64,000 nt of DNA. Source: Selaginella moellendorffii (taxonomy: Eukaryota; Plantae; Lycopodiophyta). A program made the translations under genes and the position numbers. Positions 1 to 64,000 of this stretch are shown one piece after another; position 1 is the first letter of the stretch; each line of letters opens with the position of its first letter. The notes below the pieces were generated by a model. That model ran no database searches. It was given only the letters and a program-made list of their open reading frames with translations, and had not been told where the DNA came from. The stretch covers positions 613,459 to 677,458 of the forward strand of contig NW_003314309.1 of NCBI RefSeq assembly GCF_000143415.4. The letters run 5' to 3'.

Positions 1-2872
1 GAGGTTCACCTCAACACAAATTCTCATGACCCATAGTATGCTTAAGCCTCGAACATCTTTTTGCCCATTCTTTCAACATCCAACACTGATATCCATAAAA
101 ATGCAAATGGAATATCCAAGGCTTGATCACGAAGACCACATCTTCGGATATCCACATTGCATTAACACTCTTCTTCAACCACCTTCAAGATCCAATGTGA
201 AGCTAAAACACTAACAAGAAAAATGACATGGAAAATCAAGCTCTAAAGAAAATTCCTCATCACTCGAAACAATAATGCCACTTCCACTAACACAAGTGCT
301 AGCGATATCAATGCTTTAACTACACACTTTTTCCATCCAACAATCTACTCCAAGTGCTAACGGATAAACCAACAAGCTATAGCAAGCGAATGCTACAACC
401 CTTTTCCAACACCTTAGTGGGCAAACTCAAGGAAACAAGGAACCAATTTAAGCTTAGTATAATGGACCACCATCGAGAATCCAGTCAAAGCTACTATAAT
501 GCTACTTCATGCAAGTAGACTAGCTTCACCATCAACCACTTTGGGGTTGATCATCGCTTAACCAAGCAACTTCGTAAACACATTGTTCATTATCACATGG
601 ATATGATATAGAAATTACAATGACTTGATCATTAATTGAGCAACACCACGAGCAATGCCAATGTCATTACTTCAAAGGTTTATGTGAGTATCAAGTGCCA
701 ACTCAATTCGACAAAATGCAACATAAATGCCACACTCCACCGATAGAGATTTACAACACCAATATCACTAACTTTTGTTCATAACACGGACAAGCTCATG
801 CCACTCTCTATCCAACCAAACTCAAAACTAATCCAACACCAAGCTACTCAAGGAGCAATAGCAAGGTTCCCCGGAAAAGCATTGAGCATTGTAACCCCAG
901 TCTCTCAATAGCAAGTCTAGACAAAATGGTTTAACGCTTCACTGCTATCCATCCCACAACTTGCCATTTGTAAGACTATCATCTCCAACATGCATCAAGG
1001 TAGGGACTCTTGATTGCATAATGTGAACACGAGCAATGAATCACACCTCGTTGCAAATCATCTTTCCAAGAAGAGAAGATGATTTACGTGTTTGATCCTT
1101 CGTCCCCGACGACTCTCTTTTCGATCTCGTCTTTTTGACCAAACCTCAAGCTTGCGTTCGCACTGCCTTCAGTCCAATCCAAGAAAAAGTTTATGAGAGA
1201 GCACGGCAATGACTACTTGAACCAATAGACTAATCCCTATAGTCTTGATTGATTCACTTGTAATCATGCCTAGGAAGGATCCACTAGTGCCATGCTAAAC
1301 AGCTACGGACTAGCCTATTTGCCACTCATAGCAAACTCAGGGAAGGTTTGCTCTTACCCACGGTATATGGAACAACTCATGGAACCACTAGAACAACTCA
1401 TGGAACCACTGAGCTAACATTAATCCTACCAACTCAAAGTGTAACTTTAAGTTGCTAATGTGCCTCACTCACGAGCCCAAGCGTAAACTCGTGTAACCGG
1501 AACAACTCAATTCCATCCTATGAGCCCAAGAGCAAGCTCACATTATTAGGTACAAAAGGTAACCAAGATCCATACCCAAGGAATAAATGTGAACCCTTTG
1601 CACCAAACGTGTACCCACTCGGATCATCATTTTCATCTCTGCATATGCAACGAGACTAGTTGCCCAATCTCATTGAATAGTACTCGCTGAGACTCATGCC
1701 TCTGATACCAAATGTAGCGCATGTGGTTTTGACCCTTTATCCTATGGTGATTTACCATAGGATAACACCACGAAGCGGAACCTAAACCCTCTTTGTGCCA
1801 CGTGACAGATGCCACGTGTCACATGCCACGTGTCCATGCCACGTGTCCACAGGAACTCGAGGTTCAGGGCCTTGGGCCACTGAACGAAGGAACGGTGCCA
1901 AACTCCCAAGCATGGAGCCAAGGAGTGATGGAACCGAACCACAGAGCAACTCCCGAGCACAAAGCCCAAGAAGCGAAGGGACAGGGGCCCGGAGCAACTT
2001 GGAACAGTCCTGGAGCAACCAGCATCCCAATGCCAGGATTAGCACGCAAAACAGAGCCAAACGGAGTCTGGTGCTATTTCGGCATACCGGTGGCCTAACG
2101 CGAGGACATGGGTATTCCACCAACTAGCATGGTGTGGAACTTGGGCTTAGACCCAAGCCAGACGCAGAACAAAGACAAACACGCAAGTGGGAGCTAAACT
2201 ATGCCTCAGGTTGGTCAGCCATGCCCGACTTACCTACTATCCCTACTATACGTTTGGAACCCCCCCCCCCCCCCCCCTCTTGAGGAACACACGCTTTGGG
2301 CTTTCACCCCAAGCCTCCCTTAGTATTAGGAGTTAGTCTCTGGGACAAGCTCAAAACTTACTAAATATGGAATGTCCCTAGATTGTGAATTTGGACACAG
2401 GACGAACACCGTTGTATTCAGGCCGATCTCTACATTCCGTAGATGTGCCAAATGAGCAAATCTGGACACTTTCCATAAATAGCATTTGGGACCGAAATGA
2501 GACTAACACAAAGGCCATGATAGCGAGGGTGTTTGGCAGACACGGTAAGCTATCATCCAGCGATATTAAGGGACCAATCTCAATACGCGAAGGTTCTTGT
2601 CAAGCCAGTGCAAGACAGAGCAAAAGAGAACTAAGAGCCAGGCCGAGTATGCTCAGCTAGAAACACATAGGAGTTCCTACCTTATGTCCATCTGGCTAAG
2701 TACAGGTGCTAAGCCCAGTAAACTAACACTTGAACAAGAGGGGTTGATAAAGGGAACCAGCAATACCAACCTCCTGCCATCGTGGCAGTAAGGTAAGAGT
2801 GTCCGTAAGGACTGGTCGACTGGTAACTTTCGATACCCGAAGTCACATTCGCAACAGATAAGGTGTGTTACA
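1..2872 (-). mobile_element. Partial LTR retrotransposon: ~1.16 kb LTR (1713-2872), tRNA-iMet PBS at 1700-1710, degenerate internal region running off the left edge
   Basis: TCTGATACCA-aa-TGTAGCGC at 1701-1720 (reverse PBS next to an LTR end). The LTR carries the motif CTATCCCTACTATAC..TGGAA-polyC..ACGCTTTGGGCTTTCACCCC also found in the other minus-strand LTRs of the window. No intact ORF in 1-1700. Confidence 0.7.
1796..1850. promoter_or_regulatory. Four tandem G-box/ABRE motifs (TGCCACGTG) inside the LTR
   Basis: tgccacgtgac-aga-tgccacgtgtc-aca-tgccacgtgtc-ca-tgccacgtgtc. Confidence 0.6.
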
Positions 2873-3266
2873 TATGGTATCAGAGGAAATAGCATGAGTT
2901 CGATTCCCATTGATTAGTGGCTACTTAAAAATATAATATACCCTTGAGCAAGGTATATTCCTGCCTCTAAATTTAAAATTATACATATTAGGCATCCATA
3001 CATATGTCCTTCTTCTTGTGTGGAAGTGCTTGTTACCCTTGGTTCAGTAGGGGTTGTTAGTCAATAGTCAATGAGGACATTGGCATCTCTAAAGGGCGAG
3101 TGAGTGTAGCATATATAATCATGGGATGAGATTTGGATATACTATCACCGTGAATCTTTGGAACATTGGGGGATAAATGGGGATAAAATAGCTACTAAAG
3201 GTTCTCTCATCAAACAACTACCTTTTTTCCGGTTAGCTTAAAGGGAGAGAGATAAGGTGCGCTACA
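2873..3266 (+). mobile_element. TRIM copy: PBS (2876-2886), ~230 bp non-coding interior, PPT and 162-bp 3' LTR (3105-3266)
   Basis: Clear reverse-complement similarity to the complete TRIM at 22990-23570. TGGTATCAGAG PBS, AAAGGGCGAGTGAG PPT, TGTAGC...GCGCTACA ends. Confidence 0.85.
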
Positions 3267-5848
3267 GTTTTAGGATTCTTCTCTGTTAGTTTTTTTTAAT
3301 GATAATGTGGCCTTATACTTTACTTGCCGTAAATTTTTTCATAGTTTTAACCATTAGAAATGCCTAAACTTGAATGAGAGTTTGTGTTTCATATTTTTAA
3401 CATATGAGCAATTTTAAGTGACTCAAAATATAACTTTCTTACCATTAGAATGATGTTTCTGTTAATATGATTTTATTTAAAACATTTTTATTGAAAGCAT
3501 ATAGGCAACAAACAAGTAAAAGAGAGTTAGGCAAGTTAGTGCTTTGGATTTAGTGCTAAACACATAAAAACACATTAATAATTTATTTATTCATTCATTA
3601 ATGATTTACAGGGTTTTGTGGCACCCACCAAAAAGCATTAGTAAGCTATTTTGATGATTTTGTAAGTCATTCATTCACTAAGCTCCTCCAGGTCTTCTAC
3701 CACCCCTTTTGTCCCTACCTTTGGCTTCATCAACCTACCTATTGCCCCTTCTAATGCATCTTGGGTTGGACCCTCAACATAATCCTCACCTAGCCATCAG
3801 TGTTCACAGTGAGAAGTGTTATTACCCTTGTTCACTTCCAACTCAACTGCAGTGTAATCGTGAGCATGGCATCAATGACTAAGGATTGGCACTTGATCTC
3901 CATTTTGTGTAGAAATTCACAAATGTCCTTGACCCAATATTTGCTTGCAAGAATTATATGTAGATCTACACCCCAAGGGACTTGTAATGGAGAATAGGTT
4001 GAGCACATGTTGACCACATGCTCAAAGGCAGATATTAAATGACATTTGAGTTCCATTATCAATTTGTGAAACCCTGTTTTTAGCTGGCCAAGATTCTCCA
4101 ATTGTGGGGGTTAAGGTCGTTATAGATTGTAAAACCAAATTGGCACCTTGAGTTAATGGTGTTTCACATAAATTCCAAAAAGGACATTATCATTCATCCA
4201 AGCATTTACATTGCCACAAGGTATTCTATAACATGTAATTGAATGTGAAAATTTTCTGAAAATGGTGATGTGGGATTTAAAATTAGAAAGATGAAATGGA
4301 TGGAACTCAAATATCAATTATAGAATATAAAAAATTGAACATTAATTAGAGGCTCTCTTATGGAATTCTATACTCTATATGTCTTAGAATATTATGCATA
4401 ACTATATACTATATGCATGAGATTACCTAATAGGAAAAATGTGTTCTTAATGGTAAATATTTGTTTTATTTTTCCTATGCCTCATAATAGCAAAATTTTC
4501 TTAATCCTTTTGAAAGGGAAAGATTTAACCATTGGGAAACTTTAACTCCCCATCTTTAACATTGGTCACCTCTTGGAATTTTTATGGGGTGATATATGTT
4601 ATTTATGAATTTTGTTGGAGGTAAAACTTTTGGTGTATCAATATAAATGACCATACTAGATGAAATCTTGGGTTGTGCTTAAATTAATCTCAAGTTGACA
4701 TTTTTTTTCTAGAGGAGAGAAATTTTATTTTTTATTTCTGTTCTTTTGAGGTTATCTAGAATGCAATTGATTTTAGCATAATGGTTATCTCATGTTGATC
4801 TAGGGTAGATAAATTGGAAGGGAAGAAAGTAAGTTACTTGTATATTAAGAAATGTTTTTTAAATTTTACCACAGTATCTAAAATGTGTTGAAGATTCCAA
4901 GAGAAGCCTAAGATACATGGCATTCAGTTCAACAATCCGAAGAGGAAGCTTAGTTTACTTGGTATTTAAGCTTTATGTAGTAAAAACATACAAGAGCTAC
5001 ATAGATTTATATCTCATACTCACTCTCCTGAATGCATTATCAAAGGGTCAAGGCACAACAAGAAAAATAATATTAACTGCAAACAACATCTAGGATTTAG
5101 TTGAGGATAGTGATCTCAAGAAATATTTAAGCCCATCACTAAAGGGCTCATTTCCAATCTAGATTAAAGGAAGCAACAATAAACTTGCAAAGGCAATTAG
5201 AATTATCCCATATGAGAATATGTGTCCTACTTTATTTTTAGTTTCTCTTACCTCTTACAATATGTTTGATATATGGAAAATGACTTGGGCATTCATGTAA
5301 AAAATTTATATTGAAGTCTACTAAGTGCAACAAGAAGTGACTTAGAGAGTTAGTCAATGAGGAGAACGCCATAACAAAAGTATTAATTTGGAATTGAGCA
5401 ACTTTTTCATCATGCTCATGGTTGACAAATTTGCTGAAGTTATGTAGCACATTTGCAATGAATCTAGCATCTCGACATTAAATCCATGTGTTACAATTGA
5501 CTTTGCTAACCTTATAGAGTATTGAGAGGTCAAAAGTAGAAAAGCTAAAGAGTTGGTTATATAGGAAAAGATCACATTATGATTCTCATAAATACCATCA
5601 GCTTGAGCATCATTAATGTGCAGAATAGTAAAAGAAACCCTAAAATTGTGATTAGGAAAAGTTCATATGAATGTGCAAACATAACGTGCTGCTTCTTTTC
5701 AAACATGATACCTTCTACGAGCTAGCAAATAAAATAATTTGTTACATGTTTGTTAACTAAGAAGCAAGATTAGCCTTGGTTTCTATGGTTTCCTCGAGGA
5801 GTTCTCATTTTTATGTGAGATAAATTCTTGCTGACTTGGTCCACATGC

Positions 5849-7381
5849 TTACATCCTTCCAACAATATCGTGGAAGTCAGATTCTGGGATGTACTCTTTA
5901 AACTTGTATCTGCGGGACGAGGCCAAGAAGAAGAGCCAGTTTGCGACGCCCAGCGTGACGAGCAGCCAAAAGAAGTAATCCAAATGCCCATTGTTGAGAT
6001 CTCGCGGGATCCATCCTTGCTCTCCAGTGATGCTCGACGTGATGCCCACCAGAAATCCGGAAAGAAAACTCCCCACCGAAGCTGAGAGGAACGCCATGGC
6101 CGCGCTCAGAGTTCTCAAGTTCTCGGGAGCTTGGTCATAGAGAAACTCGATCAATCCCACGTAGTAGAAAACCTTGGAGCCGCCGACAAGCGCGAACTGG
6201 GGGATTTGCCACAAAACGTTAATCTGGTTGCGCTCGTCGTGGAAATTCGCGAGACGTCTTGCTTCCAGCACAGCCGCGCACGCCATAGCCCCGGTCATCA
6301 CCACAAGCCCTGCTCCCATCCTCTGGAAGAACGTAAAACCGCGCGAGTGTCCTGTAGCTCGACGCATCACCGGGACCAGGACTCGATCGTAGACGACCAT
6401 CCACACCAAAACGCTGATTGGATCGAACGAGTTGAGCGATGCCGGCGGGACGCGAAAGCCGCCAACTTTTATGTCCATGAGCGCGGCCTGCTCGACGAAG
6501 AGCGAGAAAGTTTGCGCTCGCATTGCCTCGTACACCATCGATCCGAGCCACACCAGGAGAATTCCCTCCAAGTCGGAGTGATCACCCTTGTGAGATCCAC
6601 GCTGCAAGAGCCTCGCGAATGGGTTTCCAGTCAAGCTGGAAGCATATCGATAGAACTTGGCGTTACTGGAGAAAACCGTGATCCCGCAAAGAATCGCCGC
6701 CGTGCAAACGAAGAGAGCGCTGCTAAAACCAAGCCTATCTTCGATGTACACCACTCCCACCAGTGCCAGGAGAAGACCCATGGAGGAGCTAAAGTAGTAC
6801 CAGTTGAAGTACGAGCTCGTCCTCGCGGCCTCGACCGAATCTTTCCCATCAAATTGGTCGGCCCCAAATGCCAGTAGCGGAGCTACAAATCCTTTCCCCA
6901 GAGCAATCACATAGAGAGCCACGAAGAACAGCCATGTTGCGTGAACTTCCTTCTCGACGAGCAGGACCGAGAGTGAGAGGAAAGACAATCCGAAGCAATA
7001 GATCAAAGAACTGGCCAGAGTTGCCTTGAATCTTCCCAAGTGAGAGTCGGAGATGTAAGCGACGAGTAGCGGGGACAAGTCATGGACGCCATTCCAGATG
7101 CTAACTTGGGTGGCGGCCGCCGCGTTGGAGAGGCCGAGCTTGGAGACCATGAAGAGGACCAAATTGTACGAGACGCCATAGAGCGAGAGCGAGCAGCAGA
7201 GCATGAAAACGAGCAAGGCCAGCGCAGTGGAGAGGCGAGACCCCCCTGTTTTGGAAGCCACCGCTGGAGATCCATAGAAATCCAAGCTCCCGTCCTGGAC
7301 GAGCTTCTCCTCTTGTTCGTCCGGGAGTAGCAGAGGATCTCTGAGAGACTTCTCTTCGTCTTCGTCGCCATGGGGACCCAT
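5849..7381 (-). CDS. NRT1/PTR family (NPF) MFS transporter, intronless
   Basis: 510-aa ORF with ~12 hydrophobic segments and PTR2 motifs: SDSHLGRFK, FGADQFD, SYFNWYYF, FQRMGAGL, WQIPQF, EFLYDQAPENLR, GWIPRDLNNGHLDYFFWLL. Confidence 0.93.
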   Translation of the reverse strand: MGPHGDEDEEKSLRDPLLLPDEQEEKLVQDGSLDFYGSPAVASKTGGSRLSTALALLVFMLCCSLSLYGVSYNLVLFMVSKLGLSNAAAATQVSIWNGVHDLSPLLVAYISDSHLGRFKATLASSLIYCFGLSFLSLSVLLVEKEVHATWLFFVALYVIALGKGFVAPLLAFGADQFDGKDSVEAARTSSYFNWYYFSSSMGLLLALVGVVYIEDRLGFSSALFVCTAAILCGITVFSSNAKFYRYASSLTGNPFARLLQRGSHKGDHSDLEGILLVWLGSMVYEAMRAQTFSLFVEQAALMDIKVGGFRVPPASLNSFDPISVLVWMVVYDRVLVPVMRRATGHSRGFTFFQRMGAGLVVMTGAMACAAVLEARRLANFHDERNQINVLWQIPQFALVGGSKVFYYVGLIEFLYDQAPENLRTLSAAMAFLSASVGSFLSGFLVGITSSITGEQGWIPRDLNNGHLDYFFWLLVTLGVANWLFFLASSRRYKFKEYIPESDFHDIVGRM

Positions 7382-7712
7382 GGACGACTGATGGAGCGCT
7401 TGGAAGATCTGCGCTACTTACTTTGATCGCAAGGCTTTGCTGGACAGTTTCTCAGCGCTTTAATCAATATCTTGGTGATGGCCTGGAGGATCCCGCCAAA
7501 GGATCTGTATCTTTTCATTATAAATTTTAAAAGGCCCTACCATTGTGCTATAATTGAGATGCCCAACCAGGCAAACATTCTCATCTCTGATCATGCTCGT
7601 TCTACGCTTTGTTACAAGAAGAAAATTTATTCGCATCCTTCTAAAAGAATCTTTCCAATGGTAACTTGATGAATAGTAAGTCACATAAATTTACACGATG
7701 GCGTGGGGTAAC

Positions 7713-10219
7713 TTACTCGGAGCTGGACTCGTAGAAATCACTTGGAGAGGGAGAGAGCATCATCTCAGATTCCAGCATCTTGACAACGTTGTCCATGGTA
7801 GGGCGATCGTCTGGAAGTGGAGCTATACACATTGCCGCGATTTGGAGGACGCACTCCATGCTCTCTCGCGAGCCACCCTCGCATTTGCTATCAAATATCT
7901 CCTTTTGCTTGTTCTCCTTGATGAGCGCGTTCACCCATCCCACAACGTTGAGCCCCTTGGCCACGAATCCGGGGTCTGTGGGTCTCTTGCCACTGAGCAG
8001 CTCCAAAAGCACCACTCCAAAGCTGTAAACATCGCTCTTCTCGGTCACTCGTCCACTTTGCATGTACTCTAGAATGGAAAAAAAGCTTTAGAACATAAGC
8101 GCGAGTTCTTCGTGTTCTTGAGTTACCTGGTGCGAGGTAGCCAAAAGTTCCTGCGACGATCGTTGTCATGTGAGACTGGTTCTCGTTGAGGAGCTTGGCG
8201 AGGCCGAAGTCCGAGACGTGCGGCTCGAAGTTGGAGTCGAGAAGGATGTTGCTCGATTTGATGTCTCGGTGGACGATCCGGGGAGAGCAGTCGTGGTGCA
8301 AGTATGATATGCCTCTCGCGGATCCAATCGCGGCTTTCATCCGGTGGTTCCAGTTTAAGGATGGCTTGTGTGGCTCTCGTTCTGCAAGGAAAAGGAGATT
8401 AGCACTTGCTACTGCTCTCAAAGAATGATTACCATGTAGGAGATCGTCCAAGCTTCCGTGTGATAAGAAGTCGTAGATGAGCAGCCTCGCGGAGCCGGAA
8501 TTACAGTATCCTCTCAAGTTGACGAGGTTCCTGTGCTTGATGCTTCCCAGGATTTCTAGCTCTCTTTCGAACAAGCGCTCGGAGCCGAATCCACCTTTCG
8601 CAATCCTCTTGACAGCGAACATATTGCCGTCGTCCATCACAAGCTTGTATACCGTTCCAAATCCTCCACAACCGATAATGTCGTTCTCTCCCAGCAAGTT
8701 GATCTTCTTTACGATGTCTGCCGAGGTGTAAGGAAGATCTCCATGAAACAGCACGAGCTTGGCACCTGTTTAGACCAAAAAAGTGGTTTAGACTTCTTTC
8801 TAAGAGAAAATATGGGACTCACTTGAGGCTGACGTTACTTGAGCAAGGTGCTGTTTACTTCCAAACTTGTTGTAGAGAAAAACTCCCCAGAAACACAGGA
8901 GAACGAGGAACAACGAGATTGCCACCGTTCCAAGGGCGCTTATCCATAGTCCATTTGAGTAATTGGCGGTTTTCCTTCGAGGAGTAGCCACTACAGTTTG
9001 GATGCAAATAGAAATCAGTCAGCAACGACTGGCATGTCAAAAGCTCACCACCATCGCCAGGAGTTAGAGCTGGCGCGAGAAAACTCCGGCAAGTTGTGTT
9101 GACTTGAGCACCGCATAATCCCAAGTTGTCAAGAAATCTGTTGCACGAAACGATTAGTGCGTCGAAGCTGCAACACTCCGAAAACTTACGAGTGCTGCGA
9201 GAAATTAGAGAGCACTCCGTTACTAGGAATCTCCCCGATAAGGGCGTTTGTGGACACGTTTCTGCCACAAACGTATTAGCTCATGAAAAACAAGTTGAAG
9301 AAACTCACAAGAAGACAAGTTGCTTTAGATCACCGAGAACGTCAGGCACTGATCCAGTCAGAGAGTTGCTCGAAACATCTCTACAAATGAGAATCCAACT
9401 CGTACCAACATTAAACAGGTTGCAAACTCGATTAGCTTACAGAATTCGTAGACTTGCGAGCTTTCCAAACTCCTTGGGGATTGTTCCACCGAGGTAATTG
9501 TTCTTCAAGTATCTACCCGAGGCCGTAAAACCATGGACAGACGAGACTTGGTAAAAACAATGGATAGAGAAAGCAAACGGAAGAACTTACATGGCTCTTA
9601 ACCGTGTACAATTACCAAGCTCGGAAGGAATGGTACCATAGAAACTGTTGTGGTGAAGAGCTCTAGAAAACATCAGCAGTTACTCCTACATTCTCTTCTT
9701 TGGAGAATAGAACTCACAGTCGAGCTAGTCTGTCGAGTTTCCCAAGCTCCGGAGAGATGGTTCCAACAAGTCGCCGGTATGGAAGGTTTCTACCGAAAGG
9801 AAAAAAAAATTAACAAAAGAAAGAACTTGAGGAAACGAGAGAGTCTCACTCACAGGCTCTTGACCTTGGTGGTTTGAGGATGGCACGAAACTCCAGTCCA
9901 TCGGCAAGGGTGTGAATCGCTCTCAATCCAGTCGAGCAGCAGCGCGCCCGCCGAATCGTTGAGGCTCGCCTTGAACGCTAGCAATGCTTGCCCTGCGAAT
10001 CATCCACGACCATCGATGGCGCTATGGCCTGTGAACCGATACTCTCATCATACCGTCAGGCGAAAGAGCTCCCACGGCACTGGAATGGATCCACAGCGCG
10101 GTGAAAAGCGCCGCCAAGACGCGCGATATTACCCTATCTTCTATCTGCCCAAATGGGAGTCATGGTGATGCTAGAGTAGAAATGCTAGAAGGTCTCACCA
10201 AAATCTCTCTGCGAGTCAT
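7713..10219 (-). CDS. LRR receptor-like kinase, FEI1/FEI2-like (LRR-XIII), multi-exon; start codon inferred
   Basis: Signal peptide ending ALSPDG, one-LRR-per-exon structure, TM ([22 protein letters not shown]), [11 protein letters not shown] juxtamembrane, kinase GCGGFGTVY / HRDIKSSN / DFGLAK / [12 protein letters not shown] at 10219 needs a ~53-nt intron. Confidence 0.9.
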
Positions 10220-10654
10220 GGCGATTGCGAGGCAATGCGCATTCTAGACGATCAAAGAATAGACGATCGCTCCAGCTATTCTGCAAACAAAGAATCAATC
10301 GATCGGTTCAATGCGCGAAAGAAGAAGAAATCGAAGCGAAGGAAAGTGAAATGGTCGAATTGACGCTGCGATGCGATACGATGCGCGAGCTCCTGGTAAA
10401 TCGCGCAGCTTTTTTACTACTCCGGCGCAACAAAATCGATCGAGACAGAGGGTTTGAAAAAGTAAATGCGAGGTAAAAAGGAGGAGATCATTGGGAGAGA
10501 TTATTCTAAGAATAATCTCGCAAAGTCGGTCGAAAGGGAGAAATAGATACGTTGGGCAACGACAACGACAGAAGCTCCCAATCTCATATATTTTTACCTC
10601 GCCTTATTACGCATAGTTAACACCGTGGACATGACGTGGAACGGACAAATCACA

Positions 10655-10805
10655 AATCACGTGTTCGTTGTTGCAGTCTTCGGACACGGTGGCGTGCTGT
10701 GAGTGGAGGAAAAATTCCACTAACGGGGAGAGGTTTCAGGCTCGATTCCAGGCATCAATCTAGACAGCTAAAACACGTGCCCAATCACGTGCCGTCCACG
10801 TGTAC
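10655..10805. promoter_or_regulatory. G-box (CACGTG) cluster in the divergent FEI-like/CPK intergenic region
   Basis: CACGTG at ~10658, 10774, 10786 and 10797. Confidence 0.45.
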
Positions 10806-11245
10806 CCATCCTCGCCACTGGGGTTGCATTTCTTCCGTGCTTTAATTTTAGGAAATTTTGGAGCGCGCGTCCTCGATCCAGCAGCTCCTTCCGCCGCCCC
10901 GCCACATTTCATCGCATCGCAGCGCATCGATAGAGAGGCTCCTCTCGATCGAGAGCATTTCTAGGGATTTCTTGAAGTTTTCGTGTTCCGGAAGGATCGT
11001 GTTCTAAGCTCGCGCAGCTTCCTCGAGGCTTCCTCCAAGACGGCGTGCGGCATCACCGCCTACATTCCGCGTCATCGGTGGATGAGCCGCCCTGAGGAAT
11101 CGGCGGTTGGAAGGTCAACGAGATTGTTTCGTTAGCGGGAGGGATCCCTCTCTTTTATTGCTGGATCGTTTTGGAGTCAGGGTAGCCGTGGAGAAGATCC
11201 ATCCATCGTTTGGAAAAAGAGAGGCATCGGGCTTTGATCGGGAAC

Positions 11246-13404
11246 ATGGGAGTTTGCTTCTCGGTGCCCAAGCGGCGAAAACAGGATCCAGCTACTGGAA
11301 ATGCGAAATCGCGAGTGAGACCGGCTGGGCACAACAGGAAGAACAACGCAATCCCTCTTGGGCTACGCACAAATTTTGGGTATGGCAGGGACTTTAAGAG
11401 CAAGTATAGGATCGGAAAGCTTCTCGGGCACGGTCAATTCGGGTACACTTACTCGGCGGTGGAGCTCATGACTGGAGACAAAGTGGCTGTCAAACGAATC
11501 GAGAAGAAGAAGGTGTGTGTGTGTGTGTGTGTGCCTCGATCGCTTGGTTTGATTGCATGTTGATCGCCAATCTCGTTGTCGCAGATGCTACTACCGATTT
11601 CCATCGAGGATGTGAAGAGGGAAGTGAAGATACTGGACGCTTTGTCAGGCCACGAGAATGTGGTCCAGTTCCATGCTGCTTTCGAGGACGATGAGTTCGT
11701 CTACATCGTCATGGAGCTGTGCGAAGGTGGAGAGCTTCTCGATCGAATTCTAGCAAAGTAAGCTCTCGAGTTGCTGTTTTTCTGCTTGGGCTTATTCCTG
11801 CGTTTCTGATCGACAGGAAGGAAGGGAGATACACGGAAAAAGACGCGGCGGTTATTGTCAGGCAAATGCTGAGAGTTGTTGCTCGCTGCCACTTAAACGG
11901 TGTCGTCCATCGTGATTTAAAGCCAGAGGTAAGCAATTCTGCCATGCGTCGAGAGATTGATCGAGAAAACACTTAACTTTTTTCCAGAACTTCTTGTTCA
12001 AGTCCCAGCAAGACGACTCTCTTCTCAGAGCCGTAGATTTTGGCTTATCGGACTTTATCAGGCCTGGTAAGCACCACGCATTGCTCTACATCAATTCAGC
12101 TGTTCTCCACCTTGTCTCACAGGAAAGAGATTCCATGATGTTGTTGGAAGCGCGTACTATGTAGCACCCGAAGTACTGAAAAGAAAGTCTGGGCCAGAGT
12201 CCGATGTTTGGAGTGTAGGTGTCATCACATACATATTGCTATGTGGACGGCGACCTTTCTGGGACAAGACGGAAGCTGGAATCTTCAATGAGGTACGCAA
12301 CCTTTCGCTTCTAGCTACGATAACGTTTTATTCTTCTCAACTCCAGGTGCTGAAAAGAAAACCTGATCTTCGAGAAAGGCCATGGCCATCCATTGGCTCA
12401 AGTGCCAAAGATTTTGTAAGGAAGCTCCTTGTGAAAGATCCCCGTGCCAGATTAACTGCTGCGCAGGCTTTATGTAAGTAGTTTCTCGGTCCGTTTGCGT
12501 TGGATGGTTTTCTCATTTGGATTCTTGTGCGCCTTACAGCTCATCCTTGGGTACGTGAAGGAGGCGACGCTCTGGAAATCCCGCTGGACATCTCTGTACT
12601 TTCGAACATGAGGGAGTTTGTGAAATACAGCCGGCTGAAGCAACTTGCCTTTCGTGTAAGTTAATCGAACGCGTTGTTCTTTCTGGACGTCATTTTGATG
12701 CTTGCTCTCCAGGCTCTGGCTACTACACTCGATCCAGAGGACATAGCAGCTTTGCGTGACCAATTCGACGCTATCGATGCCGATAAAAGCGGGAGTATAT
12801 CACTAGAGGAGATGAAACAGGTATGTTTTCTTTTTCGCTTTCTTTCTGGTGTGGCGAGGACCAATTCGAATCGTGACTTTCTTGACTAGGCTCTAGCCAA
12901 AGACCGTCCCTGGGACCTGAAAGAATCAATGGTCATGGAGATCCTACAAGCTGTGAGTAGCACAAGACCCGCGTTGAGAGAATGTTTTTGTATTGAAATT
13001 GACCCGGCGCTGGTTTTGTTTTGCTACAGATGGACTGTAACTGCGACGGCCTTGTCGATTTCGAAGAGTTCGTGGCAGCAACGCTGCACGTTCATCAGCT
13101 GGAGGATATGGGCTCCGATAAGTGGCAGAAGCGTTCCAAGGCCGCGTTTGACCAGCTCGACGTCGACGGAGACGGCTACATTACGTCAGAAGAACTCAAG
13201 CAGGTATGTTCCGCGAAGAACCACGACTTTGGTCCGTCGACAATCGACGAATCTCTCAACCCGAAACTTGGCTTGCAGTACACGGGGTTGAAAGGGTCGC
13301 TTGGCACGCTCTTGGAGGAGGGAGATATCGATGGAGACGGGAGGATCAGCTTGGCCGAGTTCCAAAAGCTACTCCGGCAAGCAAGTTTGGGATCACGAAA
13401 CTAA
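11246..13404 (+). CDS. Calcium-dependent protein kinase, group IV (CPK16/18/28-like), multi-exon
   Basis: MGVCFS myristoylation/palmitoylation start, [31 protein letters not shown], junction domain, four EF hands ([48 protein letters not shown]). Confidence 0.95.
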
Positions 13405-13634
13405 CAGTAAGGTCAGGAAGAATCCTTTCCTTGGCCGCATTCTTTTTGGGTAGTGTATAGACTGAGGGACAGGCCCACGCTACTCGCAGCAGCAACAAAG
13501 CTGGTGTACAAACCAAAGGTTTTTACTTTTTTGTCAAATTGTACAAAGAACGGGGACCATTTTTCCCATGTAAAACTTTCGCTGGTTACAAAGAGAAACA
13601 GTGGAACAAGAAAAATAAAGCCGAGTTTTTCTTG

Positions 13635-14691
13635 TCATGGTTTTACTTGCTCTCGGATAAAAGTTTGGACCTCGCCAACCTTGCCGGTGATCACGGAAGT
13701 TTCGACCATGGTAACTTTGTTAACGCAGTGAGAGAACTTGAATGGCTCGCCATCGATGCCCGGCTTGATTTCGGCCGCAACGTCGGAGCCTTCGAGTGTT
13801 GTCCGGGTTACTCGCAGCTTGTCCCTGGAATTTGGGAAACGAAGAGAATCTAAGATAAACTTGACTTGGAATGAAGTTTTTTAGAACTTACAGCTCCTTT
13901 TCCAATTGCTTCCGGATGAAATCGACCGAGTGAGCCGTGACTTTGTCACACTTGTTACACACAATCAGCACCGGGAGTTTTCGCTTCACAACCAGTGGCT
14001 TGGAAAGTACCTCGTAGAGATATCTACACGAGAAAAAGGAGAAGTTTTTATCGACTAGGAGTGTGTCACAAGTTACTTACTCGGCAGTGGATCGGACATT
14101 TGGAACAAAGTCTAGAGCGTCAACCATGAAGAGAATACCTTGAGCTTTTGGAAGATAGTCATCAAGAAGCGGCCTTAGCTTAGGATGTCCCGGCAGATCA
14201 ACAACGTGAACTGGTTTGATCTTTCCACTCTGAAAAGGAAAGAAGAGAAGAAGGAAAGCTTAGGTTTTGCAAGTTCTTGCTAGAATTTCTACCTTGGAAA
14301 TCTCCGAGTGGAGAAGGAAAGTGTCTTCGTTTGGCACCATTGATGTAACAGTTCCTTCGTAGAGCGATGAATCACGAAGCTGTGAAAACCACCAGAACAA
14401 GTCTATAATCGTCTAGAAAAAAGTTTCGAAGGAGAATTTACCTGGTAGAAGAGCGCAGTCTTTCCAGATCCACTAAGCCCCAGAATCACGATCGTGTTGC
14501 GCTTCTTCCGCCTGAGCGACGCCACCAGCACTGATCAAACCGAGTAAAGAGTTCTTTCGGATTCACAAAAGAAATTTTTGGCAAGATCGCAGCATACCCG
14601 AGACAAGAAGCAAGAGTGTGACAAGAAACACCGCCGCAGTAGTGTAGAGTGCCGTGTCCGCAGAGAAACGCCGCAGCTCCACCTGCGCCAT
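13635..14691 (-). CDS. Signal recognition particle receptor beta subunit (SR-beta GTPase), multi-exon
   Basis: Spliced reading: N-terminal TM (TALYTTAAVFLVTLLLLVS), TIVILGLSGSGKTALFYQL, GTVTSM, VDLPGHPKLR, LIVCNKCDK; stop at 13635-13637. Confidence 0.88.
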
Positions 14692-14953
14692 AGCTGGAAG
14701 GAGAAAGAAAACCCTAGTCTATCCGACGTGGCCGAGACAGGAATATGCTAAAACGCCATTTGGAATATTCTCTGTATTCAAAGTCTTCAGCCAGTTGCCA
14801 TGTATGATCGTTGGTGTCCCATTTTGACTCACCATCTCTTTGATATGGTCCCACTTAATACACGTCTTTAATACGCGTCTTTCCCTTGAGATTGGATGTA
14901 TAAATCCAGAAGCAGTACCTCAATCTTGCTTGCATCTTGTATGATTCATTATC

Positions 14954-16557
14954 ATGGCAAAGAAGCAAAAGTTTGTGTCACTAGCTACTATCTTGGCGAT
15001 CATATTGACCATGGTTGATCTCCAAGCGAGAGCTTCAATCTCAGTTCACAAGGGCAACCTTGCGGATCTCTCATGCTTCACCGCCATCTTGAGCATGAAT
15101 GGCGACGCCTCGCACAAATCCAACTGGTGGCAGTTCCTCCAGTACTTGCAATCCAGCAGCGACCAGGCCTTCCTGGGGTACATGGTCTCCAACTTCACTG
15201 GCCAGAGCAATCTCACAGCGGAGATCCGCGAGAAAGGGGGACTCCTGTCCACCAGGAACGCTTCCCTCATGGAATTCCACTCGGTCTCCAAGATCAATAA
15301 GCTGGGAAGCATGGAGATCACGATGTGGGCTTTGGGATTCCTCTGCCTGGATGAGGCTCCAAGCTGCGTCAAGTTCACACCCGTGGTGCTCCAAGCGATC
15401 CCTGGTTCTTCCCCAAGCAAGTTGGGGTTTTTCAGCTTGTGGGAAGAGCAGGACGGCGGGATCCTGGCGAACTCGGTCGCGTCCAAAGTGCTGACCCTCG
15501 AGAATTGGAGCATGAGCAAGGAGAGTTTGAGTGGAATGAATCTGAGAAGCCTCGACGCCAAGCTCGATCTCTGCAAAGGCTTGGAACTTCATCCAGCGCA
15601 TGACAGGAGCAACCAGGAATTATTGGGAGGTCTTGATCTGCAGAGCTTCGACGTGAAAACAGCCCCGGAAGCCGCGGGATTCAGGCTCAACGAGAGGGTG
15701 ACAAACATCACTCGACCAAACAGGCGCTTGTGTTTGCTGGGGATCGATGACAACACCACCGGATCATCTTTGGATTCCTCGTTGTCCTTCGACTTGCGAA
15801 CCACGACGACACTGGTAGAAATCCTGGGCTCTTTTATGTCTCAAGTCAAGAATTCTTACATCCAAGCACAGAGCTCGGCGCTAGATCTCGAGCATCCCGG
15901 CACCGATTTCTGGGTGGCCGCGGTCGCGCTCCCCGGCGCATTCATCGCGGTCGTAGCTGCGGCGCAGCCTTTCATCAACTTCCAGCTCACGTTCTTCCGA
16001 AACTTGGTGAGATCACAGGGCTGGAAAACGGCCGTTCTGTGTGTCAGTAACTCCGTGCTCGCTCTCGGCTCGTACTCGGCGATCATCACCGTGACCCCAT
16101 CCGAGATCCAGAGGCAGGAGAGACTGAGGACCTGGGGATTGCTTGCAGACCAGGTTCCAATCACGAACCGTGGCCTCCAAGTTTTGGTAGTGGTCAAGGG
16201 GGAATCAAGTTACAGATCGGACAGCCTCTTGCTTGTGTGGTGTTCCACCGCCGTGCTTGTTCCTGTCATCGCCTGGATGACGTTTTACAGGTGCAAGCAA
16301 GTGTTTACGTGAGGAGGATGCTCAAACTCTTGGCTGAGCTGGAGCCTGAACGCCACGACGCCGACGAAAGCAATGACGAGAGACTTGATGACCTGCGAGC
16401 CATTGAGATGGGTTCCGTGGAGCAGCGGCAACTCGAGAAGAGGCTTGCAAAGATGAACGCCATGCCTGGGACGAGCATGGTGACATCTGTTAAATCACTG
16501 GCTCGCCAAAGACAATCCTTAACACGTAGGCATTCATGCACGAGGCAAAATGCGTAA
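14954..16557 (+). pseudogene. Orphan membrane protein copy 1; 1-bp deletion near 16305 truncates the C-terminal tail
   Basis: gtgtttacg here versus gtgttttacg in copy 2; the tail continues in the shifted frame 16237-16557. Confidence 0.65.
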
Positions 16558-16902
16558 CATCGAAATCTAACTTGTAAAATATTCTTCAAGCTCCTACCCT
16601 CTCCAAATTCTTTAAACGGCTTCTACAACTGCTGTGGAATCTGCTAACCACCAACTGAATGTGGTATTTGCTACTGTGCTGAACGCTGGTACGACTGTTG
16701 AACTAGACCTTTTGACTTCAGAAAAACGAATGCATTTTCATCCAAAGGCCACTACATTTGCTGGGCAGTACTAATTATAATTTCTCAGATTGTGCCGCTG
16801 TGCCATGGCTGTATTTTTATGACTTCAAAATTGATTTTTCTCTCTTCAGATCTGATTATCTTCCCTAAAAAATTGATTTCTCATTAGGGTAACGTAATTG
16901 TG

Positions 16903-17519
16903 ATGGCTTTCCCGCCGCGCCATATGCATATCCATCCGCCAGATGAAGTGGGATTGGAGGAGGCAACGTTAATCAAAAGGGGAAGAGCGGTCAGCGCCGT
17001 GCCAGGGGATCTAGCTGATATAAGGGCGTTTGCAACATGAGCTGTAGGTAAGGGTTTGTTTGTGCTGGTCTGTTTGCCTTCTTTCCTGACTATCTTATGA
17101 TACAATGCCCCAAGTGCCTCAGGAGGGGCTACCGAATTTGGTGCCCTTCTCGGATGTGGTTTGCGACTTCACGCTTCCGTTCAGAGGTCGAGACGGCCTC
17201 GTGCAAAAGCTTGCAGAGACGATTGACGACCTTCACAACTTTCGCATCTAGCGGGATTAGCAGAGAGCAGGCACTCTTCGTCACTTTGGAGGGCCTTGCT
17301 GGAGTGGGGAAGACTCGATTTCTTTTAGAGACCAAGGAGCGTGTTGGAGAGGCACTTAAAGGTAGGGCATCAGCATTGCAGGAGCTTCATCGTGTTGGAG
17401 CTACAGCAGCGGTGTACATCACCTTCAGTGGCTCGGCTGTTGGCCATTCATCACCTCATCTTCTGCATCCGGCTTTTGTGGCAATCTGTAAGGAGAGAGG
17501 TGGTTACCGTTCTGGCCGG
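16903..17519 (+). pseudogene. 5' fragment A of the Crinkler-like P-loop NTPase gene
   Basis: FRGRDGLVQKL then, after a frameshift, Walker A EGLAGVGKTRF; near-identical to 44600-45000; cut off at the duplication junction. Confidence 0.75.
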
Positions 17520-17845
17520 GATGCATCACGAAGCTGTGAAAACCACCAGAACAAGTCTATAATCGTCTAGAAAATAGTTTCGAAGGAGAATTTACCTGGT
17601 AGAAGAGCGCAGTCTTTCCAGATCCACTAAGCCCCAGAATCACGATCGTGTTGCGCTTCTTCCGCCTGAGCGACGCCACCAGCACTGATCAAACCGAGTA
17701 AAGAGTTCTTTCGGATTCACAAAAGAAATTCTTGGCAAGATCGCAGCATACCCGAGACAAGAAGCAAGAGCGTGACAAGAAACACCGCCGCAGTAGTGTA
17801 GAGTGCCGTGTCCGCAGAGAAACGCCGCAGCTCCACCTGCGCCAT
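17520..17845 (-). pseudogene. Truncated duplicate of the 5' exons of SR-beta
   Basis: Copy of 14367-14694 lacking most of the GTPase domain. Confidence 0.85.
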
Positions 17846-18082
17846 AGCTAGTCTATCCGACGTGGCCCAGAAAGGAATATGCTAAAACGCCATTTGGAAT
17901 ATTCTCGGTATTCAAAGTCTTCAGCCGCCTTCCAGTTGCCATGTATGATCGTTGGTGTCCCATTTTGACTCACCATCTCTTTGATATGGTCCCACATAAT
18001 ACACGTCTTTCCCTTGAGATTGGATGTATAAATCCAGAAGCAGTACCTCAAATCCTTCTTGCATCTTGTATGATTCACTATC

Positions 18083-19687
18083 ATGGCAAAGAAGCAAAAG
18101 TTTGTGTCACTAGCCACTATCTTGGCGATCATATTGACCATGGTTGATCTCCAAGCGAGAGCTTCAATCTCAGTTCACAAGGGCAACCTTGCGGATCTCT
18201 CATGCTTCAGCGCCATCTTGAGCATGANNNNNNNNNNNNNNNNNNNNNNNNNNNNNNNNNNNNNNNNNNNNNNNNNNNNNNNNNNNNNNNNNNNNNNNNN
18301 NNNNNNNNNNNNNNNNNNNNNNNNNNNNNNNNNNNNNNNNNNNNNNNNNNNNNNNNNNNNNNNNNNNNNNNNNNNNNNNNNCAGGAACGCTTCCCTCATG
18401 GAATTCCACTCGGTCTCCAAGATCAATAAGCTGGGAAGCATGGAGATCACGATGTGGGCTTTGGGATTCCTCTGCCTGGATGAGGCTCCAAGCTGCGTCA
18501 AGTTCACACCCGTGGTGCTCCAAGCGATCCCTGGTTCTTCCCCAAGCAAGTTGGGGTTTTTCAGCTTGTGGGAAGAGCAGGACGGCGGGATCCTGGCGAA
18601 CTCGGTCGCGTCCAAAGTGCTGACCATCGAGAATTGGAGCATGAGCAAGGAGAGTTTGAGTGGAATGAATCTGAGAAGCCTCGACGCCAAGCTCGATCTC
18701 TGCAAAGGCTTGGAACTTCATCCAGCGCATGACAGGAGCAACCAGGAATTATTGGGAGGTCTTGATCTGCAGAGCTTCGACGTGAAAACAGCCCCGGAAG
18801 CCGCGGGATTCAGGCTCAACGAGAGGGTGACAAACATCACTCGACCAAACAGGCGCTTGTGTTTGCTGGGGATCGATGACAACACCACCGGATCATCTTT
18901 GGATTCCTCGTTGTCCTTCGACTTGCGAACCACGACGACACTGGTAGAAATCCTGGGCTCTTTTATGTCTCAAGTCAAGAATTCTTACATCCAAGCACAG
19001 AGCTCGGCGCTAGATCTCGAGCATCCCGGCACCGATTTCTGGGTGGCCGCGGTCGCGCTCCCCGGCGCATTCATCGCGGTCGTAGCTGCGGCGCAGCCTT
19101 TCATCAACTTCCAGCTCACGTTCTTCCGAAACTTGGTGAGATCACAGGGCTGGAAAACGGCACTTCTGTGTGTCAGTAACTCCGTGCTCGCTCTCGGCTC
19201 GTACTCGGCGATCATCACCGTGACTCCAGCCGAGATCCAGAGGCAGGAGAAACTGAGGACCTGGGGATTGCTTGCAGACCAGGTTCCAATCACGAACCGT
19301 GGCCTCCAAGTTTTGGTAGTGGTCAAGGGGGAATCAAGTTACAGATCGGACAGCCTCTTGCTTGTGTGGTGTTCCACCGCCGTGCTTGTTCCTGTCATCG
19401 CCTGGATGACGTTTTACAGGTGCAAGCAAGTGTTTTACGTGAGGAGGATGCTCAAACTCTTGGCTGAGCTGGAGCCTGAACGCCACGACGCCGACGAAAG
19501 CAATGACGAGAGACTTGATGACCTGCGAGCCATTGAGATGGGTTCCGTGGAGCAGCGGCAACTCGAGAAGAGGCTTGCAAAGATGAACGCCATGCCTGGG
19601 ACGAGCATGGTGACATCTGTTAAATCACTGGCTCGCCAAAGACAATCCTTAACACGTAGGCATTCATGCACGAGGCAAAATGCGTAA
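18083..19687 (+). CDS. Orphan membrane protein copy 2: N-terminal hydrophobic signal, ~290-aa ectodomain, ~3 TM segments, charged tail (534 aa, spans an N gap)
   Basis: Long intronless ORF; hydrophobic stretches FWVAAVALPGAFIAVVAAAQ, ALLCVSNSVLALGSYSAIITV and LLLVWCSTAVLVPVIAWMTFY; no family recognised. Confidence 0.7.
   Translation: MAKKQKFVSLATILAIILTMVDLQARASISVHKGNLADLSCFSAILSMXXXXXXXXXXXXXXXXXXXXXXXXXXXXXXXXXXXXXXXXXXXXXXXXXXXXRNASLMEFHSVSKINKLGSMEITMWALGFLCLDEAPSCVKFTPVVLQAIPGSSPSKLGFFSLWEEQDGGILANSVASKVLTIENWSMSKESLSGMNLRSLDAKLDLCKGLELHPAHDRSNQELLGGLDLQSFDVKTAPEAAGFRLNERVTNITRPNRRLCLLGIDDNTTGSSLDSSLSFDLRTTTTLVEILGSFMSQVKNSYIQAQSSALDLEHPGTDFWVAAVALPGAFIAVVAAAQPFINFQLTFFRNLVRSQGWKTALLCVSNSVLALGSYSAIITVTPAEIQRQEKLRTWGLLADQVPITNRGLQVLVVVKGESSYRSDSLLLVWCSTAVLVPVIAWMTFYRCKQVFYVRRMLKLLAELEPERHDADESNDERLDDLRAIEMGSVEQRQLEKRLAKMNAMPGTSMVTSVKSLARQRQSLTRRHSCTRQNA
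18227..18381. other. Assembly gap (N run)
   Basis: 155 Ns; the equivalent interval in copy 1 is about the same length. Confidence 0.99.
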
Positions 19688-20040
19688 CATCGAAATCTAA
19701 CTTGTAAAATATTCTTCAAGCTCCTACCCTCTCCAAATTCTTTAAACGGCTTCTACAACTGCTGTGGAATCTGCTAACCACCAACTGAATGTGGTATTTG
19801 CTACTGCTTGCTTGCTGAATGCTGGTACGACTGTTGAACTAGAACTTTTGACTTCAGAAAAACGAATGCATTTTCATCCAAGGCCACTACATTTGCTGGG
19901 GAGTACTAATTATAATTTCTCAGATTGTGCCACTGTGCCATGCTCGACGGCATGGCTGTATTTTTATGACTTCAAAATTGATTTTTCTCTCAATTATCTT
20001 CCCTAAAAAATTGATTTCTCATTAGGGTAACGTAATTGTG

Positions 20041-20610
20041 ATGCCTTTCCTCCTGCCGCCGCGCCGCATGCATATCCATCAAGCTGATGCAAGGGCATTT
20101 GCAACATGGCTCCAGGAAAATCTTCCTTTGGTGCATGCCATTCTTACCTTCTATGGCTGGATGGAGATTGTAGGGTTGCAAGGGTGCAATGATCCGCTTC
20201 CTCGTGAGTTCACTATCCATTTGCGTGAAGCTCGCCCAGTTGAAGGTAAGGGTTTGTTTGTGGTTTGTTTGTGCTGGTTGGCTGGTTGCTGTTTGCCTTC
20301 TTTGCTGACTATCTTACGATACAGTGCCCCAAGTGCCTCAGGAGGGGCTACCGAATTTGGTGCCCTTCTCGGATGTGGTTTGCAACTTCACGCTTCCGTT
20401 CAGAGGTCGAGATGGCCTCGTGCAGAAGCTCGCAGAGACGATTGATGACCTTCACAACTTTCGCATCTAGTGGGATTAGCAGAGAGCAGGCGGAAGACTC
20501 GATTCCTTTTAGAGACCAAGGAGCGTGTTGGAGAGGCGCTTAAAGGCAATTTATAATTTCAAAACCAAGAAAATAATTAATTTGTCTTTGAATTCAATTT
20601 ATTTCTTCTC
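20041..20610 (+). pseudogene. Internally deleted copy B of the Crinkler-like NTPase gene
   Basis: Exon 1, intron and start of exon 2 homologous to 21390-21439 / 44479-44845, then a jump to sequence resembling the 3' flank at 46580-46625 (accaagaaaa..tttgtctttgaattcaat). Confidence 0.7.
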
Positions 20611-21271
20611 CAAAAAAGACTTACTCTAGCTTGTAGGCACCTCCCTGTCAATTGTTTCTAACTAGCTTTGCATGCCTGCTTACTTGCTTCTGCTGATGCT
20701 GCACACGTCCAGAATTATAGCCTTGTCCACCACTGTTGGAGAATCTCATAAGACAGAAAAAGACTCTGATCTGTATTGCCCTTTGAAGTCTCACATCTCA
20801 CATCTTGATATACATCAGCAGTTCTCTAGAATCACACCACCATTTGCTCTAGTAGCATAGTGATGGTGAAGCTTTTCTGAATTTATATGATGCACATTTT
20901 GATCTTTAAAGATTTGTGTCAAAGTTTAGAAATGCTCATGAACTTTTCGTGCAAGGATAAGTATTGAAAAATCAATTACAAACACCCTACAATTAAACCA
21001 TATAAAAGTACTCCATAATTTTAAAATTAAACTTTTCAAGTTTAATTAATTTAAAGCAAATAAATCCATCCATTTTATCTAGAATCTAAATTTGCAATTA
21101 GGGAGCATATCCTTTGGTCAAAGACTTAGTCAAACAGGTGCCAATCTATACCTGATTGAAATCAAGATATTATAATATTTAAAAGATGCTTTTAAAATCT
21201 TTTTGTTTGCAACCTAAGGTTAGGGTTTCCTTGCTTTAGGGCTCTAGCAATATTAAAATAACTTAATTGTG

Positions 21272-21439
21272 ATGGCGAATGCCCTTACATCTAACATCAA
21301 TCCATCTTCAAGAAAATGAATTGGAGAAGGCTTTGCTAGTCACGAAGGCAAGAGCATTTAAGTCAGTGCTGGAGGATTTAACTAATGTAAGGGCATTTGC
21401 AACATATCTCCAAGAAAATCTACCATTGGTGCATGCCAT
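21272..21439 (+). pseudogene. 5' part of copy C of the Crinkler-like gene, interrupted by the LTR nest
   Basis: gcatttgcaaca...caagaaaatct..cattggtgcatgccat matches 20095-20141 and resumes after 44478. Confidence 0.75.
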
Positions 21440-22444
21440 TGTAAGCGACTAAATTTTCCATTCTACTTTAATCACTTAACCACACCTTCAACCACTTAGA
21501 GGAGTCTCATTCATAACGTCCATAAGTCCTATTTTGGACTTGGGGACTTGCTAACCCTAGGAATGGCATCCATGCCACTCCACCATTGCACTTGGTCCAA
21601 GTGCTCCACGTGCCTGGTCCCATGGCCGACACCCCTAAGGTACCACTGACATACTAGCCCGTTACGCTAAGGCCATGCCCCTTTACCTTGGTCACACCGG
21701 TGGTCCAACACCACTTGCATCGAAATCCCGACTCTCAAGGATTGGGCCATCTGTCCAGGAGTGACCATCCAAGATCCACTCCTTAACATCTTTAAGATGC
21801 CCGCAAATATGGGGAATAACCTTCCTTAATATCCCTTTTACAGTCCCCACCAAGTCCCTCTTCTGTCTATGGCTGTGTTTGCCAACATTGCCACTGGGAC
21901 AGGGCCCATAGGCTTGACCACTAAGTCCTACTATCCTCTGGGATTTCCTCACCACATAACCATACCATTGGTCACTACACTAGAGGGCCATTCCTCTTCC
22001 TTTCCATAGTCTAGGACTTTGGGACAACATTTCAAAACACTGTAGCCTTACGCAAGCCTCATGGGTACTTTCCCCACCTTCTGCCTTTTAGTGATTTAGC
22101 CATGGGCTTAGAGTGAGGTTCCGTTGAGCCACACCAGGTATCCAAGTAGGTAGTGCCACCCACACTTGAACTGGGAGCATCGACTATTCGATTTCCCAGA
22201 GGAACTAGAGCCAACTCTTGAACACTTCACCAAGCTACCCCACTTGATAGTCCGTATTCACTTTAGCCTTGGACCTCCCAATGGTTATCCCGTCACCCAA
22301 CACCTGGGCATGGCCTTCCTGGGCTAAACTGGCTTTTCCTGGCCAAACTGGCTTCATTGGAGTCCTCCCCCTCACTATACTTTTGGAGCTCACCAAATCC
22401 CCTAGGGTCTGGGAGATGAATGCTTTGGGCTTTCACCCTCTCAG

Positions 22445-22800
22445 ACTCGAACTCGGACTCAAGTTCGGACTCGGTCTCGGCCTCGGCCTCGGTCTCGGTC
22501 TCGGTCTTGATCTCAGTCTCGGTCTCGGTCTCTGTCCCGGTCTTGGTCTTGGTCTTGGTCTCGACCTCGGACTCCATCTCGGGTCCTTCTTGGACTCCAT
22601 CTCGAATTCCATCTCGGGTCCATCTCGGACTCCACCTCGGACTCTGTCTCGGTCCATCTTGGACTCCATCTCGAACTCCATCTTGGGTCCATCTCGGACT
22701 CTATCTTGGATCCCTCTCAGACTCCATCTCGGACTCTGTCTCGGTCCATCTCGGACTCCATCTCGGACTCCAACTCGGGTCCATCTCAAACTCCATCTCG
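22445..22800. repeat. CG-rich 6/12-bp tandem array (TCGGTC, TCGGACTCCATC) in the element 1 LTR; counterpart at ~43705-44205
   Basis: Direct inspection; copy number differs between the two LTRs. Confidence 0.9.
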
Positions 22801-22989
22801 GATACTTCCACATGTCATGTGTTGGTTCTTTTGGGTCCCTTTTTGGAACTTCGCTTATTGCTCGCTTCATGCTTGTTCCTCGAGCACTTTGTTGGGAGTT
22901 CCACTCCCGCTTTCAACTTTTCAAGTCGGAGCTTTTAGTCCAAACGTGTTACGCTCGTTTGGCTTTCGCTTCGGCCACTACTACGTGGC

Positions 22990-23570
22990 TGTAGCGCACC
23001 TTATCTCTCTCCCCTTAAGCCAACTGGAAAAGGGGCAATTGCTTGATGAGAGAGCCCTTAGTGGCTATTTTATCCCCATTTATCCCCCAAGGTTCCAAGG
23101 ATCCACGGTGACAATATATCCAAATCTCATCCCATGATCACATGCGCTACATTCACCCCCCCTTTAGAGATGTCAATGTCCTCATTGACTATTGACTAGT
23201 AACCCCTACTGAGCCAAGGGGAACCAGCACCTCCATTTCCGCACTCAATCTACCAATCCTTCCATTGAGGAAGGACGTACGCATGGATGCCCAATACGTA
23301 CGATTTCAAATTTAGGGGTAGGAATATACCTTGCTCAAGGGTATATTATATTTTAGGTAGCCACTAATTAATGGGAATCGAACCCGTGCCATTTTCTCTG
23401 ATACCAACTGTAGCGCACCTTATCTCTCTCCCCTTAAGCCAACTGAAAAAGGGGCAATTGCTTGATGAGAGAGCCCTTAGTGGCTATTTTATCCCCATTT
23501 ATCCCCCAAGGTTCCAAGGATCCACGGTGACAGTATATCCAAATCTCATCCCATAATCACATGCGTTACA
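22990..23570 (-). mobile_element. Complete TRIM (581 bp) with 162-bp LTRs at 22990-23151 and 23409-23570; TSD GTGGC
   Basis: LTRs differ at 4 positions; reverse PPT TTCACCCCCCCTTT; reverse PBS TCTCTGATACCA; the empty site (catgtggcagcc) is visible in the sister LTR near 44421. Confidence 0.96.
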
Positions 23571-26500
23571 GTGGCAACCTTTTGGCTCCACTTTGGGGCC
23601 TAGGGATTTTGTGTCTCATAACTCCACCACCCATAGACAAAGTTTGATGTCCTCATCAAATAATAAATTATTTTATAAAGTAGCACCAATATGTATCACC
23701 TTTTCCATCCTTGGCACCTTGCTAATATTCATCAATGGTTTGATACCAAAGGCTCTCCATGCCTTGCCCATCCTTTAAGGAGGATAGTCTCTCCAACTTA
23801 GAGATTGATTGGACCACTTGTGGTGGTTCTCTCCTTTTATTGGTTTAGTTCTCATTAAACCTGTTAGAGACACCGTTTCTATCTCAATCCCACTACTCCA
23901 TTTCGAGTAGTCTTAGCTTCCATCAATATGACCTTTGCACTTTGAAACTTTTACTTTTGACTTCTCATAGTCAATATCCTAGGTGTCTCCAACACTTTAC
24001 TTTGCACATATTGTGCAACTCCACTTCCCTATCTTAGGAAGTTCTTTACTTGAGGGCACCATCATCCTTTTTTCTATTTCATGCCACCTTAGGCACTAAG
24101 TTCTAGTTATCATAATTTGTGCTAGGGCTGTCTATGGCCCTATCATTTGGCTACCTTACCGCTCCCTCCCTTGGAGCTTCTACTTTCGCCAAATCAGAGC
24201 AATTGGGAATCCATCCTTGGAAACACATTGCATTTCCCACAATTCGTTAGCACCTAACACATTAGTGTTCTTGGTCTAACTTTGCATTTCGGATTCTTTC
24301 CCATTATTCCTATGGCTCTTTTCTTAGCCACTAGTCTTTTGCTCCTATCTTTGATTATTGCACCTAGCAACATCGGATCACTACCTCCATTCTCGAGGTA
24401 TCTTTTTGGTTCCATAGCAAAGACTTTGTTTTGCCAAGTCCAGAGGGTGTTCACCCCTAGTACGTATCTTTAGGATATTCTACTGTGGGCTCTATCCCTG
24501 TGTAAGCCACAAATTTTTCCTTTCTAATTTGCCAGCTTACCTCGTCTATCCGTCCAACACTACTTTGGCTTTTGCTAAGTTCCCTTGCTAAGATTCCTGC
24601 CTATGGTACCAGCTCTTACTTGGTCCTACTTGGTTTCAGCTACTCACTGCACGAGCAACGGAGTGTTAGCCATCCATCCATGGATTCCCAAATCTCTCAT
24701 AATCCCCCTCTTGGGTTAGACTGGACTTAAGGTTCGGCTACACTCCCCACAAGCACAAGCAGCCAAGCATACCAAGCTTCTAGGTTCCTAACATCCCTTG
24801 GTACCACAAGACTTGATCATGGGACCCTCTAAATCCCAAGTCTCGAGTGCAACACTTACTTCAGGACGCTGAGGTGAAACACCGTGGCCTAACGGCCCGG
24901 TATGGGTACCTCTACCCCCCCCCCCCCCCCCCACTCCCATCCCGAAAGGAAGGTCCAAGCCCTTAGGAAGGGTGAGGACTAATGAGCCGCATGGTACTCA
25001 AGTGGCGCACCATTCCACATGAGCCGGGAGCACCGCAGTCGGTTTCCCTTTCGGGAGTGGGAGGTGCTCTTGAGCACTTCCTTAGATGGCCCCTCCGGCA
25101 CCAACCAAGTCCATGCTCACTCCCACCCAAGGCCCCTCAGTCCCAGTCCCAACCTCAAGTCAGTTTGGAAGCCCCATTGGAGAGTTCCTTCAAAACTGGT
25201 TCTTAGACCTCACTATCCCTACTATACTTTTGGAACCCCCTGCAGCCCCCCCCTCCCCTGGGAGACGCACGCTTTGGGCTTTCACCCCTTGACCCGTATT
25301 AGTACTCGGACTTAGTCTCTGGCTCGATCTCGGACTCGATCTCGGATCTGACTTCGGATTCGGTCTCGGACTCGATCTTGGACTCGATCTCGGACCTGAT
25401 CTCGGACCCGACCTCGAACTCGACCTCGGACTCGGTCTTGGACCCGATTTCAGATCTCGGACTCGGTCTCGAACTCGGTCTTGAACTCGGTCTCCGAGTC
25501 AGCCTCAGACTCGATTCCGGACTCTATCTCGAACTCGGTCTTAGAGTCGGTCTTGGACTCGATCTTAGACTCAGTCCCATCAGATGAACTCTTTATCATT
25601 TTGGTCATGCTTTCGGGGCTCCTTTAGCCTACGACATCTTGGGGAGTTGGTTCCTTACAACTCCACCACCCATAGAAGAAGTTCGATGCCCACATCGAAC
25701 GTCTCTTTTTTTTTATCCTACGACTTGTTGACTATGTCTCCAGGGGCATCCCCCCACTTAGCGGTGTGCCTAAGTTAGCTTCCCCGGCCAAGAGCCCATG
25801 ACAACAGAATATAAGTGTCCCTATACTCCTCACCTCACCACACCCTAGTATGGGGTTAGGACTTGAACCCAGCTTTGCTTTACTAAGGGGTTGGGACTCG
25901 AACCCAACCTCCGTAGAATACGTCTACGGATTCGACATCCCTGCAGAGAGTCGGGTGTAGTTCCCTACGCCTGGTCGACCTAGCTAACCCATGCTAATTA
26001 GCTTACCTTCGGCGCGCCTTCGGGTCCCAACATATGCCATTGCTCAACTTTTCAAATTGATATTTTTAATTGAACTTTGCATAAGTACATAGAGTTTTAC
26101 CTTGCAGAAATTCCTCCGCTAGATCTCGCGCGTTCGCTAGGTTCTCCTCCGGTTCCCATGTTACTTCGCTGTGTGGAAATCCTTTCCACTTCACATGGAA
26201 CTCTCTCACCTCACGTCCTTGTCGCTTGCTCTTGCGCGCATTGAGGATGGCCTCGACTTTGTATTCCTCTTCCCCTTGGATAACCTCAGGTAAAGGTCTT
26301 ACTTGGTCTTTGCGAAGTGGATCCTCAAAATACGGCTTGAGTAAGTTCACGTGGAACATGGGATGCATCTTCCCCATCTCTCGAGGAAGTCAAAGACAGT
26401 AAGCCACTTTACCGATTCGAGCCTCAATCTCGTAAGGCCCCGCGAACCTGCTTAAGGAACTCAAGATCAATTCATTTACAGGAATATATGCATTTTTACC

Positions 26501-26769
26501 TTTGGGTCAACTTCCGACTGATCCCACTTGGTAGCCTGAGGTTCTTGGTGTTCAGCCACACCTTCTCCCTAGCTTGGAACTCTACATCCCGGCACTTCTG
26601 GTTTGCGTACTTAGTTTGCCTTTGTTGAGCCTGTTCCAAGGAATCCCTCACTAGATTCCAAATGTTGAGTCTTTCCGCCGTGATGTAAGGAACCAACTCC
26701 CTGAGGTGTCGTAGGCTAAAGGAGCCCCGAAAGCATGACCAAAATGATAAAAAAGTTCATTGGATGGGA

Positions 26770-26990
26770 CCAAGTCTAAGATCGAGTCCAAGACTGACTC
26801 GGAGACCGAGTTCGAGACCGAGTTTGAGACGGAGTCCGAGATCCGAAATCGGGTCCGAGACCGAGTCCGAGGTCGAGTCCGAGGTCGGGTCCAAGATCGG
26901 GTCCGAGATCGAGTCCGAGATCGAGTCCGAGACCGAATCCGAAGTTAGATCCGAGATCGAGTCTGAGATCGAGCCAGAGACTAAGTCCGA
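26770..26990. repeat. CG-rich hexamer array (TCCGAG/ACCGAG/ATCGAG) in the element 2/3 LTRs; also ~25320-25580, 33100-33360 and 39185-39450
   Basis: Direct inspection. Confidence 0.9.
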
Positions 26991-29900
26991 GTACTAATAC
27001 GGGTCAAGGGGTGAAAGCCCAAAACGTGTGTCTCCCCGGGGGGGGGGGTGCAGGGGGTTCCAAAAGTATAGTAGGGATAGTGAGGTCCAGGAACTAGTTT
27101 TGAAGGAACTCTCCAATAGTGCTTCCAAACTGACTTGAGGTTGAGACTGGGGCCGAGGGGCCTTGGGTGGGAGTGAGCATGGGCTTGGGTGGTGCCGGAG
27201 GGGCCACCCAGGGAAGTGTTCAAGAGCAGCTCCCACTCCCGAAAGGGAAACCAACTGCGGTGCTCCCGGCTCATGTGGAGTGGTGCCCCACTTGAGTACC
27301 TTGCAGCTCATTGGTCCTCGCCCTTCCTAAGGGCTTGGGCCTTCCCTTCGGGATGGAAGTGGGGGGGTAGAGGTACCCATACCGGGCTGTTAGGCCACGG
27401 TGTTTCGCCCCGACGTCCCGAAGCAAGTGCTGCACCCAAGGCTTGGGATTTAGAGGGTCCCATGATCAAATCTTGTTGTACCAAGGGGTGTTAGGAACCT
27501 GGAGGCTTGGTGTGCTAGGCTACTTGTGCCTGCGGGGAGTGTAGTCGAACCTTAAGTCAAGTCTAACCCGGGGAGGGGGATTGGGAGAGATTTGGGAATC
27601 CGTAGATGGATGGCTAACACTCCGTTGCTCGTGCAGTGAGTAGCTGAAACCAAGTAGGACCAAGTAGGAGCTGGTACAATAGGTGAGAACCTTGGCAAGG
27701 GAACTTAGCAAAAGCCAAGGCAGTGTTGGTCGGATAGACGAGGTAAGCTGGCAAATTGGAAAGGAAAAATTTGTGGCATACAATTTGGTATTGGAGCCTT
27801 TTCCTTAGTTCTAGCGAAGGATAGAGGCGAATTGCTGGGAGATGGCAAAGGCAGGGCGGAAGCGAACCAAGGCGGAGACGGAACCTCCTCTAGAGCTGGA
27901 GCCTCCAGTTGAACGAGAGGCTATGGATGAGGAATCCTTGCATGAGGAGGACTCTAGTGAGGAAACTTCCAAACAGGAGTTCGGTGGCAAGGTTCGGTCG
28001 TCCAAGGCTTGATTGGACGTGCTAGAAGGATAGTTGGCACAGACCAATGCTCTGCTGGAGACTCTCGTACGCAAGCTAAAGCGTGACAAGAAGCGGAAGA
28101 AAATGAGAAAGACTGCGAATGTTGGCAGCGCAGAAGGTGCAGACCCTTCAACAGGGACTGAGGCAGAACCAAACAAAGTCGAACAGACCGAAGTGGAATC
28201 AGTCCCTCAGGCAGTTCCCAAGTACAAACCAAAGCCCCCACCGGTCTTCAAGGGAGTAAATGACTATAAGGTGGTGGAGGATTGGTTTTACGATATGGAG
28301 GACTACTTCCGAGCGTTGCGATTACCGAGCTCGAAGAAGGTCCCATGTGCAAAACCATACTTGGCAGAAAATGCCAAGTCTTGGTGGAGAATGACGAAGG
28401 CCAACGAAGGACCAGTGGCCACTTGGGACATGATGAAGGCGAGGATCTGTGCAACATACGTTCCTCCGAATGCCACTCTGCATTTGAGAGATGAGTTGAG
28501 TAGGCTGAAGCAGACTAGAACCATCCAGGAATATGTGAATGGGTTCATGGCAAAGAGGATACTTGTCACGGACATGGGGGATATAGATGCGTTCCATGCC
28601 TTCATATCAGGTTTGCAAACTTGGGCTCGCGGTGAGGTGATGCGCTAGAACCCGACCAACTACAAGGAAGAGTTGGATGCGGCCATCAAGGTGCATTTCA
28701 ACGATAACCTGTGAAAGGGGAACACGACGGGGTCGGGATCCACGTTTAGCAAAGGGGCTAAACCAAGGGGAACGTATAGCAGGGGGAATTTCAAGAAGAG
28801 TTTCTCTAAGAATGAGTCCTCGGGGTTCCGGAAAGGCAAATCCGGTGGCCAGCGAGCGAGTACGTGGGGGAGTCAAGCGAAAAGAGATAAACTCACGGAT
28901 AAGAAGGTCAAGTTGTATAGCAGCGTGGGAAACAACGTATGCTACAACTGCGGTGAAGCGGGACACTTTTCGAGGGAATGTCTCTACCCGAAGAAGGCCA
29001 GAGCCAATATGGCCGTCAAGTTGGGTGAAGTCCAAACTGAGGTATGTGATCCAATCCCCAACTCAAAGTTACTCATTACACGAGGAACTTTGGTAGAGAG
29101 TTGTTTGCGACATCTACTAGCCCTCCGAAGGAAGCTCGGAGGTAGCTTTGTTAAGATCCTTATTGACACGGGCGCTTCGGATAATTTTGTGGCTGTAGAC
29201 ATAGTCCGGCAAGCCAAACTAACGGTGTAGCGGCTAGGCGAACCAAGGACTATAGAGTTTGTTCAAGGTAGCCAAAGCACTGATAAGGTACTTCGACAAG
29301 CGAGAGTCGAAGTAGGGACATGGAAAGTAGACATGGATTTCACCGTGTTGGACATGGCGGGATTTGACGTGATCTTCGGAATGGATTGGTTCAATCGGTT
29401 CGTAATAGCCCTACATGGACAAGGTAGGAACTTTGTGGTACTGGCGAATGCCCAAGGAAGAAAATCTAGGGTGGAGGCCCAGGATCTAAAGGTAGGGCAA
29501 AGCAAGGCCAAAGATTCCTGCTTAAACCTAGTGTCCACAAGAGGACAACTCACTAAAGGAACTAAGGTAGCCTTTTTGTGCTTACTCTCGGTGAAGAGTG
29601 ACAAAAAGACAGGAACGGAAGAAGTACCTTTAGTGATCCAGCGGGTGTTGGACCAATTCCAGGATACCATGCCGGAGGAGCTACTGGCGGGGTTGCCCCC
29701 CGCACGATTGATAGAACATAAGATTGAGCTGGTTGAGGGTGCTGAGGCGGTGGTTCGTCCCCCCTATCGTTTGAACGAAAAAGAACTCAAGGAGCTCAAG
29801 TGCCAACTAGAGGAGTTGGTAGACAAAGGGTATGTTAGGTTGAGCAAGTCGCTGTATGGGGCGCCGGTGTTATTTGTGAAAAAGAAAAATGGTTCTATGC

Positions 29901-31715
29901 GCATGTGCATAGACTACCGGTTGCTCAACAAGTATACAAAGAAGAACAAGTACCCTTTGCCAAGAATTGAGGACCTGTTCGATAGGTTGGGAAAGGCAAA
30001 ATACTTCTCGAGGATTCACCTAAGGTCAGGATACTACCAGATCAGGGTAGCCAAGGAAGATGTCGAGAAGACAACCTATCGAACGAGGTATGGGAGCTTT
30101 GAATTTCTAGTGATGCCCTTCGGGCTATGCAATGCGCCGGCAACGTTTTCGGCGCTGATGAACCACATCTTTGTACCCTATCTGGATCACTTCGTGGTCA
30201 TCTATATCAACGACATCCTGATCTATAGCGAGATGCTAGAGGAGCATGGCAAACACTTGGCGAAGGTGTTTGAGAAACTAAGGGAACACAAACTGCATGC
30301 TAAAGAGAGCAAATGTGACTTTGCTCAACAAGATGTAAAGTTTCTCGGGCATGTGGTGGGCCAGGATGGGCTCAAGGTGGACCCGGAGAAGGTCCAAGCG
30401 ATCCAGGAATGGGAGCGACCATTGAATGTACATGAGTTGAGGGCGTTCTTGGGGCTATGCAACTACTACTGAAAGTTTATCAGACACTATTCGAGAGTAG
30501 CCCTGCCCTTAACGGACCAAACAGGAAAAGGGAAGATGGTTTGGACAGCAGAATGTGAGGCGGCATTTGTCCACCTCAAAGGGAAGTTAAGGAAGGCTCC
30601 CGTGTTGGCATTACTAGACTTTGGTAAGGACTTTGAGGTAGAAACGGATGTTTCGGACTTTGCGTTGGGCGCAGTTTTGAAGCAAGACAACCATCCAGTA
30701 GTGTTCTTCTCGAAGAAATTGGACAAGGCTCAACAGAAGTGGCCTGCCCACGAGAAGGAATTGTTTGCGGTGGTCAAGGCGCTCAAGGAGTGGCGACACT
30801 ACCTTGGGAGACACTTCAAGGTTTACACGGACAATGTGGCAACAAAACACTTCTTGTCACAGCCCGACCTGAGAGGGAAACAAGGTCGGTGGGCCAATGC
30901 CTTGGCCGAGTTTGATTGCGAGATTCTGTACAAGCCTGGGAAGAGCAACATCGTGGCGGATGCGCTAAGTCAAAAAGCGAGCTTGAGGTTGGCAATATCC
31001 AGCGCAATAGCAACCTTCTGGGACGATGTGCGGACAGCATATGAAAATGATGGTCTAGCACAAGAAGTGTTGCTGAGGAATCTAGAGGCACGGGAAGCTC
31101 ACCAAAGAGGTGAGTTGCCAACAGAAGAGAAAACAAGCTATGTGGAATGCAATGGACTCATCTATTACAAGAAAACGAGGGTGTATGTTCCAGAAGGGGA
31201 ACTAAGGAAGGTAGCCTTAGTAGAGTGTCATGACAGACTTCTTGCGGGACACGGCGGAGTGCCCAAGACGATGGGCTTACTCAAGAGGAAGTACCATTGG
31301 CCAGATATAGCTAAGGACGTCCAAGACTATGTAAAGATATGTCCAACATATCAGCAGGTCAAAGCCGTGACTAAGGCTAGTGGGGGCTTGTTGCAAAGCA
31401 TCCCAATTCCAGATTGTCCGTGGAAATGTCTTACGATGGACTTCATCACGGGACTTCCCCCAAGTGAGGGGTTTGATGCGATATTCGTGGTGGTGGACTG
31501 ATTTTCGAAAATGGCACATTTCATACCCACCATAACGGAAGTGGATGCGGAAGGTGTGGCAAAGCTGTTATTCGAACAAGTGGTTCGAGTGCGGGGAAGG
31601 CTGGAAGAGATCATCTCAGATCGAGATAAGATCTTCACTAGTAAATTCTAGAGGACTCTCCTAAAACAGTATCGCACCAAGTTGAAATTCAACACAGCCT
31701 ATCACCCACAGACAG

Positions 31716-31762
31716 GTATGGGGTATTAAGTCAAGTTTGGTGGCACTAACACTTCTTGATAG
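31716..31762 (+). other. Putative spliceosomal intron 1 in integrase (47 nt); equivalent at 34398-34444 on the minus strand
   Basis: ACAG|GTATGG...CACTAAC...TGATAG|ACGGA; removal gives HPQTDGQTERVN. Confidence 0.85.
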
Positions 31763-32180
31763 ACGGACAAACGGAAAGGGTGAATAGGCAACTAGAGGAT
31801 TAATTGCGATGCTATGTCTCGGGAGACTAGACTGATTGGGTAAGTCATTTGGGACTTACGGAAATGTGTTATAACAACTCACCACATTTGAGTATCGGGG
31901 TGAGTCCATGGGAAGTCATCAATGGGCGAGCTATTGAAGGTCCTGTGGAACTCGGCGTGGCCGAGTATCATGGAGAGCTACCCGCAGTGGAGGCATTCAC
32001 GGCGGAAAGACTCAACATTTAGAATCTAGTGAGGGATTCCTTGGAACGGGCACAACAAAGGCAAACCAAGTACGCGAACCAGAAGCGCCGGGATGTAGAG
32101 TTCCAAGCTGGGGAGAAGGTGTGGCTGAACACCAAGAACCTCAGGCTACCAAGTGGGATCAGCCGAAAGTTGACCCAAAG

Positions 32181-32232
32181 GTAAAAACACATGTATTCCT
32201 GTAAATGAATTGATCTTGAGTTCTTTAAGCAG
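32181..32232 (+). other. Putative spliceosomal intron 2 in integrase (52 nt); equivalent at 26448-26499 on the minus strand
   Basis: CAAAG|GTAAAA...TTAAGCAG|GTTCGCG; removal gives RKLTQRFAGPYEI. Confidence 0.85.
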
Positions 32233-35200
32233 GTTCGCGGGGCCTTACGAGATTGAGGCACGAATCGGTAAAGTGGCTTACCGACTTCGATTTCCTCGAG
32301 AGATGGGGAAAATGCACCCAGTGTTCCACGTGAACTTATTCAAGCCGTACTTTGAGGATCTACTTCGCAAGGACTAAGTAAGACCTTTATCTGAGGTTAT
32401 CCAAGGGGAAGAGGAATACGAAGTTGAAACCATCCTCAATGCGCGCAAGAGCAAGTGACAAGGACGCGAGGTGAGAGAGTTCCATGTGAAGTGGAAGGGA
32501 TTTCTACACTGCGAAGCAACATGGGAACCGGAGGAGAACCTAGCGAACGTGCGAGGTCTAGTGGAGGAATTTCTGCAAGGCAGAACTTTATGTACTTATG
32601 CAAAGTTCAATTAAAGTATCAATTTGAGAAGTTGAGCAATGGTATATGTTGGGACCCGAAGGCGCGCCGAAGGTAAGCTAATTAGCATGGGTTAGCTAGG
32701 TCGACCAAGCGTAGGGCACTACGCCCGACTCCCCGCGGGGATGTCGAATCCGTAGACGTATTCTACGGAGGTTGGGTTCGAGTCCCAACCCCCTAGTAAA
32801 GCAAGGTTGGGTTCAAGTCCCGACCCTATACTAGGGCGTGGTGAGGTGAGGAGTATAGGGACACCTATATTCCGTTGTCATTGGCTCTTGGCCAGGGAGG
32901 CTAACTTAGGCACATTGCTAAGTGGGGGGATGCCCCTGGAGACATGGTCAACAAGTCGTAGGATAAAAAAGAGACGTTCGATGTGGGCATCGAACTTCTT
33001 CTATGGGTGGTGGAGTTATAAGGAACCAACTTGCCGAGGTGTCGTAGGCTAAAGGAGCCCCGAAAGCATGACCAAAATGATAAAGAGTTTATCGGATGGG
33101 ACCAAGTCTAAGATCGAGTCCAAGACCGACTTTAAGACCGAGTTCGAGATAGAGTCCGGAATCGAGTCCAAGACCGACTCGGAGACCGAGTTCGAGACGG
33201 AGTCTGAGATCCGAAATCAGGTCCAAGACCGAGTCCAAGGTCGAGTCTGAGGTTGGGTTCGAGATCGGATCTGAGATCAAGTCCGAGATCGAGTTCGAGA
33301 CCGAATCCGAAGTCGGATCCGAGATCGAGTCCGAGATCGAGCCAGAGACTAAGTCCGAGTACTAATACGGGTCAAGGGGTGAAAGCCCAAAACGTGCGTC
33401 TCCCGGGGGGGGGGGGGGCTGCAGGGGGTTCCAAAACAAAAGTATAGTAGGGATAGTGAGGTCCAGGAACCAGTCTTGAAGGAACTCTCCAGTGGGGCTT
33501 CCAAACTGACTTGAGGTTGAGACTGGGGCCGAGGGGCCTTGGGTGGGAGTGAGCATGGGCTTGGGTGGTGCTGGAGGGGCCACCCAAGGAAGTGTTCAAG
33601 AGCAGCTCCCACTCCCGAAAGGGAAACCAACTGTAGTGCTCCCGGCTCATGTGGAGTGGTGCCCCACTTGAGTACCTTGCAGCTCATTGGTCCTTGCCCT
33701 TCCTAAGGGCTTGGGCCTTCCCTTCGGGATGGAAGTGGGGGGGTAGAGGTACCCATACCGGGCCGTTAGGCCACGGTGTTTCGCCCTGACGTCCCGAAGC
33801 AAGTGCTGCACCCAATGCTTGGGATTTAGAGGGTCCTATGATCAAGTCTTGTTGTACCAAGGGGTGTTAGGAATCTGGAGGCTTAGTGTGCTAGGCTGCT
33901 TATGCCTGCAGGGAGTGTAGCCGAACCTTAAGTCCAGTCTAACCCAGGGAGGGGGATTGGGAGAGATTTGGGAATCCGTAGATGGATGGCTAACACTCCG
34001 TTGCTCGTGTAGTGAGTAGTTGAAACCAAGTAGGACCAAGTAAGAGTTGGTACAATAGGCGAGAACCTTGGCAATGGAACTTAGCAAAAGCCAAGGCAGT
34101 GTTGGTCGGATAGATGAGGTAAGTTAGCAAATTGGAAAGGAAAAATTTGTGGCTTACACGTGAATGCCTCAACTACCGGTAACTCTCCATGATACTCGGC
34201 CATGCTGAGTTCCACAAGACCTTCAATAGCTCGCCCATTGATGACTTCCCATGGACTCACCCCGATGCTCGAATGTGGTGAGTTGTTATAACACATTTCC
34301 GCAAGTCCCAAATGACTTACCCAATCGGTTTGGTCTCCTAAGACATAGCATCGTAAATAATCCTCCAGTTGCCTATTCAGCCTTTCCGTTTGTTCGTCTG
34401 TCAAGAAGTGTTAGTGCCATCAATCTTGATTTAATACCCATTACCTATCTGCGGGTGATAGCCTGTGCTAAATTTCAACTTGGTGCGATACTATTCTAGG
34501 AGTGTCCTCCAGAACCTACTAGTGAAGATCTTATCTAGATTTGAGATAATCTCTTCCGGCCTTCCCCGCACTCGAACCACTTGTTCGAAGAACAGCTTCA
34601 CCTCACCTTTTGCATCCACTTCCGTTGTGGTGGGTATGAAATGTGCCATCTTCGAAAATCAATCCACCACCATGAATATTGCATCGAACCCCTCGCTTGG
34701 GGGAAGTCCCGTGATGAAGTCCATTGTAAGACATTTCCATGGACAATCTGGAATTGGGATGCTTTGTAACAAGTCCCCACTAGCCTTAATCATGGCTTTG
34801 ACCTGCTGACATGTTGGATATGTCTTTACATAGTGTTGGACATCCTTAGCTATATCTGGCCAGTGGTACTTCCTATTGAGTAAGCCTATTGTCTTGGGCA
34901 CTCCGCCGTGTCCCGTAAGAGGTCCGTCATGACACTTTTCTAAGGCTACCTCCCTTCTGGAACATACACTCTCGTTTGCTTGTAATATATGAGTCCGTTG
35001 CATTCCGCATAACCTGTTTTCTCTTCCGTTGGCAGCTCACCTCTCTAGTGAGCTTCCCGTGCCTCTAGATTCCCCAGCAACACTTTTTGTGCTAGACCAT
35101 CGTTCTCGTATGTGGTCCGCACATCAACCCAAAAGGTTGCTGTCGCGCTAGATATAGCCAACTTCAAGCTCGCTTTTCAACTTAGTGCATCTGCCACGAT

Positions 35201-38200
35201 GTTGCTCTTCCTAGGCTTGTATAGAATCTCGCAATTAAACTCGGCCAAGGCATTGGCCCACCGACCTTGTTTTCCCTCAGGCCGGGCTGTGACAAGAAGT
35301 GTTTCGTTGCCACATTGTTCGTGTAAACCTTGAAATGTCTCCCAAGGTAGTGTCGCCACTCCTTGAGTGCCTTGACCACCGCAAACAATTCCTTCTCATG
35401 GGCAGACCACTTCCGTTGAGCCTTGTCCAACTTCTTTGAGAAGAATGCCACTGGATGGTTGTCTTACTTCAAAATTGCGCCCAATGCAAAGTCTGAAGCA
35501 TCTGTTTCTACCTGAAAGTCCTTACCAAAGTCTGGTAACGCCAGCACGGGAGCCTTCCTCAACTTCCCCTTGAGGTGGACGAATGCCACCTTGCATTCCA
35601 CTGTCTATACCATCTTCCTTTTTCCCGTTTAGTCCGTTAAGGGCAGGGCTACTCTCGAATAGTGTTTGATAAACTTTCGATAGTAGTTGCATAGCCCCAG
35701 GAATGCCCTTAACTCGTGTACATTCGATGGTCGCTCCCAATCCTGGATCGCTTGGACTTTCTCCGGGTCCACCTTGAGCCCGTCCTTGCCCACCACATGC
35801 TCGAGAAACTTTACCTATTGCTGAGCAAAGTCACATTTGCTCTATTTAACATACAGCTGGTGTTCCTTTAGTTTCTCAAACACTTTCGTCAAGTGTTTGG
35901 CATGCTCCTCTAGTGTTTCGCTATAGATCAGAATGTCGTCAATATAGATGACCACAAAGTGATCCAAATAGGGTACAAAGATACGGTTCATCAACGCCGA
36001 AAACGTTGCCGGCACATTGCATAGCTCGAAGGGCATCACCAGAAACTCGAAGCTCCCATACCTCGTTCGACAGGTTGTCTTCTCGACATCTTCCTCTGCT
36101 ACCCTGATCTGGTAGTATCCTGACCTTAGGTCAATCCTCGAGAAGTATTCTGCCTTTCCCAACCTATCAAACAAGTCCTCAATTCTTGGCAAAGGTACTT
36201 GTTCTTCTTTGTATATTTGTTAAGCAACCGGTAGTCTATGCACATGCGCATAGATCCATCTTTCTTTTTCACAAATAGCACCGATGCCCCATACGGCGAC
36301 TTGCTCAACCTAACATACCCTTTATCCACCAACTCCTCTAGTTAGCGCTTGAGCTTTACAAGTTTTTTTTCGTTCAAACGATAGGGGGGACGAACCACTG
36401 CCTCAACACCCTTGACTAGCTCAATCTTATGTTCTATCGGTCGTGTGGGGGGCAATCCCGCTGCTAGCTCCTCTGGCATGGTATCCTGGAATTGGTCCAA
36501 CACCCGCTAGATCACTAAAGGTACTTCTTCCGTTCCATTCTTTTTGTCATTTCTCATCAAGAGTAAGCACAAAAATGCAGCCTTGGTCCCTTTAGTGAGT
36601 TGTTCTCTCGTGGACACCATATTTAAGCACGAATCTTTGGCCTTGCGTTGCCCTACCTTTAAATTCTGGGCCTCCACTCTGGATCTTCTTCCTTGGGCAT
36701 TTGCCAGTACCACAAGGTTCCTACCTTGTCCATGTAGGGCTACCACAAACCGATTGAACCAATCCATCCCGAAGATCACATCAAATCCCGCTATGTCCAA
36801 CACGGTGAAGTCCATGTCTACTTTCCAAGTCCCTACTTCGACTCTCGCTTGTCGAAGTACCTCATCGGTGCTTTGGCTACCTTGAACAAACTCTATAGTC
36901 CTTGGTTCGCCCAGCCGCTGCACCGTTAGTCTGGCTTGCCGGACTATGTCTGCAGCCACAAAATTATCCGAAGCACCTGTGTCAATAAGGATTTTAACAA
37001 AGCTACCCCCGAGCTTCCTTTGGAGGGCTAGTAGATGTCGCGAACGACTCTCTACCAGAGTTGCTCGTGTAATGAGTAACTTTGAGCTAGGGACTGGATC
37101 ACATACCTCAATTTAGACTTCACTCGACTTAATGGCCATATTGGCTCTAGCCTTCTTCGGGAAGGGACATTCCCTTGAAAAGTGTCCCGCTTCACCGCAG
37201 TTGTAGCATATGTTGCTTCCCACGCTGCTAAACGACTTGACCTTCTTATCCATGGGTTTGTCTCTTTTTGTTTGACTCCCCCACGTACTTGCTTGCTGGC
37301 CACCGGATTTGCCCTTCCAGAACCCCGAGGACTCATTCTTAGAGAAACTCTTCTTGAATTTCCCTTTGCTATAAGTTCCTCTTGGTTTGGCTTCTTTGCT
37401 AAACGTGGATCCCGACCCCGTCGTGTTCCCCTTTCACAGGTTATCGTTGAAGTGCACCTTGATGGCCGCATCCAACGCTTCCTTGTAGTTGGTCGGGTTC
37501 CAGCGCATCACCTCACCGCGAGCCCAGGTTTGCAAACCTGATAATGCCTTCATATTATGAAGGCATGGAACGCATCTATATCCCCCATGTCCGTGACAAG
37601 TATCCTCTTTGCCATGAACCCATTCACATATTCCTGGATGGTTCCATTCTGCTTCAGCCTACTCAGCTCATCTCTTAGATGTAGAGTAGCATTTGGAGGA
37701 ACGTATGTTGCACAGATCCTCGCCTTCATCATGTCCCAAGTGGCCACTGGTCCTTCGTTGGCCTCCGTCGTTCTCCACCAAGACTTGGCATTATCTACTA
37801 AGTATGGTTTTGCACATGGGACCTTCTCCGAGCTCGGTAATCGCAACACTCGGAAGTAGTCCTCCATATCGTAAAACCAATCCTCCACCACCTTATAGTC
37901 ATTTACTCCCTTGAAGACCGGTGGGGGCTTTGGTTTGTACTTGGGAACTGCCTGAGGGACTGATTCTACTTCGGTATGTTCAACCTTGTTTGGTTCTGCC
38001 TTAGTCCCTGCCGAAGGGTCCGCACCTTCTGCGCTGCCAACATCCACAGTCTTTCTCTTTTTCTTCCGCTTCTCATCACGCTTTAGGTTGCATACGAGAG
38101 TCTCCAGCAGAGCATTGGTCTGTGCCAACTGTCCTTCTAGCACGTCCAATCAAGCCTTGGACGACCGAACCTTGCCACCGAACTCCTGTTTGGAAGTTTC

Positions 38201-41200
38201 CTCACTAGAGTCCTCCTCATGCAAGGATTCCTCATCCATAGCCTCTCGTTCAACCGGAGGCTCCAGCTCTTGAGGAGGTTCCGTCTCCGCCTTGGTTTGC
38301 TTCCGCCCTGCCTTTACCATCTCCCAGCAATCCGCCTCTATCCTTCGCTAGAACTGAGGAAAAGGCTCCGATTCCAAATTAAGCCACAAATTTTTCTTTT
38401 CCAATTTGCCAGCTTACCTCGTCTATCCGTCCAACACTGCCTTGGCTTTTGCTAAGTTCCCTCGCCAAGGTTCCCGCCTATGGTACCAGCTCCTACTTGG
38501 TCCTACTTGGTTTTAGCTACTTACTGCATGAGCAACGGAGTGTTAGCCATCCATCCACGGATTCCCAAATCTCTCCCAATCCCCCTCCCTGGGTTAGACT
38601 GGATTTAAAGTTCGGCTACACTCCCCACAAGCACAAGCAACCAAACATACCAAGCTTTTAGGTTCCTAACATCCCTTGGTACCACAAGACTTAATCATGG
38701 GACCCTCTAAATCCCAAGTTTTGGGTGCAACACTTGCTTCGGGACGCCGGGGCGAAACACTGTGGCCTAACGGCCTGGTATGGGTACCTCTACCCCCCCA
38801 CTTCCATCCCGAAGGGAAGGTCTAAGCCCTTAGGAAGGGCGAGGACCAATGAGCCACATAATACTCAAGTGGGGCACCACTCCACATGAGCTGGGAGCAC
38901 CATAGTCGGTTTCCCTTTCGGGAGTGGGAGCTGCTCTTGAGCACTTCCTTGGATGGCCCCTCTGGCACCAACCAAGTCCATGCTCACTCCCACCCAAGGC
39001 CCCTCAGTTTTAGTCCCAACCTCAAGTCAGTTTGGAAGCCCCACTAGAGAGTTCCTTCAAAACTGATTCCTGGACCTCACTATCCCTACTATACTTTTGG
39101 AACCCCCTACAGCCCCCCCCCTCCCTGGGAGACGCACGCTTTGGGCTTTCACCCCTTGACCCGTATTAGTACTCAGACTTAGTCTCTGGCTCGATCTCGG
39201 ACTCGATCTCGGATCCGACTTCGGATTCGGTCTCGGACTCGATCTCGGACTTGATCTCGGACCCGATCTCAGACCCGACCTTGGACTCGACCTCGGACTC
39301 GGTCTCGGACCCAATTTCGGATCTCGGACTCCGTCTCGAACTCAGTCTCGAACTCGGTCTTGAACTCAATCTCCAAGTTGGCCTCGGACTCGATTTCAGA
39401 CTCTATCTCGAACTCGGTCTTAGAGTCGGTCTTGGACTCAATCTTAGACTCAGTCCCATCTTATGAACTCTTTATCATTTGGTCATGCTTTCAGGGCTCC
39501 TTTAGCCTACGACACCTCGGCGAGTTGGTTCCTTACACCCTGGCCCAACTTTGTGACCCTCCCCTAGGTCTCTTATAGAAACTACTTTCTTCGGACTCAT
39601 TATGCCATCGCATAATCACAAATGATTTCCCTCAGGTGTTCTTCCCACTTGGTAACCTTGACCAAGCCACACCATCATCAATAGTTCAAATCAACACTTT
39701 GAACTAGGAATCATATTCCTCAACCCAAACAAAGAGTTTGTCCTTGTTTAGCCACAAGATCACCTGGTGATCTCATCTTGACCCCTTAATAGGTCTACCA
39801 ATAGGAATTAGGTCTTCCAGACCCTTTTAGATTGTTGGCTATGACCCCAGGGGCATCCCCCACACTTGGCAGTGTGCCCAAGCCAGCCCTTTCGGCCAAG
39901 GATCTATAGCAACTAAGACTGGGTGTCCCCATCTCATTCACCACGTCCTTGGTGCCCTTTGCACCAAAGTGTTCAAGTTAGATATGCCGAACTTTCACTT
40001 TGAGCAATTTAACTGTGCATCACGACTCCGGAGCATCTCCCGCTTGGCAGTGTGCCCAAGCCAGTCTCCTCACTGAGAGTCCATGACCATCGAAATATGA
40101 GTGTCCTTAAATTCCAAACCATCACCATGCCCTAGTGATTTGGGACTCGAACCCGAGCACTAGAGGGTCGGGACTCGAACCCAACCTTCATATATGCATC
40201 TATAGATGGTATCACACTGGATGCCTAGCATGACTCCCCACGCCAGTGCACCAACATGTACTTAAAGCGCGCTATAGATCACAGTTTAGGAACCTAATTC
40301 CTCCACACTGCCAAGTCCTCTCACTTGACAAGTCTGTGATCATGCATGGACTTCTCCATGCTCGGCCCCATGGGCCACCCCTTTGAAGTTAGCACCTTCA
40401 TCTAGGGGATTTGTTCTTCTAATTTGCCAATCTCACTTAGCAAGTCATCCGACCATCGTAACATGGCTCATGCATAAGTGTGAAAGTCCTTAATCATCGA
40501 CTTTCATTCAAAACCCTCTCTTTGAACACTTGGGAACTACTTCCCTAACCTTGATAGCTTCACCTTATGGCCAGCTTCAAGACTACGCTTCTGCTGCGCC
40601 ACTTTGATTTTGCACGCTCTAGGAACCATTTACACTTGGCTTTCTAGGTACTTATCTACCCAGAATTGTCTTTGGGAACCTTCAAGGAACTCTATTCCTT
40701 AGTTTGCTAAGACTTCTCCTTTGCAAACTCCCTACTCACCATATGATCTAACATGGATAATTCCACATTTTAGACTCTCCATGGCCTCGCAGTTGCTAGT
40801 AACAACATCTTTGAGCACCCTCTTGATTCTCCACTCCCAACTTTCATAACCACAATTGGTTATGCCCTTCGATTTTTATGGTTCAATTCCATCCCAACAC
40901 TACTTGCCTTTTGGCCTCATATGTTTCCTTTGGTTATCCTCCTCCAGACTAGGAGGATAGCTTTGCACATTTCACCATGCCTTAGCAAGTATTCATAGGG
41001 ATGAACCTACCCAATAGCTTAGGAAGTGGTTCCTCAATCTGGGCATGCTCACCTTATAATCCCACACACCGAGATTACCGTTACTACTTATGGGCCTCCA
41101 TATGCCCATCCCTAGCTTTGCCAAAATCCCATTTTTGGCTTTGTCCAAATCGGGTAGACAGATTCCTCCTGTCTCCACAACCTTGGACGTTTGGATAGCA

Positions 41201-44200
41201 CCTCCTATCCATCATTCGCTAGGGACTTAGTCCCTTAGGCCTTATCTAATACCCTTACGACACCAAACACCACTTCCTAGTGTTTTAGAGTGTTTGGGTG
41301 TCCCAATGATAGTCTTCTTTGGCAATGAGCATTCCCTTTACGACATTGACTTACTATATCGCAACATAAGCAACTTCTCCCCCATAAAGGTATATCTAAC
41401 TTCCTTATCCCAGAAGTCTTAGGTAGCTATCTTCTACCAGTTTAATCAATTATTTTGCACCTTTTACTTAGTTGCCTCATAGTTGTCAAGTCCTACAACC
41501 ACTGCTTGGTGCTTCCACACCTCCATCATTAATTGGGTCACCACATTCCAACCGCATGCCTTCCAGCTAAGGCTATGCCATTCCCATTCCCATTGGGATT
41601 CCCTTGGTAAGGGGCTTTCATAAACCCACCAACATAACCTCAAAGTATCACATTTTGGCACATTTGGTGTCTCCATACTATTGGCTCCACGAGCCTACCT
41701 TTATGACACTTCTTACTTGTGTCTAGGTCTTTGTCAAAACCAACCCAGTTGTTTCTCATGCCAACTATCCATTAGCACTACACCATAGTGTTCGCACACA
41801 ACTCTGCACCAAAGTGGCTTCTTCTAGGAACACCTATCCACGACTTTAATATGGCACATTTGGCCACCCATGAGATACCCACTGTTCTCATACTTGGATT
41901 TTATGATCCTCCCCATCCTCCGTGGGGCACAACACACCTCAGTCCAAATGCTTCCATTAGTCCTTTAAGACTATTCTTTGACTCCACTTAAGTCATTCAA
42001 CCTTTTGGACTTTTCCTAATCCTCTGACCTATAAGGTCTTACTTTAGAGGTGTTAGCTCCTTGGAATATAACTTCTTGTATTCATGTCCTACTCACCAGG
42101 ACCACCATTATAAGTGTTATTCCAACACTTGCTATTATTCCTTGGGGCAACTTTTGCCCCTTTGGACTACTTGTCCATGTGATGAGAATACCAACTCATC
42201 CTCTAAGTACACCCCCAACTCCTTGGGTTGTTCCAGCATTTATCAAAGGTAGCTTCAGCTACCATTTCAAGGACTTGTGTCCTCTTCTGTATTTGACCTT
42301 CCACGGTCATTAATTCTGGTCTCAAATTCATAAGCACCAACCCCAACTATATGAAGATAATCTTGTAACTCTTTTATGGTTTTGGAGTCTTTATTTTTCC
42401 TGTGATTCCAATTATAATTGTTTACCACAACTACATTAACCAGTTTGTTGAGTCAAACGTTCATCTAAATCACATCCTCAACTCTTTGAGGAAAACCTTA
42501 TACTATTCCCAAGATCCCGAAGTTGTTCCATTATTGGCCCCTTTCTATCCACCACCTCACCTACCAGTTCACACATAAACTGTAGTGGAGAGCCATATCT
42601 TCCCGACTAGCTACTCCTCACAGATAGGCCCACTTTTAAGACTTTCCGATGCCAACACCAGTGATGATATACTTGAGCACCAATAAAAGTTGGACTAAGG
42701 AACAACTCCGATACCAAATTGTAAGCGACTAAATTTTTCATTCTACTTTAGTCATTTAACCACACCTTTGACCACTTGGAAGAGTCTCATTCACAACTTC
42801 CATAAGTCCTATTTTGGACTTGGGGACTTACTAGCCCTAGGAATGGCATCCGTGCCACTCCACCATTGCACTTGGTCCAAGTGCTCCATGTATCCAGTCC
42901 CATAGCCGACACCCCCAAGGTACCACTGACATACTAGCTCATTACGCTAAGGCCATGCCCCTTTACCTTAGTCACACCGGTGGTCCAACACCACCTGCAT
43001 TGTAGTCCCGACTCTCAAGGACTGAGCTATCTGTCCAGGAGTGACCATCTAAGATCCACTCCTTAGCGTAAGATGCCCGTAAACATGAGGAACAACCTTC
43101 CTCAATATCCCTTTTACAGTCCCCACCAAGTCCCTCTTCTGTCTATGGCCATGTTTGCCAACACTGCCACTGGGACAGGGCCCGTAGGCCCGACCACTAA
43201 GTCCCACTGTCCTCTAGGATTTCCTCACCACATAACCATACCATTAGTCACTACACCAGAGGGCCACTCCTTTTCCTTTCCATAGTCTAGGACTTTGGGA
43301 CAACATTTCGGAACACCGTGGCCTTACACAAGCCTCATGGGTACTCTCCCCACCTTCTGCCTTTTGGTGCTTTAGCCATGGGCTTAGAGCGAGGTTCCGT
43401 TGAGCCATGCTAGGTATCCAAGTAAGTAGTGCCACCCACACTTGGACTGGGAGCATCGACCATTCGATCTCCCGGGGGAACTAGAGTCGGCTCTTGAACA
43501 TTTCACCAAGTTACCCCACTTGACAGTCCGTATTCACTCTAGCCTTGGACCTCCCAGTGGTTATCCCGTCACCCAACACTTGGGCACAGCCTTCTTGGGC
43601 CAAACTGACTCCACTAGAGTCCTCCCCCTTACTATACTTTTGGAGCTCACCAAACCCCTCAGGGTTTGGGAGACGAACGCTTTGGGCTTTCACCCTCTCA
43701 AATTCGAACTCGCACTCGCACTCGCACTCGCACTTGGACTCAGACTCAGGCTCGGGCTCGGTCGCGGCCTCAGTCTCGGCCTCGGCCTCGGTCTCGGCCT
43801 CGGTCCTGATCTCGGTCTCAGTCTCGGTCTCGGTCCCGGTCTCGGTCTCAACCTCGGACTCCATCTCGAGTCCTTCTTGAACTCCATCTCGAATTCCATC
43901 TCAGGTCCATCTCGGACTCCACCTCGGACTCCGTTTTGGTCCATCTCGGACTCCATCTCGGACTCCACCTCGGACTCCGTTTTGGTCCATCTCGGACTCC
44001 ATCTCGAACTCCATCTTGGGTCCATCTTAGACTCCATCTCGGGTCCATTTCAGACTCCATCTCGGACTCCATCTCAGACTCCATCTCGGATCCCTCTCGG
44101 ACTCCATCTCGGACTCTGTCTCGGTCCATCTCGGACTCCATCTCGGACTCTGTCTCGGTCCATCTCGGACTCTAACTCGGGTCCATCTCGGACTTCATCT

Positions 44201-44478
44201 CGGACACTTCCACATGTCATGTGTTGGTTCTTTTGGGTCTCTTTTTGGAGCCTCGCTTATTGCTCGCTTTATGCTTGTTCCTCGAGCACTTTGTTGGGAG
44301 TTCCACTCCCGCTTTCAACTTTTCAAGTCGGAGCTTTTAGTCCAAACGTGTTACGCTTGTTTGGCTTTCACTTCTAGTCTAAATGTGTTACGCTCGTTCG
44401 GCTTTCACTTCGGCCATTACCATGTGGCAGCCTTTTGGCTCCACTTTGGGGCTTAGGGATTTTGTGTCTCACAGCCAT

Positions 44479-46486
44479 TTTTACCCCTTTTGGCTGGATC
44501 AGTTGCAATCCACTTCCTTGTGAGTTCACTGTCCATTTGCGTGAAGCTCACCCAGCTGTAGGTAAGGGTTTGTTTGTGCTGATCTATTTGCCTTCTTTCC
44601 TGACTATCTTATGATACAGTGCCCCAAGTGCCTCAGGAGGAGCTACCGCATTGGTGCCCTTCTTGGATGTGGTTTGCGACGTCACGCTTCTGTTTAGAGG
44701 TCAAGACGGCGAGAACTAGTTTTGCATCTAGCGGGATTAGCGGAGAGCAGGTGCTCTTGATCACTCTGGAGGGCCTTGCCAGAGTGGGGAAGACTCGATT
44801 CCTTTTAGAGACCAAGGAGCGTGTTGGAGAGGCGCTTAAAGGCAGGGCATCAGCATTGCAGGAGCTTCATCGTGTTGGAGCTACGGCAGCGGTGTACATC
44901 ACCTTCAGTGGCTCGGCTGTTGGCCATTCATCACCTCATCTTCTGCATCCGGCTTTTGTGGCAATCTGTAAGGAGAGAGGTGATTACCGTTCTGGCTGGG
45001 TTTTTCTGCGAGTGTCTGTAGTTTCGCAGATACTGTTTGGCAAGCCTTGGGGTGACTTACTGTCTGCGCTACAGAATGAGATCCTTGGGGGAGATGACTG
45101 CGTGTCTGTGCAGAAGGTTTCAGCTCATGTGAGGAAAGGTCTGGCGGTAGCGGAGAATCAGATGGTTGCCTTGTACCTTTTGGTGGATGAGTCGCAGCAA
45201 CTGGGAAGGGAAGTGAGTGGTGGAGTTTCCCGCTGAGGAAGTCATGACTGTCACTAACCAGAAAAGCATGCCGTTCAGGAAGGCTTCACCATCACAGCCA
45301 GCTTCGCCAAGGACTGCAACATTGCCTTTATAACTCTTCTAGCAGGAACAGTTCTTCGTGTAGGAAGAAGTACGGGTGGCTCAAGGTGAACGTCACACTA
45401 CCTCCCTTGGATTTGAAATCAGCAGTGGAGGTACTAAGTATGTCTATCAAGGATAATCGTTTTCACGAATTTTGGACGCAGCTGGAAATACTCCTAGAAG
45501 ACTGCGGCTGTGTCCCGAGGCTGATTCGGTACATTTACACTGCATGGTTACATGCGCAGGTTTTGGAACGGCCAGCAAGGGATTTCATTGCGCACTTACG
45601 AACTTCCGTGACTCAGCAGCTGAAGCCATCTGTTGATCGAGTCATGCAGGAAAACCTCGACAACGCGAAACGAATGATTCAGCTTTGCCTCACTGGGGTG
45701 GTGATGCCAAGGCCACCTGTTGGGCAGATGACGAGGGAGGAAGAAGCGTGTTTCAGCGGTTATGTGTATTCTGAAGAGGTGGAAGGAGTTGTCTATAAGA
45801 GCCCGATGTTACTTATTCATGCGCTTGGACTGAGGTTGGGGATCCCAGAGAGGGTAGTAGCTCTCAGGCCCCAGCCAGCAGTAGGCGACGTGCTGGAGGA
45901 TGGCTTTTTCGACATGCTGCATGCCAGGCTTTGGGTGTTGGAAGGCCGAAGGCTTTCTCTTGGTGAGATCTTTCCGGGGGCCGTTGGGAACCAGAACCTG
46001 GTCAACACCAGAGTTGTGGTTGCGGCTCCGGGTGACGGAGTGGTTGAAGAGAAGTATCAGTTTTATAATCTGCAGTTGGAAAGGTTTTATAGCCCAGGTG
46101 ATAAACAAATGATTGGGGAGGACAGTAGACCCTATGTGCACCCAACTGAGGCACAACCCACGGGCGCTGGTTTCGTGTTCAAGTGCAAAAAGGGGACAGC
46201 ATTCATTCAGGATGGGAGAGTGTTCTTGATTGGTGTGGACGGGAAGGTGTACGAGTTCTGGTTCCAGTTCAAGGGACAGGAAGGCCGCGTGAGTCGGGAC
46301 GAAGCGGCCAAGTGGGCTAGAGCTGCAAATTCACCTGCCAAGTACGTAGAAGGAAGGAAGAAGGTGTATATTTTGTGCAGTAGGCAGGGCTTCAGTTTCC
46401 AGGACCCATGCGAGGAGGGTGATGTGCTCCTCGTGGATCTAGTTAACATCATGCAAGGGTTCTTGAGAAGGTGCCAACTGGGATAA
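44479..46486 (+). pseudogene. 3' part of copy C: P-loop NTPase plus PD-(D/E)xK-like nuclease (Crinkler/CR-type architecture), frameshifted
   Basis: Walker A EGLARVGKTRF, Walker B YLLVDESQ, VTLPPLD, EDCGCVPRLI (GxPR), C-terminal QDGRVFL...YEFWFQFK; frameshifts around 45236-45386. Confidence 0.65.
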
Positions 46487-47122
46487 GAAATTTGCGGCAC
46501 GAGAGAATGCTCACAAAGGTGACGAGCCGAGATCATGGCGTGAAAGAGCTCCAGTGATTGATCCACTTGCGCGGCCTGGTAATTTCGGGACCAAGAAAAG
46601 AATCAGTTTGTCTTTGAATTCAATCTATGCATGGTTCCAGAAACCTCGCCGCCTGCTTGCTGAATGCCTGCTGTGATTGCTCCACTCCAAAAGATCTGCT
46701 GCCGTGCTACTAGCTCGCCTGCAACTGCTCGAACTGAAAAGTCTGCCGCTGTGCTTGTCATGTCCCAGAATTGTGAACGTCACCCTCTCGCCTCACTTGG
46801 GACGAGAAGCTGCGTGCTGTGTGGCCAGGAACGAAAACGCGGTATGCAACAATAAGAAGAGGAAGCAGCAGCAGCCTACACAGCAAACTGTGGGATCATG
46901 GAATGCACAAAACTGGTGCTCACCTTTGTAGCTTGAGTGGTAGCGTCAATCGTGCTCGAGCTCCACCACGAAGAGAAACAAGGACCGGCCTACACAGGAA
47001 AATGTGAGATCATGTTCCAGGGAAATGGTGCTCACCTTTGGTGGTATCAGTCGCAAGCCTCGTTTATTGATGAAACATCACACAAAAACACTCGAGGAGA
47101 GGAGCACGCATCTTTTTTTTTT

Positions 47123-50100
47123 TCACACCACCACACTCGCAATCTCGGCTACCACCTTGTCCGCCTTGAAAAAGTCCTGGAGGGCCAGCATCTCCACGGG
47201 ACACTCCTTCAAGCTCTTCACCGCCTGGAGATTCGCCAGTCCACCCGCGATGGTGGTGACGATTGGAACCTTGTACGCCAGCGCCGATCTCCTCAGCTGC
47301 CTCCCATCCTTCTCGTCCAGAGCGTCACCCGAGCTCGTGATGATCATCAGCTGGATCTGTCCATTCGCCACCAGATCGCCCGCGTGAGGCCTCCCTTCGT
47401 GCAGCTTCAGCACTCGCTCCACCGGGATCCCCTGCTCCTCGAGAAACTTTGCGGTGCCGCTCGTCGACACGATGTTGAATCCCAGCGCGTGGAAGCCTCG
47501 CGCGATTGGGACCGCCTGGGCCTTGGTCTGGTCGTTCAAGCTGATGAACACCGTGCCTTGCAGCGGGAGCTTCTGGTTGGCGGCGATCTGCGACTTTCCA
47601 AATGCCTTGTCGAAGCTGTAGTCGATTCCCATGACTTCACCCGTGCTTCTCATCTCCGGGCCGAGTAGAACGTCGCAGCCCTGGAACTTGTCGAAGGGAA
47701 GCACCGCCTCTTTCACGGAGACGTGCGCCGGTATCACTTCCTGGCTGAAGCCGAGATCGCCCAAGCTCTTCCCGGACATGACCAGAGCAGCGTACTTGGC
47801 CAGCGGATGTCCAATCGCCTTGGAAACGAACGGCACGGTTCGTGACGCTCGTGGATTCGCCTCGATGATGTAAACTTCTCCAGACTGCGTGATGGCAAAC
47901 TGGCAGTTCATCAGCCCGCAAACGTTGAGCTTCTTGGCAAGCTTGGTGGTAGCGTCTCGTATCGTCGCTAAAGCAACCGCTGGAATGGTTTGCGTCGGAA
48001 TCGAGCAAGCAGAGTCCCCGGAATGGACTCCAGCCTGCTCGATGTGCTCCATGATCCCTCCTATAACCACGCCCCCGTTTCCATCCGCCAGGCAGTCCAC
48101 ATCGATCTCGGAGGAGTCTGTGAGATACTTGTCCACCAGCACTGGTCTGCCCGGATCGACTTCGACCGCAGTCTCCAGGTACTTCTTGAGCTTGTCGTTG
48201 CTGTAAACGATCTCCATGGCCCGTCCACCAAGAACATAGGATGGACGCACAACGACCGGGAAGCCAACTCTCTTTGCAATAGCCAGTGCGTCTTCTTCAC
48301 TACGAGCGATGCCACCCGGAGGCTGCTTGATCCCGAGCTGGTTTAGTATGCTCTCGAACCTCTTCCTGTCCTCGGACGCGTCAATAGAATCTGGAGACGT
48401 CCCCCATATCTTCACGTAGCCGTCACCACTGGCTGACAACGGTTTGAAGTCGTCCAGATAGTTCTGTATAGGCACGGCCAGCTTCAGAGGCGTCTGTCCA
48501 CCAAACTGGACAATAATTCCGTCCGGCTTCTCCAGATCAATGATATTTAGCACGTCCTCTGTTGTTAGTGGTTCGAAATACAGACGATCGCTCGTATCGT
48601 AGTCCGTTGACACGGTTTCCGGATTTGAGTTCATCATTATTGTCTCGAATCCCGCTTCCTGGAACCGATACAAGGTAAGAAGAAAATAGAAAAAAGGAAG
48701 AGCTCATACATACCCGGAGCACAAAGGACGCATGGCAGCAGCAGTAGTCGAATTCAATGCCTTGTCCGATGCGATTGGGACCGCCGCCAAGGATCAATAC
48801 CTTTCTCTTGCTGCCCGAGTTAGCCTCGCACTCATCGTCGTAGGATGAGTACATGTAAGGTGTCTTGGCTTCGAACTCTGCAGCACAAGTGTCCACACGC
48901 TTAAATGCTGGCACCACCCCGAGAGCGATCCTATGAGCTCGAACCTCCGCTTCGGCGCTTTTGGTCGCATAAGCAACTTGTCTATCGCTGAAACCCCGTC
49001 GCTTAATCTCGTACATGTCGTCCTTACTCAGCTCTGTCAGTTTTGTGTTGGACAGAAACTCCTCCACCCCAAACAACTCCTTGAGCTCTCCTAGGAACCA
49101 CGGATCGATAAAAGTGAGCTCGTGAATTTCTTCCGCGCTCATTCCCCTCTTCATAGCTGCGTAGACGGCATACATCCTGTCCGGGTTGGGTACTCGCAAC
49201 TTATACTTCAGCTCCTCAATATCCCACTTGAGCTCTTTGCTATCTTCGCAACCCCATCCCGAGTGACCGGTTTCTAGAGAACGCACGGCTTTCTGGAACG
49301 ATTCCTGGAATGTCCGCCCAATCGCCATGGCCTCACCAACAGACTTCATTTGAGTGGTAAGTATGGCCTGGGAGCCCGGAAACTTTTCAAAAGCGAAACG
49401 TGGAATCTGCACACATACAAAGAAAACGAAAGTGTTTTAAAAGAAGCAGGAGAAAAAAAAAGCGCAAAAAAAGCTGACCTTTGTCACCACGTAGTCAATG
49501 GATGGCTCAAAACTAGCAGGCGTCTTCCTGGTGATGTCGTTGGGAATCTGGTCCAGAGTGTAGCCCACCGACAGCTTGGCTGCCATTTTAGCGATAGGAA
49601 AACCAGTTGCCTTTGAAGCCAGAGCAGACGACCTCGAGACACGGGGATTCATCTCGATAACCATCACCTCTCCATCCTCGGGATTTATAGCAAACTGCAC
49701 GTTGGAGCCACCGCATTCAACTCCAATCTCTCGGATGATTGCTATAGCCTGGTCCCGCAGCCTCTGATACTCTTTATCTGTCAATGTCTGCGCTGGCGCT
49801 ACAGTGATGGAGTCCCCAGTGTGAACACCCATGGGATCGATGTTCTCGATCGAGCAGATGATGACAACGTTGTCAGCGAGGTCCCTCATCACTTCTAGTT
49901 CGTATTCCTTCCAGCCCAGCAAGGACTTCTCAACCAAGACCTGCGAAGTGATGCTTGCGGTCAACCCAGCCTTACAGATAGTTTCGAGCTCCTCCCTGTT
50001 GTACGCAATCCCTCCCCCAGTGCCTCCAAGAGTAAACGCAGGGCGGATGATCAAAGGAAACTCTCCAATCGTCTCGGCTATCTGGAAGCACTCCTCCAGA

Positions 50101-50834
50101 GTGGTGGCGATACCCGAAGGTGGCGTCTTCACTCCAATCTTCTGCATGGCTTGCCGGAAGAGATCCCTGTCCTCGGCCTTTTTGATCGCATCGAGCTTGG
50201 CACCGATGAGCTCCACTCCATACTTGTCCAGAGCTCCACTCTCCGCCAGAGCAACAGCCAGATTCAAAGCCGTCTGTCCGCCCATCGTCGGCAAGACCGC
50301 ATCCGGCCTCTCCTTCGCGATGACTTGCTCCACGAGCTCCGGAGTCATGGGAGCGATGTAAGTCCGGTCCGCGAGATCCGGATCCGTCATGATCGTAGCA
50401 GGGTTGGAGTTGATAAGCACCACTTCGTAGCCTTCTTCTTTCAAGGCCTTGCATGCCTGAGTCCCAGAGTAGTCAAACTCGCAAGCCTGACCAATGACAA
50501 TGGGACCAGCGCCAAGGATGAGAATCTTCTTGAGGTCTGTCCTCTTCTTCCCCTTGCAAACATTGCCTTTCTTGGACCATTCGATGAATGGGAGTGACTC
50601 GACCTCCTGTTCCACAGACCGGGCCTCCCATTTCTTCCTCGCGTGGCGATACTGCGATGGATTCCAATGCCAGGCGCCGCTACCGCTGGCTCTCACAGCA
50701 AGCCCTCTGTGCGATCGACGGCTATTCCAATCCCTACACCCCGCCGCTGCGTGCTTGAGCCGATTCTCGGTGAAATCCGAGAATGCAGGCGCATCGATAC
50801 CTCGAAATCTCGGAGCTAGCATCTCCGCCGCCAT
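47123..50834 (-). CDS. carB: Carbamoyl-phosphate synthase large chain, plastid; introns ~48659-48713 and ~49407-49478
   Basis: Transit peptide, [23 protein letters not shown], two ATP-grasp halves ([21 protein letters not shown]), MGS-like C-terminus. Confidence 0.97.
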
Positions 50835-51055
50835 AGATTCCAGCTCCACAGCGCGCTTACCTCGGATCGCACGACGCCGTGCAGCTCTTCGCTACCGGGC
50901 ACAGCACATTGCTTTTCTAGGGCTTTAGATAAGCCGTATGCGAATATTCACCATTGCATGAAAGGGAGGGGAATATGCTTATTTATCTTTTGGAAAGGGC
51001 GCGCATGCCCTAGATCCTATTTTGTGATTGTCGAGTAGGGTTTGGTGTCTCCGTC

Positions 51056-52092
51056 ATGGATTTCTTTGAGCGATCGTCTTCCTGGAACTACGGCGCGATG
51101 AAGAATTTCCATCGCATCTCGGAGCCAGTCAAGCGCCATGTCCGCCAGGTAGGAATTCCCCTCTGTTCTTGCTGGAAATTGTTGAATCGATCGATCTTTC
51201 TTGCGTAGGTTTACTGGACTGTGGCGATGGCGCTCATCGTGTCGGCCGTGGGTGTCTATGCCCATATGCTGCTCAATATCGGTGGATTACTCACCACGTT
51301 TGGCTTCTTGGGGTGTAGTTTTGCCCTCATGAACACGTCCTCGAGCTACGCGGCACAGGTTAGACAAGGATCCTGGAGCTCAAATCGTTTTACTTTTATG
51401 CTGATCGATGCTTCTCAGGGGAAAAGATGGAATTGGCTGATGGCAGCAGCGTTTTGCGAGGGAGCATCCCTTGGAAACTTCGTCGGGGCCGTGATTGAAT
51501 TTGATCCCAGGTAGGCCCAAAAATCCCTCTTTTCCTTTTGTCTTCGAGATTCATGGTTGGATTTCTCTCGCAGCATCCTTGTGACGGCTTTTGTGGCCAC
51601 AGTGGCTGTTTTCGCATCGTTCTCTGGTGCCGCTCTCCTTGCTAAGCGACGGGAGTTCATGTTCTTGGGTGGAATTCTCGCGTCCGCCACATCGTCCATG
51701 CTCACGCTACACGTCCTCTCGAGCTTCTTTGGTGGAGCCGCTCTCATGTTCGAAGTAGAGGTAAACACTCCTTGTCAATCGATTGCCTCGACTGATTCAT
51801 GCTCTCTTTCGCAGCTGTATGGTGGCCTTCTACTCGTCGTTGGCTACGTGATCTTCGACACACAACTTATCATCGAGAGAGCTGAGAGGGGTGACATGGA
51901 TCACATCAAACACGCACTGGATCTGTTCGTGGACTTCGTTGGCATTTTCGTTCGCGTTCTCTACATCTTGGTAAGCGTCCACACTCGTTTCCATTGGACC
52001 TAAAACTCTTTGTGGCGCAGACTCGCAAGGCGGCCGAGAGGGAATCCAGGGAAAAACGCCGGAACAGGCAGAGACACAGCTCAAGGTACTAG
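51056..52092 (+). CDS. BI-1: Bax inhibitor-1 family protein, multi-exon
   Basis: MKNFHRISEPVKRHVRQVY, FSGAALLAKRREFMFLGG, YVIFDTQLIIERAERGDMDHIKHALDLFVDFV, basic C-tail. Confidence 0.93.
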
Positions 52093-52209
52093 AGAGATCA
52101 AGGTACTAGAAAGAATGGACACTACTGAAAATCCGGTACCTTGACATGAAGCGTTTCACATAAATTGCTAGAAACTTTGCTTTTATCGTCGTATCAATCA
52201 ATCGCATTT

Positions 52210-53407
52210 CTAGTTCTTGGCCAGGAGCTTGTTGACATAATCCTGGTGCCCGTTGGCGATGGCTGCTTTGCGGCCATCTCTACTGTCCCAAGAGGGCTCC
52301 ATGAGATTGATTCTATCGGTTGTCTTTTTGTCGGCGGAGTGGAGCGTGGCTTCCAGGATGAGCAAATCCCACTGCGCGGGCCCAATGATGTTGTAAGCCA
52401 AAGAACTGATGCTGTTCCCTGGAAAGAAATGAGAGAGTACCGTCAAAACTGCGAGACTTTTTTAAAAAACCAAGCATCGCGAGCATGAAGTAGCATCAAG
52501 CAAGCATGGAAGACGAAGAGTAGATCAACTCACACACACGAAAGCTATCAAATTTTATCAAAGATCCGAACACTGTCAGGAAAAGAGATCCTAAAATCCC
52601 GAGAGAAAAAGAAGTTCTCACGCAGCAAAACTGCGAAAAGAAATCACGAACATGAAGTAGGATTCATGGAAGAAGAAGAGTAGATAAAAAATCCTCGAGC
52701 AAACTATGATCTCGAGAAAGCTATCGAGTTTTAGCATCAAAGCAAAAGAGATTCTAGACAATCAAATCACAAGTTTACAAGGACAAGAAGATCTAGAAAA
52801 TTCGAGCGCAACAAAGAAATCAAGGCACGAATCGCGGCCAAGAGATACTTACCTTCACGAACAGCTCTCAACTTGACGCTGCCAAGCGATCCATGATCGC
52901 CATATACTGGAAATGTGCACGACACGGCCTGTTTTTGAAGGGCGGAGCCAAGCGAGGCCTCATACCACGAGCCTTGCTTGAATCCCTCGCCAAGGAAGCT
53001 CTTCATCCGTGGATCTTCCGCCGCTACTTCCATTGCCTTGCTACACAGGGAACACACACAAAGATCTCAGCCAAGAAAGAGAAAAGGAAGAGAGGAATTC
53101 CCATTCCTCCAAAAAACCTGCTGCATTTCTTGTAGATGAGAACATCGTCGAGAATGCTGAAAGCCAGCGCTGCGGTAGCGCCATAGATGAGAACCCCGCC
53201 TCCAATCCACGCGATTTGCTCCACTCTGCTGCTATCTCTCTCGCCGGGAGCCCTAGATAGAACAACGAGGCGATCGATGGATCGGTCGATCGGGCGCAAT
53301 GCGGCGACGAGCTACAGAGATTCTTACCGGGCGGCGGTGGAGGACATCGATCGGCAGCGGCATGGCGATCGGCCAAGCGCGCCGCGCCAGAGATTCACTC
53401 GTCTCAT
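52210..53407 (-). CDS. Mitochondrial Coa1/Tim21-like cytochrome c oxidase assembly protein
   Basis: Inferred Arg-rich presequence MRRVNLWRGALGRS..., single TM, then KAMEVAAEDPRMKSFLGEGFKQGSWYEASL..VSCTFPVYG..VKLRAVR and WDLLILEA. Confidence 0.65.
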
Positions 53408-53545
53408 TCTTTCTTAAAGCCCTAACAAATTCTCTGTCCAACAAAACACTATAGTTTTCTTTGTTACATTTTATAAGAGGCTCTTTTTGCCTTTCCTGTT
53501 CCTCGCTTGGAGAGCTATACGACAATTAAAAACACTGTGAGAAGG

Positions 53546-55974
53546 ATCAAACTGAACGAGATCCCCGGAAGGACAAAAGAAAAGAAAAACAAAAAAAAAA
53601 GAGAAAAGATCTAATCGAACAAACCTGTTGGTGGTACTTGGTTCGCATTTTCATCGCTGCTCGAACGCACGAGCGCACTTGGATCTTGAGCTGGATCTCG
53701 TTAAACATCTAGCACGGGGAAGAAAACCATCAAACGATTGTCAAGAGGAAAGAGTTTGAGCAGCATTGTCACCTTGATCACGTCATCCATGGAGCGTGCT
53801 TCCTTGAGGAACTTCTCGCGGTTGATAACAACGATGGCAGCGACCACAAACACGGAGATCTCACTGTCCCCGTTCCTCCCAAAGCTCATCCCGGAGCGTA
53901 TCCTGTGACGGCCAAAGTTTGGCCACGAAGTTACGAGCCCGCAGAGCGGACTCTTGGATTCGTAGGTGATCTTGCTGCTCTGCGAGAGTGGATCCTCCGA
54001 GGCTGGCAGGGGACTTGTGAACGGCGAGATTTTCGTCCAGTAGTAGTCCATGCAGTCGTCTTCCTGGATCCTTTCCAGCAGTGATCTTGACGGTGGCTTG
54101 ATTTGGAGAGGTTCTAGAGGCTCGCTCTCAAATGACCATAGCATGGCATGGTCGAAATCAGCAGCCCACATCATCTGAAGGAAAAAAAGAAAAAAGAAAG
54201 ACTTGAGATGGACTCTTAAAAAGTGTTCGCAGTCAACGTACCTCCCACATGCAAAGCGTTTCTTCGAAAGAAAGCTCACGTCGAAAATGAAGCAGCAGCA
54301 TACGGAAGGCAAATAGAAAATTGTCTGCCCCGATAAGAGTCAAATGCCGGAAGACGCGTGCGTCGATCAGCTCTAAGATTTTGGGCAGGGCTTCTAGTTG
54401 CCGCATCACACCCGTTGGCCCCTCCATTTGGAAGTTTTGTCGCTGTCAATTTCTAGATTAGCTTAACTTGTTAAGAAAAACAAGCAAACCATACCATTCT
54501 CCTCAGGAGGCTCTCAAAGCACCAAAACGCGTCTGCATCATCCTCGAAGAGAATCACAAAAGGTGAGAGCAAGTCGCTCATTCCTGAAAGAAAACTTGGA
54601 AATTAAGCTACGTGAAAGCTATCAGAACGGCAGATATGAGAAAATGCACCTTGGCAGTAGCCAGTTTCAGGATCAATCCACGCGTAGATGGCCAGGATAT
54701 CAGACATGCGCGCCATGTTTCTCGAGTCATCGTAGAACTCCAAGTGGCGATCAGTTCTCACGACGTCGATCACTGCAAGACCATCACATGAAGTGACTCT
54801 TGTGTGGAAGAGGAAGTGGTCACTTACAAACAGACTGGATTCGTGGCTTCACCTATTTTATGCAACGTCCACAGCCACTCCGCGGTGCGCTCTTCGGTGG
54901 CAGCAGCCCTTTGAAATGGAACTGAATTTGGTGATAGCATCCCAGCAGGCCCACCAGAGATGTTCCTTCCTGTATCCAGAGCTCTCTTCACCCTGCTGAA
55001 GTTTTCATGTCTGTCCCTGTTGGTCCAAATCCTTGTGGAGCTTCTCCCAACCTCTATCGGACTCTGATGGAAAAACTTGAAATGCAAAACGTTTGGACTG
55101 TTGGGACCAATACGGCCGGGAGAGTGATCCGAGTTAGAAGGTTCGTTGTCAGCGTGGAGCAGCAGTGTCTTGAGTGGCAGGCCTCCAGCTTTTGACCCGG
55201 CGTTCATCTCGTAAGACTCCATACCAGTTCCTGAACTGAGCGACGCATCGGCACTGGTGCTGTTTCCTTTTGTCTCGTAATGCGTAGAGTCTACAGTGAT
55301 CTGCTCAGGAGCACCTTGCCTTGATGTCCGAGCATCCATGATCTTGGATCCAACATTGTAGGCGAGAGTTCCTGTCCCGATACTGACATGCATCGTCCGG
55401 CATTTCTCGATCAACTCCTTGTATCGTTTCCTACAGATCGCACTTCTTAAGAACTTTCCATTCACGAAAAAACACTAACATGAACGAACCTGCGTGCGAT
55501 ACGAGTTTCCATACGGTGATCCCATGTCGTTCCCACACCATAAGATCCCAGCAAAAACTCCCAGACTTCGCATCTGATCGAATTATCCACTCCCTGCTTT
55601 GACACCAAGCATCAATTTCCAGCATTTATTTGCTAGATTATCATCAAAGAGCTTACCCCCAATCTAATGAGCTTCAAAACTTTGGAGAAGCCAACGACCT
55701 TTCCATCCTTGTCGAACGCCGATTTCCATCTCTCCGGCTTCAAACGCTGCGATGCCTGTCTCTCCTACAAGCAAGCAACAAAGAAAAAAATTCCAAAAAC
55801 TCCTCGCAACACTCAAAGAAATATCTCGACCTGAGCTCGCGCGCGAGCGTTCTTGCCACTCCCCAGAGATTCCGAGCCATTTCTACTCTCATCCCGGTGT
55901 GCGCCTCCAATCCGGCCGAAGGCGCGCATAATTTCTCACCGATCCAGCAAAATGCCGCCAGAGCTCTCGCTCAT
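53546..55974 (-). CDS. Rab-GAP TBC domain protein (GYP7/TBC1D15-like), multi-exon; both ends approximate
   Basis: IRSDAKS-type WEFLLG exon, WLWTLHKI..DVVRTD, GYCQGMSDLLSPF, DAFWCF, FAFRMLLLHFRRELSFEETLCMWE. Confidence 0.88.
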
Positions 55975-56331
55975 TGGAAGAAATCCGCTATTAGCGCTTG
56001 CGATCGCCGCAACGCACCGCTCCAAGGACGCTCAAAAGCCCTAGGGAGCTTCCCATGCTTTCAGCCGGCAGACGCATTCTCTACACATTATATAAACTTT
56101 GGCAATAGTTTGGAATCGAACCCGTGACCGCCCCATGTGAAGCTAAAGGCGCGTGTAAGACAAAAGCATCGAAGGATCACATGTCTCACCACTAAACAAA
56201 CGTTTGTGATTATGGCGTTTTGCGCAAGCTTGGATATAAAATTTTTCCTTTCTAAAACATCGCTCACTCAGATTGTACAAGAAGAAAATGTAAATCGTTG
56301 TCAATGGTTTGTGTTTCTTTGTTTTTGCCAC

Positions 56332-58395
56332 CTATCTATGCCTGGAAAGTTTGAGCAAAGTTACACACAAGAGTCTAAAGCTGCGAGCACAAACTTGCCT
56401 TTTTTTCTTGGGGCTTGCCGAGCTCGATCTGGACGGAAATGTTGGCTTTGGATAGATCCAGTCCACTGCTGTGCAATGCGCTTGTGAGAGCTTCGAGCAG
56501 CCTATAAAAACATGGAAAGATCGATATAAAAGTCACCAAGAAAGCAAAAGAAAACGAGCGAGCGAGCTCGGAGTTTCTTACCCCTGAGAATACGCGGTCG
56601 ACAAACTGATTAGTCCCTGCTTGATGGGAAGCTCGTTGCTAGACCCTTGTTGCTGTTGCGCTGTTGCCGTTTCCACAGGAGTGGATTGTCTCGAGGCATC
56701 GTTTGCTTGTCGCTGTGACTCGGAAGACCTTTCTCCTGTTTTGTCTCTCGTGGTTGTCGCGTCTAAGTTCTCCACAGCCGGTGTGCTCGTAGAAGCTAAC
56801 GGAGACATGGCTGGTCGTGATGGAGCTTGGGCAACTTGTCTTCCCATAGCTCGACTAGTCGTTGCTCCAAAGGATCTAGATTTCCCGTCCTCGAGCAACG
56901 CACACTTATCCCTGCTACTGTCGGGGACTTCTTTCAAGCTTGTGCTCTGGAAACAAAATAAAAAATTATGGAGGTTACAAACGTCACAAGATCAAAGCAA
57001 AGGTCCACCGTACCGACTTAACATCCCATGGCACAGGCTTCAACCTCTCCTGATATCTTCCTTTCTCCGACGCCTCAAACTTCTTTACTCTTTCTTGCAA
57101 AGACTGTACGTACTCTATCACCTGCGCGAGGAGTTTGGTACATCTAACGCATATAAAAAAAAGGTTTGAAAGGGAACCGCTACCTCCAACAGAAAAGAGG
57201 CCTTGTCCCTCTTTTGATCTCCGTGGGGCAGCAAATCGCGAAGCATTTGAAACCTGAAAAACCAGCTCCACTTGTCAGGGACGTAACTTACACAAAGTGA
57301 GTGCTTCTCAACCTGTCATTTATTTTGCTGCGTCGCCTTTGCTCGGTGGCAGAGTGCTTGGACCTGGATGTGTTGCTTTTCACGTCGATGCTCCTGGAAT
57401 TTATATCTTCTGCCGAACAGACAAGGATGTAGAAAACTGAGAAAAGTTTGCTCAAAAACGTACCCCTGCTCGCTGCCTCTCCCCTGTGAATCTTTTTCCT
57501 TTCCTCGCTATCGTTGTCGTCGCCCTCCGATTGAGCGGACCTGGGTCGTTTGTTTGCGCTGCTCACATGGCCCTGCTGCCAGTGCCTAGTTATAAAACAC
57601 TCTACATGAATGCCACGCTTATAGAGCTGTCAATCCTTTGTTTAGTACCTGCTTACACCCACGGCTCCGTGGTGGTTCGCTTCCAATCCATTTTTTGGGA
57701 ACAGCGGATGCGGATGATCGATAAATCCATACTGCATTTGGAGATGCATTCGTGATGAACAGCTTTCTTGGGATCAAACGAAAAACAAGTTAAAACAAGG
57801 CAAGACAATCGAGGATGGATATATAATGGATTATAGTACCTTTGGCAGGAGAAGAATCAAGAACCACTTGCTCGTTTCGTTCGCTCCTGGAAGACAGCTG
57901 AAGTGGGATGTCACCATTCGCAACTGGTGCTGGGACCTTGGCAGCTACATTTCCGTTTGCTCCTCTTTCTAACGGCTGTAGAAAGTCTTGCGTTGCGAGA
58001 GAACCAAATGCCCCTGTAGAGAAAAGAATAGCCAGTCTTGTTCCAATCAATGAAACTTACTGCCATACCTCTACTGGGACCTTGCTCATAAGCTGGCACT
58101 TGCAAAAACCGTGGAGAGGGAGCCGGAGCAATCTTCTTGCAGGAATCCGGGGCAAATCCACCGGGGGCACCTTCAAAACGAGAAAATTCATCCAGCGCCA
58201 AAGAACAAGAAGTCGGAGGGAGGAAATTTCCTCACCTTGTGGCTGCCTGAGCCTCCCGAATTGCTCGTAACCTAATCCAAACTCCGTCGCGTAAGAGGAT
58301 CCCGCGGCCGCGGCCATGATCGCTGGAGGCGCCGGCAAATCCAGCTCCTTCTTCACAATCTCGATCGCGCCGGCGGCTCCCGGAGCTTGTGACAT
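56332..58395 (-). CDS. bHLH transcription factor, BIM (BES1-interacting Myc-like) type; 3' end approximate
   Basis: TQDFLQPLE motif, [37 protein letters not shown]-terminal [26 protein letters not shown]. Confidence 0.9.
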
Positions 58396-59445
58396 CACAT
58401 TTCTCGAAATCTAGGCGCGGAATCGATCAGATCTTGCGCCTAGCCCCTCCAATTCGCTCGCGATCCCGCTCAAAGCCTGCCATGGCCGCGTGCGAAATTA
58501 GGGCAATGCGGCAATCGTGAGAGAGCGCAACAAGAAGAAGAGCACCGCATCTTGCTTGGCGCTGGTGCTGACAGGCGAGCCATGTGCACGAGGGGTGGCC
58601 CTCGCTTATCAGCGCACGCAAACGCTAATACGCCGGATTAACAATGGCGCTTGTACGGCATCCTGTGGCTGGCACACGGGTGTGAAAGTGGCCACGTGGG
58701 CGGGGGCGTGACTGTCTGACGTGCGCCGTACAAAGCGCGCGCCCGTCCTATGGACCGACCACTTCGCGTGAGGCACGTGCTGCTGACTCGACAATGTGGT
58801 GGCCATTGGGCCCAGCTTTTTGGGCCGGTCCCTCTTCATGCTCAAATTCACCCTTTTTACCGTGGCAAATGTAAGTAATTCGTGGACCGCCACTATGCTG
58901 CCACCACTTTTTACTGTTTTTACATGCCAAAGCTACATGGAGTTTGGTGGGCGGGCTGGCATAAGCTGGGCCAGGCCAGCGTCGTACACTGACACCGTAC
59001 ACATATGGCCAGGCACCCGCGTCATGTGACCCGTCACGCGCGCCGGCTTTGCGGAACCGCCGCGCGATCGTGGCCGCCCTTTCAGCGAACATGTGACACG
59101 GACGGATATACCACTGGCTCTTTTCAAAAAAGCTGTGCGTGGTCCCAATGGGGGGAGGCTACATTCTTTCTGGGACATTGATGGCAGGCAGCGTCTCCTC
59201 GTTAAAATAAAGGAGAGGTCTCCTGTGCGAGCGACGTGGAGAGCTTACGCACACGAAATGGAGAAATTTCACGGCAAGGGCGAAAGAAGCTAAACAATAT
59301 GATTTTTCCCATACCATATGTGGGCTTATCACTGTTGTACTACAGAGCTGCTCCTACAAAACTGGATTATTTTTTTTCAAGGGTCCTTATTCAATGAATA
59401 ACTTGACCAATTCGTACTGTACACATTCACTTTGCTCGTTTCGCG

Positions 59446-61944
59446 TCATAACATATCGCTGGATGCTTTGCGCTTAAACCTGTGAGAACAAAAGAGTGAG
59501 CCTGGTTCCATAGACGAGCTAAAGCTTACTAGTATGTATGGTATCTTGACGAGGAGGTAAGAAACACCGTAAAGTAGCGAAAAAATGGTAACACCAGACA
59601 CGACCATAAGGAAGAGCCGGTTGTTATCTTTGTTGGGCACGAACGCGCTCTTGAGCGTGTTGGTAAGCTCAAACAGCCGGTACGATACCTGTTACAAACA
59701 GAAGCACACCCAGTTTTAAGAGTTGAGCAAGTGCTCTTGCGTACCAGTATATAGATGGACGTCGCAAGCATGAAGTTAAGCATGGGGTAGTCCGATATGA
59801 ATGATAAGAGGAGCTTTGGCTGTCCATTAGAAACTCCCGTCCTAATTACATTGGACAGGAATTTAGTAAATGGTTGGCTGAAAGAAAAGGAAACTGACCT
59901 CAGCCAGATGTGGAACTGTGCAATATAAGTTTCAAGAGTGATCTTTCCAAGCCACCTGTAACGAAAAGACAGCAGATAATCATCCGGCGCAATGAAGTAG
60001 AGATTTCACTTACGCAAATAAGGTAAGGGACCAGTTCCGAAGGGGCTGAGAAACATTTCTCAAAACGATATAGACGCTGTCATCCTGATGTAAGCACCAG
60101 AAAAAAAGAAAAAAAAGAAGAGAGAACTAGCACCTTATGGGAATCCACGACGTGTAAGGATGTAGCTTGTTGTAACTCAACTTGTCTAACCTGTAAATGT
60201 GGACATACCATAGATATCCAACCTGCAATTCAACCGTTCGTTCTACTCTTCAACGAGGCGAAGTTTTACCAGTGAAGCAACAAACACGATGACCGACTTG
60301 TAGGTGAATTTCCGCCGACACTCAAGCTCCTCTAGTTTCTCAAGCCATCTTTCAACCTGCATAGACCTCAGTTACGGTCGAATCAGACAGCGCAGAAACT
60401 CATACCGTCGGATGGAAGTACGCACAAATCATCCCATATATCCAAATGTAGCGGTCAAGACCGGACCTAAAATGCCACTCATGTAGAACTGGGAGATCGG
60501 GCTTGCCAGGATCCGTATACTCTGCAAAGAAACACGAATAAAATGCCAAAATCAAGTGGTGAAAGCTTACCCACAAGGAATGTGAATGGTCTCCATACAA
60601 AATCAAATACTCCTGGAACCTCCCACACAAGTATAACAACTGCAAAGCATGCGGCAATTTTCGCACCAATGACAGATGGAACTTCGTTATACTTGTTCAG
60701 GATTCCCAGCGAGCAATAAACCATCAATGTGAAGAGGGTATGCATAGGACAGATGTAGTAAAGCATGTAGCTGTTGTTGAGGACGATGCAGCAAAAGGTG
60801 ACAAGAAAGTTGAGCCTCCACATCATCTGCAAGTGCGTTCACAAAGCATGAACTTACGAGTGCAAAGAAGCAGTTACCTGAGCAAACCGACCCAGGCTGA
60901 AATCCTTTCGCACATAATAGTAGGAAAAGTTCCCGAATCCAGTCATCCAGACATAACCCGCAATGAAGAGTCGTATAGCATTATAGATTTCAGCAGCCGC
61001 AAAATAATGGTACATCAAAAATAAAACCTGTCGAAAGAAAAGAAAATCAACACATCACCAAAAATCAAGTGCTATTCACCTGCATCCACCCTTTCCATTC
61101 CTCCGTTTGATGTCTGTTTAAATAAAGTATCGATTTTCCGGATGCAACAGACTTCTCCGCATGCTTCTTTAAAGACGTTATTGAAGAAACGATAATTAAA
61201 AGAAAATAAAGGAAAACGAAGAGGTCTCTGCTGTAATTCTGCAAGAAAGAAGTAACTATTCATCAGCACAAAAACCAGTAAAGCCAATTGGCCTACCTTC
61301 TTCAACTCCCCAAATACATTGGTTCGGTCACAAATGTAGAAATAGCAGAGTAGACATCCAAATTCTGCACTGCCAGTTTCATAAAGAAAATAAAGACGTG
61401 AGCAAAAACACTTTCGTGACTCGTGATCATAAAAGAAGATCCTTACATTGCTCTCAACAGCGAACGATTTTCAACGAGAAAAGTTTCGTTGAGAGTGAAA
61501 AATCTGCCACAAAAGATATAAGAAAATCAGCGCACCGACAACACGGCAAGAAAACAATAAAGGCCTCACTTAAACAACTGCATTCTGATAGAAAAGCTGC
61601 CTTTCAGAGTGCCACTGACGGAGAATCCATTCTCAAGAAGACTGTCTTTCTCATTGTCTCTTCTTGGCCCATGCTCCAGCTCCGAGAGGTTAATATCCGA
61701 GTGACTGTAAGAAACTTTACAATTGTTAGAGACGATCAAAGCAAAATCGACGTACTCACGCTTTCCCTGGCACTGGCTGCTTCCTATACTCAAGAAACTC
61801 CGAGTAAAGCCATGCTGTGAGCACGGGGATGAATCCCAAGACAAGAGCCACCTACAAAAAATTTGGACTCATATATCCAATCTACATTCCCATGAGTAGA
61901 TTCTAGCGTACCTGGCCAGTCGTCGGCGGGCTAATCTCCACCAT
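59446..61944 (-). CDS. Reduced Wall Acetylation (RWA)/Cas1p-like polysaccharide O-acetyltransferase, many exons
   Basis: [12 protein letters not shown] start, [63 protein letters not shown]. Confidence 0.93.
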
Positions 61945-62386
61945 TTCCAAAGCTGCTGCGAAAAGAACAATGGACGCTACCTCATCGGGCTCGGAAGCCC
62001 CGATCGATCGAAATCTCGCAGCTCCGGAATCGCACGGCGCTTAGATCCAGCCAAAACCTAGAGCCGCAGTAGATCCGAGCATCGAAATCTAGGCGCCGCT
62101 GGGCGATGGAGCTACCAAAATCGAATCGCGATAATCTGAAGCACGCGCCCTACCTACACTCCCCACATCATTCTTTCTTACCCGCTCAAACAAAGAAAAC
62201 TAAGCGCCTCTTTCTTAACGCTGCGGTGTGGACGGACAAGGACGACTCATCGCCTAGCCATTCCGCCCCATAACTCCTTGCGGGTGGCCCTAAATTGGTA
62301 CATCAACATCCGGTGGTTGGATTGGAATTCTAGCCGTAAAGATCATATTCCATAATCTGCTATAGCTCTGTACAGCACTGTCTAGG

Positions 62387-62861
62387 TCAAAACTCCTGGG
62401 AGAGGCTTCCAATCGCGTCCTTGAGGCTCGATTTCTTGGGAAGAAGCGATTGATTGATGTTGGGCAGCACGCCGCCGCTAGCGATCACCACATTGCCGAG
62501 CAATTTGCTGAGCTCCTCGTCGTTCCTCACGGCGAGCTGGATGTGCCTGGGGATGATCCGATTCTTCTTGTTATCCCGCGCGGCGTTTCCAGCGAGCTCG
62601 ATCACCTGGGAATGGGACGAAATCCCGAGATTGAGAGATTGAGACGACGGAAAAGAGATGAGCAAAGAATCTCACCTCCGCAGCGAGATACTCCATCACG
62701 GCGGCCATGTACACTGGCGCTCCAGCCCCGACGCGATCGGCATACTTGCCGGTCTTGAGAAATCTGGAGATCCTGCCCACTGGAAACTGCAATCCGGCCT
62801 TGTGAGAGCGAGAGACCGGTTTCGCCGACCGCGCCTTGCCGCGACCTCCGATGGAACTCAT
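62387..62861 (-). CDS. H2AX: Histone H2A.X (one intron ~62607-62675)
   Basis: [15 protein letters not shown]|[15 protein letters not shown]-terminal SQEF phosphorylation motif. Confidence 0.95.
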
Positions 62862-63073
62862 CTTTCCAGTAGGGCACGTTCGCTGCTCGATCGATTATAT
62901 ACGAAGATTGCCACGTCCGCGATCCCGAGTTTCCCGCTTTTTCCTGCCACGCTGGCGATCCGGGATTCAAACAACGAGCCAATGAAAATGAGCAAATAGA
63001 AAAATACGCGTAAGTATTAATGAGCGTACTTGATTAAATTGATGAAAGTTTTCCAGGGAGAAAATATATAGGC

Positions 63074-64000
63074 CTAAGCTCCTCCATCTGTTAACATCTG
63101 GATGCAGATAAAACAACCATCAGAGAATGCATTTTTTCTCTCTTCTTTGTGGGAGGCTGGAATATACCTTCATCAAATCTCCAAACAAACCATTCCGGCG
63201 TTGTCGGACATTGTAAAACTTCTCCGCTACAACGTCGAGGAGCTGTTTTACGAGAAAACGTTAACCATTTTCGGAGAAAAAGGAAGCTTTACCTCGTTAA
63301 GAGAAGGATCCCGGTCTAGACTTGACTTGTAGTTCTCACGGAGCATCCTAAACAAAGGGAGTGCGTCCCTCTCAAGACTGGAGAGAAAAACGCAAATTAA
63401 ATCACAGTCACTGCCTACAAGGAACAGCTTACGTTAGCAAGATAAACTTCGCCAAATGTGTGAGAGGAGATGCCAAGACGCTTGCTTGTGACGAGTCCTT
63501 GAGCTGAGAATGTAGTTCATCGAAGAGCTTATTGGCGTCCCTGAGGTTTCCCATAGACAAGTACCTGAGAAGAGAGAAAACGTCAGAAAGAATCAAAGAG
63601 CAAAAACTTGCTGCTCACAAGAAAACCCCGCGCGCAAGAAGAAGATCACCTTCCTCGGGCTGCGAACCATAAAAGAGTTTGAAACGTTTTGAAAGAAACC
63701 ACAGCTTACCTCCAGCATGCCGCTGATGATGGCCGATGCGAAGGCACTAGGATTGTTTCCACGAACATAATGGTAAAAGGCTTTTGCAAGGTCCTGGGTA
63801 TATCAAAGTTTCTTCATATTTGAGGAAAACATGGAAAGCAAAGAAAACTGGAGAGCAAAACTTACAGGTTGGGGTGATTCTCTGGCAAGGAAATCGGCTA
63901 GCAACTCGTGTAATTCAGGAGAGCCTCTGCTGGGAGCGCCAAACTCTGAAGACCATCTATGATAGTCAGTACATCAGTATCCAAAAAGAAGGAAAAAGAA
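63074..64000 (-). CDS. GET4: GET4 (Golgi-to-ER traffic protein 4) homolog, 3' exons only
   Basis: [65 protein letters not shown]. Confidence 0.8.

Follow-up and report, generated by a model that had tools for sequence, protein, structure and literature searches.

Structure of the locus

The window, i.e., the whole stretch of 64,000 nucleotides of Selaginella moellendorffii DNA that was analysed (contig NW_003314309.1), contains two copies of one chromovirus LTR retrotransposon family, here called element 2 and element 3, besides other repeats and host genes. Coordinates count from the first letter of the window:

26684..34158, plus strand: element 3, full-length chromovirus LTR retrotransposon of 7,475 bp, target duplication CGTGA; decayed, with in-frame stops
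26684..27782, plus strand: 5' LTR of element 3, 1,099 bp, with a 12-nt tandem repeat
27783..27798, plus strand: primer binding site of element 3, Met-tRNA-type
27842..31715, plus strand: exon A of element 3, a single frame with 8 in-frame stops
31716..31762, plus strand: intron 1 of element 3, 47 nt, GT..AG with CACTAAC; if retained, it brings in an in-frame stop
31763..32180, plus strand: exon B of element 3, remaining integrase core with the catalytic Glu of GQTE, and helical linker; 3 stops
32181..32232, plus strand: intron 2 of element 3, 52 nt, GT..CAG; if retained, a stop directly follows KLTQR
32233..32614, plus strand: exon C of element 3, Tf2-like SH3 (GPY/F) module and chromodomain; 2 internal stops
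33017..34158, plus strand: 3' LTR of element 3, with a purine-rich tract just upstream
24502..39537, minus strand: element 2, with target duplication CCCTG; older than element 3, of the same family (about 90% identity) and split by element 3 within exon B
34398..34444, minus strand: intron 1 of element 2, 47 nt, GT..AG
26448..26499, minus strand: intron 2 of element 2, 52 nt, GT..AG
5849-7381, 7800-10200, 11246 onward, 47123-50891, 51056-52090 and 62380-62870: host gene regions

The first-pass annotation of this DNA had reported two copies of the family. Both exist, but their arrangement has to be refined: they are nested and not adjacent, with element 3 inserted in opposite orientation within the middle integrase exon of element 2. 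The LTRs of element 2 are more diverged (7.5-7.8%) than those of element 3 (4.6-5.7%), which agrees with the nesting order. In both, the LTRs are about 1.1 kb long and have TG..CA-type ends, one LTR end of element 3 being mutated. The primer binding site of element 3 is one that we take to be of Met-tRNA identity, based on the consensus TGGTATCAGAGC.

Exon A comprises gag, a zinc knuckle, protease, reverse transcriptase (RT), RNase H, and the zinc finger and core of the integrase as far as HPQT. The Pfam matches follow each other as gag-PR-RT-RH-INT in one frame up to intron 1, which is the domain order of chromoviruses. Within exon C, where the aromatic positions Y-W-F of the chromodomain are kept, Pfam matches PF00385 (E 1.2e-14) and PF24626 (E 2.1e-13) were obtained, and these become joined to the integrase core only once the RNA is spliced. 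Both window copies are decayed, and four indels separate element 2 from element 3 across 27783-32001. In a tree of 161 RT stretches, all of them without clade labels, the element groups at a support of 0.983 with 13 unnamed sequences that are 60-65% identical to it, and the seed-plant matches fall elsewhere. A simple TATA scan of the LTRs delivered one weak TATA-like site per LTR, a result that does not support or exclude two promoters.

Several other features of the window deserve mention. A third LTR element on the minus strand (21438-44430) encloses element 2. Its LTRs (about 21438-22990 and 42718-44430) are 91-92% alike and have motifs in common with those of the chromovirus family, and a Met-type primer binding site was recognised by eye. 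No pol match was found in it by tblastn, and it is likely a non-autonomous relative. A degenerate 12-nt tandem repeat of variable length lies at 26740-27000 and in the matching parts of other LTRs, both those of the chromovirus family and those of the third element. Short LTR-like repeats of 165-250 nt at 2870-3270 and 22989-23570 adjoin Met-type primer binding site sequences and possibly represent a small non-autonomous element. Duplicated ORFs of 412-537 aa are found at 14366-20491 and 44554-46486. The two that were scanned had no Pfam match, the best Atlas match (0.91) was to a mostly Mucoromycota hypothetical cluster, and weaker leads were AAA-like and PD-(D/E)XK. We presume a resemblance of these ORFs to Crinkler-like NTPase plus nuclease proteins. 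Among the host genes, sequence matches identified an NRT1/PTR transporter, whose protein clusters at 90% with SELMODRAFT_92333, and the large chain of carbamoyl-phosphate synthase, and an LRR receptor kinase, a calcium-dependent kinase, a BI-1-like gene and a histone H2A were recognised by eye.

Two inserts within the integrase

The integrase of this family is interrupted twice. Insert 1 (GT...CACTAAC...AG) splits the Asp codon of HPQT-D-GQTE between G and AC, four codons upstream of the catalytic Glu, and insert 2 splits the Arg codon of KLTQ-R-FAGPY between AG and G. It had been claimed that both copies carry both inserts at the same positions, with the same lengths and with intact GT/AG ends, and that the unspliced frame of either copy stops before the catalytic Glu. 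Inspection of all four sites confirmed the former: the inserts of element 2 and element 3 share lengths and ends and differ at 6/47 and 4/52 positions, with CACTAAC present in intron 1 of both. Translation of each copy confirmed the latter, as both read ..GY-stop four codons past HPQx if the inserts are retained. If intron 1 alone is removed, both stop right after KLTQR. The inserts add up to 99 nt (47 + 52), so that in the DNA exon C continues the frame of exon A, just as if two frameshifts cancelled each other out.

The breakpoints of the inserts were set independently by homology and not by their GT..AG ends. The match of a foamy-virus integrase to the upstream piece ends at HPQS, and its catalytic Glu lies five residues further on. 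In the alignment with Ty3 integrase (PDB 7q5b), residue 1267 is the last to be covered by the upstream piece and residue 1269 the first to be covered by the downstream piece, which leaves out the split codon and nothing else. GT..AG segments of 40-70 nt are common in the element (765 in its coding region), and consequently such ends alone carry little weight. The chance of meeting them at both homology-defined breakpoints is about 4e-4, and they are found there for both inserts in both copies, as in U2-type introns. Moreover, insert 2 has an AT content of 69%, vs 51% in the adjoining coding DNA, and AG/GT context at its two ends. Among the 40 variants listed of 74, none falls on a GT or AG, and these sites are kept in 2/2 window copies.

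For comparison, the BI-1-like host gene has five introns of 50-63 nt, the removal of which opens one frame. The earlier statement that the inserts match host introns in size holds for the 52 nt of insert 2, while the 47 nt of insert 1 are slightly below this range. Neither intron sequence matches the other or anything else in the window beyond 11-13 nt, and no source was found for them there. An in-frame 42-nt GT..AG segment just upstream of the protease DTG was also noticed in both copies (29093-29134 on the plus strand, with a matching stretch near 37010-37060 on the minus strand). No RNA reads fall on this segment, which may represent either another intron, the third and a frame-neutral one, or an insertion in the protein.

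Relatives without the inserts

Uninterrupted integrases are the rule among the relatives of the family. The first motif is unbroken in 44 of 45 homologous proteins, and 38 have both motifs, with a spacing of 137-155 residues in 37 of these. Alignments of the homologous proteins to the window break off at the edges of the inserts. From 80 metagenome loci taken, 45 reached the integrase and 36 were measurable at junction 1. The second motif is in frame in 35 of the 38 metagenome loci that have the first, most commonly at a spacing of 142 codons (15/35), and this is the very spacing found in the window if the inserts are skipped. Within the nearest RT clade (60-65% identity, support 0.983) all six members checked are uninterrupted. 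That the inserts are clean insertions had been assumed before close relatives were compared; with a single codon at junction 1 in 36/36 measurable metagenome loci this assumption is borne out, and, as judged from sequence comparison, the inserts are clean gains. The protein searches returned no close family member: the best identity was 30-50% for exon B (among longer proteins) and 65% for RT, and proteins of 75-242 aa gave no match to the family.

Splicing in transcript-type runs

Of 23 sequencing runs listed, none is on record as an RNA carrier of the sequence; seven of them were examined (X1, X16, X17, X18, X21, X22 and X23), and X2-X15, X19 and X20 were left out. X16 and X17 are two samples of one study (P2) and their status as RNA is a guess; X18 belongs to study P3. 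Contigs were compared over 31620-32330 for the introns. One contig of X16 (2,500 nt, depth 11.2) and one of X17 (1,083 nt, depth 9.36) skip both 47 nt and 52 nt, each bounded by GT..AG, in one molecule, and the shorter sides of these joints measure 94 and 100 letters. Intron-bearing contigs were not found in X16 and X17 over this stretch, where contigs give no strand, start or splicing rate. Exact removal in these runs (RNA by guess) of segments that are present in DNA is what U2-type introns would display. The first-pass annotation had proposed spliceosomal-type splicing of both inserts with junctions visible in transcript data; exact GT..AG joints of both are indeed present in one likely-RNA contig each of X16 and X17. 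It is thus supported that the inserts are real spliceosomal-type introns and that they are spliced.

The third run of this kind shows the introns in place. X18 yielded one contig that covers intron 1 and reaches the first bases of intron 2, besides another that begins inside intron 2; the material of X18 may be DNA or pre-mRNA. The variants 31681, 31887, 31890, 32145 and 32251 are common to X16, X17 and X18 and amount to 0.05-3% of X1 depth. Since X18 shares these five rare variants with X16 and X17, we read the contigs with introns and those without as products of one locus or of very close ones. The expressed haplotype has five synonymous rare variants in all three runs, and non-synonymous ones that are specific to a run. 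The transcripts seem to originate from a minor subfamily, and within it from a single low-copy locus or a pair of alleles. All spliced contigs come from one minor haplotype, and we assign the status of an active copy to none.

Raw RNA reads on the 5.2-kb internal region, drawn from about 12 in 100 of each run, numbered 12 in X21, 2 in X22 and 0 in X23. They contained no joint and are too few to be a test. Single reads of X21 and X22 lie inside intron 2.

Retention of the introns in DNA

In the DNA run X1, 57,985 contigs fall on the internal region of the element and 7,383 on the intron stretch. Either joint was found in 0/7,383 of the latter, with 15 of the 17 joints in this stretch listed (over the internal region, 15 of 120). 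Detection of joints in X1 worked for sides of 20-50 letters. The summed depth of the intron bins is 0.68-0.87 million vs 0.20-1.08 million in other bins, where contigs can drop rare variants and summed contig depth is not taken as a copy number. Together with the intact introns of both window copies, this agrees with the previous claim that DNA copies keep the introns and are not mostly insert-free. A few intron-less copies are possible, but they are not a major class. One X1 contig, of depth 108, carries variant 31999, which is otherwise specific to X16 and X17, yet no joined form was found in X1.

Selection on the spliced frame

The variants shared within exon B (20-93% of X1 depth; 40 of 74 variants listed) are synonymous third positions of the spliced frame in 9/9 cases, and the same nine would be second positions in the unspliced frame. 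The chance of such a result is about 8e-5 if the sites are treated as independent, though they are linked. Variants private to element 3 are non-synonymous in 5/8 cases (Fisher p=0.009 vs the shared exon-B variants). Between element 2 and element 3, pN/pS is 0.32 and 0.17 in exon B, 0.34 in exon C and 0.26 in PR-RT. However, one wrong-frame control, on the 5' part of exon B, also gave 0.31, and the two-copy pN/pS alone is therefore weak. Taken together, the substitution patterns support the view that the downstream integrase has been under purifying selection in its spliced frame. Such selection would mean that lineages translated the downstream integrase when they already had the introns, and this speaks against reliance on a helper family.

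A model for splicing-dependent integrase

That LTR elements pass through RNA is demonstrated in textbooks by their loss of introns. If the frames are followed, unspliced RNA of the present family would encode Gag, protease, RT, RNase H and an integrase truncated before the third catalytic residue, and spliced RNA would encode the whole polyprotein with the catalytic Glu, the SH3/GPY-F module and the chromodomain. Particles would then obtain their integrase in trans from spliced RNA. As both introns are present in new copies, reverse transcription should act on unspliced RNA, and the integrase should stem from another molecule that is spliced. If a spliced genome were replicated, the introns could not be regained, and spliced RNA should thus be almost barred from replication. 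The likeliest route would be an arrangement as in the barley element BARE1, with a capped, spliced and translated RNA that lacks the copying signal, and an unspliced RNA that is packaged. The likely benefit would be less integrase relative to Gag and RT in an element with only one frame.

We are highly confident that integrase is splicing-dependent in this family. It is likely that integrase is made from spliced RNA only and that a separate unspliced pool is reverse-transcribed into new copies, while the two-pool step taken on its own, which draws on analogy, appears just a little better than an even bet. The division of labour put forward in the first-pass annotation, with integrase from spliced RNA and unspliced RNA copied into the genome, is supported by the joints, by retention in DNA and by selection on the spliced frame. 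That splicing may also serve as a regulatory switch is a reasonable proposal, for which there is a single weak indication: the introns are spliced in P2 and retained in P3.

A more elaborate version, which we consider doubtful, is that the host spliceosome gates cDNA synthesis, integration and target choice stepwise, strict sorting keeping both introns. Particles with unspliced RNA would reverse-transcribe but could not integrate; removal of intron 1 alone would give an integrase that has all catalytic residues but neither SH3 module nor chromodomain and would hence be untargeted; and removal of both introns would give the chromatin-targeted enzyme. Splicing would vary by tissue or stress, for which the spliced form in P2 and the retained form in P3 could be an example.

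Alternatively, there might be one RNA pool that is seldom spliced. Unspliced RNA would be packaged unsorted, a small spliced fraction would supply integrase, and intron-less copies would be rare or poor replicators. This would fit the intron-bearing form of the X16/X17 haplotype in X18, the single raw reads of X21 and X22 inside intron 2, the Ogre precedent of splicing in just a subset of transcripts, and the simple TATA scan of the LTRs, in which no second promoter was found. However, the sole contig form in X16 and X17 is the doubly spliced one, no intron-less DNA contig exists among 7,383 in X1, and a steady leak should build up, given that intron loss is one-way. We thus regard a single pool as unlikely. 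As the doubly spliced form was assembled in X16 and X17 and as intron loss is irreversible, a sorting step is favoured over rare splicing.

The family might also be integrase-defective and be moved by the integrase of an intron-less family, its inserts being lesions that are tolerated and spliced by accident. The two copies in the window are dead, and parasitic subfamilies such as BARE2 exist. Yet none of the nine shared variants of exon B alters the protein read from the spliced frame, the catalytic Glu, SH3 module and chromodomain are kept with pN/pS like that of RT, and both introns are cut out exactly, so that this explanation has a small chance of being right. We give even less credence to the idea that the joined contigs stem not from spliced RNA but from genomic DNA of the plants concerned, where either an ancestral copy or a processed retrocopy would lack the introns. 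The RNA status of X16 and X17 is a guess, and, as all relatives are intron-less, an intron-less ancestor existed. However, X18 shows intron sequence in the same rare haplotype, variant 31999 is in an X1 contig (depth 108) yet no joined form is in X1, and a processed copy would itself prove splicing. Finally, two compensating frameshift insertions, together 99 nt long and crossed by ribosomal recoding, as suggested by exon C regaining the frame of exon A in unspliced RNA, are rejected with a negligible residual probability, since translation into either insert would immediately meet a stop and the X16 and X17 contigs lack both inserts, with exact GT..AG joints.

Splicing-dependent integrase thus remains our preferred reading. 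We regard splicing-dependent LTR retrotransposon expression in which integration alone is gated as a real feature of the family, on evidence from transcript-type runs, DNA and selection. Introns in the integrase core provide a natural label by which translated and replicated RNA can be told apart, and consequently the question which RNA retroelements package can be addressed by junction counts in polysomes, particles, cDNA and genome. This is also a case of intron gain within a retroelement. Furthermore, since such introns look like paired frameshifts, families of this kind can be annotated as dead or as lacking a chromodomain.

Comparison with known systems

BARE1, a Ty1/copia element of barley, has a 104-nt intron at the gag/protease border; its capped, translated and partly spliced RNA lacks the R region, uncapped unspliced RNA is found in particles, and no spliced DNA copies were found (PMC3735527). 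Similar to the present family, BARE1 has one gag-pol frame and a short GT..AG intron that is kept in DNA while the spliced form is absent from it (PMC3735527). In contrast, BARE1 is a copia element with one intron, and its splicing turns pol off and leaves Gag only, whereas here a gypsy chromovirus has two introns and splicing turns integrase on. By analogy, the two-pool arrangement of BARE1 may be the best model for the survival of the introns described here (PMC3735527). EVD and the shGAG of Arabidopsis Ty1/copia elements likewise set the Gag-to-enzyme ratio by splicing within one frame, with the intron kept in DNA, but that intron is centred on the protease and the spliced RNA ends early and gives Gag only (PMC5580714). 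Splicing of this BARE1/EVD type, at the gag/protease border to a Gag-only mRNA, is not what we found, as splicing here extends the frame. In Arabidopsis gypsy elements, the study on shGAG detected no conserved splicing of this type (PMC5580714).

Ogre, a Ty3/gypsy element of the Tat clade, has an intron between frames that is spliced to express RT-RH-INT (PMC6317226; PMC4408406), and splicing occurs in only a subset of transcripts (PMC6317226). Both are gypsy elements, genomic copies keep the intron, and splicing is needed for downstream enzymes including integrase (PMC6317226). However, in the present family RT and RNase H are available without splicing, integrase alone is gated, and this happens from within its catalytic domain; both introns lie inside the integrase and not at the Ogre position. 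Foamy viruses express integrase from a spliced RNA distinct from the genome as well, but their subgenomic pol mRNA arises by removal of the upstream gag, and their integrase coding region contains no intron (PMC7828637). Penelope-like elements keep spliceosomal introns through retrotransposition, but they are not LTR elements, have no DDE integrase, and their characterised introns are in the 5' UTR (PMC4209133; bioRxiv 2021.04.23.441226).

Among chromoviruses, Galadriel and the unclassified S. moellendorffii group of REXdb resemble the present family in features, though in features only: a Met-tRNA primer binding site, a 5-bp duplication, one frame and a size range that covers 7.5 kb; no introns are reported for them (PMC6317226). 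A chromodomain was detected in only 9% of the unclassified group (PMC6317226), and hidden introns could, as a speculation, explain this low detection. Assignment to SM-Tcn1 and the Tcn1 clade (self-priming without a tRNA primer binding site, gag and pol in two frames, 440-bp LTR) was rejected, because the element has a Met-type primer binding site, one frame and 1.1-kb LTRs.

A 2025 review gives only Ogre and EVD as plant exceptions to intron loss and treats BARE1 under translation. In the open-access text that was searched, no report of introns in an LTR-retrotransposon integrase was found, nor was anything on them found in PMC5718144, PMC6875170, PMC9804982, PMC12477816 and PMC10309623; Repbase, the element files of REXdb, subscription papers or the supplement to the S. 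moellendorffii genome paper might contain a mention. The novelty claimed at the outset consequently stands in part: splicing-dependent pol was already known from Ogre and intron retention from BARE1, while for the position inside the integrase no such precedent was found in the open-access text searched. What is new is this position within the integrase domain, the presence of two host-sized introns, and the chromovirus lineage in which they occur.
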